Below, piece after piece: positions 1 through 64,000 of a stretch of 64,000 nt of DNA (position 1 is its first letter; the number at the start of each line of letters is the position of its first letter). The DNA is from Lepidodermella squamata (taxonomy: Eukaryota; Animalia; Gastrotricha): contig JBLDXI010000019.1 in the NCBI GenBank assembly GCA_047495785.1, positions 744,001-808,000 of the forward strand, written 5' to 3'. The translations under genes and the position numbers were made by a program. A model generated the notes under the pieces. That model did no database searches. It had not been told where the DNA came from and saw only the letters and a list, made by a program, of their open reading frames with translations.

Positions 1-49
1 ATTTCAGTTTCATAAATACAGTCCACCTCAAAAAAAATTAGCGAGAAAT

Positions 50-1643
50 ATGGCCAGAGTTGTTGTCGCGGCTATTATCACTCTTGTTTACTCCGCAACC
101 ACTCAAGGTGATACAAAAAAAATTGAAATTATTTTAAATTATTTTTATGATCTCTGATTATAAGGCCAAATTTGCGACTCGGGTAATTTTATCGATGGAA
201 CGCCTTATTTGAACGGAAATGGCCGTTACAGCCCGCTGCTGCAAATTTTCGCCGATTTGCACTTCACGTGCGCTGGCACTCTAACGCAATGGGGCATCGT
301 TCAACAGGGAAGCGGCGCCGGAACCCCGGTCTATCTCGACGTTTGGCGCCCGTCGCCTGATGGCATTTCTTTCTCCCTAGTCGGGTCGGTTCTCATAACT
401 TCAAGTGTAACCACATCGGGTGTTCAGACTTTTGCTGTCCCAGCTGCCCAGCAATTTCAAGTTCAAATCGGCGATGTAGTAGGCATGCACTACGACAGCA
501 CAACAATCCCGACGAACAAGCTGGTTGTTCCGTTCCTGGACCTGGAAAACGCGCCGGCTACAACGTCGACTTTCATCTGGAAGCTGCAACACAGCGATCT
601 CGCCGGTTTGAACAACGTCGTCAATGGCAACACCGCGGCTGCGGCTAACCAGCTACGTCTACCTGGTCTATTGGCCTATGTTTCGACTACAACAACCCCG
701 TCACCAACAACTACAGCGCTGACGACGAAAACGCCGGTGATCATCGCGACGTCAGGCGGAGGAGGCGGCGGGGTGGCCACCAAGGCGCCGCCTATCATCT
801 TCATATCGATTGGTGGGTTTGGTTTGAATTGGCCCGCGGTTAACACACCACCAAGCATAATCTTCACTTCAACAGCTGCCGCGCTGGCTATGGCGTCTGG
901 TACAATGATGGGGCAAGCGTTTCTCATGGCGGTCGCTAGCATGGTCCTGACTAATTTACCGTAAATTTAATCATTTTTCTCAAATTTTGACTGATTATTC
1001 TAAAACAGAGGCACCGCTGCTCAATCAACAACAATGTCGACCAAAGCTCAGATAAAGGAAGTCTATCAGGCTTTCCAGGATTTGACTGTTGGAGGAACGA
1101 AGGGTGGGATAAAATTACGAGATTTTAAAATGTATTAAGATGGATTTTTTTATTTCAGTTTGGATCATTCTAACCGTGGTTGTCATCGTTGTCAGCGTTA
1201 TCATCATCGTGCTCAGCATTCTCGTATGCGTTGCTTTCAAGCGTCGAAATGCTTATCAGAAGAAAGTGTAAGTGATCCTATAGATTTAATGGATTTTTTC
1301 TCAAAATTTTCCGATTTTCAGCGGCGGTTCCAGCGATGGGCCTTATTACAATTTGCCTAATGGAGTCGGCATTCAAACTGATTTCAACGCGGCTTTTGCT
1401 AAACGTGGCCACAAGGTCGACTCATCGACGATGACGAAAAAGTCGCTGTACCAACCCCCACCACCTATGGCTAAACGCAGCGAAGATTACTACCTACTGA
1501 AGGCGCAGGAACAAGCCCGACGCCCGCCGACACCGCCCCCTGTAGTTGGGACTAACAACACTGGCGGGGTGCCTCAAGTCATTCAAATGCATTTCGGCAG
1601 CGACTTTACGTCGAATGAAAACTCACGCCATCGCCAACATTGA
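50..1643 (+). CDS. Type I membrane protein, family member A (signal peptide, ~150 aa ectodomain, Thr-rich stalk, TM, tail with two LC8-like motifs)
   Basis: GT-AG exons 50-107, 165-960, 1009-1103, 1159-1267, 1322-1643 give one open frame: MARVVVAAIITLVYSATTQ-GQICDSG...LLQIFADLHFTCAGTLTQW...QAFQDLTVGGTKVWIILTVVVIVVSVIIIVLSILVCVAFKRR...GIQTDF...DSSTMTKK...PQVIQMHFG. Confidence 0.85.
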
Positions 1644-2127
1644 GTTCGGGTCGCTTTGAGACATTAATTTCAATTCATTTATAACCCTGAATTATATTCT
1701 TTTCTTCTATCATATGACGTATTCTCGAAATATTCACTATCAGTTTTTTAATGCATCCGAGCAATTTCCGGTGTGAAGAAAATGTGTACTTGAGTTGGTT
1801 ATATTCTATGATTCGGCTACTAATTAAGAACCTTGAATTTGTATTTATCTTTCCCCCATCCACTAATTGGCGAAGCTTTGTAATTAAAATTCTTCTGCTA
1901 TAAGTTCAAATAAAAAATTAAGTGGTCTGTAGAAGCGAGTTCGATTCGGTTTTTTTTCTCCAAGAAAAGTATAACGAGCTGATTATTTGCTCGAGCGGCT
2001 TGTTTGCATTTTGTACACCTGGGCGATGTGATTTTTTTCGTTCGTTGCCGAAAGATATAACAGCTTCGAAAAAGACGATATAGAGTTGTTGCCTCTTCAT
2101 CAAAGGCAGTTCTGAGAACTGTCAATT

Positions 2128-3736
2128 ATGCCTCGTTTCGACCTTTTGATCTTCACATGCTGCGCCGCGGTGGTCTCAGGTGAGATTTATAGGCTTCAAT
2201 AAATTCTGAAAAACATTAAAGCATCTCTGAACAGGCCAAACGTGCGATTCCGGTCCAGCTTTGGTGCAAGGCAATTTTCAAACACCCGCGCTGTTAAACT
2301 ACAGCCCTAATTTACAGCTATTCACCGATCTCAAATTTTCATGCGCTGGCAAAGTCACCCAGTGGGATTACGTCATCTACGGAATGCTGAAGTCGATTTT
2401 CTTCAGCGTTTGGCGCTACGACACGGTGACGCAGAAGATAACTCTAGTTGGCGCTAATCAATTGAACCCGACTACGTCAGCCCTAGGCGTTCAGTCATTC
2501 ATCCCGAAAACTTCGCAACAAATCAGCGTTCTGCCGGGTGATTTCATCGGGTTTTACTATATGGTGATGGAAGACCCAAAGGCCAACAATTCAATTCCTT
2601 ACCTTGACGGGGTTGGGTCTACCACGATCACGTGGCCGTATAACCACGAAATGATCACCGGCCAGAAGTTTGTCCTTGATCCGGCGAAAAGCACAACCGA
2701 GTCGACGAAACACATGCCAGGCTTACGAGCTTTGGTCGTCAGCCGTAAGTTCGAGAGCAAATTTTCCGATCTAATTCACTGATTTTTTCTTCTTTTTTTC
2801 CCAGCCACTGTAAGTGAAAGTGAAATCAGAATTAAGAGACAAGCCCCCCCAACTGTTCCAACTATTAACATCCAACAGATTTCGACCTCGCCGCCCAACC
2901 CTACGTCCACACCACCCGCCCCCACAACAACTGCCCCGAATCCTACTACGGCAGCTCCTCCGAAACCATCAACTCCAGCGCCGCCAGCTCCAACAGTCCA
3001 GCCTAATGTTGTCACCGTCCCTGAGGTCCCTGCTAAAGCAGCGGTCGGGGACCCTTCTACGGCTGCGGTTGTTAATAACAACCCTCCAACAACAGCAGCT
3101 GCTGCTATTGTCACCGATGCGCCAACTGGGCAGCCCGCCGCGGACCCAACTACGGCGATGCCAGCGGTGTCAGACGCGAACCCCAACAGCCCCGCTGCCC
3201 AACAAGGCGGATCGACGAACGCCCCAGCAGCATCCGGGGTTACATCCGGCGGCAACACAGACAGTCCTACTACAACGCTGTCGGCCATACAGCAAATCAC
3301 TGATTTCGGCAAAATGACGATTAATGGCTTCCCCGTGTGGGGCCTTTTCGCCATTGTTTGCGGCCTGGCTGGTGTCATTATCCTAGTTCTGTTGTTCCTG
3401 CTATGCTGGGCATGTGCTAAACCCGCGGCTGCGAAGCCGAACAAAAAACGAGTCCCGGCTGAATTGATGGTCTCCGTAGCGGCTCAGACAGAGTTCGACG
3501 CTGATTTCTATTTCGTCGCGACATTCGACAAATCGACGAATACCAAGCGGGAAGCTTGGTCCCACCCGCAGCCGAAGGAGAATAAGGAGCATCATAAGGA
3601 GAAGGAGAAAAAGTCAGATCACCACCACGAATCGGCGAATAAAGCCGCGCCACTGCAACCACGCCAGCAGCAAACGGCGCCTATCATAAAAATGATTTTT
3701 TCGGGCGACGCCGAGCCGAAAATAATCCACGGCTGA
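2128..3736 (+). CDS. Type I membrane protein, family member B
   Basis: Exons 2128-2179, 2235-2744, 2805-3736: MPRFDLLIFTCCAAVVS-GQTCDSG...LQLFTDLKFSCAGKVTQW, RIKR site, P/T/A-rich stalk, DFGKMTINGFPVW-TM-CWAC, tail AAQTEF...DKSTNTKR...APIIKMIF. Confidence 0.85.
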
Positions 3737-4216
3737 CATTATTGCAAGATCAGCTTTTATTTGGAATTCGCAGTTTGATGTTGTCTTGTTTCAAAGAATT
3801 ATTTTTTCAATTTCAAATTTCTTCTATTACTATTATAGTCTCAAATGCCCTGGTGATTAAGTTATATACGGTGACCCGATTTTTTTTCATTATCATATCG
3901 GTGAATATTTTCTTGTTTTTCTTTCGTTGGATAATAAACATGACCTTTCTAAAACAACGCCACATAGCCTAAATGATTCACTTAAATTTCAAGCGCCAGC
4001 GATTGCGTCATTTTTCATTCGCTCTGCGGCATCGTAGGAGCCGCTTCATGCAAGTCCTATACATAAGCCCAATTGAGGGCGTTGTCGGCGAAGGTCGTCT
4101 TCCCAACTTAGTTTTTTTTTTCGTTATCGTGAAATATGTTACACTTTATCGTGCTACATTATCGTTATCACTTCGGGAAATTAGACTCATTCAGCTGAAT
4201 ATATTAAACGCAAAAT

Positions 4217-5929
4217 ATGGATGAGTTCAACGCGGAGCATTACCGAGCTTTGAAGAAGCTGACAATTTCGATTTTCGGTGATGAGTCAACGTCTGATGTT
4301 ACTTTTATTGTCGATGGCCAACGAATTCAAGCTCATCGAGCAATCTTGGCCGCTCAGTCACCGGTTTTCAGGGCAATGCTCGTTGGAGAGAATTTTCGAG
4401 AGGGAAAATCCCGCGAAATTCATTTGCCAGGCAAACGCGCTGCAGCTTTCGAGGCCTTCTTAAAATACTTATATACTTGTTCGCAAAAGTGGGACCAACT
4501 AGATTTGGAGTTGATTTTGGAAATTTTACGAATAGCTCATGAGTACCAGGTTTTGGGCTTGCTTTCTGAACTCAGCGACCTGCTTCCGACACAGATAAAT
4601 GATGAAACGGCTTTGAAAATCTTCGAAACAGCCCTGTTACTCGGCCACAAGTCACTCCTTGATGCTAGCAGGAAATTTATTTTCGAAAATGCGAATAAAG
4701 TTGTTACAAGTCCTAGTTTTGAACAACTATCAAAACTGGCTGTTATTGCCTTGGTGTCCGACGATTCATTCTGCGCGGCAGAAGTTGGAATTTTACTTGC
4801 TATAGACCGTTGGCAGAAGGCAAATTCGGGCGAGAATGTTCGAGACATCTTGAACCACGTGCGATTTTCGCTGGTTTGTTTCGGTAATATGTCGATGGTG
4901 CAAATTGCGCCGTTGTATCAACTTCTCAACGCAAACAACGTCGATTTGAGTGAGGTGGGTAACACCGGAATAAGCGTCGTTCCACGGAAACAGCCGATTG
5001 GTGCGTTTCTTTTTCCTTTCAATAAATTTCAAATTTGTTTACGTGATCTTTTGCCAATTTGTAATTTCATTAGTTTCCCCTACGCTTAGCATAGCCACAG
5101 AGAAAGCTGGTGCTAATGCTATATACGATTGTGATGCTAGTAAAAGTTCTGGTAAGGTCAACTATATCTTCAGCGCTGGCATAGTCCGCGGCTCCTTCAA
5201 GACTGGTTCGTCTGTTACAACAGACTTGGCGGAAACAATTCGCTGTGAGTCGATGGCATTTTGCATATTTGGCTTTTCGAATGATGATAAGAGCGAATAC
5301 GCTGCGATGACTGTAGATATTTCTAGAGACAGAAAGGAATGGGAGAGAATTGTAAACTGTTCAACGGAAAATTGCCACGGTCTTCAGCTGATAATGTTCA
5401 AATCTCGGACGTTTAAACATGGTAATAACACTAATTTTGCTAGAGCTGGGCATTAAATCATTGATTTTCCGAACTATGTATTATAGCATAGAATTGTATA
5501 ACTAAATACTATAAATCTGAAAAGCTGAAAAAACACTTTTCTTACTTTTCTTACTTTGGTTGTGCCAAATGCTCACCCCAAGTTCAGGGTTTCAGCGCTA
5601 AATTACCAAAAATATAGGTTTTCGAGTTTTTTGTTCTTAAAATTAGCTTGCATTTAGTGTTGGTAGCTCTACTTTTATTTTATTTTGATCTAAATACTTG
5701 AACCCGATCATTTATCACCTCAGTTTATCGTGTTAATTTCTTTGTTTTAGTTAAAATTACTGGGTTGATGCCTGCACCCCGCCAACAGTGCTCAGCGTAT
5801 TCGATCACATCGTTCCAGTGCCCGGCCGAGAAACTGACTGAACAAGATATCGAGCGGTTCAAATCAAGATGCCCTAACGGCGAAACCTTACGTTATCAGG
5901 CTCATGGATCAAATGTTTCTGTTCATTGA
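4217..5929 (+). CDS. BTB-BACK protein with C-terminal discoidin/F5-8-like region (BTBD9-like Cul3 adaptor)
   Basis: BTB motif SDVTFIVDGQRIQAHRAILAAQSPVFRAML; BACK-like helices; exons 4217-5000, 5074-5421, 5751-5929. The C-terminal SIATEKAGA and EWERIVNCSTENCHGLQLIMFKSRTFKHVKITG segments resemble BTBD9. Confidence 0.8.
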
Positions 5930-6070
5930 CCTTAATGTGAAGGAAAAATGTCTCGGAATCGTGCGTTGAAATAAAAGTCCCCGGAGCTGAAACTGAGTCG
6001 CATAAGGGTTCATATATAGAGTACCCCACCTTTTTTGCCACTAAAACTTTGCCATAAATCCGAAATTCAT

Positions 6071-6114
6071 CCTAAACCTATCCCTAACCCTAACCCTAAC
6101 CCTAACACCTAACC
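6071..6114. repeat. Short interstitial telomere-like repeat (CCCTAA)4 with degenerate flanks
   Basis: Four perfect CCCTAA units at 6082-6105, flanked by cctaaa/cctat and cacctaacc. Confidence 0.85.
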
Positions 6115-6552
6115 ATTGATCATCGTTTTGCCAAACGCGCAATAATTGATGAAAATATGTATGAAACAAAACTTCGAAATAATTATTGAAGCATGAACAG
6201 GAATGAAGTAATCATGATATTTTGCTACCTTTAATCCGACTGGCAATTCTTCTATGGCAATTCTGACAATTCTGAATGGCACAGTAACTGAACACGGTAA
6301 CCACAGTAACGAGCTCTCAACTGTGGGATAAATGCTCCCAATAAATATATAAATAAATAAATAATAAATAAATAAACGCTTCATCGAAGAGAAGAAAATT
6401 GGTAGATTGGGATGGACGCTTTGATAAAACATTTTTGGGATAATGATAAGATAAGAAAGGCTTATAATGCTTATACACAGTATTACTATCCCAGAATTTG
6501 TTTGTAAACTTGGTATTTTCCTCGGCAAATTTAAAATTTAACCTAAATACCT

Positions 6553-8015
6553 ATGGCTAGCATTGAAAACAATCCGCTTGCTAGCCATGTCGAAAAAGTT
6601 CTCGACGACTTCTTAACTTGCGTCATCTGCTTCGACCCGCTTACGGACACTCGAATGTGCACGTATTGCTCGAAAATGTATCATTCATGGTGTATTGAGG
6701 GCTGGCTGAAAGATCACGATCCGACATGCCCATCGTGCCGTGAGCATATTGCCGGGGTCGATTACTTACCCACAGTCCGGTAATTATTTTAACTTTCAAA
6801 GCTCTTAAATCTAATAATAAATAAATTTTAAGATGGGTTGAAGAACTGGACAGAAAAATTCGAGCTTTAGCCACTGTTCCAATCTCAATTCAAGCCACAA
6901 GTAACGAAGAATCCGAGGGCAGTAGACGGTCTTCCCGTATCCAGTCGATGGAAATCGTTAATGGGCCTGCTCCCCCGAGCTGGGATAAGCTACAACTGGT
7001 CGAAAATTACGTTCAAGTTGCCCATCGTTGGTTAGTTGCACTGCTGAAACTTCCGAATTATTTACTATCCGTTGCAAGAGACGGAACTGTAACGGTAAAT
7101 TATTGAAATTTTATTGGAAAAATGGTAGAAAATTCTACAAAATTCCAGGCTTTGTCGACATCAGGTGACCAGGCTCCGATTTTTACGACAAAAATTGAAA
7201 TCGAAGGCCCTCCACTCACGTTTGTCTGGCACGCCGCCTATGATGAACGGCGAAGTCGAGTTTTATTCTGTTATCACTACGTCGCTAACATTTTAGCCGT
7301 AATTGGCGCTAATTTGATGCCAGTCGCCATTTACTACGCCGATGTAGCTGCTATCGAGTCGAACCCCAATGGCAAACGTCTCAAAACTAAGCTGCTGTTC
7401 AAACGATCCGATTGGAGCTGTTTAGGCATGGCGATCGAGCGAACGACTGATACGCTGTACTGCGCTGATTGGATTCATGGAAAACTCGGAGTCTGGAAAC
7501 TTTCGATATTAGATGGCAACCAGGCTGCTGAGCCTATCGACGTGATTTGCACGAAAAAATGTCCGAATTCTATCAATCGATTTTACCCAACTCGATGCGC
7601 GATTACGGCGGTTAAATCCGGCGGTTCAAAGTACAGGCTGGCTGTATCGGATTGGTCTAATGACAAAATTCACCTATTCACAGTCTCGTTTTCGCCTGAT
7701 TACTCTCAAATCGATAGCCGTTTTGATACAACCCTAGCGACTTATGGCAGTAAGTTGGGGCAGGTTTACGGGCCTGTAGATCTTCAATTCGACCATTCAA
7801 CCGGCTATTTAGTGGTTTGCGATCAGCGAAATTGGCGGATTCAAGTTTTCGCACCTAAATCGAATGATTCAGGCTATTACGCGTCTATCAGCGAATCGGT
7901 TGGTCAATATTTTTCAGCTGTGGCCGTTGCAAATAATAACAACCAGGAAAAATTCGTCCTAGCTGGTTTGAATGACGGGAAAGTTCGTTATTACAAGGTT
8001 ATTGATCGAAGTTGA
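6553..8015 (+). CDS. RING finger (TRIM37-type) plus NHL/beta-propeller protein, putative E3 ligase
   Basis: Exons 6553-6779, 6833-7094, 7149-8015. RING: CVIC...CTYCSKMYHSWC...CPSC...VRWVEEL. NHL-like repeats: GSKLGQVYGPVDLQFD...LVVCDQRNWRIQVF and LAVSDWSNDKIHLF. Confidence 0.8.
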
Positions 8016-8050
8016 AATTCAAGTAAAATATTTTATTCTCGAAATTTTTG

Positions 8051-10420
8051 TTACATGGTTTCTGCGGCTGGTTCATTTTCATCTGACGGTTCAGGTGGAA
8101 GTTCTGTCACAATAAGTTTGACGACTTTGTTAAATTCGTCCAAAGGTTGGGCGCAAAACGGGCAGAGAGAAACGCCGTGTGACGTAGTTCTAAAAACGAT
8201 ACTAGCCCAGAATCTCGCCGTAGCTGCGTTGACTAAATGACCACAAGGGTTGAAGCAGCGATCAAGCCGTTCATCGCTCATGAAAAAGCTAGGCTCGAGT
8301 GATTCTTGTAAACGGATGAAACGCCCAGGTCGGCGGCAGGCTACGACAGCGCAAGCATTGGGCGGCTGAGGGGCGCCGGTGCCGTCGCGGGTCGCCGTGA
8401 CCACGTGCCCGCATTCGGAGTAAACGCACGGGTGGCAGTTTTTCTCGTTGAAAATTAAAGTAGTCTTCGAGCCGGCACAGCTGACTGATTTTCGTAATTT
8501 ATTGTCGATGAAGCCTTGTTTCAACCATGCCAAGCTCTGAAATTTGAAAGAGGTTTCAAATTTTGAAGGAATTTTGAAAATTTGAAATGTTACAAGGTGT
8601 CCCAGAAATTGCGCAGCCATTTCCTAATTTGGCATAGTATTTTTGTAGGGAATTAAACTATTTTTTAGCAAATTGAACCCACGGAGAAAAAATTCCATCT
8701 GTCATTCGCGATTTTACCGAAGAAATAAAAAATCTACAGGAGGAAACGTGCAAAAACCCGATGGTAACTGTTTCGGTAATTTTCGGTATTTTACCCGGTT
8801 GGATCTAATTTCTCCGGACCTTTTTAATCCCATTAACATGTGTCATACTAGCTCAATATTTTCGTAATTTTTACATTTTTATAATTTTTTCTGACCATGA
8901 GATGCGGCTTCGTCTCTCATTTTAGAGTTTCTAAACTCATTTCCGAGTATTTTCTTTGCTTGCGCTACTTATGGGACACGCTGTATTTTCAGTCATTCGG
9001 GTCATTTTCCAGCATCACTTCGGAATATGTACTTTGCGTGATCCTAATGAATTTTTCTGATTTTTGGGAATTTTGATATCGATGCCCTCCGTGACCTTGG
9101 GATTTTTTATTTTAGTTGCCATCAGCTAGGAAGAAAAATGAAGACTTCTGATATCGGAAAAATCACTGATTTGTAAAATCGATATCGGAAATCGATATCT
9201 GCTCTGCTGGCTGAAGCATATCTCCTATCAGACCGCGCATAGCTCAAAATACGTGCAACAGTGAGATCTTATTGGTTAGGCATGACAATAAAACACTTGA
9301 GATCCCATTGAAACTCGAAATCTTACGTTGGAGCCGCAAATTTAGCGATGGAACCCGAAATTAAAGGTGCGCGCTTGGCACTTCCATTTTACGTTTTGGG
9401 TGTCGATCGAAGTTATGAACTATTTTCAGAATCGATTTACTTCAACAGCTACGGCTACAGAATTTACTCGGCTAAAAAACATTCATTTTTGCTGTTGAAA
9501 TTTGTTGAAATGCCGCAAATTCGATGTAAGAAAATGCGAATTCATACACCCTTGATGCTATACAATATTTGAGTTGTTTACTTTTTACTTACCACAGGAG
9601 GTTGTGAGGTACGCCAATACAAGTGAACTCCGCCGAGATCTATAATGGTCCCCTCAACCAGCGTGTTCGCCTCGTCTATCGCCTCGTCATCCTTGGACGG
9701 CCGCCCCCTCGATTCGCGCACCCTGAAAAGGCGCCCGAATACGCTCACCTCACGCCATTGGTTTGTCCACGATAAATCCCCGCTAGCCCGCATCGAATGA
9801 GCGCCTAATCTCGGCCGGAGGACAAGCACGCCGTTTGAAGTGAACGCATCCAAGGACCCATCGATGCATTCGATAAGGGTTGAAGCGTGCTCACCGATAA
9901 AAATTTTCTGATCCTCGTCGAAAGCGGCGGCGAAAATTCGCGCCACGCCATCCCCTTCCCGCTGCTCAACTAAAATTCGAGCGGCGAAACGCGATACCAA
10001 GGGTATTTCATAAGGCTTCGGTGCATCGACATGGAAATCGATAGCTCTCGAGCTACTACGGCCTAGTTGGTACATTCGAAGATCTTGCGTCCGAATGAAG
10101 GGAACTACTACGTCTTGGCCGTGTTTTTCCAGGTGTATCGTGGCCTGGTTAGCCGGGTCGTTCGCCCGCAATCGGTCATTCTCAGTCGCCATTCGAGCCT
10201 CGATTAACCCAGTTCTTAGGCCATACACAGATTTCGGCTCGTTGAGTACAATTTTAAAATTGTGCTTTCGATATTCATCGGATGAGCCATTCATTCTTAA
10301 AAATTCGAAAATAATAACGGAATTTTCATAAATTTGGAACTTAATTCACCCTAAAACTGAGAGGATTCCATTTTCTGGCTGTGACGTAGTAATTGTCTTT
10401 TCGCGATCCATACTCGACAT
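8051..10420 (-). CDS. Pellino-like E3 ubiquitin ligase (FHA core plus C-terminal RING-like domain), divergent
   Basis: Exons 10420-10350, 10295-9593, 8623-8594, 8536-8051. Pellino motifs GILSVLGMNG, YQLGRS, VSRFAARI, FAAAFD, DAFTSNGVLV, WREVSVFG, CGHV...PCGH...FWA...CPFC. Confidence 0.85.
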
Positions 10421-10853
10421 GACAATATCGTACTGCTTCGTCAAATTAAAAATACTCATTTGACTGGGATAAATCAGCTGAAAACTCGGTTCTTGTTTTT
10501 CTCCAATTCACACACTGGTGAACCTTTCATCTGAGACATTCTTTTTTCCTTTCAGCTTTTGATTTGTGGTAAAAAAAAATGGCCATTTCCTTTGACTGGA
10601 CGGCAAAGCAGTATCTATAGCTATAAGGCGGGAAAAATTATGATTGCAAATATAGCGACCAGGTGGTCATCAGCACGGCACGCGATTAGCAAAAAGTGGA
10701 ATATAGACCAGAAATTAGACACGCGTAACGGCACAATGTTGGCCACGTGTTGCTGAGTTTCGTGGTTTAAAAGCTGACATTTCACCGCAGTCAAATCATC
10801 ATTTTACAAACATTTTAGTCAAACAGCCTTGTTTTATCCTTTAGTTGGTCGAA

Positions 10854-11993
10854 ATGTTTTCGTCAGGTGCGCATTTTTTGCTGAATTTTTTTGCATGAAA
10901 AATCGGTTTTATTACAGGTGTCCTTATTGCGCTGATGGTGTGCGCAGTTGCCGCGAGGCCGCAGCACAAGTTCCGCTTCGAAGAGCGCGATGCTGAGGGC
11001 ATTTCAGAAACCGTCCAAGTGTCAGTTGGCGCTAATAACGACAACAACACCGTTGTCACTGATAGCGTTACCGAGAACAACGGAACAGCGGAAAGCGGCG
11101 TCAACGTCGAACTGGTCCGAGCGAACGCTAGGCTGACTCCGAACAACAACAACCGCGCGATCGCTGACGGCAGGAGGACTCTATCGACTGATCGCAATAA
11201 CTTCATTGGCCGAAAGACCGAGACTCCGATCTATGTTATCCCTGAGTCTGTCTGGGCGCGTTTGTTCGGTGGCTACGGCGTCGATGAATACGACTACTTC
11301 AACCAGCAACGTGGCTTCTTCCCGCAACAGCGCAACTTCTACAACCAAGGCAACTTCGGCTACGTCCAACCTGGCTACGGCTACCCTGGCTTCGGTCAGA
11401 CCCCGGCTTACGGCTACGGTGCTCAGGGCTACGGTCAAGGTGGTGCTTTCGGTGGTCAAAACTTCCGCGCTGGTTACCCTCAGGGTGCTGGTTTCTTCCA
11501 GGGACAGGGTTACCAAGGAGCTGGCTTCCAACCCTTCACCGGTCAGGGTTTCCAAGGACAGGGTGCGGGTTTCCAACAATTCGCTGGACAGGGTGCTGGC
11601 TTCCGTAGCTACCAGGGTGCTCCAGGTTTCGGCGGTCAGGGTGCTGCTTTCCAGGGTGCTCCGGGATTCTTTCAGGGTGCCGGTTTTCAGGGAGCTGGTT
11701 TCCGTCAGGGCGCTCCCGGCTTTGCTCAAGGCGCCGGTTTCCAAGGTTTCCCAGGTGCTCCCGGCTTCGCCCAGGGTGCTGGCTTTCAGGGCTTCCAGGG
11801 TGCTCCCGCGTTCGGTGCTCAAGCTGGTTTCCCCGGCAACCCGATGATTGGTGCTGGTTCTGGTTTCCGCGCTGGTCTCCCGAACGGCTTCGGCGGCGCC
11901 CGCTTCGCCCGTCACTACCTCGGCCCGAACCGATTCTACCGCCACCTCGACGATGACGAAGAAGAACACGACCACGACGAAATCGATGATTAA
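10854..11993 (+). CDS. Secreted Gly/Phe/Gln/Ala-rich low-complexity protein
   Basis: Exons 10854-10866 and 10918-11993 give signal peptide MFSSGVLIALMVCAVAA. Many QGAGF/GAPGF repeats; acidic and His-rich tail RHLDDDEEEHDHDEIDD. Confidence 0.8.
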
Positions 11994-12204
11994 TTTATCT
12001 CACCAGACTTTCAGTCAACATTTTATCGATTGTTCAATCGTGATTTTTTAGCCTTATTCTTACGATGATGATGATAATCTATCTGTAAAAAATTGCCAAT
12101 AATCGAAACATTTTAATAAATAAAACACAAAATTGGCAAGGATATAACGTCTGTGTGTTTTTGTTTTATGAACGTGGGAAATATTGCGCGAACGCTGTGC
12201 GCAT

Positions 12205-12225
12205 TTCCTTCCGCAGTTTATTTGC
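12205..12225 (+). promoter_or_regulatory. Conserved upstream element TTCCTTCCGCAGTTTATTTGC (copy 1, before member C)
   Basis: Identical 21-mer at 14125-14145 and a 19/20 match at 15383-15402; lies ~100 bp before the ATG at 12326. Confidence 0.7.
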
Positions 12226-12325
12226 GCGTTAAATTCGTCCAACTGTTCGCGAAGGTAAATAATTCGAATCACCAGCGCGCAGTGTGTAATCTTTTTATCA
12301 AGGTTGGTGATAATATACCGAAAAA

Positions 12326-13881
12326 ATGAGAGAAAGGAAGAAGTTATCACTAATAACCGTCGTCGCACTTGCTGCACTTGCACCTGCTGCTTATGGTGAG
12401 TCATTTCAATTTCTTCAAAAATCTTATTTAGTTTTTCAATTTTATAGGCCAGGTTTGCTATTCGAGCCCTCCGATCAATGTAACGGCGTTCCAATCACCC
12501 GCCGTTCCAACCTATACGTCCCTGCTCCAAATTTTCGTCGACTACCAATTCACGTGCGCCGGGGTTGTTACGCAATGGGAGTATCTCCCGACCAAGAAAA
12601 GCTCAACAGCCGAGGCGGTATTCTTCGGCGTTTGGCGCCTAGTCGGTACTCAATATCTGCTGATGGGCGCCGTTCAAGTCACGCCGGCCTCTCTAACGCC
12701 TAACGTCGTAAACACAATAACGATTCCGGTGGCGAATGGAATACCTGTCGCTCCTGGGGACATGATAGGTATGCATTACACGGAGGGGCTGCTCCTACAG
12801 GAGCAAACTATGGTCATCTCATACGTTGGGATAACCAGCGGCGTCACACTACCCCTACCATCGCGAACTCTTGTTTGGATGTATGGAAATAAGAACATTT
12901 ACGATTCAGGCGGATACGTCGATTCTACCATGGGCGCTTCGATAGCGGATAACATTCGCATTCCGGGTCTTAGGGCTCAAGTCTCGCCAGTTCCAACAGT
13001 CCCAATGGTGGTGCCAACGACTACTACGGTGATTCCTGTAGTAAGTACGGTCGACACCAAGCAGGTGTTAGTTCCTATGGTTTCGCCTGGTTCGACAACC
13101 CAGGTGCCGATGACGACCCCGGCTCCGACCCCGGCCCCGGTCACCGTGCCTGAAGTGACGGCGCCACCTACAACCAGCCCACCGGCGCCAACTACAACGC
13201 CAATGGCGCCGTCAACTCAACCGCCGACTACGGCCGCGAACCCGACAACAGTGATCAGCACCCAGGCCCCTACCACGGCACCGCCCGCGGCCGTCCCGAC
13301 TGCGGCAGCCCAAGTTCAGTCAGCTACAACATCTTCGACCAACAACGACCTGTTGCAACAGTTGTTGAATTTGAAAAACATGGCGCTTCAATTCGGGGAC
13401 TACACCGTTAATGGCACCCCGGTTTGGCTGATCACCCTTATTGTTAGCCTGGGGCTGTTGGCAATTATCGTACTACTCTTAGTGCTTCTGTGCTACGCCT
13501 GTTGCTGTCGCAAGAGGACTCCGTGAGTTGATCAATTTTTTTATAAATTATTTGTAAAAAATATTTGATTTTTTCAGCGTTACACCAGAGTTAGTGAAGC
13601 CTCCATCTCTAACGATTGATTCCCAGACCGATTTCCCGTACCGCCTTACAGCACCGGTGATGATTGACCGCGGCATGAACACGAAAAGATCGGCGTGGGA
13701 AAATTACGAGAAGCAACGGAAAGCTAAAGCTGCTCCGAAAGAGGAAGCGCCACCGCCGCCTGCACCCGAACCCGCACCCGCGCCCATGTTCGAACCGCCG
13801 CCGCAGATCATCCGGCTTCACTTCAACGGCATGGCGCCTTTCGTCGGCGCCCCGGAATACATGCATCCTAATGCTATTTGA
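12326..13881 (+). CDS. Type I membrane protein, family member C
   Basis: Exons 12326-12395, 12448-13522, 13578-13881: signal peptide, GQVCYSS...LLQIFVDYQFTCAGVVTQW...VAPGDMIGMHY...IPGLRA, Thr/Pro stalk, QFGDYTVNGTPVW-TM-CYACCC, tail DSQTDF...DRGMNTKR...PQIIRLHF. Confidence 0.85.
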
Positions 13882-14124
13882 ACTATATAATTATTGGAAA
13901 ATCTTCATCTTTTATCACCTTACTGGATCTCATACTGTTGTTCTATTCTATTAAAAGCCCCGTGATGGATTTATTTTTCATAGCTTAGCTGAAACTTTTC
14001 TTGGAATAAAAACTTGATGGAATCTTGTTGTATGACGTCATTCGTCGCAGAAGTGTAACGCAGCAAATCGTTGTCCAAATTTCTGGTTGCAAAAAATGAA
14101 AAAACCAGCGAGAGAATTCCACAC

Positions 14125-14145
14125 TTCCTTCCGCAGTTTATTTGC
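14125..14145 (+). promoter_or_regulatory. Conserved upstream element (copy 2, before member D)
   Basis: Exact match to 12205-12225; a CRE palindrome TGACGTCA lies at 14033-14040. Confidence 0.7.
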
Positions 14146-14311
14146 CCAATCCTGGAGCGTGTTAGACAGGAATTTTTATTAAATTTTTCGGTAGCTCACA
14201 CGATTTGTTTGCTTTCTGTTCTCTATCATTTTTTTGCTGTTGATTTTTTTGTGTTGGATTTGAAAAACTTGGAAGAAAAGAGCTGTGAATTAGACAGGCG
14301 CAGCTCGAATT

Positions 14312-15097
14312 ATGCACCAGGATTTGGCGCTGACCATCGCCTTCCTGGCGACCGTTATTGGCTCGATTGAAGCCCAACAACTTCAAGCTGACCTTCAGGC
14401 CGCTCTTGACTTTGCAAGCTACAAATTCGATAACGGATTCCCAGGTAAGAGAAAGACTCAAAGATGTTGCTCAAAGGCTGGAAATTTTACTTTTCATAGT
14501 CTGGGGAGTTGTGGCGATTGTTGGAGGCGTTACTGGCCTTATCATCTTGATTCTACTGATTTTGCTATGCTACGCATGCTGCTGCCGAAATAAGGGGAAT
14601 TCGGAAGAGTAATTTTTTCCAAATATTGAATGCTCAGGAATCATCCTTAAAATTCCTTCAGAAGCGAGAGATTGATTCGCAGGAGAGCTCCAGGTGAACT
14701 TGCGGAGATGGATTGTCAAACCGAATTCGCGCCCGATTCGGCTTATGTAGCTTATACTGATACAGGTACGATGACTAAGAGAAACGCGTGGCGCACCAAA
14801 GCGACGGAGCCTGCGCCGAAAAAAGCGGCTCCCGCACCGCCGAAAGAGGCCCCGCCACCTACTGAGCCCTGTCCAGCATATCGGACGCCGCAGATTGTTG
14901 AGCTGCACTTCGGCGATGGCACTTACATGACGGCGGCGGTTCCTCGCCCTCCCCCGCCCACGCGCCCACCACCACCTGCACCTACAACACCCAGTTCGGC
15001 TACGTATCAACACCCAGCGCCTCCTCAAGCCGCTTACTACCCGTATGCAGCAACAGGGCGGCCTTTCAGCTATCACATGCAGCCGCATTACTATTGA
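14312..15097 (+). CDS. Type I membrane protein, family member D (minimal ectodomain)
   Basis: Exons 14312-14444, 14500-14608, 14662-15097: signal peptide, ~23 aa ectodomain ending DFASYKFDNGFPVW, TM, CYACCC, tail DCQTEF...DTGTMTKRNAW...PQIVELHFG, Pro/Tyr-rich end. Confidence 0.85.
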
Positions 15098-15382
15098 GAG
15101 AAAAATTGCAGCTTGAAACTAAAAATTCAATATAATCATTATTCTTATAAATTTCCTTTTCATCAATTTCTATCATTGTTTCGAAAATACTTGAGACGTA
15201 ATTTGCTGTTATTTGTCGTTTAACGAATTTCAAATAAAATTAATTATTTTTGGAATCTTGAACTTATTTTTTGGCTCATCCAGGGGTATGATTCATGTTG
15301 GAATCTGATTTGCGCTACGGTTGTTTTCGTTCTTCCGAATTTATTGCGAATTTTTTTCGATATTGCCTGACGAAACTAGACA

Positions 15383-15402
15383 TCCTTCCGGAGTTTATTT
15401 GC
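15383..15402 (+). promoter_or_regulatory. Conserved upstream element (copy 3, before member E)
   Basis: TCCTTCCGGAGTTTATTTGC, one mismatch to the other copies; ~98 bp before the ATG at 15500. Confidence 0.65.
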
Positions 15403-15499
15403 TGAAAAAAATTAATCTGACGCGCAAGGTGCTGGCTGTTTTTTCTCACCATTATTCTGCTGTTTGATACCTTACTGACGAATTTGTTACAAAAGCAAT

Positions 15500-16132
15500 A
15501 TGAACGTGCTTAAGGGTAACTACCTTTACTTTAGCCTAGCTATCCTAGGCCTTACGTTTCTGTTGGACTATCATATCGCGTACGTCTTGGATCTGTCATT
15601 TCTTATAATATCGAATTTGAATGAATTTAATTACAGTAGCGTTGAAGCTCAAAGCAGTACCACGGTTTCTGCCCTGACCCTCCAAGCTTTCACAGATCTG
15701 ACAGTCAATGGAACGAAAGTTTGGATCATCTTGGTCGCTGTTGGAGGCGTTGTTGGAGCGATCATCATCGTTCTCCTCATCCTAGTTTGCTGCGCTTTCG
15801 CTCGACGCGGATCAAAAGTGTAAGTTACTAGTTTTAGGCTGGATTAGCAAAACTGAAATTTCCATCGCAGCGGCCCACCCGGTGTTGAGTCAGGCTCAGC
15901 TGGGCACTATGTAGTCGACCCTGAACGATTCCCGTCAACCGAAGTCCAGACAGACTTCCACCCAGGCTTCTCGAGCCGCGTTATTCAAAAATGCGACGCT
16001 GCCACGATGACGAAGCGCACACTGTGGTCGGGCATCCCTGAGCCGCCACCGGAGGAGCAAGCAACTGAGGAAGAAAAGGCCGCTGATGCTGAGGCTATCG
16101 CGGCTTATCTCAGCCATCCACACGAGGCGTAA
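15500..16132 (+). CDS. Type I membrane protein, family member E (minimal ectodomain)
   Basis: Exons 15500-15579, 15637-15819, 15871-16132 (first intron is 57 nt and in frame): ...SVEA-QSSTT...QAFTDLTVNGTKVW-TM-CCAF, tail TEVQTDF...DAATMTKRTLW. Confidence 0.8.
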
Positions 16133-16667
16133 TTCCTCTCTTAACAACTGTTTTCTCGCGTATTTTTAAGATTTTTTCAAAATGCATTTGTTCAAAATGC
16201 AACCGGTTAAACTGTTTTTCGCATCGTAAACTTTGTGAAACATCTACCAGTGAACTTTTTTCAGACCAGTGAATAAAACCTTTCAAAAAAAGCATCCAGT
16301 TTCATACACAAAATTTTTATTCAATTCATTTTAAAGCGGATCATAACACCCAACATAAAAGCCTTTGATTGAAAGTGCTTCGCATTTCAGCTCAGAATAT
16401 ATCCCCAAGCACTTTGGTTCTAAGAAATCAGTCGGAATTGCACGGAATTTTACTCTAACATTGGACAACCTTTTCTTTCATGTAAGGACCGAGGAACGAA
16501 AATGCCATCACCGCTTGAGCCGAGATATCTGTGTCCCGGGTGCCATTACAACCAGCAGCAATGTTTGTGTTTCACAACATCACATGCAGATAAATTAACA
16601 GTTAATATTTTATTGTGGTGGAATATTGGGATAAAGATCGGCGCGTGCAACAACATCACAATCGTTT

Positions 16668-17198
16668 TCACTGATAGCCAGGCTGGTACCGGGCGTAGCC
16701 GAGCGGACCGCGCGGCGGCTGGGCCTGCATCATGGGTGGCGGGGCACCGAAAGCCGGCGGTGGGGCGACTCCACCTGGGGGCGGGGTCGGCTGGGCCGGG
16801 TAGCCGCCGCCCATCTGAGGTGGGTAACCGGCTCCAGGTTGCTGCATGCCAGTTGGCGGCGGTCCGTACGGATTCGGAGCACCCACGGGCGGTGGTGGAG
16901 CGGCAGCCTGTGGTTGCTGCTGGGGCGCCTGCTGAGGTTGCTGGTACCCACCGCCGTAGTAGGAACCAGCCTGAGGCGGTGCAACTTGAGACTGAGGTGG
17001 CGCGTTTTGATATTGCTGACTTGGTGGCGCGTTCGGATTGCCGTAACCTGGATAATATCCAGCCTAAAATTTACAGAAAATTATTAAATCATTTATAAAA
17101 TAATCAAAACAATTCAGACTTGAGCCGGAGGTTGGCTGGGCGGCTGCGCTTGTGGTGCCTGTGGAGCTTGAGGCCTGGGTGCCTGTTGTTGCTGCTGC

Positions 17199-17265
<67 letters not shown>

Positions 17266-17998
17266 GCTGCTGCTGCTGGTAACCAGATTGAGCTCCGTAA
17301 CCTCCATAAGAATTATCAGCCGGGACAGACTGAGCATGTCCTTGGTTGTGATCATCATGTTGATGAGAAGGTAGACTCGAATGCAGAGGGTCGAACTCTC
17401 GAGCATTGGCGCTTGAGCGTTCTTCGTGAACTTTGCTTGTAACGTTCGGGCTGGGCGAGTCGCTCTCTGAATCCTCACTCTCTTGAACAGCGCTGCCATT
17501 GTGATGATTAGCATGAGCATGGTTAGACGACGCTGATACGCCACCAGCTCCGCTTTCGTGCATCACAAGTTTGTCCAAAACTTTGGTCACCAAATCACGG
17601 ACTTGTTGAAGTTCTCGGCGTAAACTGGCTACCTCCTTGTTGGCGAGGGGGCGCGAATTGTGGTTGGGAATTATGGTGATGCGCAGCATGTGGCTCAACT
17701 GGAGGGCAAATGTCAGATCGTTTCCATCAGTGATAGTAACCAGGTCTCCATCTGAAAACTTTCATTATAGCTCTGAAGAATAGAAAATAACCAACTCACC
17801 GTGATCCTTATATTTAATGGTAAACTCATCGTCCGCAGATAAATGACCCTTGAAAATTCGTTGCATCATCAGAACAAGTTCATCGAAAGTAATATCGACA
17901 TTGTGAACTGGGATACACCTGATATCATCGCCAAGTTGAGCCTTGACGATGATGATACCTTCCGCTGGTGAACCTTCCATTTCAGCACTCAAGGACAT
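16668..17998 (-). CDS. TFG: Protein TFG (PB1 domain, coiled coil, P/Q-rich tail)
   Basis: [34 protein letters not shown]...KYKDHDGDLVTI matches the TFG PB1 domain; exons 17998-17800, 17751-17120, 17063-16668; C-terminus NPYG...YARYQPGYQ. Confidence 0.93.
17183..17278 (-). repeat. Coding CAA/CAG microsatellite (32 Gln) in TFG
   Basis: 96 nt of ctg/ttg triplets on the plus strand, with a pure run of 22 at 17201-17266. Confidence 0.95.
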
Positions 17999-19152
17999 GG
18001 GGTCAATATCTATATCATTGAATGGTAAAATCGGTAAAATTAGATCAGCAAGCAGAAAACCATAAAACTTCGTGAGGTCAAAAACTAATAAGTCATCATG
18101 AAAACTAGTCACCATGAGTCTTGTCGGTTTAAAAAGAACAAATTACACTGCGAGAGTAAAATATCCATGACAAAACACAAGCAACAACAGACTGCTGCTT
18201 TGACTAATTGCTATGACGGACAAGAATGAAAGGGTGGAATTACTAAACCCTTGCCAGACAGCCCCGCAGAGAAAATTCATAGCCATAAAAATATATCATA
18301 GCGTGGAGAATTACAGAATGACCAATTGAAAGTCGCATCTATCTATTAATTACTACCCGCCCCGAGTCCAGAGTCTTCCCGATCTTTGGTATTGCGTTAA
18401 TAGCGGATAGACCAGGCGCGACAATCGGCCATCGGCATTCGATAAATTGCAGAGAATTGGGATGAAGGATGAAGATTTGAGGAAATATTAGGTAAGGCAA
18501 TTGATGACGTTTACTAAAATGGCAGCTGAAAGCTGAAATAACAAGAAGAGCCGTTAAAAGAAGTAACTGGTGACAACGACCGGTCTTCCCAACATTGTGA
18601 AAGCGACAACTACAGCGATGTGCAAATTTATGACACAGGTGGCCATGTAAAGCCCGTCAGCTATCGGAGACGAGTTTAAAACTCAGGTTTCACGTCACGC
18701 CGGCATGGAAGGAGGCGTTTAACTGAGAGATGGCGATGAGTCAGTCGACATTTTCCAGGTCGAAAGATCGATGTCAAGAGAAATCAAAAGCCCGCTTCTT
18801 TCATTTACTTTTGTCGCTTATTTAATGGCATAAATTTTTATTTGATTTTAAACTGCAGTAGGATGAAAATGTAACAGCTTATTGAGATGCAGAAATTATT
18901 CTTCAGATATCACTTTTGGCGCTTTTTGCGATTCGATTTTTGGTTTTTTTTCCCGATTCAACGGGTTGCTGCGGTTGCCTCCTCACAAGCGTGCCTTTAT
19001 TTCACCCTGGGAATTGCGTCGCTTGCTTTCTCGTTGATTGTTCTTAACAATTAGTGGCTTCATGAATTTCCCTTGGATCTTACAATGAGCTTTTTTACGA
19101 CCCAAAGCAATTGATGATTTTCTTGTACTTTAGAATTTCGCGACTTTAGTGA

Positions 19153-21088
19153 ATGCTACATATTTCAGAAGAGCACCAAACCACTGTAGCACTCTTGTTT
19201 TGCAAACGCCAGGATTACGCTCAACCTTATCACCTGAGACGGAATGGCAGCCTCGTAATTGGTCGGAGTAATGCGACAGCCAGTGAAGGTGACACGGAAG
19301 CAATTGACATCGATTTAGGATTGTTCACACGCTTCGTTTCGAGGAAACATTTTCGCATTCGTCACTGTCCCGATGACAATGTAGGCCAGTCTTGTTTTAT
19401 CGGCGAAGTTCTCGGCAAAAATGGGGTGTTCATTGATGGGGAATTCTTCAGAGCAGATGTATCTATGGAGCTTCCAGCCAAGTAAAGTCTTTTTATGCTT
19501 ATTTTCGTCATATTCAGTCGTTTATTTGGCTAGATGTATTTTCCGATTCCCGAGCACCGATATTTGCATATCTTTCATTTCGCTAACGCACGCTGAATCA
19601 CAACCAGGAGAGATTCTTCAATCTGCAATTGCCGCTAATGAGTTGAGAGAATCCGGTCAGTCTTACGCTGCTAAAAATGTTCAATGCAATACGAGGCCGT
19701 GCTCACCGTCTGGAACTATTAGCGCCTTCAATTCCTGCCCGCCTAGTCCTCGACGAGGAATGTCGCATCTACACCCTCAGGCGAACTTGAACCCGTTGCA
19801 CAGTTCGAGTCCGTTACCCGGCACAAGGCAAGACAAGCGGGGCTTGTTTTCCTCGGCTACTTCTGGTCATTATGGCGACGGAAGGAGTTCAAATGAAGCA
19901 TTGCCGACTGATGACACGATCGCGCTCGAGGCTGACTTAGTTTGGGAACCTTCGATAGATCGCGATAACTCCGGCATGGTTGCCGGTCTTTTGGGCGGAG
20001 ATGATGACGTAGCAGTCACATCAACGGCTCATTTACTAGATTTTCACAACAGCGATGCTCAAATGCCGCCACTTTCCGACGACGATGAGGATGGCAACGC
20101 TAATCACCGCGAACATTTCCTACCAACAACCGTGCGAGAAAATTACTCACCTCGCGTTGATTTACGGGATGACGACGTGCCTCTGACCACGCCGGAAAAT
20201 TCAGTCGCCGTCGCTCCTCAAATGGGACAGGCTGACGATGAACAACCGGCCAAACCGACGTTGTCATACGTGCAACTTATTGCTCAAGCCATTCTATCTT
20301 CTCCGCTTTGCCGGCTACCTCTGAAACGAATTTACGAATACATTTCAAGACATCATCCTCACTACAAATTGAGCGAGAAAAGCTGGCAAAATTCCATTCG
20401 CCATACTTTATCGTTGAGTCCATTTTTCGCTAGAGTAAGCCGCGATTTGTCACTCGATTTTTCCGAAATTAATTTCCTATTTTATTAGGCATATAGATCT
20501 GCGGGTGAAAAAGGAAAAGGCTCGTTTTGGACATTATCTGAGGCCTATCATAGGAGGCATGAGCTTGAAGTTCCGAAAAAGGGACGGCGCCCGAAGAAAG
20601 CAGTAGAAAGGCCTGCTCCTTATCGTAATAAACCGATTGCACCGGCTCCTAGTCACGAAGAACTTCAACTCCAGCAGCAAATGTGCGAGCAAGAACAATT
20701 CCAGGTGTATACTGATGCAATGCCTGTTGCCCAGCCTGTTACAATATATCTGGCGCCGGGTAACGATGGAACTTACACCTTGGTGCAACAGCAGCCTCAA
20801 CCTCAACCGCAGGTCATTTACCTTCAATGCATCGACCAGGGTCAGTTGCTCGAACAGCAGCAATCTTACCAAAATTTTACGATAATTCCGGCTGGTAATA
20901 TGCTGGAAACCGGTCACGTCTCAGTTTCAATCGCTGGGAATGGTCAACAACAGCAGCAGACTTCAAAACAGACGTCAAGACCTGCCCGCCAGCCTGTTTT
21001 GATAAATAATAAGAAGATATTTCTGACTCCGGTTGACGTCTCGCCGTGCACGTCGAATGTGTCTTTTTCTAGCTACTTACCAAAGTAG
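19153..21088 (+). CDS. FOXK: Forkhead box K-type transcription factor (FHA plus forkhead)
   Basis: FHA IGRS...FVSRKH...LGKNGVFIDG...CIFRFPST; FoxK motif SPSGTISAFNSCPPSPR; forkhead KPTLSYVQLIAQAI...WQNSIRHTLSL...KGKGSFW; exons 19153-19481, 19534-20434, 20489-21088. Confidence 0.9.
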
Positions 21089-21908
21089 TTCTGATAAAAG
21101 GAATATCACTAGTTTTTATCGGCTTTTTTCTACGATATTTTCTCAATTTTCTTCTGCCTATTCGATGCTAACGTCGATGTTTTTGCGATGATATGAACCT
21201 GATGTGAAGATACCTCGATCAATTTGTTTTACAACCGATTTTTGGAATAAAAGGAAAGACACATGCTTGATTTTTGAATCTTCATTAGTTTGAGGTCATA
21301 AAGCTCAAGTACATTTCAAGACTAGCCAAAGGAGACAATTTTGGAAATTAGTAGCATTGAGAGGGCGAAGAATCCAGAATCATCGGAACCTCCAAAATCT
21401 TTTTGATTTCAGCAAAAATATTTTCTCAAGCCTTTTGAGAGGATTTCTAGCTTCTGACGAATCGGCTTAGTAACACAGTTTTATTCCGTTGATAATGAAA
21501 AGGCGATTCAATTCAGCTTCCGTAAAATCGTTTATTGTCAAATCGTCACTTAAAACCGAGCTAGAAATATTATGGCCGAAAGGCAACATCAAATCATGTC
21601 GCACGAACGGCGCTCGAGAGGTATAAAAGGACACCACATGGAAAGCAAATAACGCGTGCGCCGATCATACGCTGATGATGTTGTTGTTAACACTTTACAG
21701 TAGCACAGATGACAGAAAGAAGAAGACCAATCAACCAACCAACGAACGAACCAAGAAGAAGAAGGAACCAACGAACATCGCCAGCCCATTTCACCCATCC
21801 ATCCATCCAGCCATCACAACACGTCGACTCAGAAGTGGTAGAATCAGTAGCAACAAAAAATTATCATAATAACAGCGTATGAAACACCTAACAAGTCTGC
21901 GCGCGCCC

Positions 21909-24900
21909 TCACGTCGCCGCCTGCTCCTGTTGTTGTTGTTGTTGGTCGACATCTAGCTCGCCGTCCGCCTTATTGCGATCAGGCTCGTCGATGCAGTTCT
22001 GGTTGATCCCGTCACCCCCACCGTTGGTGCTGTCGTCACTGGTCGGCTTTTTGTTATTACTAATATTATTCACGCAATTTTCACCGGTACCGCCGTCGAC
22101 GGGCGACGTCGAACTGCGCAGGCGCTTCGTCTGTCCGCCTCTCGCCTGGTCGTCTTCCGCACACTCTTCCGCGCCACCGCCGCCCTTTTTCTTCTTACTC
22201 TTCCGCTCGCCTTCATTTTCCTCACCCTCGCTTTCCATATTTTCGTCGTCCGAGTCGGATTCGTAGTCAACCAGACTTGTCCGAACACTCGCTATTATAT
22301 AACAAATCCGTCTTAAAAAACTTTTTCAATTACAAAAAATCGCGACAAACTTGTAGACGGAGATGGCGAGGCGGCTGGTGAGATTTTGCCGGTGCCCGAG
22401 CTGACGTTGATCGAAATGGTAAGAGCAGAGGTCGAGCGTTTGATGCCACCCGACGTCACAGATGTGGACGACGAGAACGACGCCGAGGTTGTCGATGTCG
22501 ATCGCGTCGGCGGCAACACGTCATCATCGGCCCGCGCTCGTCGCGCCTCAATCATACGCAGGTGCATTTGGTCCAACACAGCCTCAGAATTGTCATTGGC
22601 TAAACAATATTTTTTAAAGAAATCCTCCTTAACAAATTCAATTTTTCATTACCTTGGGGAGACAACGAACGTGATGCCGGGGCTGAACGAGGTCGGGCAT
22701 TTCGCTCATTTTCGTCGCCCTCAACCGGGTCTATCGGGGTGCCGTTGGTCAGCACTCCGGCGACGCTCGGGTCAGCCAGCGACTCGCCGCCCTGGTGGAT
22801 CGCGTCCGAGTTGGGCCCGCTCGGTTCGTCCGTCTCAAACCACCGTTCATCGTCTTCGATGCCGAGATCATCGTCGTCGAGGTAGGAGGAGGCGCCCGAC
22901 CGCCCGGTGCCGTTCGTGCTAGGCGCCGCGCTACTGTTATTGCCTGCGCTTGCCGCCGAATTCGGCCCCGAGTTGCCGTTAGAATTCGCTGTCGAGCGTT
23001 GTTGTTGCTGCTGTTGCTGTTGTTGTTGTAGCAACACGCTATTGCCGTTGCCCATACCAAGGCGCATGATAGAAGAAAGACCGGCTAGAGAGGGAAGGCC
23101 CTGAAACATAACCAAATTGCATTATTATCAAAATGAAAATTTGACAATAAAACTAAACGAAATAGAAAAAATCCGTTGAGGGTCCTTATTGCATTTTTAA
23201 CGGATCGGATATGTCCATTAAAATTGAAATAATTTTGAAAAATTTTAATTAATTTTTTTTCAATTATTTAAAATTTAATCGGGTCACGAATTTGAAGCTT
23301 GACTCTTATTAGCATCATTTTCCCTTCATTTTTTCAACTAAATTCATTCAGAAGAGTAATACTCACCTGAGAGGCGTAGTGTAGCTGAGCACGCGAGTTG
23401 GCTGATGTCCACCCTGACCCGGGTGAACTCATAGCCGGGTCTGGGGATGTAACAGCGATGTGTCGCGGCGTGGTGGCCGCCTGTTCGCGGACGATAGCCG
23501 CTCGTTCGCGCATCCAAGCGAATGTCCCTAACGGGTCGGGCCGGTTCGCGTTCGGCGGCAGTTTTTCGCTGAATCGCTCGATGAGATGGCAGACGAGCTC
23601 GTCGATGGTTTCATTTCGGATGAATTGAAACAGCTCGTGGTAGGCGGATCGCAGCATGTTGTCACGGCCGTTGGCCAGCATGCCGTCGACAACGGGTTCG
23701 AACAGCGAGTTCGAGATCACGTGGTCCGTGTACGTCGGGTCTTTCAGCCCGATGGTGCGGCGGAAGAATCGCAGCGACGAAAGTATCAGCATTATGTGAC
23801 GCGATTTGAGCAGGACGAGCACGCGGCGAATGAGATCGCGCGATATTATGTACCTGAAACGAATAGAACCGAATAGAAACACGAAAATATTAAAATAACG
23901 ATTCTGGATACAAAATTTGTTTCTGACAGTCCTATTTGTTCTCATGTTTTCAATTCGAAATCGCAATTCGGCTGTTTTCAATTCAAATCAATTGCGAGCG
24001 GAGTTTCAGCCTAAACTAAGGACAGGTTTTTATCTCAACAATACTCTAGTTTGAAAAGAATTCAGTCATCCGAGACCAGATCCGAGAAAATTACTATACC
24101 CTATATACCCTAATTAACTCCGATCGATGAATGCCCTCTCTTTCAATGAATTTCTCCCCCCATTATCTTACTTAAATAAATACTGAAGCTTTAGCAACAG
24201 CTTTGTTTACAGCTCAAGATACCTCAATCACGGTGATCGAAATTAGTCATGAAGGGGCGTGCGTTCAGCCTAAAACACATTGATTGTCTGAATCTAATCC
24301 GGTGGTCATGCTCAAATAAACTAAGCGCCGGTTTTCCTTGAAATTAGGCAAATGCAAAATTGTGTACGCATCAAAATGATGAAGCAGTGGGGAATTTCTA
24401 TTGGACCATGATAAAATGCGATAACTCATAAAAACTGAATGAACTAAAACTTCAAGGCTGGTTGAGATTTAGGCCTAAAAACTCAATTTTTATCCAAAAG
24501 CTCGAGTTTTTCATCTCAAAATGGCGATAGTGAACGCTACCAACGCAGTGATCTAATGTCTAATCTTGTAAAGATATCGGTCCTATTCTCGTCTCAACGA
24601 ATTTCGAAACTATTTCCTCAAAGAATGATGCTTTTACCTGCGAATATGCGGCCCGTGCACTTCGAGGCAAAATGTGAGCAGTTCAACGATTAGATTCAGC
24701 TGAAGGGCGGTTTTGTAGTCGTCACGACTTGGTTTCTTGCCGTCCGCCGTCACGGCCAGCAGCGGCGCCACCAAAGCGTGCATGCAGTTTTTGTAGAAGA
24801 GCGCGAGAAAGTCGACCTTCTCCATGCGATTCGCCGACGACGTCATCATATTTTCAGGGTCGAGCAACAGCCGCAGCAGGTTGGCGAGGTGGAAGGCTGA

Positions 24901-27900
24901 GCCGAGCTCCGGGTCGTTGTCGTTGAGCAGTTCGGCGATCACCAGCGAGATCAGGCCCTCGTCGGCTGGCGCGGACTGGCCGTTCGCTTCTTCGCTCGCC
25001 GACGAGTGCAGCGCGTAGTCGCGAATCATCGACGGCGAGAAATCGACGAGCGATGCGAAAATGTCAATAGCGGCCTGGCGAATTTCGAGCGACTCAAGAC
25101 CCTACAAAATAATTAATATAAAAACAAATTATCACCCTTATAAATAAAAAAAAGTGCAAGATTCGATGATCTATTCTCAGGTAAAGGCCTCTTTTCTTAC
25201 CCAAGTTGAAAATCACTCCATTTTCATGAAAAAAGTTAAGAAATATTTCGGGATAATCCCAAAAAACCCGGCTAACAATTAGGAATAAAAAAATCGAATT
25301 TTCTAGAATTTCAAAAAATACGGTATATAACCGAGGAAAAAGTATTTGGAAAGTGGGTCCAATTAGATGAAAAAATGCAACAGCGAAATAAAATATAAAA
25401 ATGAAACTTACGAGTAGTTGCTCGATAGCAGCGCATATTTTGTGGTCATTGAGCCGTTTAATGAAATCAGCTCTTTGTTCAGGTTGCAAACTGTGGGCGT
25501 AATTGCACAGCTCACGCAGGAGAAGAACAAGTTCTAGCCTGTGCTCGTCTGAGATTAACTTCCCAGGCACCGGATGCTCAACAGGCTTCTTATCAGAGTC
25601 TTGCACGTGGTTAGTGTCCAGCCCGTTTTTCAACTTGCCATTCGGCTTGCCATCAGGCGCCGCCTCGTCATCACTGCCGTTGCCGTTTTTCATCGGCTCG
25701 TCTTGAGATTTGCTGCTGCTATTAATATTATTGTTAACGTTATTGCCCCCGCTGAGTGATACATCCTTCTCGGAGCCGGTCGGCGTGCTAGCGATAGAGG
25801 TGTGGTGGCTGTTGCTGTTGAATTCGGAACTGTCCTCCGGGATAGACGACGTAGTCGAGGTCGAATCGTCGCAATACGTCGCCGACATGAGTTGGCGAAA
25901 TAACTGGTCCAAAAATGGCCCGTCGCTCTGTATCGACATGACTATGTCCATTTTGTTGAAGTAGATCTGCGAAGAAAGCGCCGACAACGTGGTATCCGTG
26001 TCGAGAATTGTGAGCGGCAATGGCTGAACGACATCCTAGATGAAAAAAATTATATAGATTTGCTATTTTTATCAACGACCAAATTCGCATTCGAGCTCAA
26101 AATTGGCTCTAGTCACGTAAATTCAAGAATAAGATTCGCGGAAATTTACGTTTAAACAGGTTTTAATTTTTTATAAATGTTCTGCCCTTACTCGCTCTCG
26201 AGGCCCCAAAAAATATCTTAGCTTGTTTTCTGTAACTCAAAGCTGGAAAATTTCCCAGAAGTTATCCACATTTCTGAGTCAATGGATTTTGTTAATTTTC
26301 AGAATTTGAAACTCGAAATTACAAAAATATACCAAATTTTTGGGTTCCAGCACTCAATTCGAGGCTCAAGCACTACGGGCTTTCGAGCTTGAAGTCTCAT
26401 CAGGATCTCATTATTATCATGCCTAATCGAAAAACTCACTACAGTGGAACCCCGATTTCCCGTCAGACGGGAAATCGCGACATGTAAATATTTAGGAGTG
26501 ACTTGGAACCGAAGAGGGCAATTACACGCAAAACTACCTAGATTTCCCGTCAATTTTGATTTCCCGCCAGGATTTACGTGGAACCGCAGAAGACGGGAAA
26601 TCGGGGTTCCACTGTATTCTGTTTTCGCCTATGACGGTCATTTCACGATCTGCTCTTAAGCAGGCTAGGATAATTTCCATACCTGGGTGTAACACGTAGC
26701 TAAATAAAAAAAATTCAAAGTAGTCATTACCGACCAAACAAAAAATGTAGCAAAAATTTTGCGTTGGAATCTCAAATTTAAAATATGTACAGAATTAAAA
26801 TTGAAAAGCTTTGAAACTTTACAATTTTTCCGAAACTCCAAAACAGGGATTTCAGTTTTTGAAATGCACAGAATTGGCCATAAGGGACAATAACATTATT
26901 GTCAACCGTCGCCTGTACAGTCAGATCCTTTTTTACTGCGTCAATCTCTATTAACTGTTTCCGCCTTAAATTAATCGAATTTGTACCCAATCTGTGTCTT
27001 CTGGTAACTGACAGTCATTGCACTGCCAGCGGAATGTAATTTTTTCAAGTAAACAATGTGTCTGAAGCTTATGAACTACAATCAAAGGCAAAAACTTAAT
27101 CACCTCAGACCATCGATGAAACGATTACTCGAGAGAATTAATGAGGTGTGAAATTACCTGAATGTACTGAAGACGGAATGTGCGCTCAATTTTGGCTAGT
27201 AACTCCTTGTTTTTGATAGGCAGCACCTGGTGAAAGCGAGCGCGGTCGCAGAGGAACTTGCGGTGGCCGGCCTGCTCTTTCAACGTCGGATCATACTCGA
27301 GAACGCCGACAACATCCATCACAATAGCATCGGCAAGCATAATATCAAGTAATGAACTCCGGTTCAAATGAAACAACATTTTAATAATTTCGTACAATTT
27401 CACCAAAATCTCGGTACTCTCGAGGTCTTCAGCCATGCGAAAAATTTGCGTTAGTTTTTGAATGTAACCGCCCGATTCAATGGCATTTGCCAATTTTTCG
27501 CGCCGATTCGGCAGGCGCGAGTTGTCGCGAATCGCTGTTAACAAATCGTCGAGATGAGCAAGGTCACATGGGGGCAGGGCGAGGGCAGATGCCGACCCGG
27601 TCCGGCCCATACTGCTGCGGTTGTGCCCGCTTTGGCCGTTGTCCTTCGGCGAGCCCTCGACCTCATCGTCCCCGGTCGATTTCACCGAGGCCGGTTTGCC
27701 GTGAACCTGGCAAATTTTCGCCCAAATCTCATCGCAACCGGCCGCCTCCTGGAAACTCAACGCCAAATTGTTCTGCGCTTCATTGTCGAACCATACAATG
27801 AGCGTGTCCTGCTGCTTCTGGTACGCCACGTCAATGTCGATTTTGGTGTCGAGCAGCGCGGACGAGTCTGCCTCCGAGTTGACCAGCAAGTTCATGTCCG

Positions 27901-28018
27901 TCTGGTTCTGGGCCATGACAACGGCCACGTAGCCGGTGCCGCCGTCGTCCCATTCGTTCTCCTCGTTCAGCAGGTACAGCTTGACACGGCGCCGTACCGT
28001 CACCTCTTCACGTTCCAT
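21909..28018 (-). CDS. PPP4R3: Protein phosphatase 4 regulatory subunit 3 (SMEK/falafel)
   Basis: EVH1-like N-terminus RRRVKLYLLN...WDDGGTG...YQKQQDTLIVW...ALSFQE; LLDPENM; C-terminal SLVDYESD. Exons 28018-27158, 26035-25412, 25101-24638, 23853-23367, 23100-22653, 22599-22351, 22291-21909. Confidence 0.93.
26442..26614. mobile_element. Tc1/mariner-type MITE in a SMEK intron
   Basis: Perfect 23-bp TIRs CAGTGGAACCCCGATTTCCCGTC (26442-26464 and 26592-26614), TA on both sides, 173 bp long, no transposase. Confidence 0.88.
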
Positions 28019-28507
28019 CTACTGAGGCAGCCAAAACGGAATCAAATAATAAAAACTAAATTGATGACAAAAATCCCAATTTCGTTAGACGAATTTTTCT
28101 TATACAATCAAACCAACAAACAAATAGTTGTAGTAGCAAATAATGAATGACGATAGAGCTTCATAAGATCTAAAATGCACAGTGTGAATACAAAGAAGGC
28201 CTTATTTAACAGTTTGAGCGATTTTTTTCCATCATTCTTGACAAGGTTGATATTCGATTTTGCAGCAATTTCGCTCAGCGGGTATGGAAGTAGGTAACAT
28301 CAATTAGGCACATGTCAACTCAAAAATTTAAAGCTTAAACCAGTTTTCCATTAGAATCTCACAAAAAAATCAAAAAGGGTGCCAAGGTGCTCGCGTACCG
28401 TCATCCGTATACGAAATGAAAAGAATTTTGGAAAATATTGTGCAAAAAAATTTCAAGATTCAATTACAACTTTTGATGTCCCAAATTATTTCGCATACGC
28501 ATGATGA

Positions 28508-29788
28508 CTAATTATGCACCGGTTCAACGGATAATTCAAAAGCGGGGCGCAATTCCAAGCTGTTGAACACACCCCTCTTAGACGGGGGAACATCAGCAAC
28601 AAGGGTTTTATACAAATAATTTATCATATCAGCATTTGATAACGCAGCGAGATGTTCGACTTTGTCTAGAACATAGTGATGGATGGGCTGCTTTTGCTTG
28701 TCTTGCCACAGAAGGCAGCCAGTCAACGATCTGGAGATTACAGTGCCGTCTCCGTCACCGAAAATTACGTTCGGTTGTGTATCAGGCCATTTCACTTTAT
28801 CATTCCATATAAACTGAGTCGGGGTCGGAACTCCGGCGCCGTGGACGCAGTGCACCTCGACATCAGGCGGGATCAGGGGGTTCAACATGTTTCTCGAATC
28901 TTGAAACATTTGCCAGTATGAGCTGATGTTCAAATCGTAGTACAACTCCTTCAAATTATCGAGTGTGTAGTTTTTGATATTTCCATTTATCGCTATTACG
29001 TCAGAGCTGTTCCAATATTCTGGTAGAGAAATCAGAAAATGAGTGGTCGGCAACGAGCGCTGGGCATCTCGGACAACAAGCGGGGTCATCGCGAAAATTC
29101 CAAATGTATCTCCTGAAACAAGAGCTCGAATCGGTTTGATAGTACCACCCCAAGGCCCGCCTATTGAGACCAGCCGGCGAATGTATTTATCTTTCCAGGC
29201 AGCTGGTTTGCTATGTAGAAGGTATAATATCATACTATTCCCCATACTGTGGGCGACCAGTGTGACAGGGGTGTTGTTATTGCTGGTATAGGCATACTCT
29301 ATCAACGTGCTCATATTTTTGAACCAGTCCTGCTGTTCGTTCAAGGCCCTACGGAAATCGTACGGAGCTCCGAAAACTGTTACATTCGACTTGTAGCCCA
29401 ATTTTTTAGTCATCATAGTTAAAATCGGGGCGAAATAACTTGTAAGGTATACGTGGTAGCTTTCAAGCCATGCGATAGTTTCCGTATCACCGAAACCAGG
29501 CGCCCGGACTTGAACGCCGGGCGAGTCTTGAGTCGAGCGGGTATTCACATCGTAGACCAGTCGTAAATTATCAGCAAAACAAGGCAGACTGACAGGGGTG
29601 AATTCTTCGAGTGACACCCATAGATCAACGTAATCTGCACTGGTTTTCACGCAAAATCGGCTGACTGTCGAAGATTTGTTGAGCTTGGCTTGAAGCCGCG
29701 ATCCTCCGTCACCCGGAATCAAAATAACCGGCGATAAACCAGCTTCAACCGCATAAATTAGCGCCGAGAAAACAGCAAACAATATCAT
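28508..29788 (-). CDS. PLA2G15: Group XV phospholipase A2 / LCAT-family lipase, single coding exon
   Basis: Signal peptide; PVILIPGDGGSRLQA; GAPYDFR; nucleophile AHSMG; GDGDGTV; EHL catalytic His. Confidence 0.9.
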   Translation of the reverse strand: MILFAVFSALIYAVEAGLSPVILIPGDGGSRLQAKLNKSSTVSRFCVKTSADYVDLWVSLEEFTPVSLPCFADNLRLVYDVNTRSTQDSPGVQVRAPGFGDTETIAWLESYHVYLTSYFAPILTMMTKKLGYKSNVTVFGAPYDFRRALNEQQDWFKNMSTLIEYAYTSNNNTPVTLVAHSMGNSMILYLLHSKPAAWKDKYIRRLVSIGGPWGGTIKPIRALVSGDTFGIFAMTPLVVRDAQRSLPTTHFLISLPEYWNSSDVIAINGNIKNYTLDNLKELYYDLNISSYWQMFQDSRNMLNPLIPPDVEVHCVHGAGVPTPTQFIWNDKVKWPDTQPNVIFGDGDGTVISRSLTGCLLWQDKQKQPIHHYVLDKVEHLAALSNADMINYLYKTLVADVPPSKRGVFNSLELRPAFELSVEPVHN

Positions 29789-29892
29789 TCAATAAAATAT
29801 CTATAAGTATGCGAAGAAAAAATTGTCGAATTAATTGCAGTTTCATTGAGCGAAAAACTGAAAGACATGTAAAATAGAAAACAAAGCAGCAG

Positions 29893-32619
29893 TTATTTCT
29901 TCTTTTTCTCCTTGGAATGTTTTTTCGAATGCTTACCCCGCTTGTGTTTTTTGTGTTTTTTCTTTTCCTTACTTTTCTTCTTTTTAGACGATTTTCCCTC
30001 ATCGATATCTTCCCACTCAGAGTCGCTGCTTATCACCTGAACATCATCGTCGTCATCGCTATAAGAAGATGAGCTGTTATCATCGATTGTATGGATAGTT
30101 GGGGCACCAACTATGAGGTGAAGCGGCAATTTTGGACCGAATTCGTTAGGTTCTTGGCTTTGAGGTTTAGGCGGCAATTCGTTTCGAGGCTCCGAAATTT
30201 TGTTTTGGCGAACAGCAGGTTCGCTAGGCGTGGGAACAGGGGCTGGCTTTGATGGTGGTTTAGCTGCTTGAGATCCGAAGATTCCAGCTAAAAACGCGCT
30301 AATGCCTTCCTCTCTTCTAGCTTTTTCGGTACTTTCTGTCGCTACCGGTTCAGGTTCAGGAACAGGTTTAGGTGAAGGGCGGCGAGGCGGCTGTACAGTA
30401 AACTCCTCAGGTACCTCTTCGGCCGCAGCAGGTGGGGGTTCTGTATTATCATCTTCAGCCCCAGATTCGTCTCCGAAAATAGCAGCAAAAATATCCATGG
30501 AGGGTCTTTGATCTTCCTCTTGAGCTGGCTCGTCGCCGCTTGTTTGAGAGACATTTGCCGCGTCTTCACTCTGCGAAGTATTAGGCTCCTCTCGGCTCTC
30601 GTTGGCGATCGATTCCTCCGCTTTTTTAGCCTTATTCGACATAGACACATTAGGTGACGCACCTTCAGACACATTCAAGAAGTTGAAAATCGAAAATTTG
30701 CTCTTCCGAACTTTTGGTAGACCGACGACTTGCGAGTCAGGGTATGGATTTTTAACGTTGAAACGCTTGCACAATACAGGCGCTGGGTGCCACTCGAGGG
30801 TAACGCGAGTCAAGTTACCAAACATTTTCATGTTCACCGCGTTCTTCTTTTCGGCCAAATCGTCGTTTATTTCATCGCGATTTACCTCGACAGTTGTATC
30901 ATCATCACCAGTAGTTGTGTTGGTAGCCCGGGTGAAACGCTGCGATATAGACCACGAAAGAGGTTGAAGTAGCCTTGCAGCTCTTTCAAATTGCTCCCGC
31001 TCTTGCTGCTGTTCCCATTCTGTCATACCAGTAGGGAGATCAAGGTCAGAGTAGTCTTTGTTGATTTGTTTGAATTGAAGAAATGCTTCGTATCTACTTT
31101 GTTTCTCAGGGTCTGACGCAAAAGGCTTGCTAGGGTCGAACTGCTTGAGCGGCGTACTTGAAATATTGTGTTTTTCAACTTCTTCGTATTCTTCCATCAA
31201 CTTGGGTTTAGTTGCCGCAACAGCATTGTCCAATTTCATCTTATCCTCGGGCCTAATGTAGTCAAAAACTGAGGATTTCTTCTTCTCTCCTAGAATAGAA
31301 TCGTCGCCTGAGTCAAGAATAGCAGCACGAGTCGAGGCAGTTAAAACTTCGCGCTGATCAAACCGGCTTCGACTTGGAGCAGGACTGGCTGAACTTGGAT
31401 TTTGAGAAATGTATCCTCGCACTGGTCTGTAATTAGGTGGAAGTTGTGGGAGAGTAACGTTTTGGCGTCGGAAAAATGTTTTAGAACTAGCTGTAAAGCC
31501 ATCAATGGTTCCGGGCTGCTTCGACTTACCAGGCGCCGTCAAGGCAGGGGCTGTCCAGCCTGAGAAAACATTCTTAGCAGCCTCTTTCTCGTCTTTGTCT
31601 CCCAATGCGAAATCGTAGTTTTTCAACGAATCCGATCCATAAATATCACTGTCTTCGGGATCTTCACCTTCAAATCCTACACCGAATGCTTGACCTCGAA
31701 TGCCACGTTTCCCGATGTTTGAAAATAAGCCTGACGAAGATTCCACAAAGCTGTCATCTGCGCTCATGCCAGAATATCCCAATCCATGCAGGTCAGATTT
31801 TGGTTTATAGGAATAAGAATTCGCCTCTGCCAGTTGAACGCCACTCTTGACGGTCGAAGGGGTTTCCACTTTTTCTGTCAAATCTTCAGCAGATAATTCG
31901 AATTCGTCATCCTCGGGAGGGAGCGAGCATCCGTAGATCTTTTCACTGCCGCCAGACGACGATGAGGGTTTTGAAATAGGAACTGCCTTCAAATCCTTCA
32001 CAAACTTGGAGCCCACTCCTTGACCATGCCTCCAGCCCATTGAGGTCAGCAAACGAAAGCCGATATTAGACTGTGCAGGAGCAACAATATTAGCTAGACT
32101 TGATGCAAGCTCAGGAATAGCCGTCTCTGGAAGACGTTTGGCAGCATCAGCTGTAATTTTCTCAGCACGGAGAATGGAGCCGAACTGATCTGAGGCCCGA
32201 ATTTCACGAGGGGCAATGCCATGTTCAGAAACATCTTCATCGTCCATGAAATCATGAGCCTTCTGGTCTTTCAGCTGAGCGCGGCTCTGCCGGCTGGAAA
32301 CAAAGGTGCTGGGAGTGAAGCCTTCCTTTGAACCTACGGTATTGAAATAACCAGCAGAAAAGCCACCGGTGAATGCTCCATGCAATCTCGGCATATCACT
32401 ACCAGGCATAATTCTCTCCCCATGCACGCGAGCTTGAACGACAGGTCGCGAATCTTTTTTAGCAGCAGCGTCGAAGTCTTCGATTTCAGGAAGGGGTGTG
32501 CCAATGGAGACGTACGTCTCCTCGCGCTTGTTCGCTCTTTTCTCACGCCGCTTAGCTTCTTCCGGGTCGACATCTTCATCACTGTCGATTTCTCCATCGA
32601 AATATCTTATTTTAGGCAT
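29893..32619 (-). CDS. GPATCH1: G-patch domain-containing protein 1
   Basis: RLHGAFTGGFSAGYFNTVGSKEGFTPSTFVSSR; G-patch IGFRLLTSMGWRHGQGVG; EWHPAPVLCKRFNV; RPSMDIFAAIF; Lys-rich tail. Probable ATG at 32619. Confidence 0.93.
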   Translation of the reverse strand: MPKIRYFDGEIDSDEDVDPEEAKRREKRANKREETYVSIGTPLPEIEDFDAAAKKDSRPVVQARVHGERIMPGSDMPRLHGAFTGGFSAGYFNTVGSKEGFTPSTFVSSRQSRAQLKDQKAHDFMDDEDVSEHGIAPREIRASDQFGSILRAEKITADAAKRLPETAIPELASSLANIVAPAQSNIGFRLLTSMGWRHGQGVGSKFVKDLKAVPISKPSSSSGGSEKIYGCSLPPEDDEFELSAEDLTEKVETPSTVKSGVQLAEANSYSYKPKSDLHGLGYSGMSADDSFVESSSGLFSNIGKRGIRGQAFGVGFEGEDPEDSDIYGSDSLKNYDFALGDKDEKEAAKNVFSGWTAPALTAPGKSKQPGTIDGFTASSKTFFRRQNVTLPQLPPNYRPVRGYISQNPSSASPAPSRSRFDQREVLTASTRAAILDSGDDSILGEKKKSSVFDYIRPEDKMKLDNAVAATKPKLMEEYEEVEKHNISSTPLKQFDPSKPFASDPEKQSRYEAFLQFKQINKDYSDLDLPTGMTEWEQQQEREQFERAARLLQPLSWSISQRFTRATNTTTGDDDTTVEVNRDEINDDLAEKKNAVNMKMFGNLTRVTLEWHPAPVLCKRFNVKNPYPDSQVVGLPKVRKSKFSIFNFLNVSEGASPNVSMSNKAKKAEESIANESREEPNTSQSEDAANVSQTSGDEPAQEEDQRPSMDIFAAIFGDESGAEDDNTEPPPAAAEEVPEEFTVQPPRRPSPKPVPEPEPVATESTEKARREEGISAFLAGIFGSQAAKPPSKPAPVPTPSEPAVRQNKISEPRNELPPKPQSQEPNEFGPKLPLHLIVGAPTIHTIDDNSSSSYSDDDDDVQVISSDSEWEDIDEGKSSKKKKSKEKKKHKKHKRGKHSKKHSKEKKKK

Positions 32620-33369
32620 TTCTAAACAAATAAGTAATGATAACATAAAATCGAAATATCAAACATAAGTAATCGTGCATGAATGTGTAAAGTCCTAACT
32701 GCTGCATGCTAAAACGATCTGCGAATTCTGAAGGAGAATTGCGGAAAACTAATTGCAGCAAGCCAAACAACCAACATAGAAGCAAACTGCAACGGCTAAA
32801 GAGATGATTTCAGATGATTGGCATAAGCATCAGCGGATCAGTCGTGATAAGCAAATCCTAAACCTGACTCGGCTCAACGTAGCCACCAGCCGCCAGGCCA
32901 CAGGGCACAGAAAAAAGAAACGTTCTCTTTAAAAACTTGAAATTTGAAATTTCGCATCAAAGTGAGCACATAAGAAAACAGGAAAAGCGACGACATCGAG
33001 CTTTTTAGTCATAAAGCCTTTACAAAGCATCACCCTGTCCAAGAAGAGAGCGAGATGGTTGCAGCGTAGCAGTGCACCCCCGTTATTTTTTATCTTTGGC
33101 AAGATGGCTACATCTTGCAGAAGAGGATAAATATTTGGCATTTGGCAAACACATCCTATTTGGCTGCACATAGTCTTGTGTCTTGTGTTTTGCGTACTTC
33201 TTTTTGAGAAAGCTGCATAAAAAATGACCTGAACTCAGATATAAAGATTTGTTTAAGAAAATAAATATACACATATAATATCATACATAATTTTTTAAAT
33301 ATCTCAAATTAAAAAATATTTTCTAATTATTATGGTAACAAGAAAATGTATTCAATCCAATCAAAAGGT

Positions 33370-33524
33370 GCAGGGTTAGTCCTTCGAACCGAGAAGAGGT
33401 TCGGGGACGGGAAGTAGGTTTCTGAACTACTTTCCGTGCCTTCCCTGTCGGTTTCCAAGATCCTGGCTCCGTTTTTTCGCCTCGAATCTTGCTATCAGCT
33501 CTTAGCTCTCCAATAGCAGAACCG
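33370..33524 (+). ncRNA. Candidate structured non-coding RNA (two consecutive three-way junctions), family unassigned
   Basis: Six nested stems read by eye, with G-U pairs on the plus strand; GC-rich island next to AT-rich DNA; no ORF. Confidence 0.4.
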
Positions 33525-36500
33525 CGATGCTTGCTATGCTTGTTTTGTGATACTGACTGATGGACGTCGCTTAAACGGCACTACTTCGGATAACTAGAAA
33601 ATAGAATTACTAGTATTTCGAGAGTTACGAGGGGTCACGAGGCACCCTATATCGACCAATTTTATGGGTAGTAAGTTTTCATTGTAGTAAGTATTCATTT
33701 CTGCTGCATAATAATGCTATCTGACATCTGACACTCAGAGACACGATAAATTCCCAGGATACAAAACAATCCCCAAGTTTCCCCAAGCATTATCTGAACT
33801 AGATCCACAGCTCACAGGTTCAAGGCTGACCTGATTTCTGCATTTTATCGTGTCCCAGGTTCATGAAATTCGGAATTGATCGTTGAGTCTCCTAAATTCA
33901 ATTAGTATTCATCTTTTCGTCAATCTTGATGTATATTTCAAGCTTTCGAGACACAGTCTTTTAGCGTGTTGAACACCAAGATGAAGCGTCAAAAGCCGGT
34001 CGAAGAGAGATTTCATCCAGATTGACTGGGATTTGGGAGTATCCCTGTCAAATCTTCTCCATTACCCAGATTTTATGATTTATGACCTTGGACCGTACTT
34101 CCAATTAAAAGCACGGAGGTTACGTTCCGATAGGATTAATGGCGGAAAATGTACCCTATGGTGTTTTTATAGAGGAATCTTTTCCTTCAAACATTGTGCT
34201 AGGATTGATAGGAAAAAATCTGTGAAGAATCAAACCTTTGCTGGGAATGTCGTCAAATTTGTTTGAACTCTGAGCAACGACAGCAGCAAATTATGAAAAA
34301 CCACCATTGGGCCATTGCATTTAGTCCTTTGCTAACGATTTATTTGTATTGAATTAATGCGCTTTGGCTGTGCGCTGCAACATTGCAAATTAAAGAAAAG
34401 AGAAAAATCATGCGCTTGACGCGCGAACTCCAAACAACGCTACTTAAAACGCAATACACGTGTCAGTAACACACCAATTCAACTCTATTATGGATATCGA
34501 AGGATTTCCTTGGACACGGGGCAAGTGCTCTTCAGCTACAGTGAATAATACATTAACAATTGCTGCCAATCTCGATTTATTCCAGAGCCGAACCTTGTAC
34601 GAGAGTCGGGTTTATCTCTCTCAAGATATTTTCATTTTTATCCCGGAAAATTCGCTCTTTTCACGGAGAGGAATGATGCGAATTATATACTTAAATTCAA
34701 TCATAATCAAGAATACTTACTAACTGTTTAACCACTAATAGGGGCTCCTGATTTGGGTTCAAGTCCCAGCTCATTATTTTCAGCTTTTCGATAATTGATA
34801 ATTAAGCATGAATATTGAAAATTATGAATTCTGGGAATGAGCAGACTCTTTGAGACTGAGCTACTCACCGTGATCGCCCTTCGTCAACGTCCCATAAGCC
34901 CGTATGAGCAATCGAGGACGACAATAAAACTTGGTCATTTTTTATAATTTATTTTCTATTCTATTGTTCTCAAGTGGAAACATTTCATTGTTATACTTAG
35001 CTTTTTTGCTTTTTAAATTTATATTTCGTCTCACGCTTTCGCCTCATTGCTTTACTTTCAATTTTATGATCGAAATTTTCGGCTGTTAGATATTTTGAAA
35101 TTGTGTAAATTCGCATGATGCGTTAACTGATGTTTGTTAGATTGATTTCGCGTGTGCGTTTATTTTACGATTGGCACTCTCAGCTTTCCTGACATAATGA
35201 TTAAGCTATGCTCCAGTTGCGCCTGATTTCTGATGTTCTTTTTCATTTTTCTACAATGATAAATTTTTGGCGATCATTTTATTGCTTGCGAATTAATAGA
35301 GATTGGTAAAAACTAATTAAATTGTCACTTGATCAATCCAACTCTAGGACAGGCGTCGTTATTACCCTCGTAATTGGCTGTCTAGGGTTTATGATTGACG
35401 CAAAATTTGCATGAGCTGCGGCATGCGTTAGATGAGGACATTCAGGTGCAAAAATGCGATTGTGTATTTTGTAGTCATGCATATGCCTATTTCTGTTACA
35501 TCTTCATAACTAAGGTGCCTAATTGTTTTAAGCTTTCGCCAATTTTGTTTCGCTTATATGTCGTGAGGGCAGCATATTCCTGAGAAAGAATTAAGCTGCT
35601 TTACGCATTGTACCAAGGAGGAGCTTGAATTAGATTTGGGATAGTCTTCACTCGTCTGTAGCTTTTTCGCTTCATAGGGATTTAGCTGACCGGTGAAATG
35701 AGGCTAATTACGCGTTAATGCTTTCTTATTCATGCTGAGACATGTCGTGCTTACATGGCATGTTATGGCTAGTTTAACCCGCACGAGTATGCCACTTTTT
35801 GCTCAGCTTCTTAGGACAGCGTGGGTAAGGGGTAGGAATTGCGATTTTTCTTCAATTATGCCGAATTTTCGATCATAATTTTTATTGCTTTGTGGTCTTT
35901 ATTGCCGGTTTAGCGTCTCTTCCTCTGCGAATTGACGGCTTTTATCGCATTGTCTTCTCAGGCTCATCACCCCGCATTAGCGGCAATTCAATGTATTGTA
36001 GGCTGAACCAGTATTATTCGTATTTAGGGGTCCTGCGCTACTGCCGCCGCTGAATGTGGCCATCATCGACACGTTACACTGCGCTCTGCTGTGTCGGAAA
36101 ATCAATCGATTAATGCAATACGAGCACTGGCGGCGGAAACAAGCCAAAAGTCATATATAAAACTATTATCACGCGTTTTTTCTCTCACGTCCCGTCGCCT
36201 ATATACGCCTGTGTATAGACGCTATAGTACAGCTGAGCGATGGCGGTTCGGCAGCCGTCGCTGCGTCAGTAATGACGAGCTCGTCGTATATTTGCTATTA
36301 AATGCGAATACACACGTTGTTCGCTACTGTGCCTGCGGAGGTCTTCGCTGTGCCGCGTGTGCCTGTGCCTGCCCCCTAAGCTCGCTCTATTTCATCGCAT
36401 CACATACCGGTTTGTTTGCTTTCGAGATTCGAATTTTCTCACTCCGGCAAAACGTGCTGAAAATTGCAGATTTAATATATTAGCATTATATTATTTTATA

Positions 36501-37368
36501 TTTATTTCCCCTCGCTATATATATTATTAACATTGCAAAAAAACTACCAGACAGGAGCATGCATAAAACTGAAACAGAGTTATTGCTTATGCTGCTTCGG
36601 CATGGAAGCTTTTCACGCTCGTATATCCACTACGCATTGATTCGGCCTTGTTAAATGGGCACTCCAGCTGGTAGTGAGTTCTCACAACTTTTTCACCTCT
36701 TATTATGCAAAGTACTTACGCCAGGTTTGTAGTCGATATCTTGCATTTTTACGGATCGCAGTATACAAAAACTCGTGGAGGTATATGCATATCTTTTTTT
36801 CTTATCATTATCGACCGGAGAAACATGCCTGATGTCCTGTTATCTGATAACAACGGCAGAGTCGCCGCACAGCAATTGGTGCGTATTATTGGAAAATTCG
36901 TAAATGTGTTATTCTCTTAGGAGAAGACCTCCCTGTAGTACTACTATACAGAAAATAGTAGTAGTATTTTTCACCGCCACCCACCCACATGTCGGATTTT
37001 AGCGGCACCTACTGCGTCGTCACGCAATAAATCATACGTTTTTTCAAGGTCGATCTCGGCCTTTGTTGACCGTTGCCCTTATTCATAGCCTTCGCACAAT
37101 TGTTTTCATATTTTTCGCTGATTGTTTTCATTATTATTAGGACCGCCGTGGTGGTTGTTTGCTCTCGCAGACAGGGACCGAGAGGCAATTAATTATCTAA
37201 TGAAGCTGGCCTTATTTACCTAGAGAAGGTCCGCTGTCATGTTTTACATTCTTTACTCAGTCTCAGTTTCAGCGCCGAAATTATTTACCTATTTTTCCCG
37301 TCTAGGCTGTGTTAAAATGATTTTATTTCAACCGAATTATTATTGATTCAAGTCAGTCGAAGAAAAGG

Positions 37369-40300
37369 ATGCCTATCGCTCATTTGGCTGAGCCATTTCG
37401 GCAAGTACACTACGATGAAGTGACCGAGGTGAGTTATATCCTCCTTAATTTTTTCCTCGACCCACCTACGCACGGGCAATAAACCGCCCTCTTGCGCTGA
37501 TGATTTTTGAGCGCTTTGTTTGATCAGCTTTTGCGCGACTCACGTCATGATAGTTTAATATAATATGCCAAATTATTTCGCTAAATTTCTACATGCACTC
37601 GTGTTTAAGCGGCGGGATGATTATGAAAATGAGCTTTTTTATTCTCTTCCCGAAAAAACAACAGTCGAACAGTATGGAAGAAATTTCGAGCGGAGCTGTG
37701 TCGACCAGCAGCAACCAGCAGCAGCGGGCTCAACAGCAGTTGCAAGTCCAGCAGTCCGGCGGCGGGGGTGAAAACCGAATGTCTGTGACCAAGGAAACAA
37801 TTTCCGAAGTAAGTGCATTTTTTAGCCTCAAAGCGTGTTGATTGTCGCGGCCTATGCGATTGCGTGAGATGCCACTTGAGTCACGCACGCGGCCGGAATA
37901 CGACTCGTCATTGACTTATATATATGCATTATATAGGTATAGTGCCTTTTAACTTAAATATAGCGTAATTACTCGGGCTAACCGACCCCGCGCTCGTAAA
38001 AACCAACTAAAACGACGCGTCATGTGGCGCCCAAATAATCATCCTAATAGTTTTCTTGCTAAAATGAGCTGAAGTGGTAAAAATTTACGCTCCGGTGCTA
38101 ACCGGCTATGTAAGTGCTGCTATTAGTCTCTATCATCATCATCATCGGCGATTAACGACTTTGGTCAAATTTCTAACAGGTAAAATTTGCGATTTATCAA
38201 CCTCTCCATTAGCCGTATCTGATTTCATTAAACCGGGTCAATTTTTCATCTCGTAATTAATGCTAAGTACTACAAGACATCTTGGAGCATTCCCATTAAA
38301 TTATCGTTTGATTGAATGTAAGGGAAGGTTTCTACTCTTGTATCGTATTTTTGCTATAATTCGTTTTTAATATCTTACGCTAAAATGTGCGATCTGAGCC
38401 TCTTTTCTTTATATTTATATATTCGCAGTTGATTATTTGCGTGATTTTTTATTTTCATCCCGTAAGTTTCCGTTACTCAACTTTCTATATAGAGTCCTTT
38501 CGTCACATGACGAGCCTGATTCACTCATTGTCTCGGCTCGTCAAAAATTTAGCCGCGCGCGTTTTTGACCTTGCCAAATTTTGAATTTTGTTTCTCCGAC
38601 AATCTACGATTTTATGACCTTTCCAATTTATAATTGACATTTTCATGCTTGTGGTATACTATTAAACAAAAAGCCAGGCTAAATTTACAAATTCATAATC
38701 TTGAAATGCTTGTAATAATGAATGAATGACACGATTTTATGTAGGAAACGTATTTTTTTACTGGAAGTTAAGCCTTTTCATTCAGTGTTTTTTTTACCTC
38801 AGCGATACGAACAACGTAGGCTCTTTTAATTAGCATTTTTTAAGGTGGAATCTATTCCCACGATCGTAGGCGTCGTAAGGCGTCGTTTTTTTGAATTGAC
38901 TATTCTTTCGCGACTTATTAGAAGTTGTAAATGAGTGAAACTTTACGAAAGCCTGTTGCTGCTGATGCTTGTGTATTTTTATATAACCAAAAACCAGCTT
39001 TTGCTCACAGCGGCGTAACAACGACACATCGTTCGTTCGTTCGCTCGCTGCTTGCTGTCGTGCCTTTTTTGTTGCCGCGTGTGTATTCATTAGCAAAGGC
39101 AGCGCACGTTAAGTAATAATAATAATGCTGTCCTTTCGGCTTGAAGAATTCGCCTCTCGCCTTTACTAGCAGGTATATATATACTTTATACCTGTCACTG
39201 CTACACCAAATGCTATATGACGAGAAGGCATTATCTAACGCGAAGGGCTCGCCTACTATATTATTTGACAAGCCGAGATGTCTTCATCGCTGTTCTCCTG
39301 CTTCATTGTTGAAAAGTTTTTCAAATAGACGCTATTAAACCCACGCTATCTTTTTTACGAAAACAATTTGCCCACTTCCAGCCAATCCTTTCTGATAAGC
39401 ATCTTAATCTTCGTCTTAGATAAACATGATGAAGCGAAGCCAAAACTGACCTGTTGCTTCCTTTTTAGCGATTTCACCTATTAACCGATTTAATTTAGCT
39501 CAATTTTTACCGCTGCTGCTCCTGCATAATCAGTGCAAAAAGGACCCGCCAGCGCCGCATTTTTACGCGCCAGCTCACATGTCCTTTTGCACCTTTCTCT
39601 TTCGGAGTTCAATGAGTCGTTGTGACAACAACAATACTACTAATAACATTGCTACTGACCAAATCGAAGATGTCTGTGTTTCTATTTTCAACTTCAACCT
39701 CGTCAACGGTGTCGACAATATCGACCATCCCAACCCGATGCATGGCAAGAATTCACCTACTACTATTATTACGCCTAATGGCCATTATTCTAGCAAAAAG
39801 TCCGATGAGGAATTCTTGTTAATTGATTCTTATGATCGCCCTCAAAACGTATTTAAATTAAGATAATTAGTTATTTTTTTTTCGATTTTTACAGCTAATT
39901 ACTCGAAATTGTTATTCTAATTTTTTGATGCATTTTTCAGATGGACGACGAGCGGGAGTTTGATGTGGCTTCGTTCGCGAAAAGCTCCGAAAAATGCGAC
40001 CCATCCCAATTTCAGTTGCTACGCGTTCTCGGCCAGGGCTCGTTCGGCAAGGTGTTTCTAGTGCGAAAAATCGCGGGAACGGACGCAGGGGCACTCTACG
40101 CCATGAAGGTGCTGCGCAAGGCCACGCTCAAGGTGCGCGATCGCGTTCGGACCAAACAAGAACGAGACATTCTTGCAGATATCAATCATCCGTTTATTGG
40201 TGAGTTTTTGTGTTATTAAGGAGGATTTTTTCCGAAATTTTTATGCCTCAGTGAGCTTGAGGTCTAACTGAGTGCAAATGGACGTTGGCATTTTGTAACG

Positions 40301-43300
40301 CTCGATTAACCTTGCGTTTTTATTTGTAGTGCATCTACATTACGCCTTTCAAACTGCTGGAAAGCTGTATCTTATCCTCGAATTTTTGCGCGGAGGCGAT
40401 TTGTTCTCGCGCCTTTCACGCGAGGTCATGTTCACCGAGGAGGACGTCAAGTTCTACCTGGCCGAACTGGCGCTCGCCATCGGCCACCTGCACTCACTCG
40501 GCATTATATATCGCGACCTCAAACCTGAAAACATTCTGCTCGACGTAGACGGCCATATCAAATTGACAGATTTTGGCCTGAGTAAAATCTACGATACCGT
40601 CAGATCGGTCGGCAATTCGACGTCGTCCGGCGGTGACCAGTCTGTTAGCTCGGATTTGACGTACAGTTTCTGCGGCACTGTCGAGTACATGGCGCCTGAG
40701 GTTGTTTCTCGGAAGGGCCACGACCACGTCGCCGACTGGTGGAGTTTTGGCGTGCTCATGTACGAAATGCTGACCGGGGCGTTGCCATTCCAAGGGAAAG
40801 ACCGCAAGGACACGATGTACCAGATACTCAAGGCGAAACTGGCGATGCCGCAGTTTCTGAGCTCGGAGGCGCAACAACTGCTGCGGGCGCTGTTCAAACG
40901 CACGCCGCAAAACCGGCTCGGCTTCGGCCCGCACGGCCTCGAGGACATCAAGAAGCAGGCGTTTTTCAGAACAATCGACTGGGAAAAGTTGATGGGGAAG
41001 GAGCAGACCCCGCCTTTCAAACCGACAATCAAACCCGACGAGACGTTCTACTTTGACTCGGAATTCACGAGCAAAATGCCGACAGACTCGCCCGGGGTGC
41101 CGCCGAGCGCTGCCGCGAACGAGCTGTTCCGCGGCTTCAGCTACGTCGCGCCGATGCTGCTCGGCCACCACGGCGGCGAGCTGACGGGCGAGGCGGCGAT
41201 AAGCGCGACGAAAGAGACGGGCATGGTTGTTGCGCCGCAGTCGAGCGGCCAAAGCGGCGGCGGCACCCAGGTTCACCTGCCGGTGGACCCGCTCAACTCG
41301 CTTCCAGGCGTCAAGGCCACGCAGTTTCATGACGACTACGACATGGGGCCGGCGCTGGCCGAGGGCGCGTTTTCCGGCGTCTTCCGGTGTACGCACAAGC
41401 AGAGCGGCGGCGAGTTCGCTGTCAAGGTGATTGAGCGGGCGCAGCGCGAGCCCACCGACGAGGTTGAGATCCTGCTGCGCTTCGCCGACCAGCCGAACAT
41501 CGTGCACCTGCGGGATGTTTACGTCACTACAGATCGTGTCTACCTTGTTACAGAACTGGTGAGTCTTTCAATGGAGAAAAAACTTCTCACGGCTTTCAGC
41601 TGCTGTGATACTGTACTTATCACTTCATGGCTGTTCCCCCTCTCATTGTTAGAAGTTTTTTTAGTGCCACGTTAAATACATGTGTTGAAGGAAAATTTGG
41701 GCTAAATATAAGAATGTTAGTCCGTATAAGAAAAAAACCCTTCCATTTGAGTCAGATTTTAGTCAAAATTGTCAAGAAATTGCAATTGTAACCAAGTAAA
41801 TTCTTAATATTGACTCACATAAGAGCTTCATGGTTAGATTAGAAAAGAAAAAGGCGGATAAACTTGCAAAAAATTGATTATTTTATGCAGTGTCCTATGA
41901 AAGCTAGGCCATTTATCTGGTACTACGAAGGGATTAAGAACGGTTTAGCTAGGAAACTCGTGCAGAAAAGATGCTTTGTTCCTTATGTGAGTAGAAAATT
42001 TGACGCAAAATGGTTGATTCATTTTTATTCTAGCCTGCCTAGGATAGCCAAAAGCATATGACACATAATTTATTTAAAAATTGAAACTTGTTATTTTTAG
42101 TCGAAATAAAAATGTTCAAATTTTTAAGAGGGATTATACAGAAAATCAACGCCCACGCAATAAAAATAATAAAAATGTATAAATAGGAACAGAAAAATGA
42201 GTTGGTACACTGAATATTTTGTAAACCGGACTAGGATAGCGCCGGGTAAAATTGTCCAGTTTAGGGCTATTCCAGTCTAAATGACCAAATTTGCTATATG
42301 AGCCTCTGCAAGACTCACCTAGATTCGTCCTGTTTTAATAAATTCCGTTTTTGACGACTCCGGTTTACACAACTTTCACTGTATTTGATTTGATTTAAAA
42401 TGATAGGATTTGATAGGAATTTCTCTGCTTTTTATGGCTAAAAATAATGTCTTTTTTTGTTTTTCTCAGCTGCGGGGAGGAGAGCTTCTAGATCGTATTC
42501 TACGGCAAGGGCACTTGTCCGAGTACGAAGCGGCGCAAATCGTCGCCGTGCTGGCGCGAGTCCTCGACACCCTGCACAAGAACGGCGTGGCGCACCGCGA
42601 CTTGAAGCCTTCTAACGTCGTGTACGCCGACCAGTCGGGCACGCCGAATTCGCTGCGGCTGTGCGACTTCGGCTTCGCGAAGCAACTGCGCGCCAACAAC
42701 GGCCTTCTCATGACACCGTGCTACACGCTGGCGTACGCGGCGCCCGAAATCCTCAAGCGGCAGGGCCACGACACCGCGTGTGATATTTGGAGTCTCGGCG
42801 TCCTGCTCTACGTGATGCTGTCCGGCCAGTCGCCGTTCGCGTACACAGCCGAGGACTCGGCGGAGCAGATCACGCGGCGCATCGCCTCAGGCACGCTGCG
42901 GCTGTCCGGCGGCAACTGGGACACGGTGTCGATGCAGGCCAAAGACCTCGTCCAGCGCATGCTGCACACGGACCCGTCGCGGCGCATCACCGCCGAGCAG
43001 ATCCTGCTGCACGCGTGGGTGCAGAACCGCGAACAGCTGCCTCGGGCGACGCGGGCGAAACTGCAGCAGACGGGCAGTCTGCCCATGGCGCCGCCGCCTC
43101 CGGTCGCCCAGCAGCAGCAGCAGCACCAGCAACAACAAGCGCCTTCGCAACAACAGCAGAACCACCAGTTGAAAGCCGCCGTGGCCGCGACATTCCGCGC
43201 CGTGAACGAACCGGTGCTGCCGCCGCTGAAGGCTGTTGACAATTCCGATTTGGCAGCGCGGCGCCGCGGCCGGCCGCTGCAGCAACTTCGAACCACTGGC

Positions 43301-43342
43301 CAAATGCCGGGAATAGTCAACACAACTGCTCCGCCGCATTAA
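37369..43342 (+). CDS. RPS6KA: p90 ribosomal S6 kinase (RSK, two kinase domains)
   Basis: First exon 37369-37428 [10 protein letters not shown] resembles the RSK N-terminus MPLAQL; exons 39941-40199, 40330-41558, 42470-43342; [12 protein letters not shown] and YSFCGT; linker TDSP and FRGFSY; [12 protein letters not shown]; ERK dock LAARR. Confidence 0.95.
42208..42381. mobile_element. Degenerate Tc1/mariner-type MITE in an RSK intron
   Basis: 23-bp TIRs with 4 mismatches (CACTGAATATTTTGTAAACCGGA versus the reverse complement CAGTGAAAGTTGTGTAAACCGGA), TA flanks, 174 bp. Confidence 0.6.
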
Positions 43343-44638
43343 TTTCATATCAACTTCATATATTACCAATATATACCTAATATTACTATTCTAAATTATC
43401 AATTATTCAAATTTTACTACAACAATTATATTGACTGTTCGAACCGTTAAAATCAATCGCAATTTTTGATGATGAGGAAATCAATTATACCATCCACAAT
43501 TTTACTCGTCGTAACGAAATACCATGGAGAATAAAACTAGCGGTGTAGATTTGAAGAAAATCCTCCTTAAAAATGCAGGGTTCTTATTTTTTATGCCTTA
43601 TACGAGGTGTTTATTCTGGTCACTATTTTTTTCATCAATAATAAGCGCCGGGGGTTATTTCACTACTAGATGCATTGTGTTATTTCGTTATGAAGAAGCG
43701 TGGAGCAGCATAAAAAAACAACAGCAATTGTTTATTTCCATTCATTCATTCATCTCGCTCTCTTTATTGATTTTATCATGTGCGGACTTCAGATCAGAAT
43801 TTGCAAAATTCTATTAACGTGTTATTTTTTTTTCGTCTGTATCATCACAGCCGTTCTTGTTTATACGAACCTGATGTCTCTTTCGCGTCTACATGTCGAC
43901 TTTCTCTCTCATAATATAAAGCAATTTTCAAGCCCGCCGAAAAAACATTTTTTTCTATCCCATATTCGCATGCGCGTGTCTGATTTTAGTCACTTCGTAT
44001 TTATTTTCCATCGATGATTCATCACTCGCGATAAAACAGTAATAATGATGATAATATCGTTAAGTAGCGCCGATGATTAAACGCCCTGGCGCGTGCCTCG
44101 GCGAAATCCGAGAGAAAAAATTATTCGATTTTTCCTGACGAGCCCTGGATATAGGACGTCCTTGCCACGCGCAAACATAGTAGCTAATAGTTGGAACTGG
44201 AAAATACACCTGGTTTTGAATTTCATGGTGATTTTTTTTCTTCGCTGGCGTCCTTTTTATTGACTTGAAATAAAATCGATGACCTCTTGTGCCGCTCGCT
44301 ATAATCCCGTTATTTCAACACGAAAACACCTTATTGTTATATTTTCCGCGTTGTGCTATTATATTACTATGAAAATAGAGAATATTGGCGGTTATATGGA
44401 AAACGTTACTATGATACAAAATATTATTCTTATTCTGAAGAGAAATTTCGTCGCGTCTGTTTTTTTTTGAAGAAAAATTGTGTACTGAATATTTGAAAAA
44501 ATAAAGCCAAGAGCTGTTCTATTTTGCTGATTTTTTTCGGAATTTTCAGGTGAAGACTGGCGAGGAATGAAAATTAGCAATTCGCGACGGCTAATTTTGT
44601 TATCCTGAGTGAAAATCTGATAAACACTCGAACAAGAA

Positions 44639-44973
44639 TGAATCAGGAAACGAGCCATGAATTGAGAAAGATGAGGCGATTTCCTGTACTACGATGATTC
44701 ACGAGCTGATCGATACTTGCTGCGAAAGAATGCGCGAGAACCAGTTTTTTCTGCCCTTCTAATAATAAATAAGAGCCGTGAGTAATGCAAATATTCACAT
44801 TGGGCAGTATATATTCCATTATAATATTACGTCCTTCATGGCTATTATTTCAGTTTTTTTTCCTATTTTATAGCTACTACATTGCGATGAGTCACCCTCG
44901 CAATTTTGTGCAGCGAGCTGGTGTGAATCATTTCGTTCAGCATGATTTGTTATAGCCGCCTTGGGTATATAAA
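44639..44973 (+). promoter_or_regulatory. AP-1-like site cluster plus TATA box upstream of RSK-like duplicate 1
   Basis: TGAATCA 44639, TGATTCA 44695, TGAGTAA 44779, TGAGTCA 44888, TGAATCA 44924, TATATAAA 44966-44973. Confidence 0.4.
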
Positions 44974-45216
44974 GACGCGTCGTGGCCACAGCGATAAGCT
45001 AGTTTTTTCCACACAAAAATGGGCCGCATAGATAAAAAATGATAATGCCCACTCTATTCTACGTTAATTACCTGCCATGCCTACCCGAATAGCAATTAAA
45101 CAAACAACCATATCTATGGGAAAAAATAATGAATGAGCTCTAATCACATCCTTCCTTGCTGATAAGTAGAACAACTGCTGTTACTTATTGAATTTTCTTG
45201 GCGAATTCAAGCGAAA

Positions 45217-46291
45217 ATGTCCGCCCATTCAAGCAGAATGGCTGACCCGTCTCAATTCGACCTATTGATGTTCCTTGGCAAAGGCGCTTTCGGAAAAGTT
45301 GCGCTGGTTCGCAAAATGGACGGCAACGATGCCGGCGAGTTCTACGCGCTCAAAGCTTCGGCGAAAAAGCGAGACCGCGCTATAGCTAAACACGAGCGCG
45401 ATATTCTAGCTGAAATCAACCATCCTTTCATTGGTAAGAATATTTTCTCCGCCAAAGGTTGAATCCTTATCCTTATCATTTTCAGTCAAACTTCACTATG
45501 TTCTCGAAACCACTGATCACTTGTACCTGGTTCTCGACTACGCCCGTGGCGGCGATATGTACTCAATTCTATCTCGTCAAGTCCTCCTTAAAGAAGAAGA
45601 AGCTCGATTTTACCTCGCTGAGTTGGCGCTAGCAATCGGCTATCTTCACTCGATGAATATCATCTACCACGATCTCAAACCTGAAAACATCCTAATCGAC
45701 AGCGAGGGTCACATCAAGTTGGCTGATTTCGGCCTGAGTCGCCACGTTGAAGCGAACGAGATAGAGAGTGACCTTGGTTTCAGCGGGACATTGGAGTACA
45801 TGGCGCCGGAAATTGTTTCGAAACGAGTCGAAGACCCGGTCGCTGATTGGTGGAGCTTCGGCGTTGTCATGTTCGAAATGCTAACCGGCATTCTACCGTT
45901 CGACGGGATCGATCGGAAAGATACGGCTGAGCAAATTCTTCGGGGTAGGATAACAATGCCAAAATTGCTATCAAACGAGGCGCAAATCATGCTGCGAGGC
46001 CTGCTGAAACGCACCTATCAAATTCGACTCGGCTACGGCGCGAATGGGTTGGAGAATGTGAAGAAGCAGGTCTTCTTCCGCGGCGTCAATTGGGAAAAGC
46101 TGTTGGCGAAGCAATACATCGCGCCTTTCAAGCCTCGCGTCAAAACAATCCAGCCAAACCTATGTGGTAAAAAGCTATCCGATGCGCTGGGAGCTCCGGT
46201 GAAACCTCGCATTGCACGGCAAACTTCAAAGTTCAAGTACCTTTTCGACTGTTGTCGGCATCAAACTATCCAGCCTCAAGTTATTCAATAA
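45217..46291 (+). CDS. Truncated RSK-like kinase 1 (N-terminal kinase domain only)
   Basis: Exons 45217-45433 and 45486-46291; DPSQFDLL...[23 protein letters not shown]; same HPFI|V intron as RSK. Confidence 0.88.
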
Positions 46292-46687
46292 CAAAAACTT
46301 AAATCTAATGCAACGATGGTTCTTCAGAAATACAGTATTTCATCATTTTATGATATTTTTCAATAAAATAACTGAACTCTCTTCCTAAAATTGCTGTTGA
46401 AGGGGGTAAACGGGAAGGTTTAACGGGACTAACAACCAGCAGAGACCCATCTTGATGAGATCATCCGAAATCATGAGTTGAAATTTCAGCTTATTCGGAG
46501 CCAAAAAGCAAACATTTAAAATATGGCTCCAAAGCCAATAGGACTTGAAAGGCAGATGTCGCATTTAATACGGATAGTTTAGTCCAAGTAATTTTTATAG
46601 GCTGAGTTCATCTAGGATCTGGCAAATTACCTCTAAAAGGTAAGTTTTTCCGCAAGACTTGCGTTGAAATTTTTTGATATTAGGAAA

Positions 46688-47775
46688 ATGGGTCATGTCA
46701 ATCGCGGAGCGCTATTAGAAGATCAAGACGAGGAAGATGTCTCGGTCGAGATCGTAAAAGTACTTGGAGAAGGAACCTTTGGGAAGGTTTACATGGTTCG
46801 AAAGATGACCGGTGCCGATGTCGGCACGCTGTATGCAATGAAAACTACCTACAACGGCGAAGAGGGTCAAATTGCTGAGCTGGAAGAGGAGTGGAAAATA
46901 TTGGAAATCCTGCCGCCCCATCCATTTATAAGTAAACTAGATTTTTCCGATTTTTCGAATAATTTTCAAATTTTTTTATAGTAAAATTTCACTACGGCGT
47001 TATGAATCCTCACTGCAAGCCATATTTGTTTCTGGAACTGCTGCGAGGTGGTGATTTTTATTCAATTATAACAAGTCGAGGCTGCCTATCAGAAAAAGAA
47101 GCGCAATTTTATCTGGCCGAAATCGCCCTGGGTCTCAGCCATCTCCACGAGAATAGCATCATCTACCGCGATTTGAAGCCTGAAAACATTCTGCTCGACA
47201 CCGAAGGCCACGTCAAGCTTTGCGATTTCGGTCTGAGCAAAATCCACGATGAATCTATCGAAAACGCCTCGCCTAACCGGAAAGAAAATGCCGACCCATC
47301 TTTGTCGTACAAATGGTGCGGAACAATCGAGTACATGGCGCCGGAAGTTGTCGCTCGGAAGGGCCACAATCACATGGCGGACTGGTGGAGTTACGGCGTT
47401 CTTGCGTTCGAAATGCTGACAGGAAAACATCCATTCCGAGGCAAAACCAAAAAAGAGCTCATGTTCCAAATTTTGAAATCGAAACTTCAAATGCCGCAAC
47501 ATTTCAGCGCTGAAACACAGAATCTACTTCGAAGTTTCTTCAAACGAACCCCGATAAACCGAATCGGTTCTGGGCGAAATGGCTTTGAAAACGTGAAAAA
47601 GCTGCCGTTTTTCAAATCAATTGACTGGCAGAAAGTTTACGATAAAAAATACACGCCGCCAATCAAACCGATTGCCCTAGTTACGGACATTTCGGATAAT
47701 CTTCTGTTATCATCAGAGGATGAATCTTCAAGCGATTTTGAATTTCCGTTTCTTGATCTGCCATTCCCAATATAA
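46688..47775 (+). CDS. Truncated RSK-like kinase 2 (N-terminal kinase domain only)
   Basis: Exons 46688-46931 and 46982-47775; [37 protein letters not shown]; same intron position as RSK. Confidence 0.88.
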
Positions 47776-47960
47776 TAGACGCGTGAAATGTTGGTAACAC
47801 CATTATTTACTCGAAAATAAAAAATACCATAATATCAGCAAATATGCGTATGTTATCTTATAGATAATAATTATCAAGAAATATTGCTTGAGTGATTTTT
47901 TTTTTGGTTCCGAACGATCCATCATATAGAATTCTATACACGTGATGTCGAAAAAGTTGT

Positions 47961-50031
47961 CTAGCTTTCAGTCAGTTCAACGAGCTGTGGTATCATTATG
48001 AAAATGACTAAGGGTGACAGGAAGGCCATTGTTACGGCTAGTGACATGAGGCAAATGTCGAGGAAATGCGATATGTCGTGCCATGTGTTGAATAAATACG
48101 GCTGTGAGCTGCTGACGTCTTCCCTCGGCTGCTCAATGACACTCGGCGGAGGCAATGAAGCGGCGCGATACTCAGCATGTAACATCAAATCCGATTCCTA
48201 AAATAAAGAAAAAAATTGAATTAAATAAATCAACAAAAATATTAGTATGCTTAAGAGTTTGATCTTCTTTTAAATTTTTTTGAAAAATATTTTAAAATTT
48301 TTAGAATTCAAAATTTTTTGAAAATATTCAAATTTAAAATTCTGAATTAAAAAATTGAATAAAAAATTCTTTTAAAATTAAAACATTGCCGAAAGGTTTT
48401 CAGGGAATTAAAATTGATTTTAAGAAGGATTAAAACGTACATTTTCATATCGACTGTTCCTGTGTTGTTGTTGCATTTCCGTTTCGTCATCACCCGACGG
48501 CATATTTTTAATAATAACATCACCGCTAGGTTCAGCTGCCACCTCAACAGGTGCTTTTTGGCGCCGAGTTGGCGGCGTCCATTGGCGCGACAGGCGCCGC
48601 CCGATGACCCGCGCCTTGTACATAGGGTTAGGAATACGCCGAATCCACGCTGGTATATGGTGCTTCTTATCCGCATAGACGGCGAATTTCGCAACGAAAA
48701 TAGACGTGCAGACAGATATTCCAGAGATGAAAGTTACGATGAAGATATAAATAGCGAGCAGTGGCACATCGGTTGAGGTTTTTGGAAGCTGTAAAAATAT
48801 TAAAAAATTAAAAAACTCCACCTTAATTTTCCTATTTTGTTCTAAAATTATTATAAAATTCACCTGTGATACAGCAACTGAGTGGAAAACGACAACGGAA
48901 AGAAGCGTTGTAGTCGAAGAGCCGACACGTTGCGGATGAGTAGCAGGTAGGAAGAAGAAAAGTAATTGGACCATTGATAGAAAAATAGCCGGTAAAATGA
49001 CGTTGAGCATGTGATAAATGCGCGCGCGTTGCAGTGCGATAACGAATTCAACGCGCGTGAAGGTTGTCCGCGAGCCGAGTTTGTTCAACACGTTGTAGCC
49101 GCTAACTGAAAGCAAGTCCCAAGTTTCACCGCCTAGAAACATGCGAGTATCAACAGGCTCCAACTCGGAGCGAAGAGTCAAGTTCATGAATCTAATATCG
49201 AGAGTAGGACTTTCTAGAACAATGCGACACTTTTGCCTATATCAAGGGAATATTTCCAATTAAATTATGAAATTTATATCGTAAATTTTAACCAACTTGT
49301 CGAAGGGGAAATATCTCAGCTGGAGCTTGCAATAGGTCTTGATGATACCAGTCGGGTGCCACCAAATTCGACCCGTGCTTTCGACTTTCATTTCAAAACG
49401 AGTGTCCCTAACCACGTGATAAATATCTGAGACGCTGTTCCTAAAATTGAAAAAAATAAAGACAATTTAATTAGCAATTCATTGAGTTAGGAAAACTAAC
49501 AAAATGCCGACATCAGGTGCCCAGAGCGAATTCCCAGGTATAACCATTTCCGACACGTTGTAGAACGATTTTGGATTCCAAGCTAGACGAGAATCTCGCC
49601 AAGTCTGAAAATCGAAATTAAATAAAATTTTAAAAAATTAATTCTTCTACCAATTGCAAGCGGATAGTTGTTTCCAACACTTCGTTTTTCTCGTTAAGAT
49701 CTTGAATTTTAATCGGAATCAATTTGAGCATGACGTGAGTAGGCAGGTGGTCGCTGTTCTGCTGCTTGTTCACCGGGTGAGTAAGGAAGGCCAACAGGCG
49801 CTGGCGGCTGATAGCCGAGGCGCTCGAGCCGGGATCAGCAGCGACTGTCGACGGTCGATAAGTCATGGCTGGCCGGGCTGTAGTCGGTGCAGTCTGGGGT
49901 AGGCGAGTTTCATCTTTCGACGAGGTAACTGCTTGTAATAGCGCCCATTGTGGGTCGTATGCTTTTGCTAGATCAATTAATAGAAGCGCGAGGACCCATC
50001 TCCATAACTTATGACATTCAAACCACTCCAT
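47961..50031 (-). CDS. Cys-loop ligand-gated ion channel subunit, nAChR-like non-alpha (paralog 1)
   Basis: Exons ~50031-49651, 49604-49501, 49440-49297, 49236-48864, 48788-48441, 48197-47961; WRDSRLAW, LWAPD, Cys-loop CKLQLRYFPFDKQKC, M1-M4, LPKTSTDVPLL. Confidence 0.9.
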
Positions 50032-53000
50032 CTATGGATAAAAAAAAATCACAAAATTAGCGTGAGAGGACTAATTAAATGTATTGACTAAATTATTTGA
50101 ATAATTCGCTAAATAATTGTTGAATAAATATAAATACAAGTGCTAAATTGAATTTAATAATTTCGGCTCGAATTTGATACCAAACTACTCCCCTTAATAA
50201 TATGTTTTGATTAATGAATTAATTGATATCCAATTCGAACCAAAATGAGACTACAACTCAATTATAGGCGAATAATAGCTGGAGATGGCACCTATCATTG
50301 GTCAACTCACAATATATAGTAGGCGTTGATGAGAAAATTCGGAACATGACTGAATTAGCGAGACTAGCGTTAATTAGAGCCTTAGGTCATGCGACGGCGC
50401 GCGCCTTATAGTATTTCGGGCATAATTTTGTAGCCAGTCGCGCACAAAAGACTTCCTCGCGAATTTCGATTTTTGTCTCGCGCAAGTTGTACAATTTATT
50501 TTTGCGATTAAACGCTTTACGCCGGCGTAGCAGCTGAACAACACGAAAATAAGGCGATGTAAAAAGGTGTAAATAGAAACATTTTTGTTGGTAAATAATG
50601 CGTCAACCAATTTAGCATAAGTAAACGCGCTGAAAAATTATGAAATTGATACTGTATTTATCAGCTTTCGCAGATGTATTTACATATTTTTATTACGACG
50701 GCCCGCTCGGCTAAACAAGAAAAAGTATATACTAGGCAATAAATAAAAGGGTTATCACAAATTATTTTCTCCTTGAGCGATGAAGACAGGTCCCGTTATT
50801 TCGATCATAAAGGGAAATTTATGGGCGTGGTTTTATATCTAAACGCACTGCTCTCTCTGACAGGTGATATATCGCTATTTCGATAAAAAAGAAATGCATT
50901 GATATACCACCTTAATGATGTAATTGTTTTTTGATTGTGTAGACGAACCGTCTCAAGTCTTTTGATCTTGCCCATTGTTAGCTCTCAGCATTCAGCGAAA
51001 AAAGGTGTAGTAAGTTATTAAGCCTCACTATAACTCAGGGCCATATAGGTAATAATGCGAGCGCGTGCGATTTTTGTATGAAAAAAAATGTGATATTAAT
51101 AGCAACCGGTTGTAGACGCGCATCATTGCCGGTGAAGCGTTGAAGCAGCATCAGCTGTCATGACAATATCTCGCACTAGACTAGAACACGCGGCCTCTGG
51201 GTTTTTTCTTCGCCAAAAGTACCCGCACCGCCAGATGCGCCTCGCGTTAAAACGCTCTAGTTCAGTTCGCGCTTCAAGGAAACGCAGCTGGTGGCGGCAT
51301 TTCAAGTGAGAGAAAAACAATTGCTAGCCAGCACGCGCGTAGAAAAAACAGTGATTTCCTGGCCTTAACACGGCAATATTGCGTTATAGGCGTTACAATC
51401 AACGCCGGTATTATCTATGTATAAACACGCTTCACGGTTGGTAATAAAAACCAACTATACCACACCTGTATAAAATATACAAAAAATTGATATCGAATAT
51501 ATAAAAAAACGTTATTTAGGCTACGTCCAGTCATACGGGAATAAATTTATTAATATTCGCTTGATTTAGCCGACTAATCTAACGTTAGCGGATCGTTTGA
51601 CGGGCGCAGCTACGGCGGTGCGAAATAGAACAATAGGGACAAGAAGGGGGATAAAAACAGTGTAATCAAGCCTGTTTAGGAGTGGCTCTTCAGGGAGGTT
51701 ATCCGCGTGCTTGAGAACGCTCCTGGTTTTTGTGCTGTGTCACCCGATGCCTTAACGGCGATTCTTTTATCATTAGAATAGCTACAGTATTCAGAGACGA
51801 CACGCCGTTATGCGCAGCGCACAGGCGAAACGTGTTTGCGCAAGTCGAAGTGTATTAGCTTCTATTTCAGCTGACCAGCAGGATGAGGGCTTTATCAAAT
51901 AGCCGCAGGAAAAAACAACCGGCAGCAGAGCACCAGATGCCTGATGGCGTGCCGATGGACATTAAATAAAGCGGCATGTGACTTGAGAGACGGACCAAAA
52001 AACTTAAGAACCTCGGTATTAAAAGCTTAAATATCCTGTCTGTGGGACATTTTTTGGCTTCAAGCGACTTTCAGACGCGCGGTCCAAAATATTCATTCGA
52101 CTTGTATTAAGGTTGAGGGCAAATTTGAGAAAGTCAATATGCTTTCCTTTATAATCGGAAAAATGGTTGTTAAGAAGACAAGGGATATAATCAAGAAAAT
52201 TAATCCTATTTTAATAAAAAATGAGCGCGCTTAACCGCCGTGAGGCAAAGCGCAGCCGTTTTTTACATATTATGAAAGTCGTGTGACAATTTTTTGCGGC
52301 ATTTCGTTTTTGCATTCCCATGCTCTATTGTCAGACCTCGCTATTCCATTGGAATTCCAAGATTTAAACTTAAATTCAAGGCGCGCCAAGTAAGAGAATG
52401 AGTACACGCTCTTTTAAAATGTAAGCTAGCAAAAAAAAAACAAGTTTCCAAGCAACAAATTAATTGAGAGAGAAAACAGCTCTTGATTTCTCGTTGAATT
52501 TCATTTTCATCATCTTTTTGTTCCCGAACTGTTTACATGAAACTTTTGGGCCTGTCTGGAGTATCAATTAGCCGTCCAGGAATTAATAAAGAGGCGCGCC
52601 TCTTCGCATTTTTTACCCGTGTGATTTTGGGAGAATAAAGGTGACGCGTCGTATTGTGGGGCAATGAATGGCTGATGTTTTTGAATAGGTTACGAAGGAA
52701 TTTAATTTTTTTCCAGTCAAAACTTGAAGAAAAACAAATTACTGGGGTTGTCCTTGATAATAGCAATTGCTTTTATTTCAATTCCACATGCTTTCCTTAG
52801 CTAAAAGGGAATGAAAGGCAAGTGCCCTCGGATTCCCACGTTATTTATCACAGCAAAATGAAAACTACTTGGCTACTTTTGCTATTAGTAGCCGAACCCA
52901 GACTTGAAGAACAAAAACCCAGGTCATTAGTCACTAGATCCAAGCAGGTTACTTTTTATTAGGGCCAGTCGCTAAAACAAAATCGCTTCGAACATGCTCT

Positions 53001-53867
53001 TGCGGAGACACCTGCGCAGCTGCTTGTTGAATTGAGAACCCAAACAACGGCCCAAATGACGGCAACGTCAACGAGCGTACCTCGTGAAAGGTAATAACCC
53101 TCATATTCCCTTCAGATTCCTATTATATTCTTCACATCAAAATAAAAGTCCGAAAGAACCAGTTTGCTATCAATAAATCCGCATCAATAAATCTGCTAAA
53201 AAAATTCTCACAAATAATGACCGATTTGTTGAGTTCAGAATCAATCAACCACTCTGATTCATAACGATATCAACTTTGAGGCAAGAAAATAACTTTTATT
53301 TAGCATAGGTAATGAACGGGAATAAAGTCGAGAATATAAGTGATATAAGCTCACATAACGATTATAAGAGTCATATCAGAATGTTGCGAATTGCATGCTG
53401 ATTCACTTTGGGATAGTCCACGGATCATTTAGATTAGCGTAACACTGGAGCACTGCTTTGTAGACCGGGCCAACCATCACCTAGAAGGTATGCATCGAAA
53501 AATTAGTATGAGCAGAAATATTCGCAACTTTGAAAAAAAACCTCGCCGACATTGCAACCATGCGAAAGTTTTCTGCAGCCAACCCAACGTTTCGGCGCCA
53601 ACTTGACGCATCTGACGTGGTCCTGTTTTAACGCAAAAATAATATAACACCTTCACAGTGGAATTCAAAAGGAAAGGAAAGATCTAATATTGAGGATTTC
53701 TATAATAAAACATGAAGGATTTCAAAGGATTTCAAAGCCATTCAAAGTCAGTTCAAAGTCAGTTCAAAGTCAGCCAAATGAGTCCACAAGAAAAGCAAGA
53801 AAACCTCGAACAGTGGTTCACTATCGAAAAACCACCCGGTATAAGTGCGGCCTCCTTTAAAGACAAA

Positions 53868-56256
53868 TTAAATGTTTACTTCAACGGGGCGGTATTTCAT
53901 ACACGTGTCGTAATTGCGTGAGAACTGGCGGTATTTGTTAAATCTGGTTTGAAACTAAAAAGGATGAGAAAACATCTACAACATTCAGCATTTTAGATTT
54001 CTCAATTCCGACCTGAACTTCGCTCGATTTGCACGACATGCTACCCGATATGCACCTTGTCTTATTTGCAGCCACATCGTAGCACCGTATTGCGACCTGA
54101 AAAAAATATAAACACATTAATCATTGAAGGAACCTTAACGTAACCTCACGTACCCCTTGTGAACAGGTTTTATTACTCGAAAACGCTGTGCCAATTGTAA
54201 ACTCGCTTTCATGACAGGTTGTACGGCAACCAGTGAATTTAGAGTTGGATTGCTTCACGCATCGATAGTAGCCCTAGAAAATAAATAAAGGTGACATTTG
54301 AAGTAAACTTGAAGATAACTCCCACACTACACAGAACCTTGTACATCTCATTTTTATGAACTCCTTAACAATTGACAGAAAAATTAACAGCCAATCGTCA
54401 GTGAAAAACCACGAGCTTAAATTTTGAAAATCTTATATACTTATTATAAGATATAATTCTAGCCTTTACTTGAGATGGGAAAGGGTGAAAATGATATAGC
54501 TCACCAGATGTTGAGGGGAGTCTAGGAACGTCTCGCAGATGGCACCAACACCAGCAGTTTGACAGGCTACATCATTAAGACGTAGATTTCCCGGGTAAGC
54601 GCCAAGCTGAGAATACTCGTTGAACGCGCAGCAATCTCCATCGCCACTCGGTTCATTAGGACCCCACAGAACATCGTCGTCCCATAGCAGAGAACCATCT
54701 TTCCACAGAAAGGCCTTCTGAGCTTTTCTAGCCCCGACCCAAGCATTATTTACCGAGTTGATCTTCATCAGGTCTTGGACGAATTTGAGCTCGGCGGGAT
54801 CTTTGATTGTTGCCAGTCTGGCTGTCATCAGCTGACACTCTCTGCTGGCCACTAGTTGAGAGACGATCGATTTGTTGATCACACTGAACTGTTTTGCAGA
54901 AGACGATACATTCACAGTCTCGCATATGGCTCCGCCAGCTTGAACGTTACAGGCTACATCATTCAGAAGCAGATTTGCTGGGTAAGAGCCAATTTGAGGA
55001 TACTCGATAATCGCGCAGCAATCTCCGTCGCCAGTCGGTTCATTGGGACCCCACAGAATATCTTCGTCAGATAGCTGAGAACCATCTTTCCAAAGAAAGG
55101 TTTGCTGAGGTGTTCTAGCGCCGACCCAAGCATTTGTTAACGAGTTGTTTTGCATCAGGTCTTGGACGAATTTGAGCTCGGCGGGATCTTTGATCGTCGC
55201 AAGTCGGGATGCTATCAGCTTACACTCTCTGCTGGCCACTAGTTGAGAGACGATCGATTTGTTGACCACAATAAAATGTTTTGCAGAAGACGATGCATTC
55301 ACAGTCTCGCATATGGCTCCGCCAGCTTGAACGTTACAGGCTACATCATTCAGAAGCAGATTTGCTGGGTAAGAGCCAAGTTGAGGATACTCGATAATCG
55401 CGCAGCAATCTCCGTCGCCCGTCGGTTCATTAGGACCCCACCGAATATCGTCGTCCCATAGCAGAGAGCCATCTTTCCACAGAAAGGTCTTCTGAGCTTT
55501 TCTAGCCCCGACCCAAGCATTATTTAACGAGTTAATCTTCATCAGGTCTTGGACGAATTTGAGCTCGGCGGGATCTTTGATTGTCGCCAGTCTGGCTGTC
55601 ATTAGCTGACACTCCCTGCTGGCCGTAATGTGAGAGACAATCAATTTGTTGATCACACTGAAGTGTTTTGCAGAAGACGATGCATTCACAGTCTCGCATA
55701 TGGCTCCGCCAGCTTCAACATTGCAGGCTACATCATCCAGAAGCAGATTTGCTGGGTAAGAGCCAAGTTGAGGATACTCGATAATGGCGCAGCAATCTCC
55801 GTCGCCACTCGGTTCATTGGGGCCCCACAGAATATCTTCGTCAGATAGCTGGGAACCATCTTTCCAAAGAAAGTCTAGCTGAGGTGTTCTAGCGCCGACC
55901 CAAGCATTTGTTAACGAGTTGTTTTGCATCAGGTCTTGAACAAGTTTGAGCTCGGCAGGACCATTGATCGATGCTAGTTGACCCGAGGCCTCCTGGCACA
56001 CCTTAACAGCTGAGCCGAAATTTGCAATTTGCGAGGAGGTATTGATTACAGTCAGCTTCTTTGATGCATATGTACAACCTTGCTCGGTGACGAAGGTGTA
56101 GTTGGCTGGAAATTGAATCCAGCCAGGTTGGCAGGTGTTCTGGCGGCATTCGACTGAGTCGTCCGTCCCAACATTAACGCAGCGCACCCAGGAAGAATCG
56201 ACCAATCCGCAGATAGCCGTAATGAGGAAGAGAACAGGTTTATAACTCATGAGCAT
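53868..56256 (-). CDS. Secreted C-type lectin with four tandem CTLDs and small Cys-rich flanking modules
   Basis: Signal peptide; four 129-aa repeats with AWVGA, WGPNEP[ST]GDGDCC and L[ND]DVAC; exons 56256-54505, 54273-54154, 54096-54013, 53954-53868 (last intron inferred). Confidence 0.88.
54530..56060 (-). repeat. 387-bp coding tandem repeat x4 (CTLD units)
   Basis: Near-identical blocks recur at 387-bp spacing, for example the antisense ORFs starting at 54856, 55243 and 55630. Confidence 0.9.
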
Positions 56257-56660
56257 TTTTTGAAATGAATTATGGAACAAATCAAAAAGCTTGTTAGTTG
56301 TTAGCACTCGCTTTGTAGGGCGCAACACGATATAGTTGATGAAATTGAAATCACTAAAATGGCCATATTACAATTATATTATTATTATTACTATTATCAT
56401 CAAAGCACGCGATCTACGCATCGCGCGCTAGTTATATTTGCGCCTGGGCGCCGTAAAACATTGTCTCTTTTAAACATTATGTAACACGTCAAAAGGTGCC
56501 TATTTAACAGCATTGAGTGAGGATCAGCTGTCGAAGTACTCGAATAAAGAAACGGCCCGAATCATTTTTGCCATAAATAACATTTTTTGTTGCTTTCCTT
56601 GCCGACGGCCTCAATGATATGGGAAAGATTTTCATAGGATGAAAAATCGGCCCATGATAA

Positions 56661-57093
56661 CAGTGACTTTGATTTGATTTGATTTGATTTATTCAGTGAA
56701 TAACAGGTCTTTGTAAATCAATCATTTCAAATCAAATCCCCGAAAAATCGATCGTAAATCAATCAAATCAAATCATTAGGCCAGTTTAAATCAAATCAAA
56801 TCTTTCGCATAGGGAAACATGAGTATCGTGGTATATTTCTGAGGATTCTTTCAAATTTTGAGCTTGGTTTTGGCAGAATGAGTCTAAATGAGGATGAAGA
56901 GCTTTAGAAAACAGGCACATTTTTTCAAGGCAAATGTGAGTTCTCATTCTTAACATGGGGAATTCCGAGATTTCTGACAATTTCTCTAAATCAGCAGTAA
57001 ATCAAGTGGGCTAAATTGAAATCAAATCAAATCATCCTGAAATTTTGTAAATCAAATCATCAAGAAATGGCCTAAATCAAATCAAAGTCTCTG
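56661..57093. mobile_element. hAT-like non-autonomous element with (GATTT)n/(AAATC)n subterminal arrays
   Basis: 20-bp inverted ends CAG[T/A]GACTTTGATTTGATTT with one mismatch; many internal AAATC units; CCATGAT occurs on both flanks as an imperfect target-site duplication. Confidence 0.65.
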
Positions 57094-57399
57094 CCATGAT
57101 GTTGCTCGTAAAGGCTGCAAATGAGAATTCGCCTATTAGATAAAGAGATATAGATAGTCAAGAGTCCAAATCCGCTTTTGGTCTGCGCTTTTGATAAATT
57201 ATGATAATAGTCTGAGGTTACAAATTGTTCTTCTTATCGCGCCTGAAACTTGGCGTTAAAGATGTTACTGTCATGTTCTGAACTTGGAGACAGTCTCTAA
57301 TTTTATTCATGTGAAGGCCGATACATCTTGTAACAGATTTGAATTGGTCCGTTATTAAGGTGTACATGTTGCGACGAATTGTCAGAAAGTTCGCGTTGA

Positions 57400-59134
57400 T
57401 TACACATATCCAACCACATTGGGAATAACGAAAAACAGGATTAAAGGTGACGATACAGCAATGAATGCAGCCAACGTGAACAGCACACCGTCGACCAAAT
57501 CGGCCACGTCAGACCACGAGCTGAACATGTACCTCGTGCAATGTTTCGCCACCCCTTCACTTTCCACTTTCTGTTGAAAAAAAAACGAAATATTATCTTA
57601 AAAGGTTTAAGAATAAAGATATTTAACCTCTTCATCGGTATTGACTTCAAGATGACCGATTTCAGCCTCAGTTACGTTGCCCTTATCAACGCGCCGGTAG
57701 ACACAGGTGGGGCATTGACATTTCCTACAGCTAGGAATTCTCTGGATCCATAATGGCAAAGTCCGTCTTCTATCGTCATAAACAGCTAATCGAGCGATGA
57801 AAATCGAAGTTCCAACAGAGAGACCCGATATGAAAGTGACGATGAAAATATAAATTGCCAGAATCGGAACATCCGTTGAAGTTTTCGGGAGCTGGAAATT
57901 TCAGAAATTATTTAAAATTTCTTAAAAAAAAGGATGAAACCTACATTTGAAGCGACCACAGATTGAAAGACCACCACTGAAAGTAAAGTTGTGGTTGAGG
58001 ATCCAACTCGTTGAGGATGAGTTGCCGGCAGCAGGAAGAACAGAACTTGAACGATTGAAAGAAAAACCGCCGGTAAAATGACGTTGAGCAAGTGATAGAT
58101 GCGAGCTCGCTCGAGGTTGATATTAAACTCGACCCGGGCGAAATACGTCTTGGACGAAACTTTATTAAGGATGTTAGACCCTGTAACGCTCAGCAGGTCC
58201 CAAGTTTCGCCAGTGATGTACATCACAGTGTCAACTGGCTCGCTCATATTACGCAAAGTCAAGTTCATGAAACGAATGTCCAGAGTTGGACTCTCTAAAA
58301 TTATCTTGCAATTTTGCCTAAAAAAATCCTCATAGAAATAAATGAGAAATTTCTGATCTTCAAAAATTACCTGTCGAAGGGGAAATATCTCAGCTGGAGC
58401 TTGCAGTAGGTTTTCACGATACCTGTAGGGTGCCACCAAATTGTTCCGTCATTTTCGATTTTCATTTCAAATCTCGTGTCGCGAACAACGTGATAAATGT
58501 CCGAAACGCTGTTCCTAAGGCGGACGATTTTTTTCAAATTTCGATTCAAATTAATTTTCTTACAAAATAGCAATATCTGGAGTCCACAGCTGCCCACCAG
58601 GAATTATCATTTCAGTTGCATTGTGGTACTGAAGCGGATCCCAAGCTAGACGAAAATCATTCCAGGTCTAATAAAATAATTCGAATATTTTTCGATATTT
58701 TTTAGAAATTTTTTAAATACAATTTGCAGCCGGAGGGTCGTTTCAAGTACTTCATTTTTCTCGTTAAGATCCTGAATTTTGATCGGCAGTAATTTCAGCA
58801 TAACCGGGGTAGGGAAGCTGTCGCTGTTCGGTTGTCTGTTCATCGGTTGAGTCAAATAAGTCATCAGCAGTTGCCGACTCGCTGAAGCCGATGATCGGTC
58901 GTTGTCACGTGGTGCTCGTTTCGTCGGCGGTTTCGGCTTTGCTGTCATGTACTTGTAGTCGCTTTCCGACTCGTGCGATGAGTAATTGTTGTTAGCGGCT
59001 GTCGACAACCGGCGCGCTTCTTGTTCAGCAGCCAAGGCGTTGAAGAACACGCTTTTCGAAGTCGAAGAAACGTAAGAAAGTGCGGAACAAATAAGAAGGG
59101 TTAAGAATAGAGCGAAAAAAGAACGAGCTACCAT
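57400..59134 (-). CDS. Cys-loop ligand-gated ion channel subunit, nAChR-like non-alpha (paralog 2)
   Basis: Close paralog of 47961-50031: IQDLNEKNEVLETT, CKLQLRYFPFDRQNC, LPATHPQRVGSSTTTLLSVVVF, M4 WSDVADLVDGVLF...; stop at 57400-57402; matching intron positions. Confidence 0.9.
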
Positions 59135-61088
59135 CGCATCAAAATATAGTAAATTTTTCGAAAAATCTAAATGACTTTCATGATGAGTAAAAAATAAATT
59201 TCATTTTTTTTCAATTTAAGCCACGTTCTCATGCTAAAATATATATAGAAATAAAATTTCGATTAATTATGGAAACAAGGAATCAGGCTGATTATTACTG
59301 ATTTTGAGAGTCTGAGGTGAGTTGATCAGACGAAAGGTGTCAAATTGAGCGCGAGAGATGTAGGTCAAGGCGCGCGGATTTCAAATACTCATTAAGGCTT
59401 TTCCTTGACCCACATTAAATGAATCTACTCAGTTAAGATTTTGAGGCAATGAAATCTATTTTAGTCTTCAAATCACTAATATGGTTTCTTGATGTTATCG
59501 TTTATAGTTGAATTCACGAGTAATGACTGCTTTCTATTGAATAAAGTGAAAAAATTGCGGTATTTTGACATATTTAGGAGGGTTTAAGCTGAAATTGTCT
59601 GGCATATATCATCACTAATGTGTCAAAAATCGGCGTCAGAAATCGCTCTGAGAGCCGCGCTGTTCTACTTTCATCAGCCGCTGATGAATGAGAGTGGTTA
59701 AAAAATGATCGGAAGAGGCTATACTCAATAAAACAAGTAGACAACGAGCGGATAGTAATAAGCGATTTAGCAATGAAAATCGTCCGAGGATGCGTCTTTC
59801 GGGATTCGCAATACTCGCGCGCGCTGGTGTATGAATATCCGGGCGCAATAAAAATCGCCGTAATTATGATGATCGGGGGGTCTAGTCATTTTTACGGCCG
59901 AGACTGTTATTCGAACACAACCAGTGCCCGAGCGGAACACCGGCGCCGCTGCTTGATGTTAATGCACGCGTGGAGGCATGGCGCCGATGTTTCGCAAGAT
60001 TACCCTCATCCACCGCTATTTTCCAATGTCGGCCGAAAACAAAAACAACACAAAAGCTTTCAGATGCGCGGCAAGTCAAGTCTATTCAAAGTTACCCAGT
60101 CAAATCTTGTATACACAAAAACTGCGTTAATGGTGTAATACCCATTCGAATATCAGGTAGTAAATGAGCTCAAGTAGTAAGCTCATACACTGCGATCGAA
60201 CAGCAAACACAGCGCAGAGTCAAGTTGTTTTATTGCGGCGCTTTTGTTTTCCTCATGGGTGGTTCCGAAAAATAAGCCGCCACATATCACGCGTGTTGCG
60301 GCCGGATATGTGATTAACAATAATCGACTGCACCTGTGAATGTGCTGGCGCCGCTGATGAGAATATTTCTTTGCGCGCTTATCGAAACATCGATGCACAT
60401 AATATTATCGGCATAATTCGTAATTTTTACAGATAATATATAGGACAGTGAAAATATGGCCGCTGGTCATTCCAATAACCTGAACAAGCTGAATAATTGA
60501 ACAATAAAGCATAGTCGCTTTGGAACTGGGAAATAGGCAATGTGAATAATTGTAATTATTTCATGTAAGAAATTTCATGTAAGATTGAACGAATCGTAAT
60601 CCAAGAAAATACCGATTTACCGAATTATAGTTTTACTTTACTTTTTTAACGACCATTTCCAGAAAAATAATTGCTTGCCTGGCTTAGATCGCTGCAAAAA
60701 CGGTAGTTAAATCTTAGGAAGGATAAGGTCCTGCGTAATAATTCGGTATATACGGTGTATGTACCTAGGAATAAATGGCTCCATTTGAAGGAATAAAGGA
60801 TTATTTGTCCTTATTTTTTTTAATAATTTATTAATTTTTCATCTCATTAACTAGAGAACTTGAAGATTCACTTGAGTCTCAACTCCATAGTCAATTAATG
60901 AATTAATTAATGCTAATTATTTCCGAATTTTCAGCTAAAAAATTCGTGGTTATCTTTATTTTATCAACGCTAGTTACGTTATCATCAAAAACGCTATACG
61001 CTGCGGTTTTTTTTATGTTTTTTATTTGAAACAACATCGCCTGTTGATAAAGGTATAATTACCGAGCTCATTTTTTGTGCCTACAAAA

Positions 61089-62246
61089 ATGACAGGACAA
61101 TTTGAGGAATTAGCCAAATTATATTCCATCCGATTAAGCCGCAATGATGCAAATGACTTGGCGGCGATCGCTCGGCTCGAACTCGAATGCGCCCAAGGCA
61201 CGGATATGAAATTCTGCTTCCAATCAGAAAAGCCTCGAACGGACAAATTTGACGAGGCAATCACAATTTTCGCTGAGACACGGACAGACTGCCACATTGT
61301 CGGCCTATTTGCCGGCAATATTCGCCGCGTTCAAATCGAACCGGGCCGATTTGAACTAGTTTCTTGGATGTGCAGCCTTCGCATCGACCCAAATCATCGA
61401 CGGGGCGGTCTGGCTTTTTACCTAATCAGAGAACTTGAATCGCTCTTAGCGAAACGAGGTGTCACTTTCGTGTATTGCGGGACTTCGCGTGACAATGAGC
61501 CGTCATTCAGGTTGTTCCTAAAAGCTGGCTATTCTCACCTATTCACGAGCGAATTTCAAGGCATTAACATCGCCCATAACTTGGCTTTATTGCCGCCTGA
61601 AAATCACTGGGCTCAGTATGGTATTAAAACGGAAAAACTGGATTTCCAACAAACAGAACAATTTAGGGCAAAACATTTTTCGCACTCCTTCTTCTATCCA
61701 GACATCGCGGCAAATCCTATTAAAAGCAACGTCTACATCGCTAAGATGAATGATGACGAATACGTCGCATTTGACGTGGCTTCAATAGCGGATGAGTGGA
61801 ATTTTGTTGAAGTTTCGCTCCGTTTCCGGTTGATTTGTCTAATTTATACAATTTTAAATTTTCTGTTCCCGCGATGGTTTGAGAAGCCGTTGCCTTTTGG
61901 TCATCCATGGGTGCTTTACTGGGCCCTTCCATGGGTGGTTGAAGCGAAATCGCAAGAAAATAAGCGAAGACTGATGCAAGCTGCGGTTGCGTTTGCGACT
62001 CGAGATTTGGCTGAGACAAAAAAAGCAGATGTTCTGTCATTGTCCTTGACACGAATCATGTCCAACCTGAGCGAGGAAGACGCTGAACTGGCCAAATCTT
62101 GTTTAGGGTTGTCGAAAACAGTTTTCCATGGGGCAGGGACAAGATTTTTGGGACGTAGCCTGAAACGTGACGAGAAGGAAGCGGCTTCGATGGAAAATTT
62201 CATCAAGAAACAGCCTTTTTGGTTTATTGATGGTAAAGAAATATAG
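61089..62246 (+). CDS. GNAT-family N-acetyltransferase (HOOKLESS1-like architecture), intronless
   Basis: Acetyl-CoA motif LRIDPNHRRGGLA; GTSRDNEPSFRLFLKAGY; ~385 aa with a long C-terminal extension. Confidence 0.75.
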   Translation: MTGQFEELAKLYSIRLSRNDANDLAAIARLELECAQGTDMKFCFQSEKPRTDKFDEAITIFAETRTDCHIVGLFAGNIRRVQIEPGRFELVSWMCSLRIDPNHRRGGLAFYLIRELESLLAKRGVTFVYCGTSRDNEPSFRLFLKAGYSHLFTSEFQGINIAHNLALLPPENHWAQYGIKTEKLDFQQTEQFRAKHFSHSFFYPDIAANPIKSNVYIAKMNDDEYVAFDVASIADEWNFVEVSLRFRLICLIYTILNFLFPRWFEKPLPFGHPWVLYWALPWVVEAKSQENKRRLMQAAVAFATRDLAETKKADVLSLSLTRIMSNLSEEDAELAKSCLGLSKTVFHGAGTRFLGRSLKRDEKEAASMENFIKKQPFWFIDGKEI

Positions 62247-62351
62247 TTCAAAGGCTGAAGAGGTGAGTGCAATGTGGCATGAAAATAAAATATCCTCCTT
62301 AAACATAAAAATTCGATCTATTCGATTCTCTTTTTTCTAACCAATTTACCT

Positions 62352-63518
62352 ATGATGTTTCATTTCGACGAAGAGGTTACATCACCTCTTGAGATCACAT
62401 TTTGCCGCGAAGAAGCTGCATTGCGAAATGCCGGGAAGCCCTTTTTCAGTAATTTTCGAAAAATATCTCAAACCGCAGCCACTGAGAGGAAGAAACTGCT
62501 CGAGCTGATTGAATCAGCCAATGAAACATCTATTTCAAGTCAAGATGGCCAACCGAAGATGCGGTTGAAATTAAGAGAGGATCTGTTGCCTCGAAATTAT
62601 ACTGCATATCACATGAATTTCGCGTTTTATCTTCGCCATTGCTGGGGCTATCATTTAGGCGCAGTCATTCGACCTGATGTCATTTATTTCACAATTGTCA
62701 ATCAAATTGCTAAGCATTTATTCAGGCGAAAGTTGGTGAATTCGCTATCTAACCCTGATGATATTAGAAAGAACTTGCAAGTCGAAGGTCCATTAGCTAT
62801 GGATGAAGACGGGATAATTGACCTGAACGACATTATCAAAGAGTTAAGCGTATTGATTCCTGGCGATCATTCCGATCTAATGATTGCGTTCTCAACTGAT
62901 TCCCAAATTTCATTCGAAGCTCGGATTGCTTCATTTTGCGAGATATCCTCGCCTTATTATTCGGAGATGAAGGTCTTTTGCGGGATCCCGAAAATCAGGC
63001 TCGAGGGTTCGGCCCAAGATTGGGCGAACCTAGTTCGAGCAATTGATTACTGGCAAAACACGGATCTGGACGAACATTTTAAAGTTAGCTACTTGAGGAC
63101 AATCCACGCGATTTGCACGCGAATTCTCGATGATGTCGAAACAAAAACAATGACGCCTGATTTTTGGCGCCGGTTGTATTGCGAGGAAAGATGCGGATCG
63201 GGTGGTTCTGTTGTTACCGGATGGATCTGCGAGCTGTTCAACATACCCCGCCGGCAGGGTATTGAACGCTTTAAAGGTGATTTCACGAGGCTAGAATGGC
63301 TTGTTCGAGGGAATAGCGGTAAATTCAAGAGGATGGTGGCACATCACGGCTTGTTTTCGTCCAGGTACAACAAGGTCATTGATTGTTTAGTGCCGGAATT
63401 TTCGCGGCTGATCTATGAGATAAAGCCGAAGCGCCGCCGGTTTTACAGGTCCTTAGTCAATAGATTTCGCAGATTAGGAGCTTGCAACGCCGATGATAAT
63501 AAACATTCGACTGATTGA
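62352..63518 (+). CDS. DUF4419-like protein, intronless
   Basis: HLGAVIRPDVIYFTI, FSTD, CGIPKIRLEGSAQDW, FW...GSGG...TGWI match motifs recalled for DUF4419. Confidence 0.75.
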   Translation: MMFHFDEEVTSPLEITFCREEAALRNAGKPFFSNFRKISQTAATERKKLLELIESANETSISSQDGQPKMRLKLREDLLPRNYTAYHMNFAFYLRHCWGYHLGAVIRPDVIYFTIVNQIAKHLFRRKLVNSLSNPDDIRKNLQVEGPLAMDEDGIIDLNDIIKELSVLIPGDHSDLMIAFSTDSQISFEARIASFCEISSPYYSEMKVFCGIPKIRLEGSAQDWANLVRAIDYWQNTDLDEHFKVSYLRTIHAICTRILDDVETKTMTPDFWRRLYCEERCGSGGSVVTGWICELFNIPRRQGIERFKGDFTRLEWLVRGNSGKFKRMVAHHGLFSSRYNKVIDCLVPEFSRLIYEIKPKRRRFYRSLVNRFRRLGACNADDNKHSTD

Positions 63519-64000
63519 TGGTTTCAACTTTTTGAAAAAAAAATTCAGAAATTTATTCAAATTTTACCTCTCTGATTGACATGATTGGAAAAATACCTGT
63601 TACTACTTTCATATTTTTATTGGGAAAATGGTCAGTTGTTTCTAACAAAGTACATAGTACAGCAACAAGGCTTCGATATTTTTTAATAGCTTGATAATCA
63701 AATTTCACTAGAATATAATGACTCAGCTTATATAAGCTGGTTGAAGAGCTTTGAAATTAATGCATTCTTGATTCTTCAGTTCAAAAATTAGGGTCTAAGG
63801 AGGCAAGTCGGAACAAAAATGTTTAGGACCATCTACACCTGAATCCTTTTACTATAAGTTAATATAAGTTAATTGAAGAACATGAGATTAGATAATATCG
63901 CGTCAGAACACTACACTCTAATAAAAATTCGATTTGTTTATCACTGGTTTAACCAGGTTAAAATACCAGGATCCGCGAGAAAAGCATGCCAAGCGAGCCG

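Follow-up and report, generated by a model that had tools for sequence, protein, structure and literature searches.

A five-gene family of single-pass membrane proteins in a gastrotrich, with two tandem LC8-like motifs in each tail

We describe five paralogous spliced genes, A to E, on the + strand at positions 50–16132 of a 64,000-nucleotide window (the whole stretch of DNA analysed) from Lepidodermella squamata, an animal with a small genome. Each gene encodes one strong transmembrane (TM) segment followed by a tail of 92-152 residues, and the tails carry two conserved motifs in the register of LC8 (DYNLL) binding sites. From these sequences, we give a probability of about 0.6 to the reading that A–E bind LC8 bivalently, in 2:4 complexes such as those of GKAP or SAO-1. 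Tandem LC8 sites and membrane clients of LC8 are already known; the family is real and undescribed.

Gene models, transcripts and coding constraint

The spliced models of the five genes are free of stops. Gene B has two models, one of which uses a micro-exon.

50..1644, + strand: gene A; exons 50-107, 165-960, 1009-1103, 1159-1267, 1322-1644; 459 aa
2128..3736, + strand: gene B; exons 2128-2179, 2235-2744, 2805-3736; 497 aa
2805-2809 and 2879-3736, + strand: gene B alternative; micro-exon, then exon; 474 aa
12326..13881, + strand: gene C; exons 12326-12395, 12448-13522, 13578-13881; 482 aa; ectodomain, mucin stalk, TM, tail
14312..15097, + strand: gene D; exons 14312-14444, 14500-14608, 14662-15097; 225 aa; ectodomain of about 25 residues, Pro-rich tail
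15500..16132, + strand: gene E; exons 15500-15579, 15637-15819, 15871-16132; 174 aa; ectodomain of about 35 residues

The gene order is not contiguous, with four unrelated genes between B and C. Gene A is laid out as a signal-like N-terminus, a predicted jelly-roll ectodomain, a stalk, the TM segment and the tail, and the sequence signature flanking the TM segment is conserved across the family. The models agree with a first-pass annotation of this DNA, which had proposed a five-gene family of single-pass membrane proteins. A second TM segment in the A stalk is unlikely: the stretch in question, which is retained in cDNA-like contigs, is moderately hydrophobic (hydropathy 1.46, versus 3.62 for the TM segment). 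The hydrophobic N-terminus and the basic residues after the TM segment suggest a type I topology for A–E, where signal peptides and disorder were assessed from hydropathy and composition only.

Transcript evidence consists of joints bridged by the cDNA-like contigs of runs X2 and X3, which have SMART-type adaptor and poly(A) ends. Among the joints listed, GT..AG joints in the contigs span 8 of the 12 modelled introns, 2 further introns have indirect support, and the first introns of A and C are absent. The joints are 960/1009 and 1267/1322 in A, 13522/13578 in C, and in B 2176/2232 plus a second joint from 2744 to 2879 with five letters between. Both joints of D are bridged (5' adaptor at 14225, poly(A) at 15255), as are both joints of E (poly(A) at 16291), where a contig joint rules out an intron-less first exon. 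All four tail-exon junctions (A, C, D and E) are amongst the bridged joints; the B tail shares an exon with the B TM segment and has no such junction. The frames first assigned to the tail exons are right, in agreement with the bridged junctions and the stop-free models.

The family coding sequence is under purifying selection, with 44 of the 47 coding differences listed being synonymous, against 25% expected. All 5 differences listed inside the LC8-type 8-mers of the tails are synonymous, and D has four synonymous differences at, or directly after, its second site.

Two further elements belong to these loci.

2810..2878, + strand: in-frame 69-nt GT..AG intron of B
12207..12225, + strand: 19-nt element upstream of C; copies at 14127-14145 before D and 15384-15402 before E

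The spliced form of the B intron is present in one X2 contig, with frames checked. Retention of the intron would add a predicted R-x-K-R furin-type site between the B domain and its stalk, and use of the micro-exon removes it. The 19-nt element, listed as family D9, has 3 exact matches in 64 kb where 0.02 are expected, and at least 3 matches are found in 0 of 100 shuffles. It is likely a promoter element of C, D and E.

Two tail motifs in LC8 register

The first-pass annotation had aligned the otherwise divergent tails on two tandem motifs, and all ten of the motifs that it quoted are present and in frame.

1359..1439, + strand: A sites; site 1 NGVGIQTD 1359-1382, site 2 VDSSTMTK 1416-1439; anchors 19 aa apart
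3470..3547, + strand: B sites; site 1 VSVAAQTE 3470-3493, site 2 FDKSTNTK 3524-3547; anchors 18 aa apart
13609..13686, + strand: C sites; site 1 LTIDSQTD 13609-13632, site 2 IDRGMNTK 13663-13686; anchors 18 aa apart
14702..14779, + strand: D sites; site 1 AEMDCQTE 14702-14725, site 2 TDTGTMTK 14756-14779; anchors 18 aa apart
15932..16015, + strand: E sites; site 1 PSTEVQTD 15932-15955, site 2 CDAATMTK 15992-16015; anchors 20 aa apart

The motifs lie 20-31 residues past the end of the TM segment, in tails without Pfam matches. Site 1 has the consensus x-Q-T-[DE]-[FY], and site 2, 18–20 residues on, has D-x-x-T-[MN]-T-K-[RK]-x-x-aromatic. A third tail motif, [IV]-x-[LMI]-H-F-x-G, is absent from E; it is not LC8-like, and its conservation is similar to that of sites 1 and 2. 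The family members have no common PDZ-type C-terminal end. With patterns built after the motifs were seen, 20,000 shuffles of each tail give the tandem pattern no more than once. It matches 4 of the 5 real tails, which are paralogues and therefore not independent occurrences; the E tail fails because of a Pro at -5. The 26 other window ORFs compared (8,152 aa) lack both single-site patterns, as do the five family ectodomains.

Across nine sequences (five from the window and four from outside), conservation peaks at the LC8 key positions, and the positions and preferences conserved here are those published for LC8 (PMC6607443; PMC3078936). Site 1 has Q0, T+1 and D/E+2, each in 9/9, and its -1 is never charged, with no large hydrophobe at -4 in any sequence. 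At site 2 the conserved positions are T+1 (9/9), T-1 (8/9), M/N0 (9/9), D-4 (7/9) and a small -2 (9/9). These counts are not independent because the nine sequences are kin. Taken together, the 18 sites all have T+1, an uncharged -1 and Q, M or N at 0, and none has a large hydrophobe at -4 or an internal Pro. T, V or I occupies -1 in 12/18, and a single site (in P0005) has an aromatic -2. Many of the anchors occur in measured binders: IQT (Pac11, Nup159, 53BP1), VQT, SQT, TMT (Myo5a, ASCIZ) and D-K-x-T-N-T (KIBRA/WWC), and CQT is present in SAO-1. M and N are the two known substitutes for Gln at the anchor centre, and weak TMT/TNT sites are rescued by adjacent sites in ASCIZ and KANK1. The LC8 motifs that the first-pass annotation had cited agree with the table of measured binders. 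Its label "LC8-like" understates the departures: Gln is absent from every site 2, and the +2 residue there is invariably Lys (9/9). D, E or P at +2 is a preference, and Arg and His are seen among binders; Lys+2 appears in 0 of the 62 rows of the measured-binder table, as do the AQT anchor of B and the MNT anchor of C. Several of the anchors are weak, and all coded LC8 position rules are passed by 4/9 site-1 and 0/9 site-2 sequences. Conservation is equally high outside the LC8 8-mer, at F/Y+3 of site 1, [RK]xx[WYF] of site 2 and the third motif, residues that LC8 does not explain.

Other known tail motifs were considered and rejected. TRAF docking tails of the TNF-receptor type have the consensus PxQxT or [PSAT]x[QE]E, and here Q directly precedes T in 9/9 and -2 is never Pro. 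ATM/ATR SQ/TQ phosphosites have S or T directly before Q, which is the case in only 3/9 site-1 sequences. As for the third motif, the PP1 RVxF consensus does not fit most members.

The departures at site 2 bear on an alternative that we consider unlikely, in which only site 1 binds LC8, and a different partner, such as a basophilic kinase or another beta-strand-binding adaptor, docks at or phosphorylates site 2 with its K-[RK]-x-x-aromatic extension. The invariant Lys+2, the absence of Gln from site 2 in 9/9, the extension of the conserved block to +6 and the fit of T-K-[RK] to the basophilic kinase pattern S/T-x-R/K all favour it. However, D-4, small -2, T-1 and T+1 are the exact LC8 register, and the centre of site 2 is restricted to the two known Gln substitutes. 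In the accessible text on GKAP, flanks of the second site as far as +14 engage LC8 (PMC12797016).

Another alternative, improbable in our judgement, is that neither site binds LC8 and the blocks are a family-specific surface for self-association or a partner, with Thr-rich beta-strands that look like LC8 sites. TQT-like peptides do often fail to bind: in PMC6607443, the non-binders include peptides with STQTDF (EPAS1) and AAQT (IRS1), and 7/19 high-scoring predicted peptides bound. The similar conservation of the third motif points the same way. Against this stand two separate blocks in one register, the acidic +2 of site 1, the Asp-4 of site 2, and the outside relative P0001, whose site 1 contains a canonical TQT and whose site 2 reads K-A-T-M-T.

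Relatives and ectodomains

No described family was recognised in the first reading of this DNA, and none emerges from Pfam, PDB sequences or the ESM Atlas; a clear match to a characterised receptor family is absent. Four outside relatives with tails keep both sites. The remaining 9 of 13 profile matches, which match on the TM segment plus cysteines and do not have the motif pair, were dropped; one of these, P0010, has a lone TMT-like stretch. Neither the window exons nor P0001, P0002, P0003 and P0005 have a Pfam match that reaches its cut-off. A word-index search with the B TM segment and tail finds no relative among 83 candidates, a search of low sensitivity since it missed P0001. Two loci from a metagenome scan match on the TM segment only and were dropped. 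The 20 matches from the PDB sequence search are weak (lowest E 0.029) and fall almost entirely on the TM segment, to which a TMIE match is also confined (E 0.07-0.27). LIME1, TMIE and stannin are the nearest Atlas clusters at 0.88-0.89, which are leads only, with scores below 0.9 and low recognition (1743). These transmembrane adaptors and small TM subunits are like D and E in their short ectodomain, single TM segment and juxtamembrane cysteines; membership in a LIME/LAT-type adaptor or TMIE family was rejected, with no Pfam profile match at cut-off. In the accessible literature searched on LC8 with single-pass tails, no such family is described. The few matches are consistent with the surface family being lineage-specific, as first suggested.

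In A–C, a mucin stalk carries a domain predicted to be a lectin-like jelly roll, and D and E are almost without ectodomain. The ectodomain model is of low confidence (pLDDT 58), and a second model is worse (pLDDT 53). The predicted fold is like that of galactose-binding-domain-like jelly rolls (Cwp84 lectin-like domain, F-type lectin, CBM62, PHR), at 3-14% identity. In fold comparison the pLDDT-58 model gives Z 8.2 (rmsd 3.5, 113 aligned) and Z 7.8 (rmsd 3.6, 117 aligned), scores close to the level common among unrelated sandwiches. Independently, the nearest named Atlas clusters to the ectodomain are Lectin_like and PHR, and it resembles unnamed Atlas clusters in sponges and annelids. The model has no Foldseek match at E<=0.001, and none of 7,995 longer proteins matches the ectodomain alignment. 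The modelled ectodomain with its O-glycosylated stalk probably serves A–C in adhesion or glycan sensing.

Candidate mechanism and known LC8 systems

If A–E are bivalent LC8 clients, the predicted cytoplasmic, disordered tails would bind two LC8 dimers and hold two chains in register under the membrane (2 chains : 2 LC8 dimers). Site 1 would be the stronger, nucleating site, and site 2 a weaker TMT/TNT site that binds via avidity, aided by membrane confinement. T(+1)-K-[RK] at site 2 may be a kinase switch, and D and E, nearly ectodomain-less, may act as adaptor-like partners. LC8 is expected in any animal genome; motif scans of viral contigs find no LC8 gene. The "ladder" of LC8 in the first proposal is a generous term for two sites per tail. 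LC8 would act as a dimerising hub, not necessarily as a dynein motor link. That LC8 instead ties the family as cargo to dynein, for trafficking or ciliary transport, is very improbable. In the accessible parts of the sources, a cargo role of this kind is put forward for p54, a transmembrane protein of ASFV, and considered in connection with the surface levels of Kir4.1. Against it, clients and the dynein intermediate chain share one groove, LC8 is now seen as a dimerisation hub, and two tandem sites would fill both grooves in register.

The closest known case is the GKAP/DLGAP1-LC8 hexamer (PMC12797016), which in the accessible text has two close non-canonical sites, a mid-length linker, 2:4 stoichiometry, flanks that take part, and a position near the membrane. 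GKAP, with IQV/VQV anchors and a linker of 17 residues, is a soluble scaffold, whereas A–E have integral membrane tails, xQT plus TMT/TNT anchors and linkers of 10-12 residues, a length between solved cases (3-9) and GKAP; we claim no homology. C. elegans SAO-1-DLC-1 (PMC9630320) and yeast Pac11 and Nup159 also form 2:4 complexes through tandem sites, with CQT and IQT anchors like those here; as far as the accessible text describes them, they differ in being soluble, with shorter linkers and without TM segment or ectodomain. Kir4.1 (PMC11999606) and ASFV p54/E183L (PMC9950752) are integral membrane proteins that bind LC8 via a cytoplasmic segment, and the accessible text reports that the Kir4.1 peptide bound LC8 solely when dimerised. 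In the same portions of these sources, each has one site, and neither the Kir4.1 channel nor p54 of the viral envelope is a cellular paralogue family with lectin-like/mucin ectodomains. The D-x-x-T-[NM]-T anchor of site 2 recurs in KIBRA/WWC, Myo5a, ASCIZ QT3 and KANK1, which are all soluble, unlike A–E; at +2, the 8-mers of KIBRA/WWC, Myo5a and ASCIZ have D/E, in contrast to the K-[RK]-x-x-aromatic ending of site 2 here. Most of the more than 100 clients of LC8 are soluble, and the membrane clients found in print have, in the accessible text, one site each.

Because all paralogues keep both sites at matched spacing, LC8 could pair them. A speculative extension, which we regard as doubtful, is that of combinatorial receptors in which LC8 is a general pairing clamp that would zip A–C chains to D/E chains as homo- or heterodimers, with the site-2 kinase switch and splice-controlled shedding of B tuning the output.

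The tails are short enough for standard peptide assays. If the bivalent reading is true, it would add a Lys+2 variant to the LC8 motif rules, and LC8 would be used as a receptor-pairing device in a cellular family of single-pass surface proteins, one that sets an unnamed, predicted animal jelly-roll domain in a receptor context.

Gene models, transcripts and surroundings

The five paralogous genes A-E lie on the plus strand (window 50-16132) of an animal genome that is compact and whose GT..AG introns measure some 50-60 nt. The modelled exons join into reading frames without stops, which encode proteins of 459 (A), 497 (B), 482 (C), 225 (D) and 174 (E) aa, and the ten tail motifs quoted in the first-pass annotation are all found in frame. 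Contigs of sequencing runs X2 and X3, with SMART-type adaptor and poly(A) ends, confirm the exons in large part: among the joints listed, at least eight of the 12 modelled introns are skipped with GT..AG ends, and these include the intron before the tail exon in each of A, C, D and E. These four genes have in common a phase-2 intron directly after the transmembrane (TM) segment, and in B a single exon encodes both TM and tail. Intron 1104-1158 is backed by a loose contig end in which the last part of the preceding exon can be read. We classed 47 coding differences (27 from 40 of 347 rows and 20 from a further 22 rows), of which 44 are synonymous compared to 25% expected, as are all five of those listed inside the motif 8-mers. 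Given the in-frame spliced models and these synonymous differences, the alternative that the tail exons use another frame fails.

Intron 2745-2804 of B is backed by one X2 contig that joins 2744 to 2879 via five letters. These match a 5-nt micro-exon (2805-2809, plus strand), after which comes a GT..AG intron of 69 nt that keeps the frame and ends at 2878. Spliced B has 474 aa and is without the R-x-[KR]-R site, the only one among the five proteins; judging from the sequence, intron retention would place this site, of furin type, between the predicted jelly-roll domain and the stalk. A near-identical 19-nt element occurs upstream of three genes:

12207-12225, plus strand, 19-nt element upstream of C
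14127-14145, plus strand, 19-nt element upstream of D
15384-15402, plus strand, 19-nt element upstream of E

The copy before D lies 80 nt upstream of the 5' end of the D cDNA. On the minus strand, we take the element to resemble Forkhead and ETS sites side by side. Having it in common suggests that C, D and E may be co-regulated.

The genes that separate B from C include:

4220-5456, plus strand, BTB-BACK gene
6550-8015, plus strand, RING plus beta-propeller-like gene
8051-10345, minus strand, Pellino gene

The window also includes Forkhead, PP4R3, LCAT, kinase, ligand-gated channel and C-type lectin genes. A Pellino intron carries a high-copy repeat (8750-9200; in run X1 the contig depths sum to more than 10,000), a probable mobile element, and a short intergenic run of telomere-like CCCTAA repeats is found at 6066-6116. 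The gene at 10855-11993 (+; splice 10863/10915) encodes a repeat protein rich in Gly, Gln and Phe, with the look of a secreted protein and an acidic end rich in His; it has no match in Pfam. An RSK-like two-domain kinase gene is followed by two more single kinase-domain copies (40299-47775, +), one ORF encodes four near-identical tandem C-type lectin domains (54466-56367, -), and the GNAT and DUF4419 ORFs at 61059-63518 (+) are long and uninterrupted.

Protein architecture and relatives

The N-terminus of each of the five proteins is hydrophobic and is taken for a signal peptide on hydropathy alone. All five have a conserved pre-TM signature F-x-D-x-T-[VI]-N-G-x-x-V-W, one TM segment, as the single-pass claim had it, with cysteines and basic residues at its end, and a tail of 92-152 residues. 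D and E have just 25-35 or so extracellular residues. In A, B and C, a domain some 170 residues long (33-34% identity), which contains a conserved Cys pair, precedes a Ser/Thr/Pro-rich stalk. The stalk of A includes a 55-residue moderately hydrophobic stretch (about 790-960, +), retained in the cDNA-like contigs and not present in B or C.

The A-C ectodomain belongs to no Pfam family that we could find. In the ESM Atlas, 30 of 30 matches are to clusters without a name, with sponges and annelids as the source of the top three (0.96-0.97); among named clusters, Lectin_like, PHR and DUF4082 come nearest (0.87-0.88). The predicted model is a low-confidence beta-sandwich (pLDDT 58) without a Foldseek match at E<=0.001. 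In VIA-align, the Cwp84 lectin-like domain (Z 8.2, rmsd 3.5, 113 aligned), an F-type lectin (Z 7.8) and CBM62 (Z 7.1) are at or near the top, with phage and viral jelly rolls interspersed. The fold is likely lectin-like; sugar binding is a guess.

A profile search with TM plus tail, as the first-pass annotation had proposed, reports 13 matches at E<=0.001 among 1.84 billion representatives, of which four are, by sequence, true relatives from outside the window. P0001 (400 aa) has the full architecture, with an ectodomain match probability of 99.6. P0003 and P0005 resemble A (42-47% identity) and, like A, carry an additional R-[KS]-S-E-D-Y-Y block. In the tail of A this block reads R-S-E-D-Y-Y-x-L-K (about 1475-1500, +), which may serve in tyrosine signalling or in sorting. 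In P0002, which is tail-less, the pre-TM signature and the TM are present. A second search (three matches among 4,395 candidates) added P0020, which, like P0002, appears to read through an intron, as both diverge at the same post-TM position. All of these relatives are ENA records. A tree of nine TM-plus-tail rows separates A, E, P0003 and P0005 from B, C, D, P0001 and P0020 with support 99/99; since the split separates E from D, the short-ectodomain form is found in both groups. None of the named families tested proved homologous, in agreement with the initial view that this is not a described family.

Tail motifs and the LC8 reading

The observation of two tandem LC8-like motifs per tail is confirmed in A-E and extends to all nine sequences compared, which leave out near-duplicates (P0014, P0021, P0022) and the tail-less P0002. 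Site 2 falls 18-20 residues past site 1.

Conservation of the two sites in nine sequences (position 0 is Q in site 1, M/N in site 2)
Site 1: Q0 9/9; T+1 9/9; D/E+2 9/9; F/Y+3 9/9
Site 2: D-4 7/9; S/G/A-2 9/9; T-1 8/9; M/N0 9/9; T+1 9/9; K+2 9/9; R/K+3 9/9; aromatic +6 9/9

Using post-hoc patterns, the tandem arises in at most 1 in 20,000 shuffles of each tail; E misses the site-1 pattern, with Pro at -5. Neither pattern is found in 8,152 aa of other window ORFs. A third motif, [IV]-x-[LMI]-H-F-x-G, lies near the tail end in 7/9 sequences by pattern, and also aligns in P0005; A, B, C and D (for example 13799-13824 and 14886-14911) and outside relatives have it, E does not.

The best fit, to which we give a probability of about 0.6, is that both sites bind LC8, making these proteins bivalent clients. 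LC8 prefers buried residues at -1 and +1, polar or Asp at -4, small at -2 and acidic at +2 (PMC6607443, PMC3078936), and Met and Asn are known substitutes for the anchor Gln (PMC5746249). The 62 measured binding 8-mers in one tabulation include IQT, VQT, SQT, TMT and TNT anchors that closely resemble those of the family (PMC12057147), and site 1 of P0001 is the canonical TQT. Genes for eukaryote-type LC8 also occur in contigs of bacterial genome assemblies (L003, L004, L006-L010; three copies on one contig), probably as eukaryotic contamination.

That LC8 binds site 1 only is a less likely alternative. All coded LC8 position rules are passed by 4/9 sequences at site 1 and 0/9 at site 2, whose Lys+2 occurs in 0/62 of those 8-mers (PMC12057147); weak TMT/TNT sites do bind when neighbouring other sites (PMC5963919, PMC12803091). 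That neither site binds is unlikely. Against binding, AQT and MNT anchors are found in 0/62 of the same 8-mers (PMC12057147), STQTDF and AAQT peptides were negative in ITC, and only 7 of 19 high-scoring predicted peptides bound (PMC6607443); the third motif and the residues beyond +2 are not explained by LC8. Least probable is LC8 as a dynein cargo link. The LC8 interpretation is partly supported.

Membrane clients of LC8 are known, such as Kir4.1 and ASFV p54, each described in the portions available with one site rather than the two of A-E (PMC11999606, PMC9950752), and our literature search found no single-pass membrane protein family with tandem sites. GKAP, with a 17-residue linker (PMC12797016), and SAO-1 (PMC9630320) form 2:4 complexes with LC8, and by analogy the A-E family is predicted to work alike. 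Complexes in register are favoured, and binding drops on phosphorylation close to the anchor (PMC12017986). For bivalent A-E tails, we infer every binding step: site 1 would nucleate LC8 binding, site 2 would contribute avidity, and two chains would be paired by LC8 20-50 residues from the membrane.
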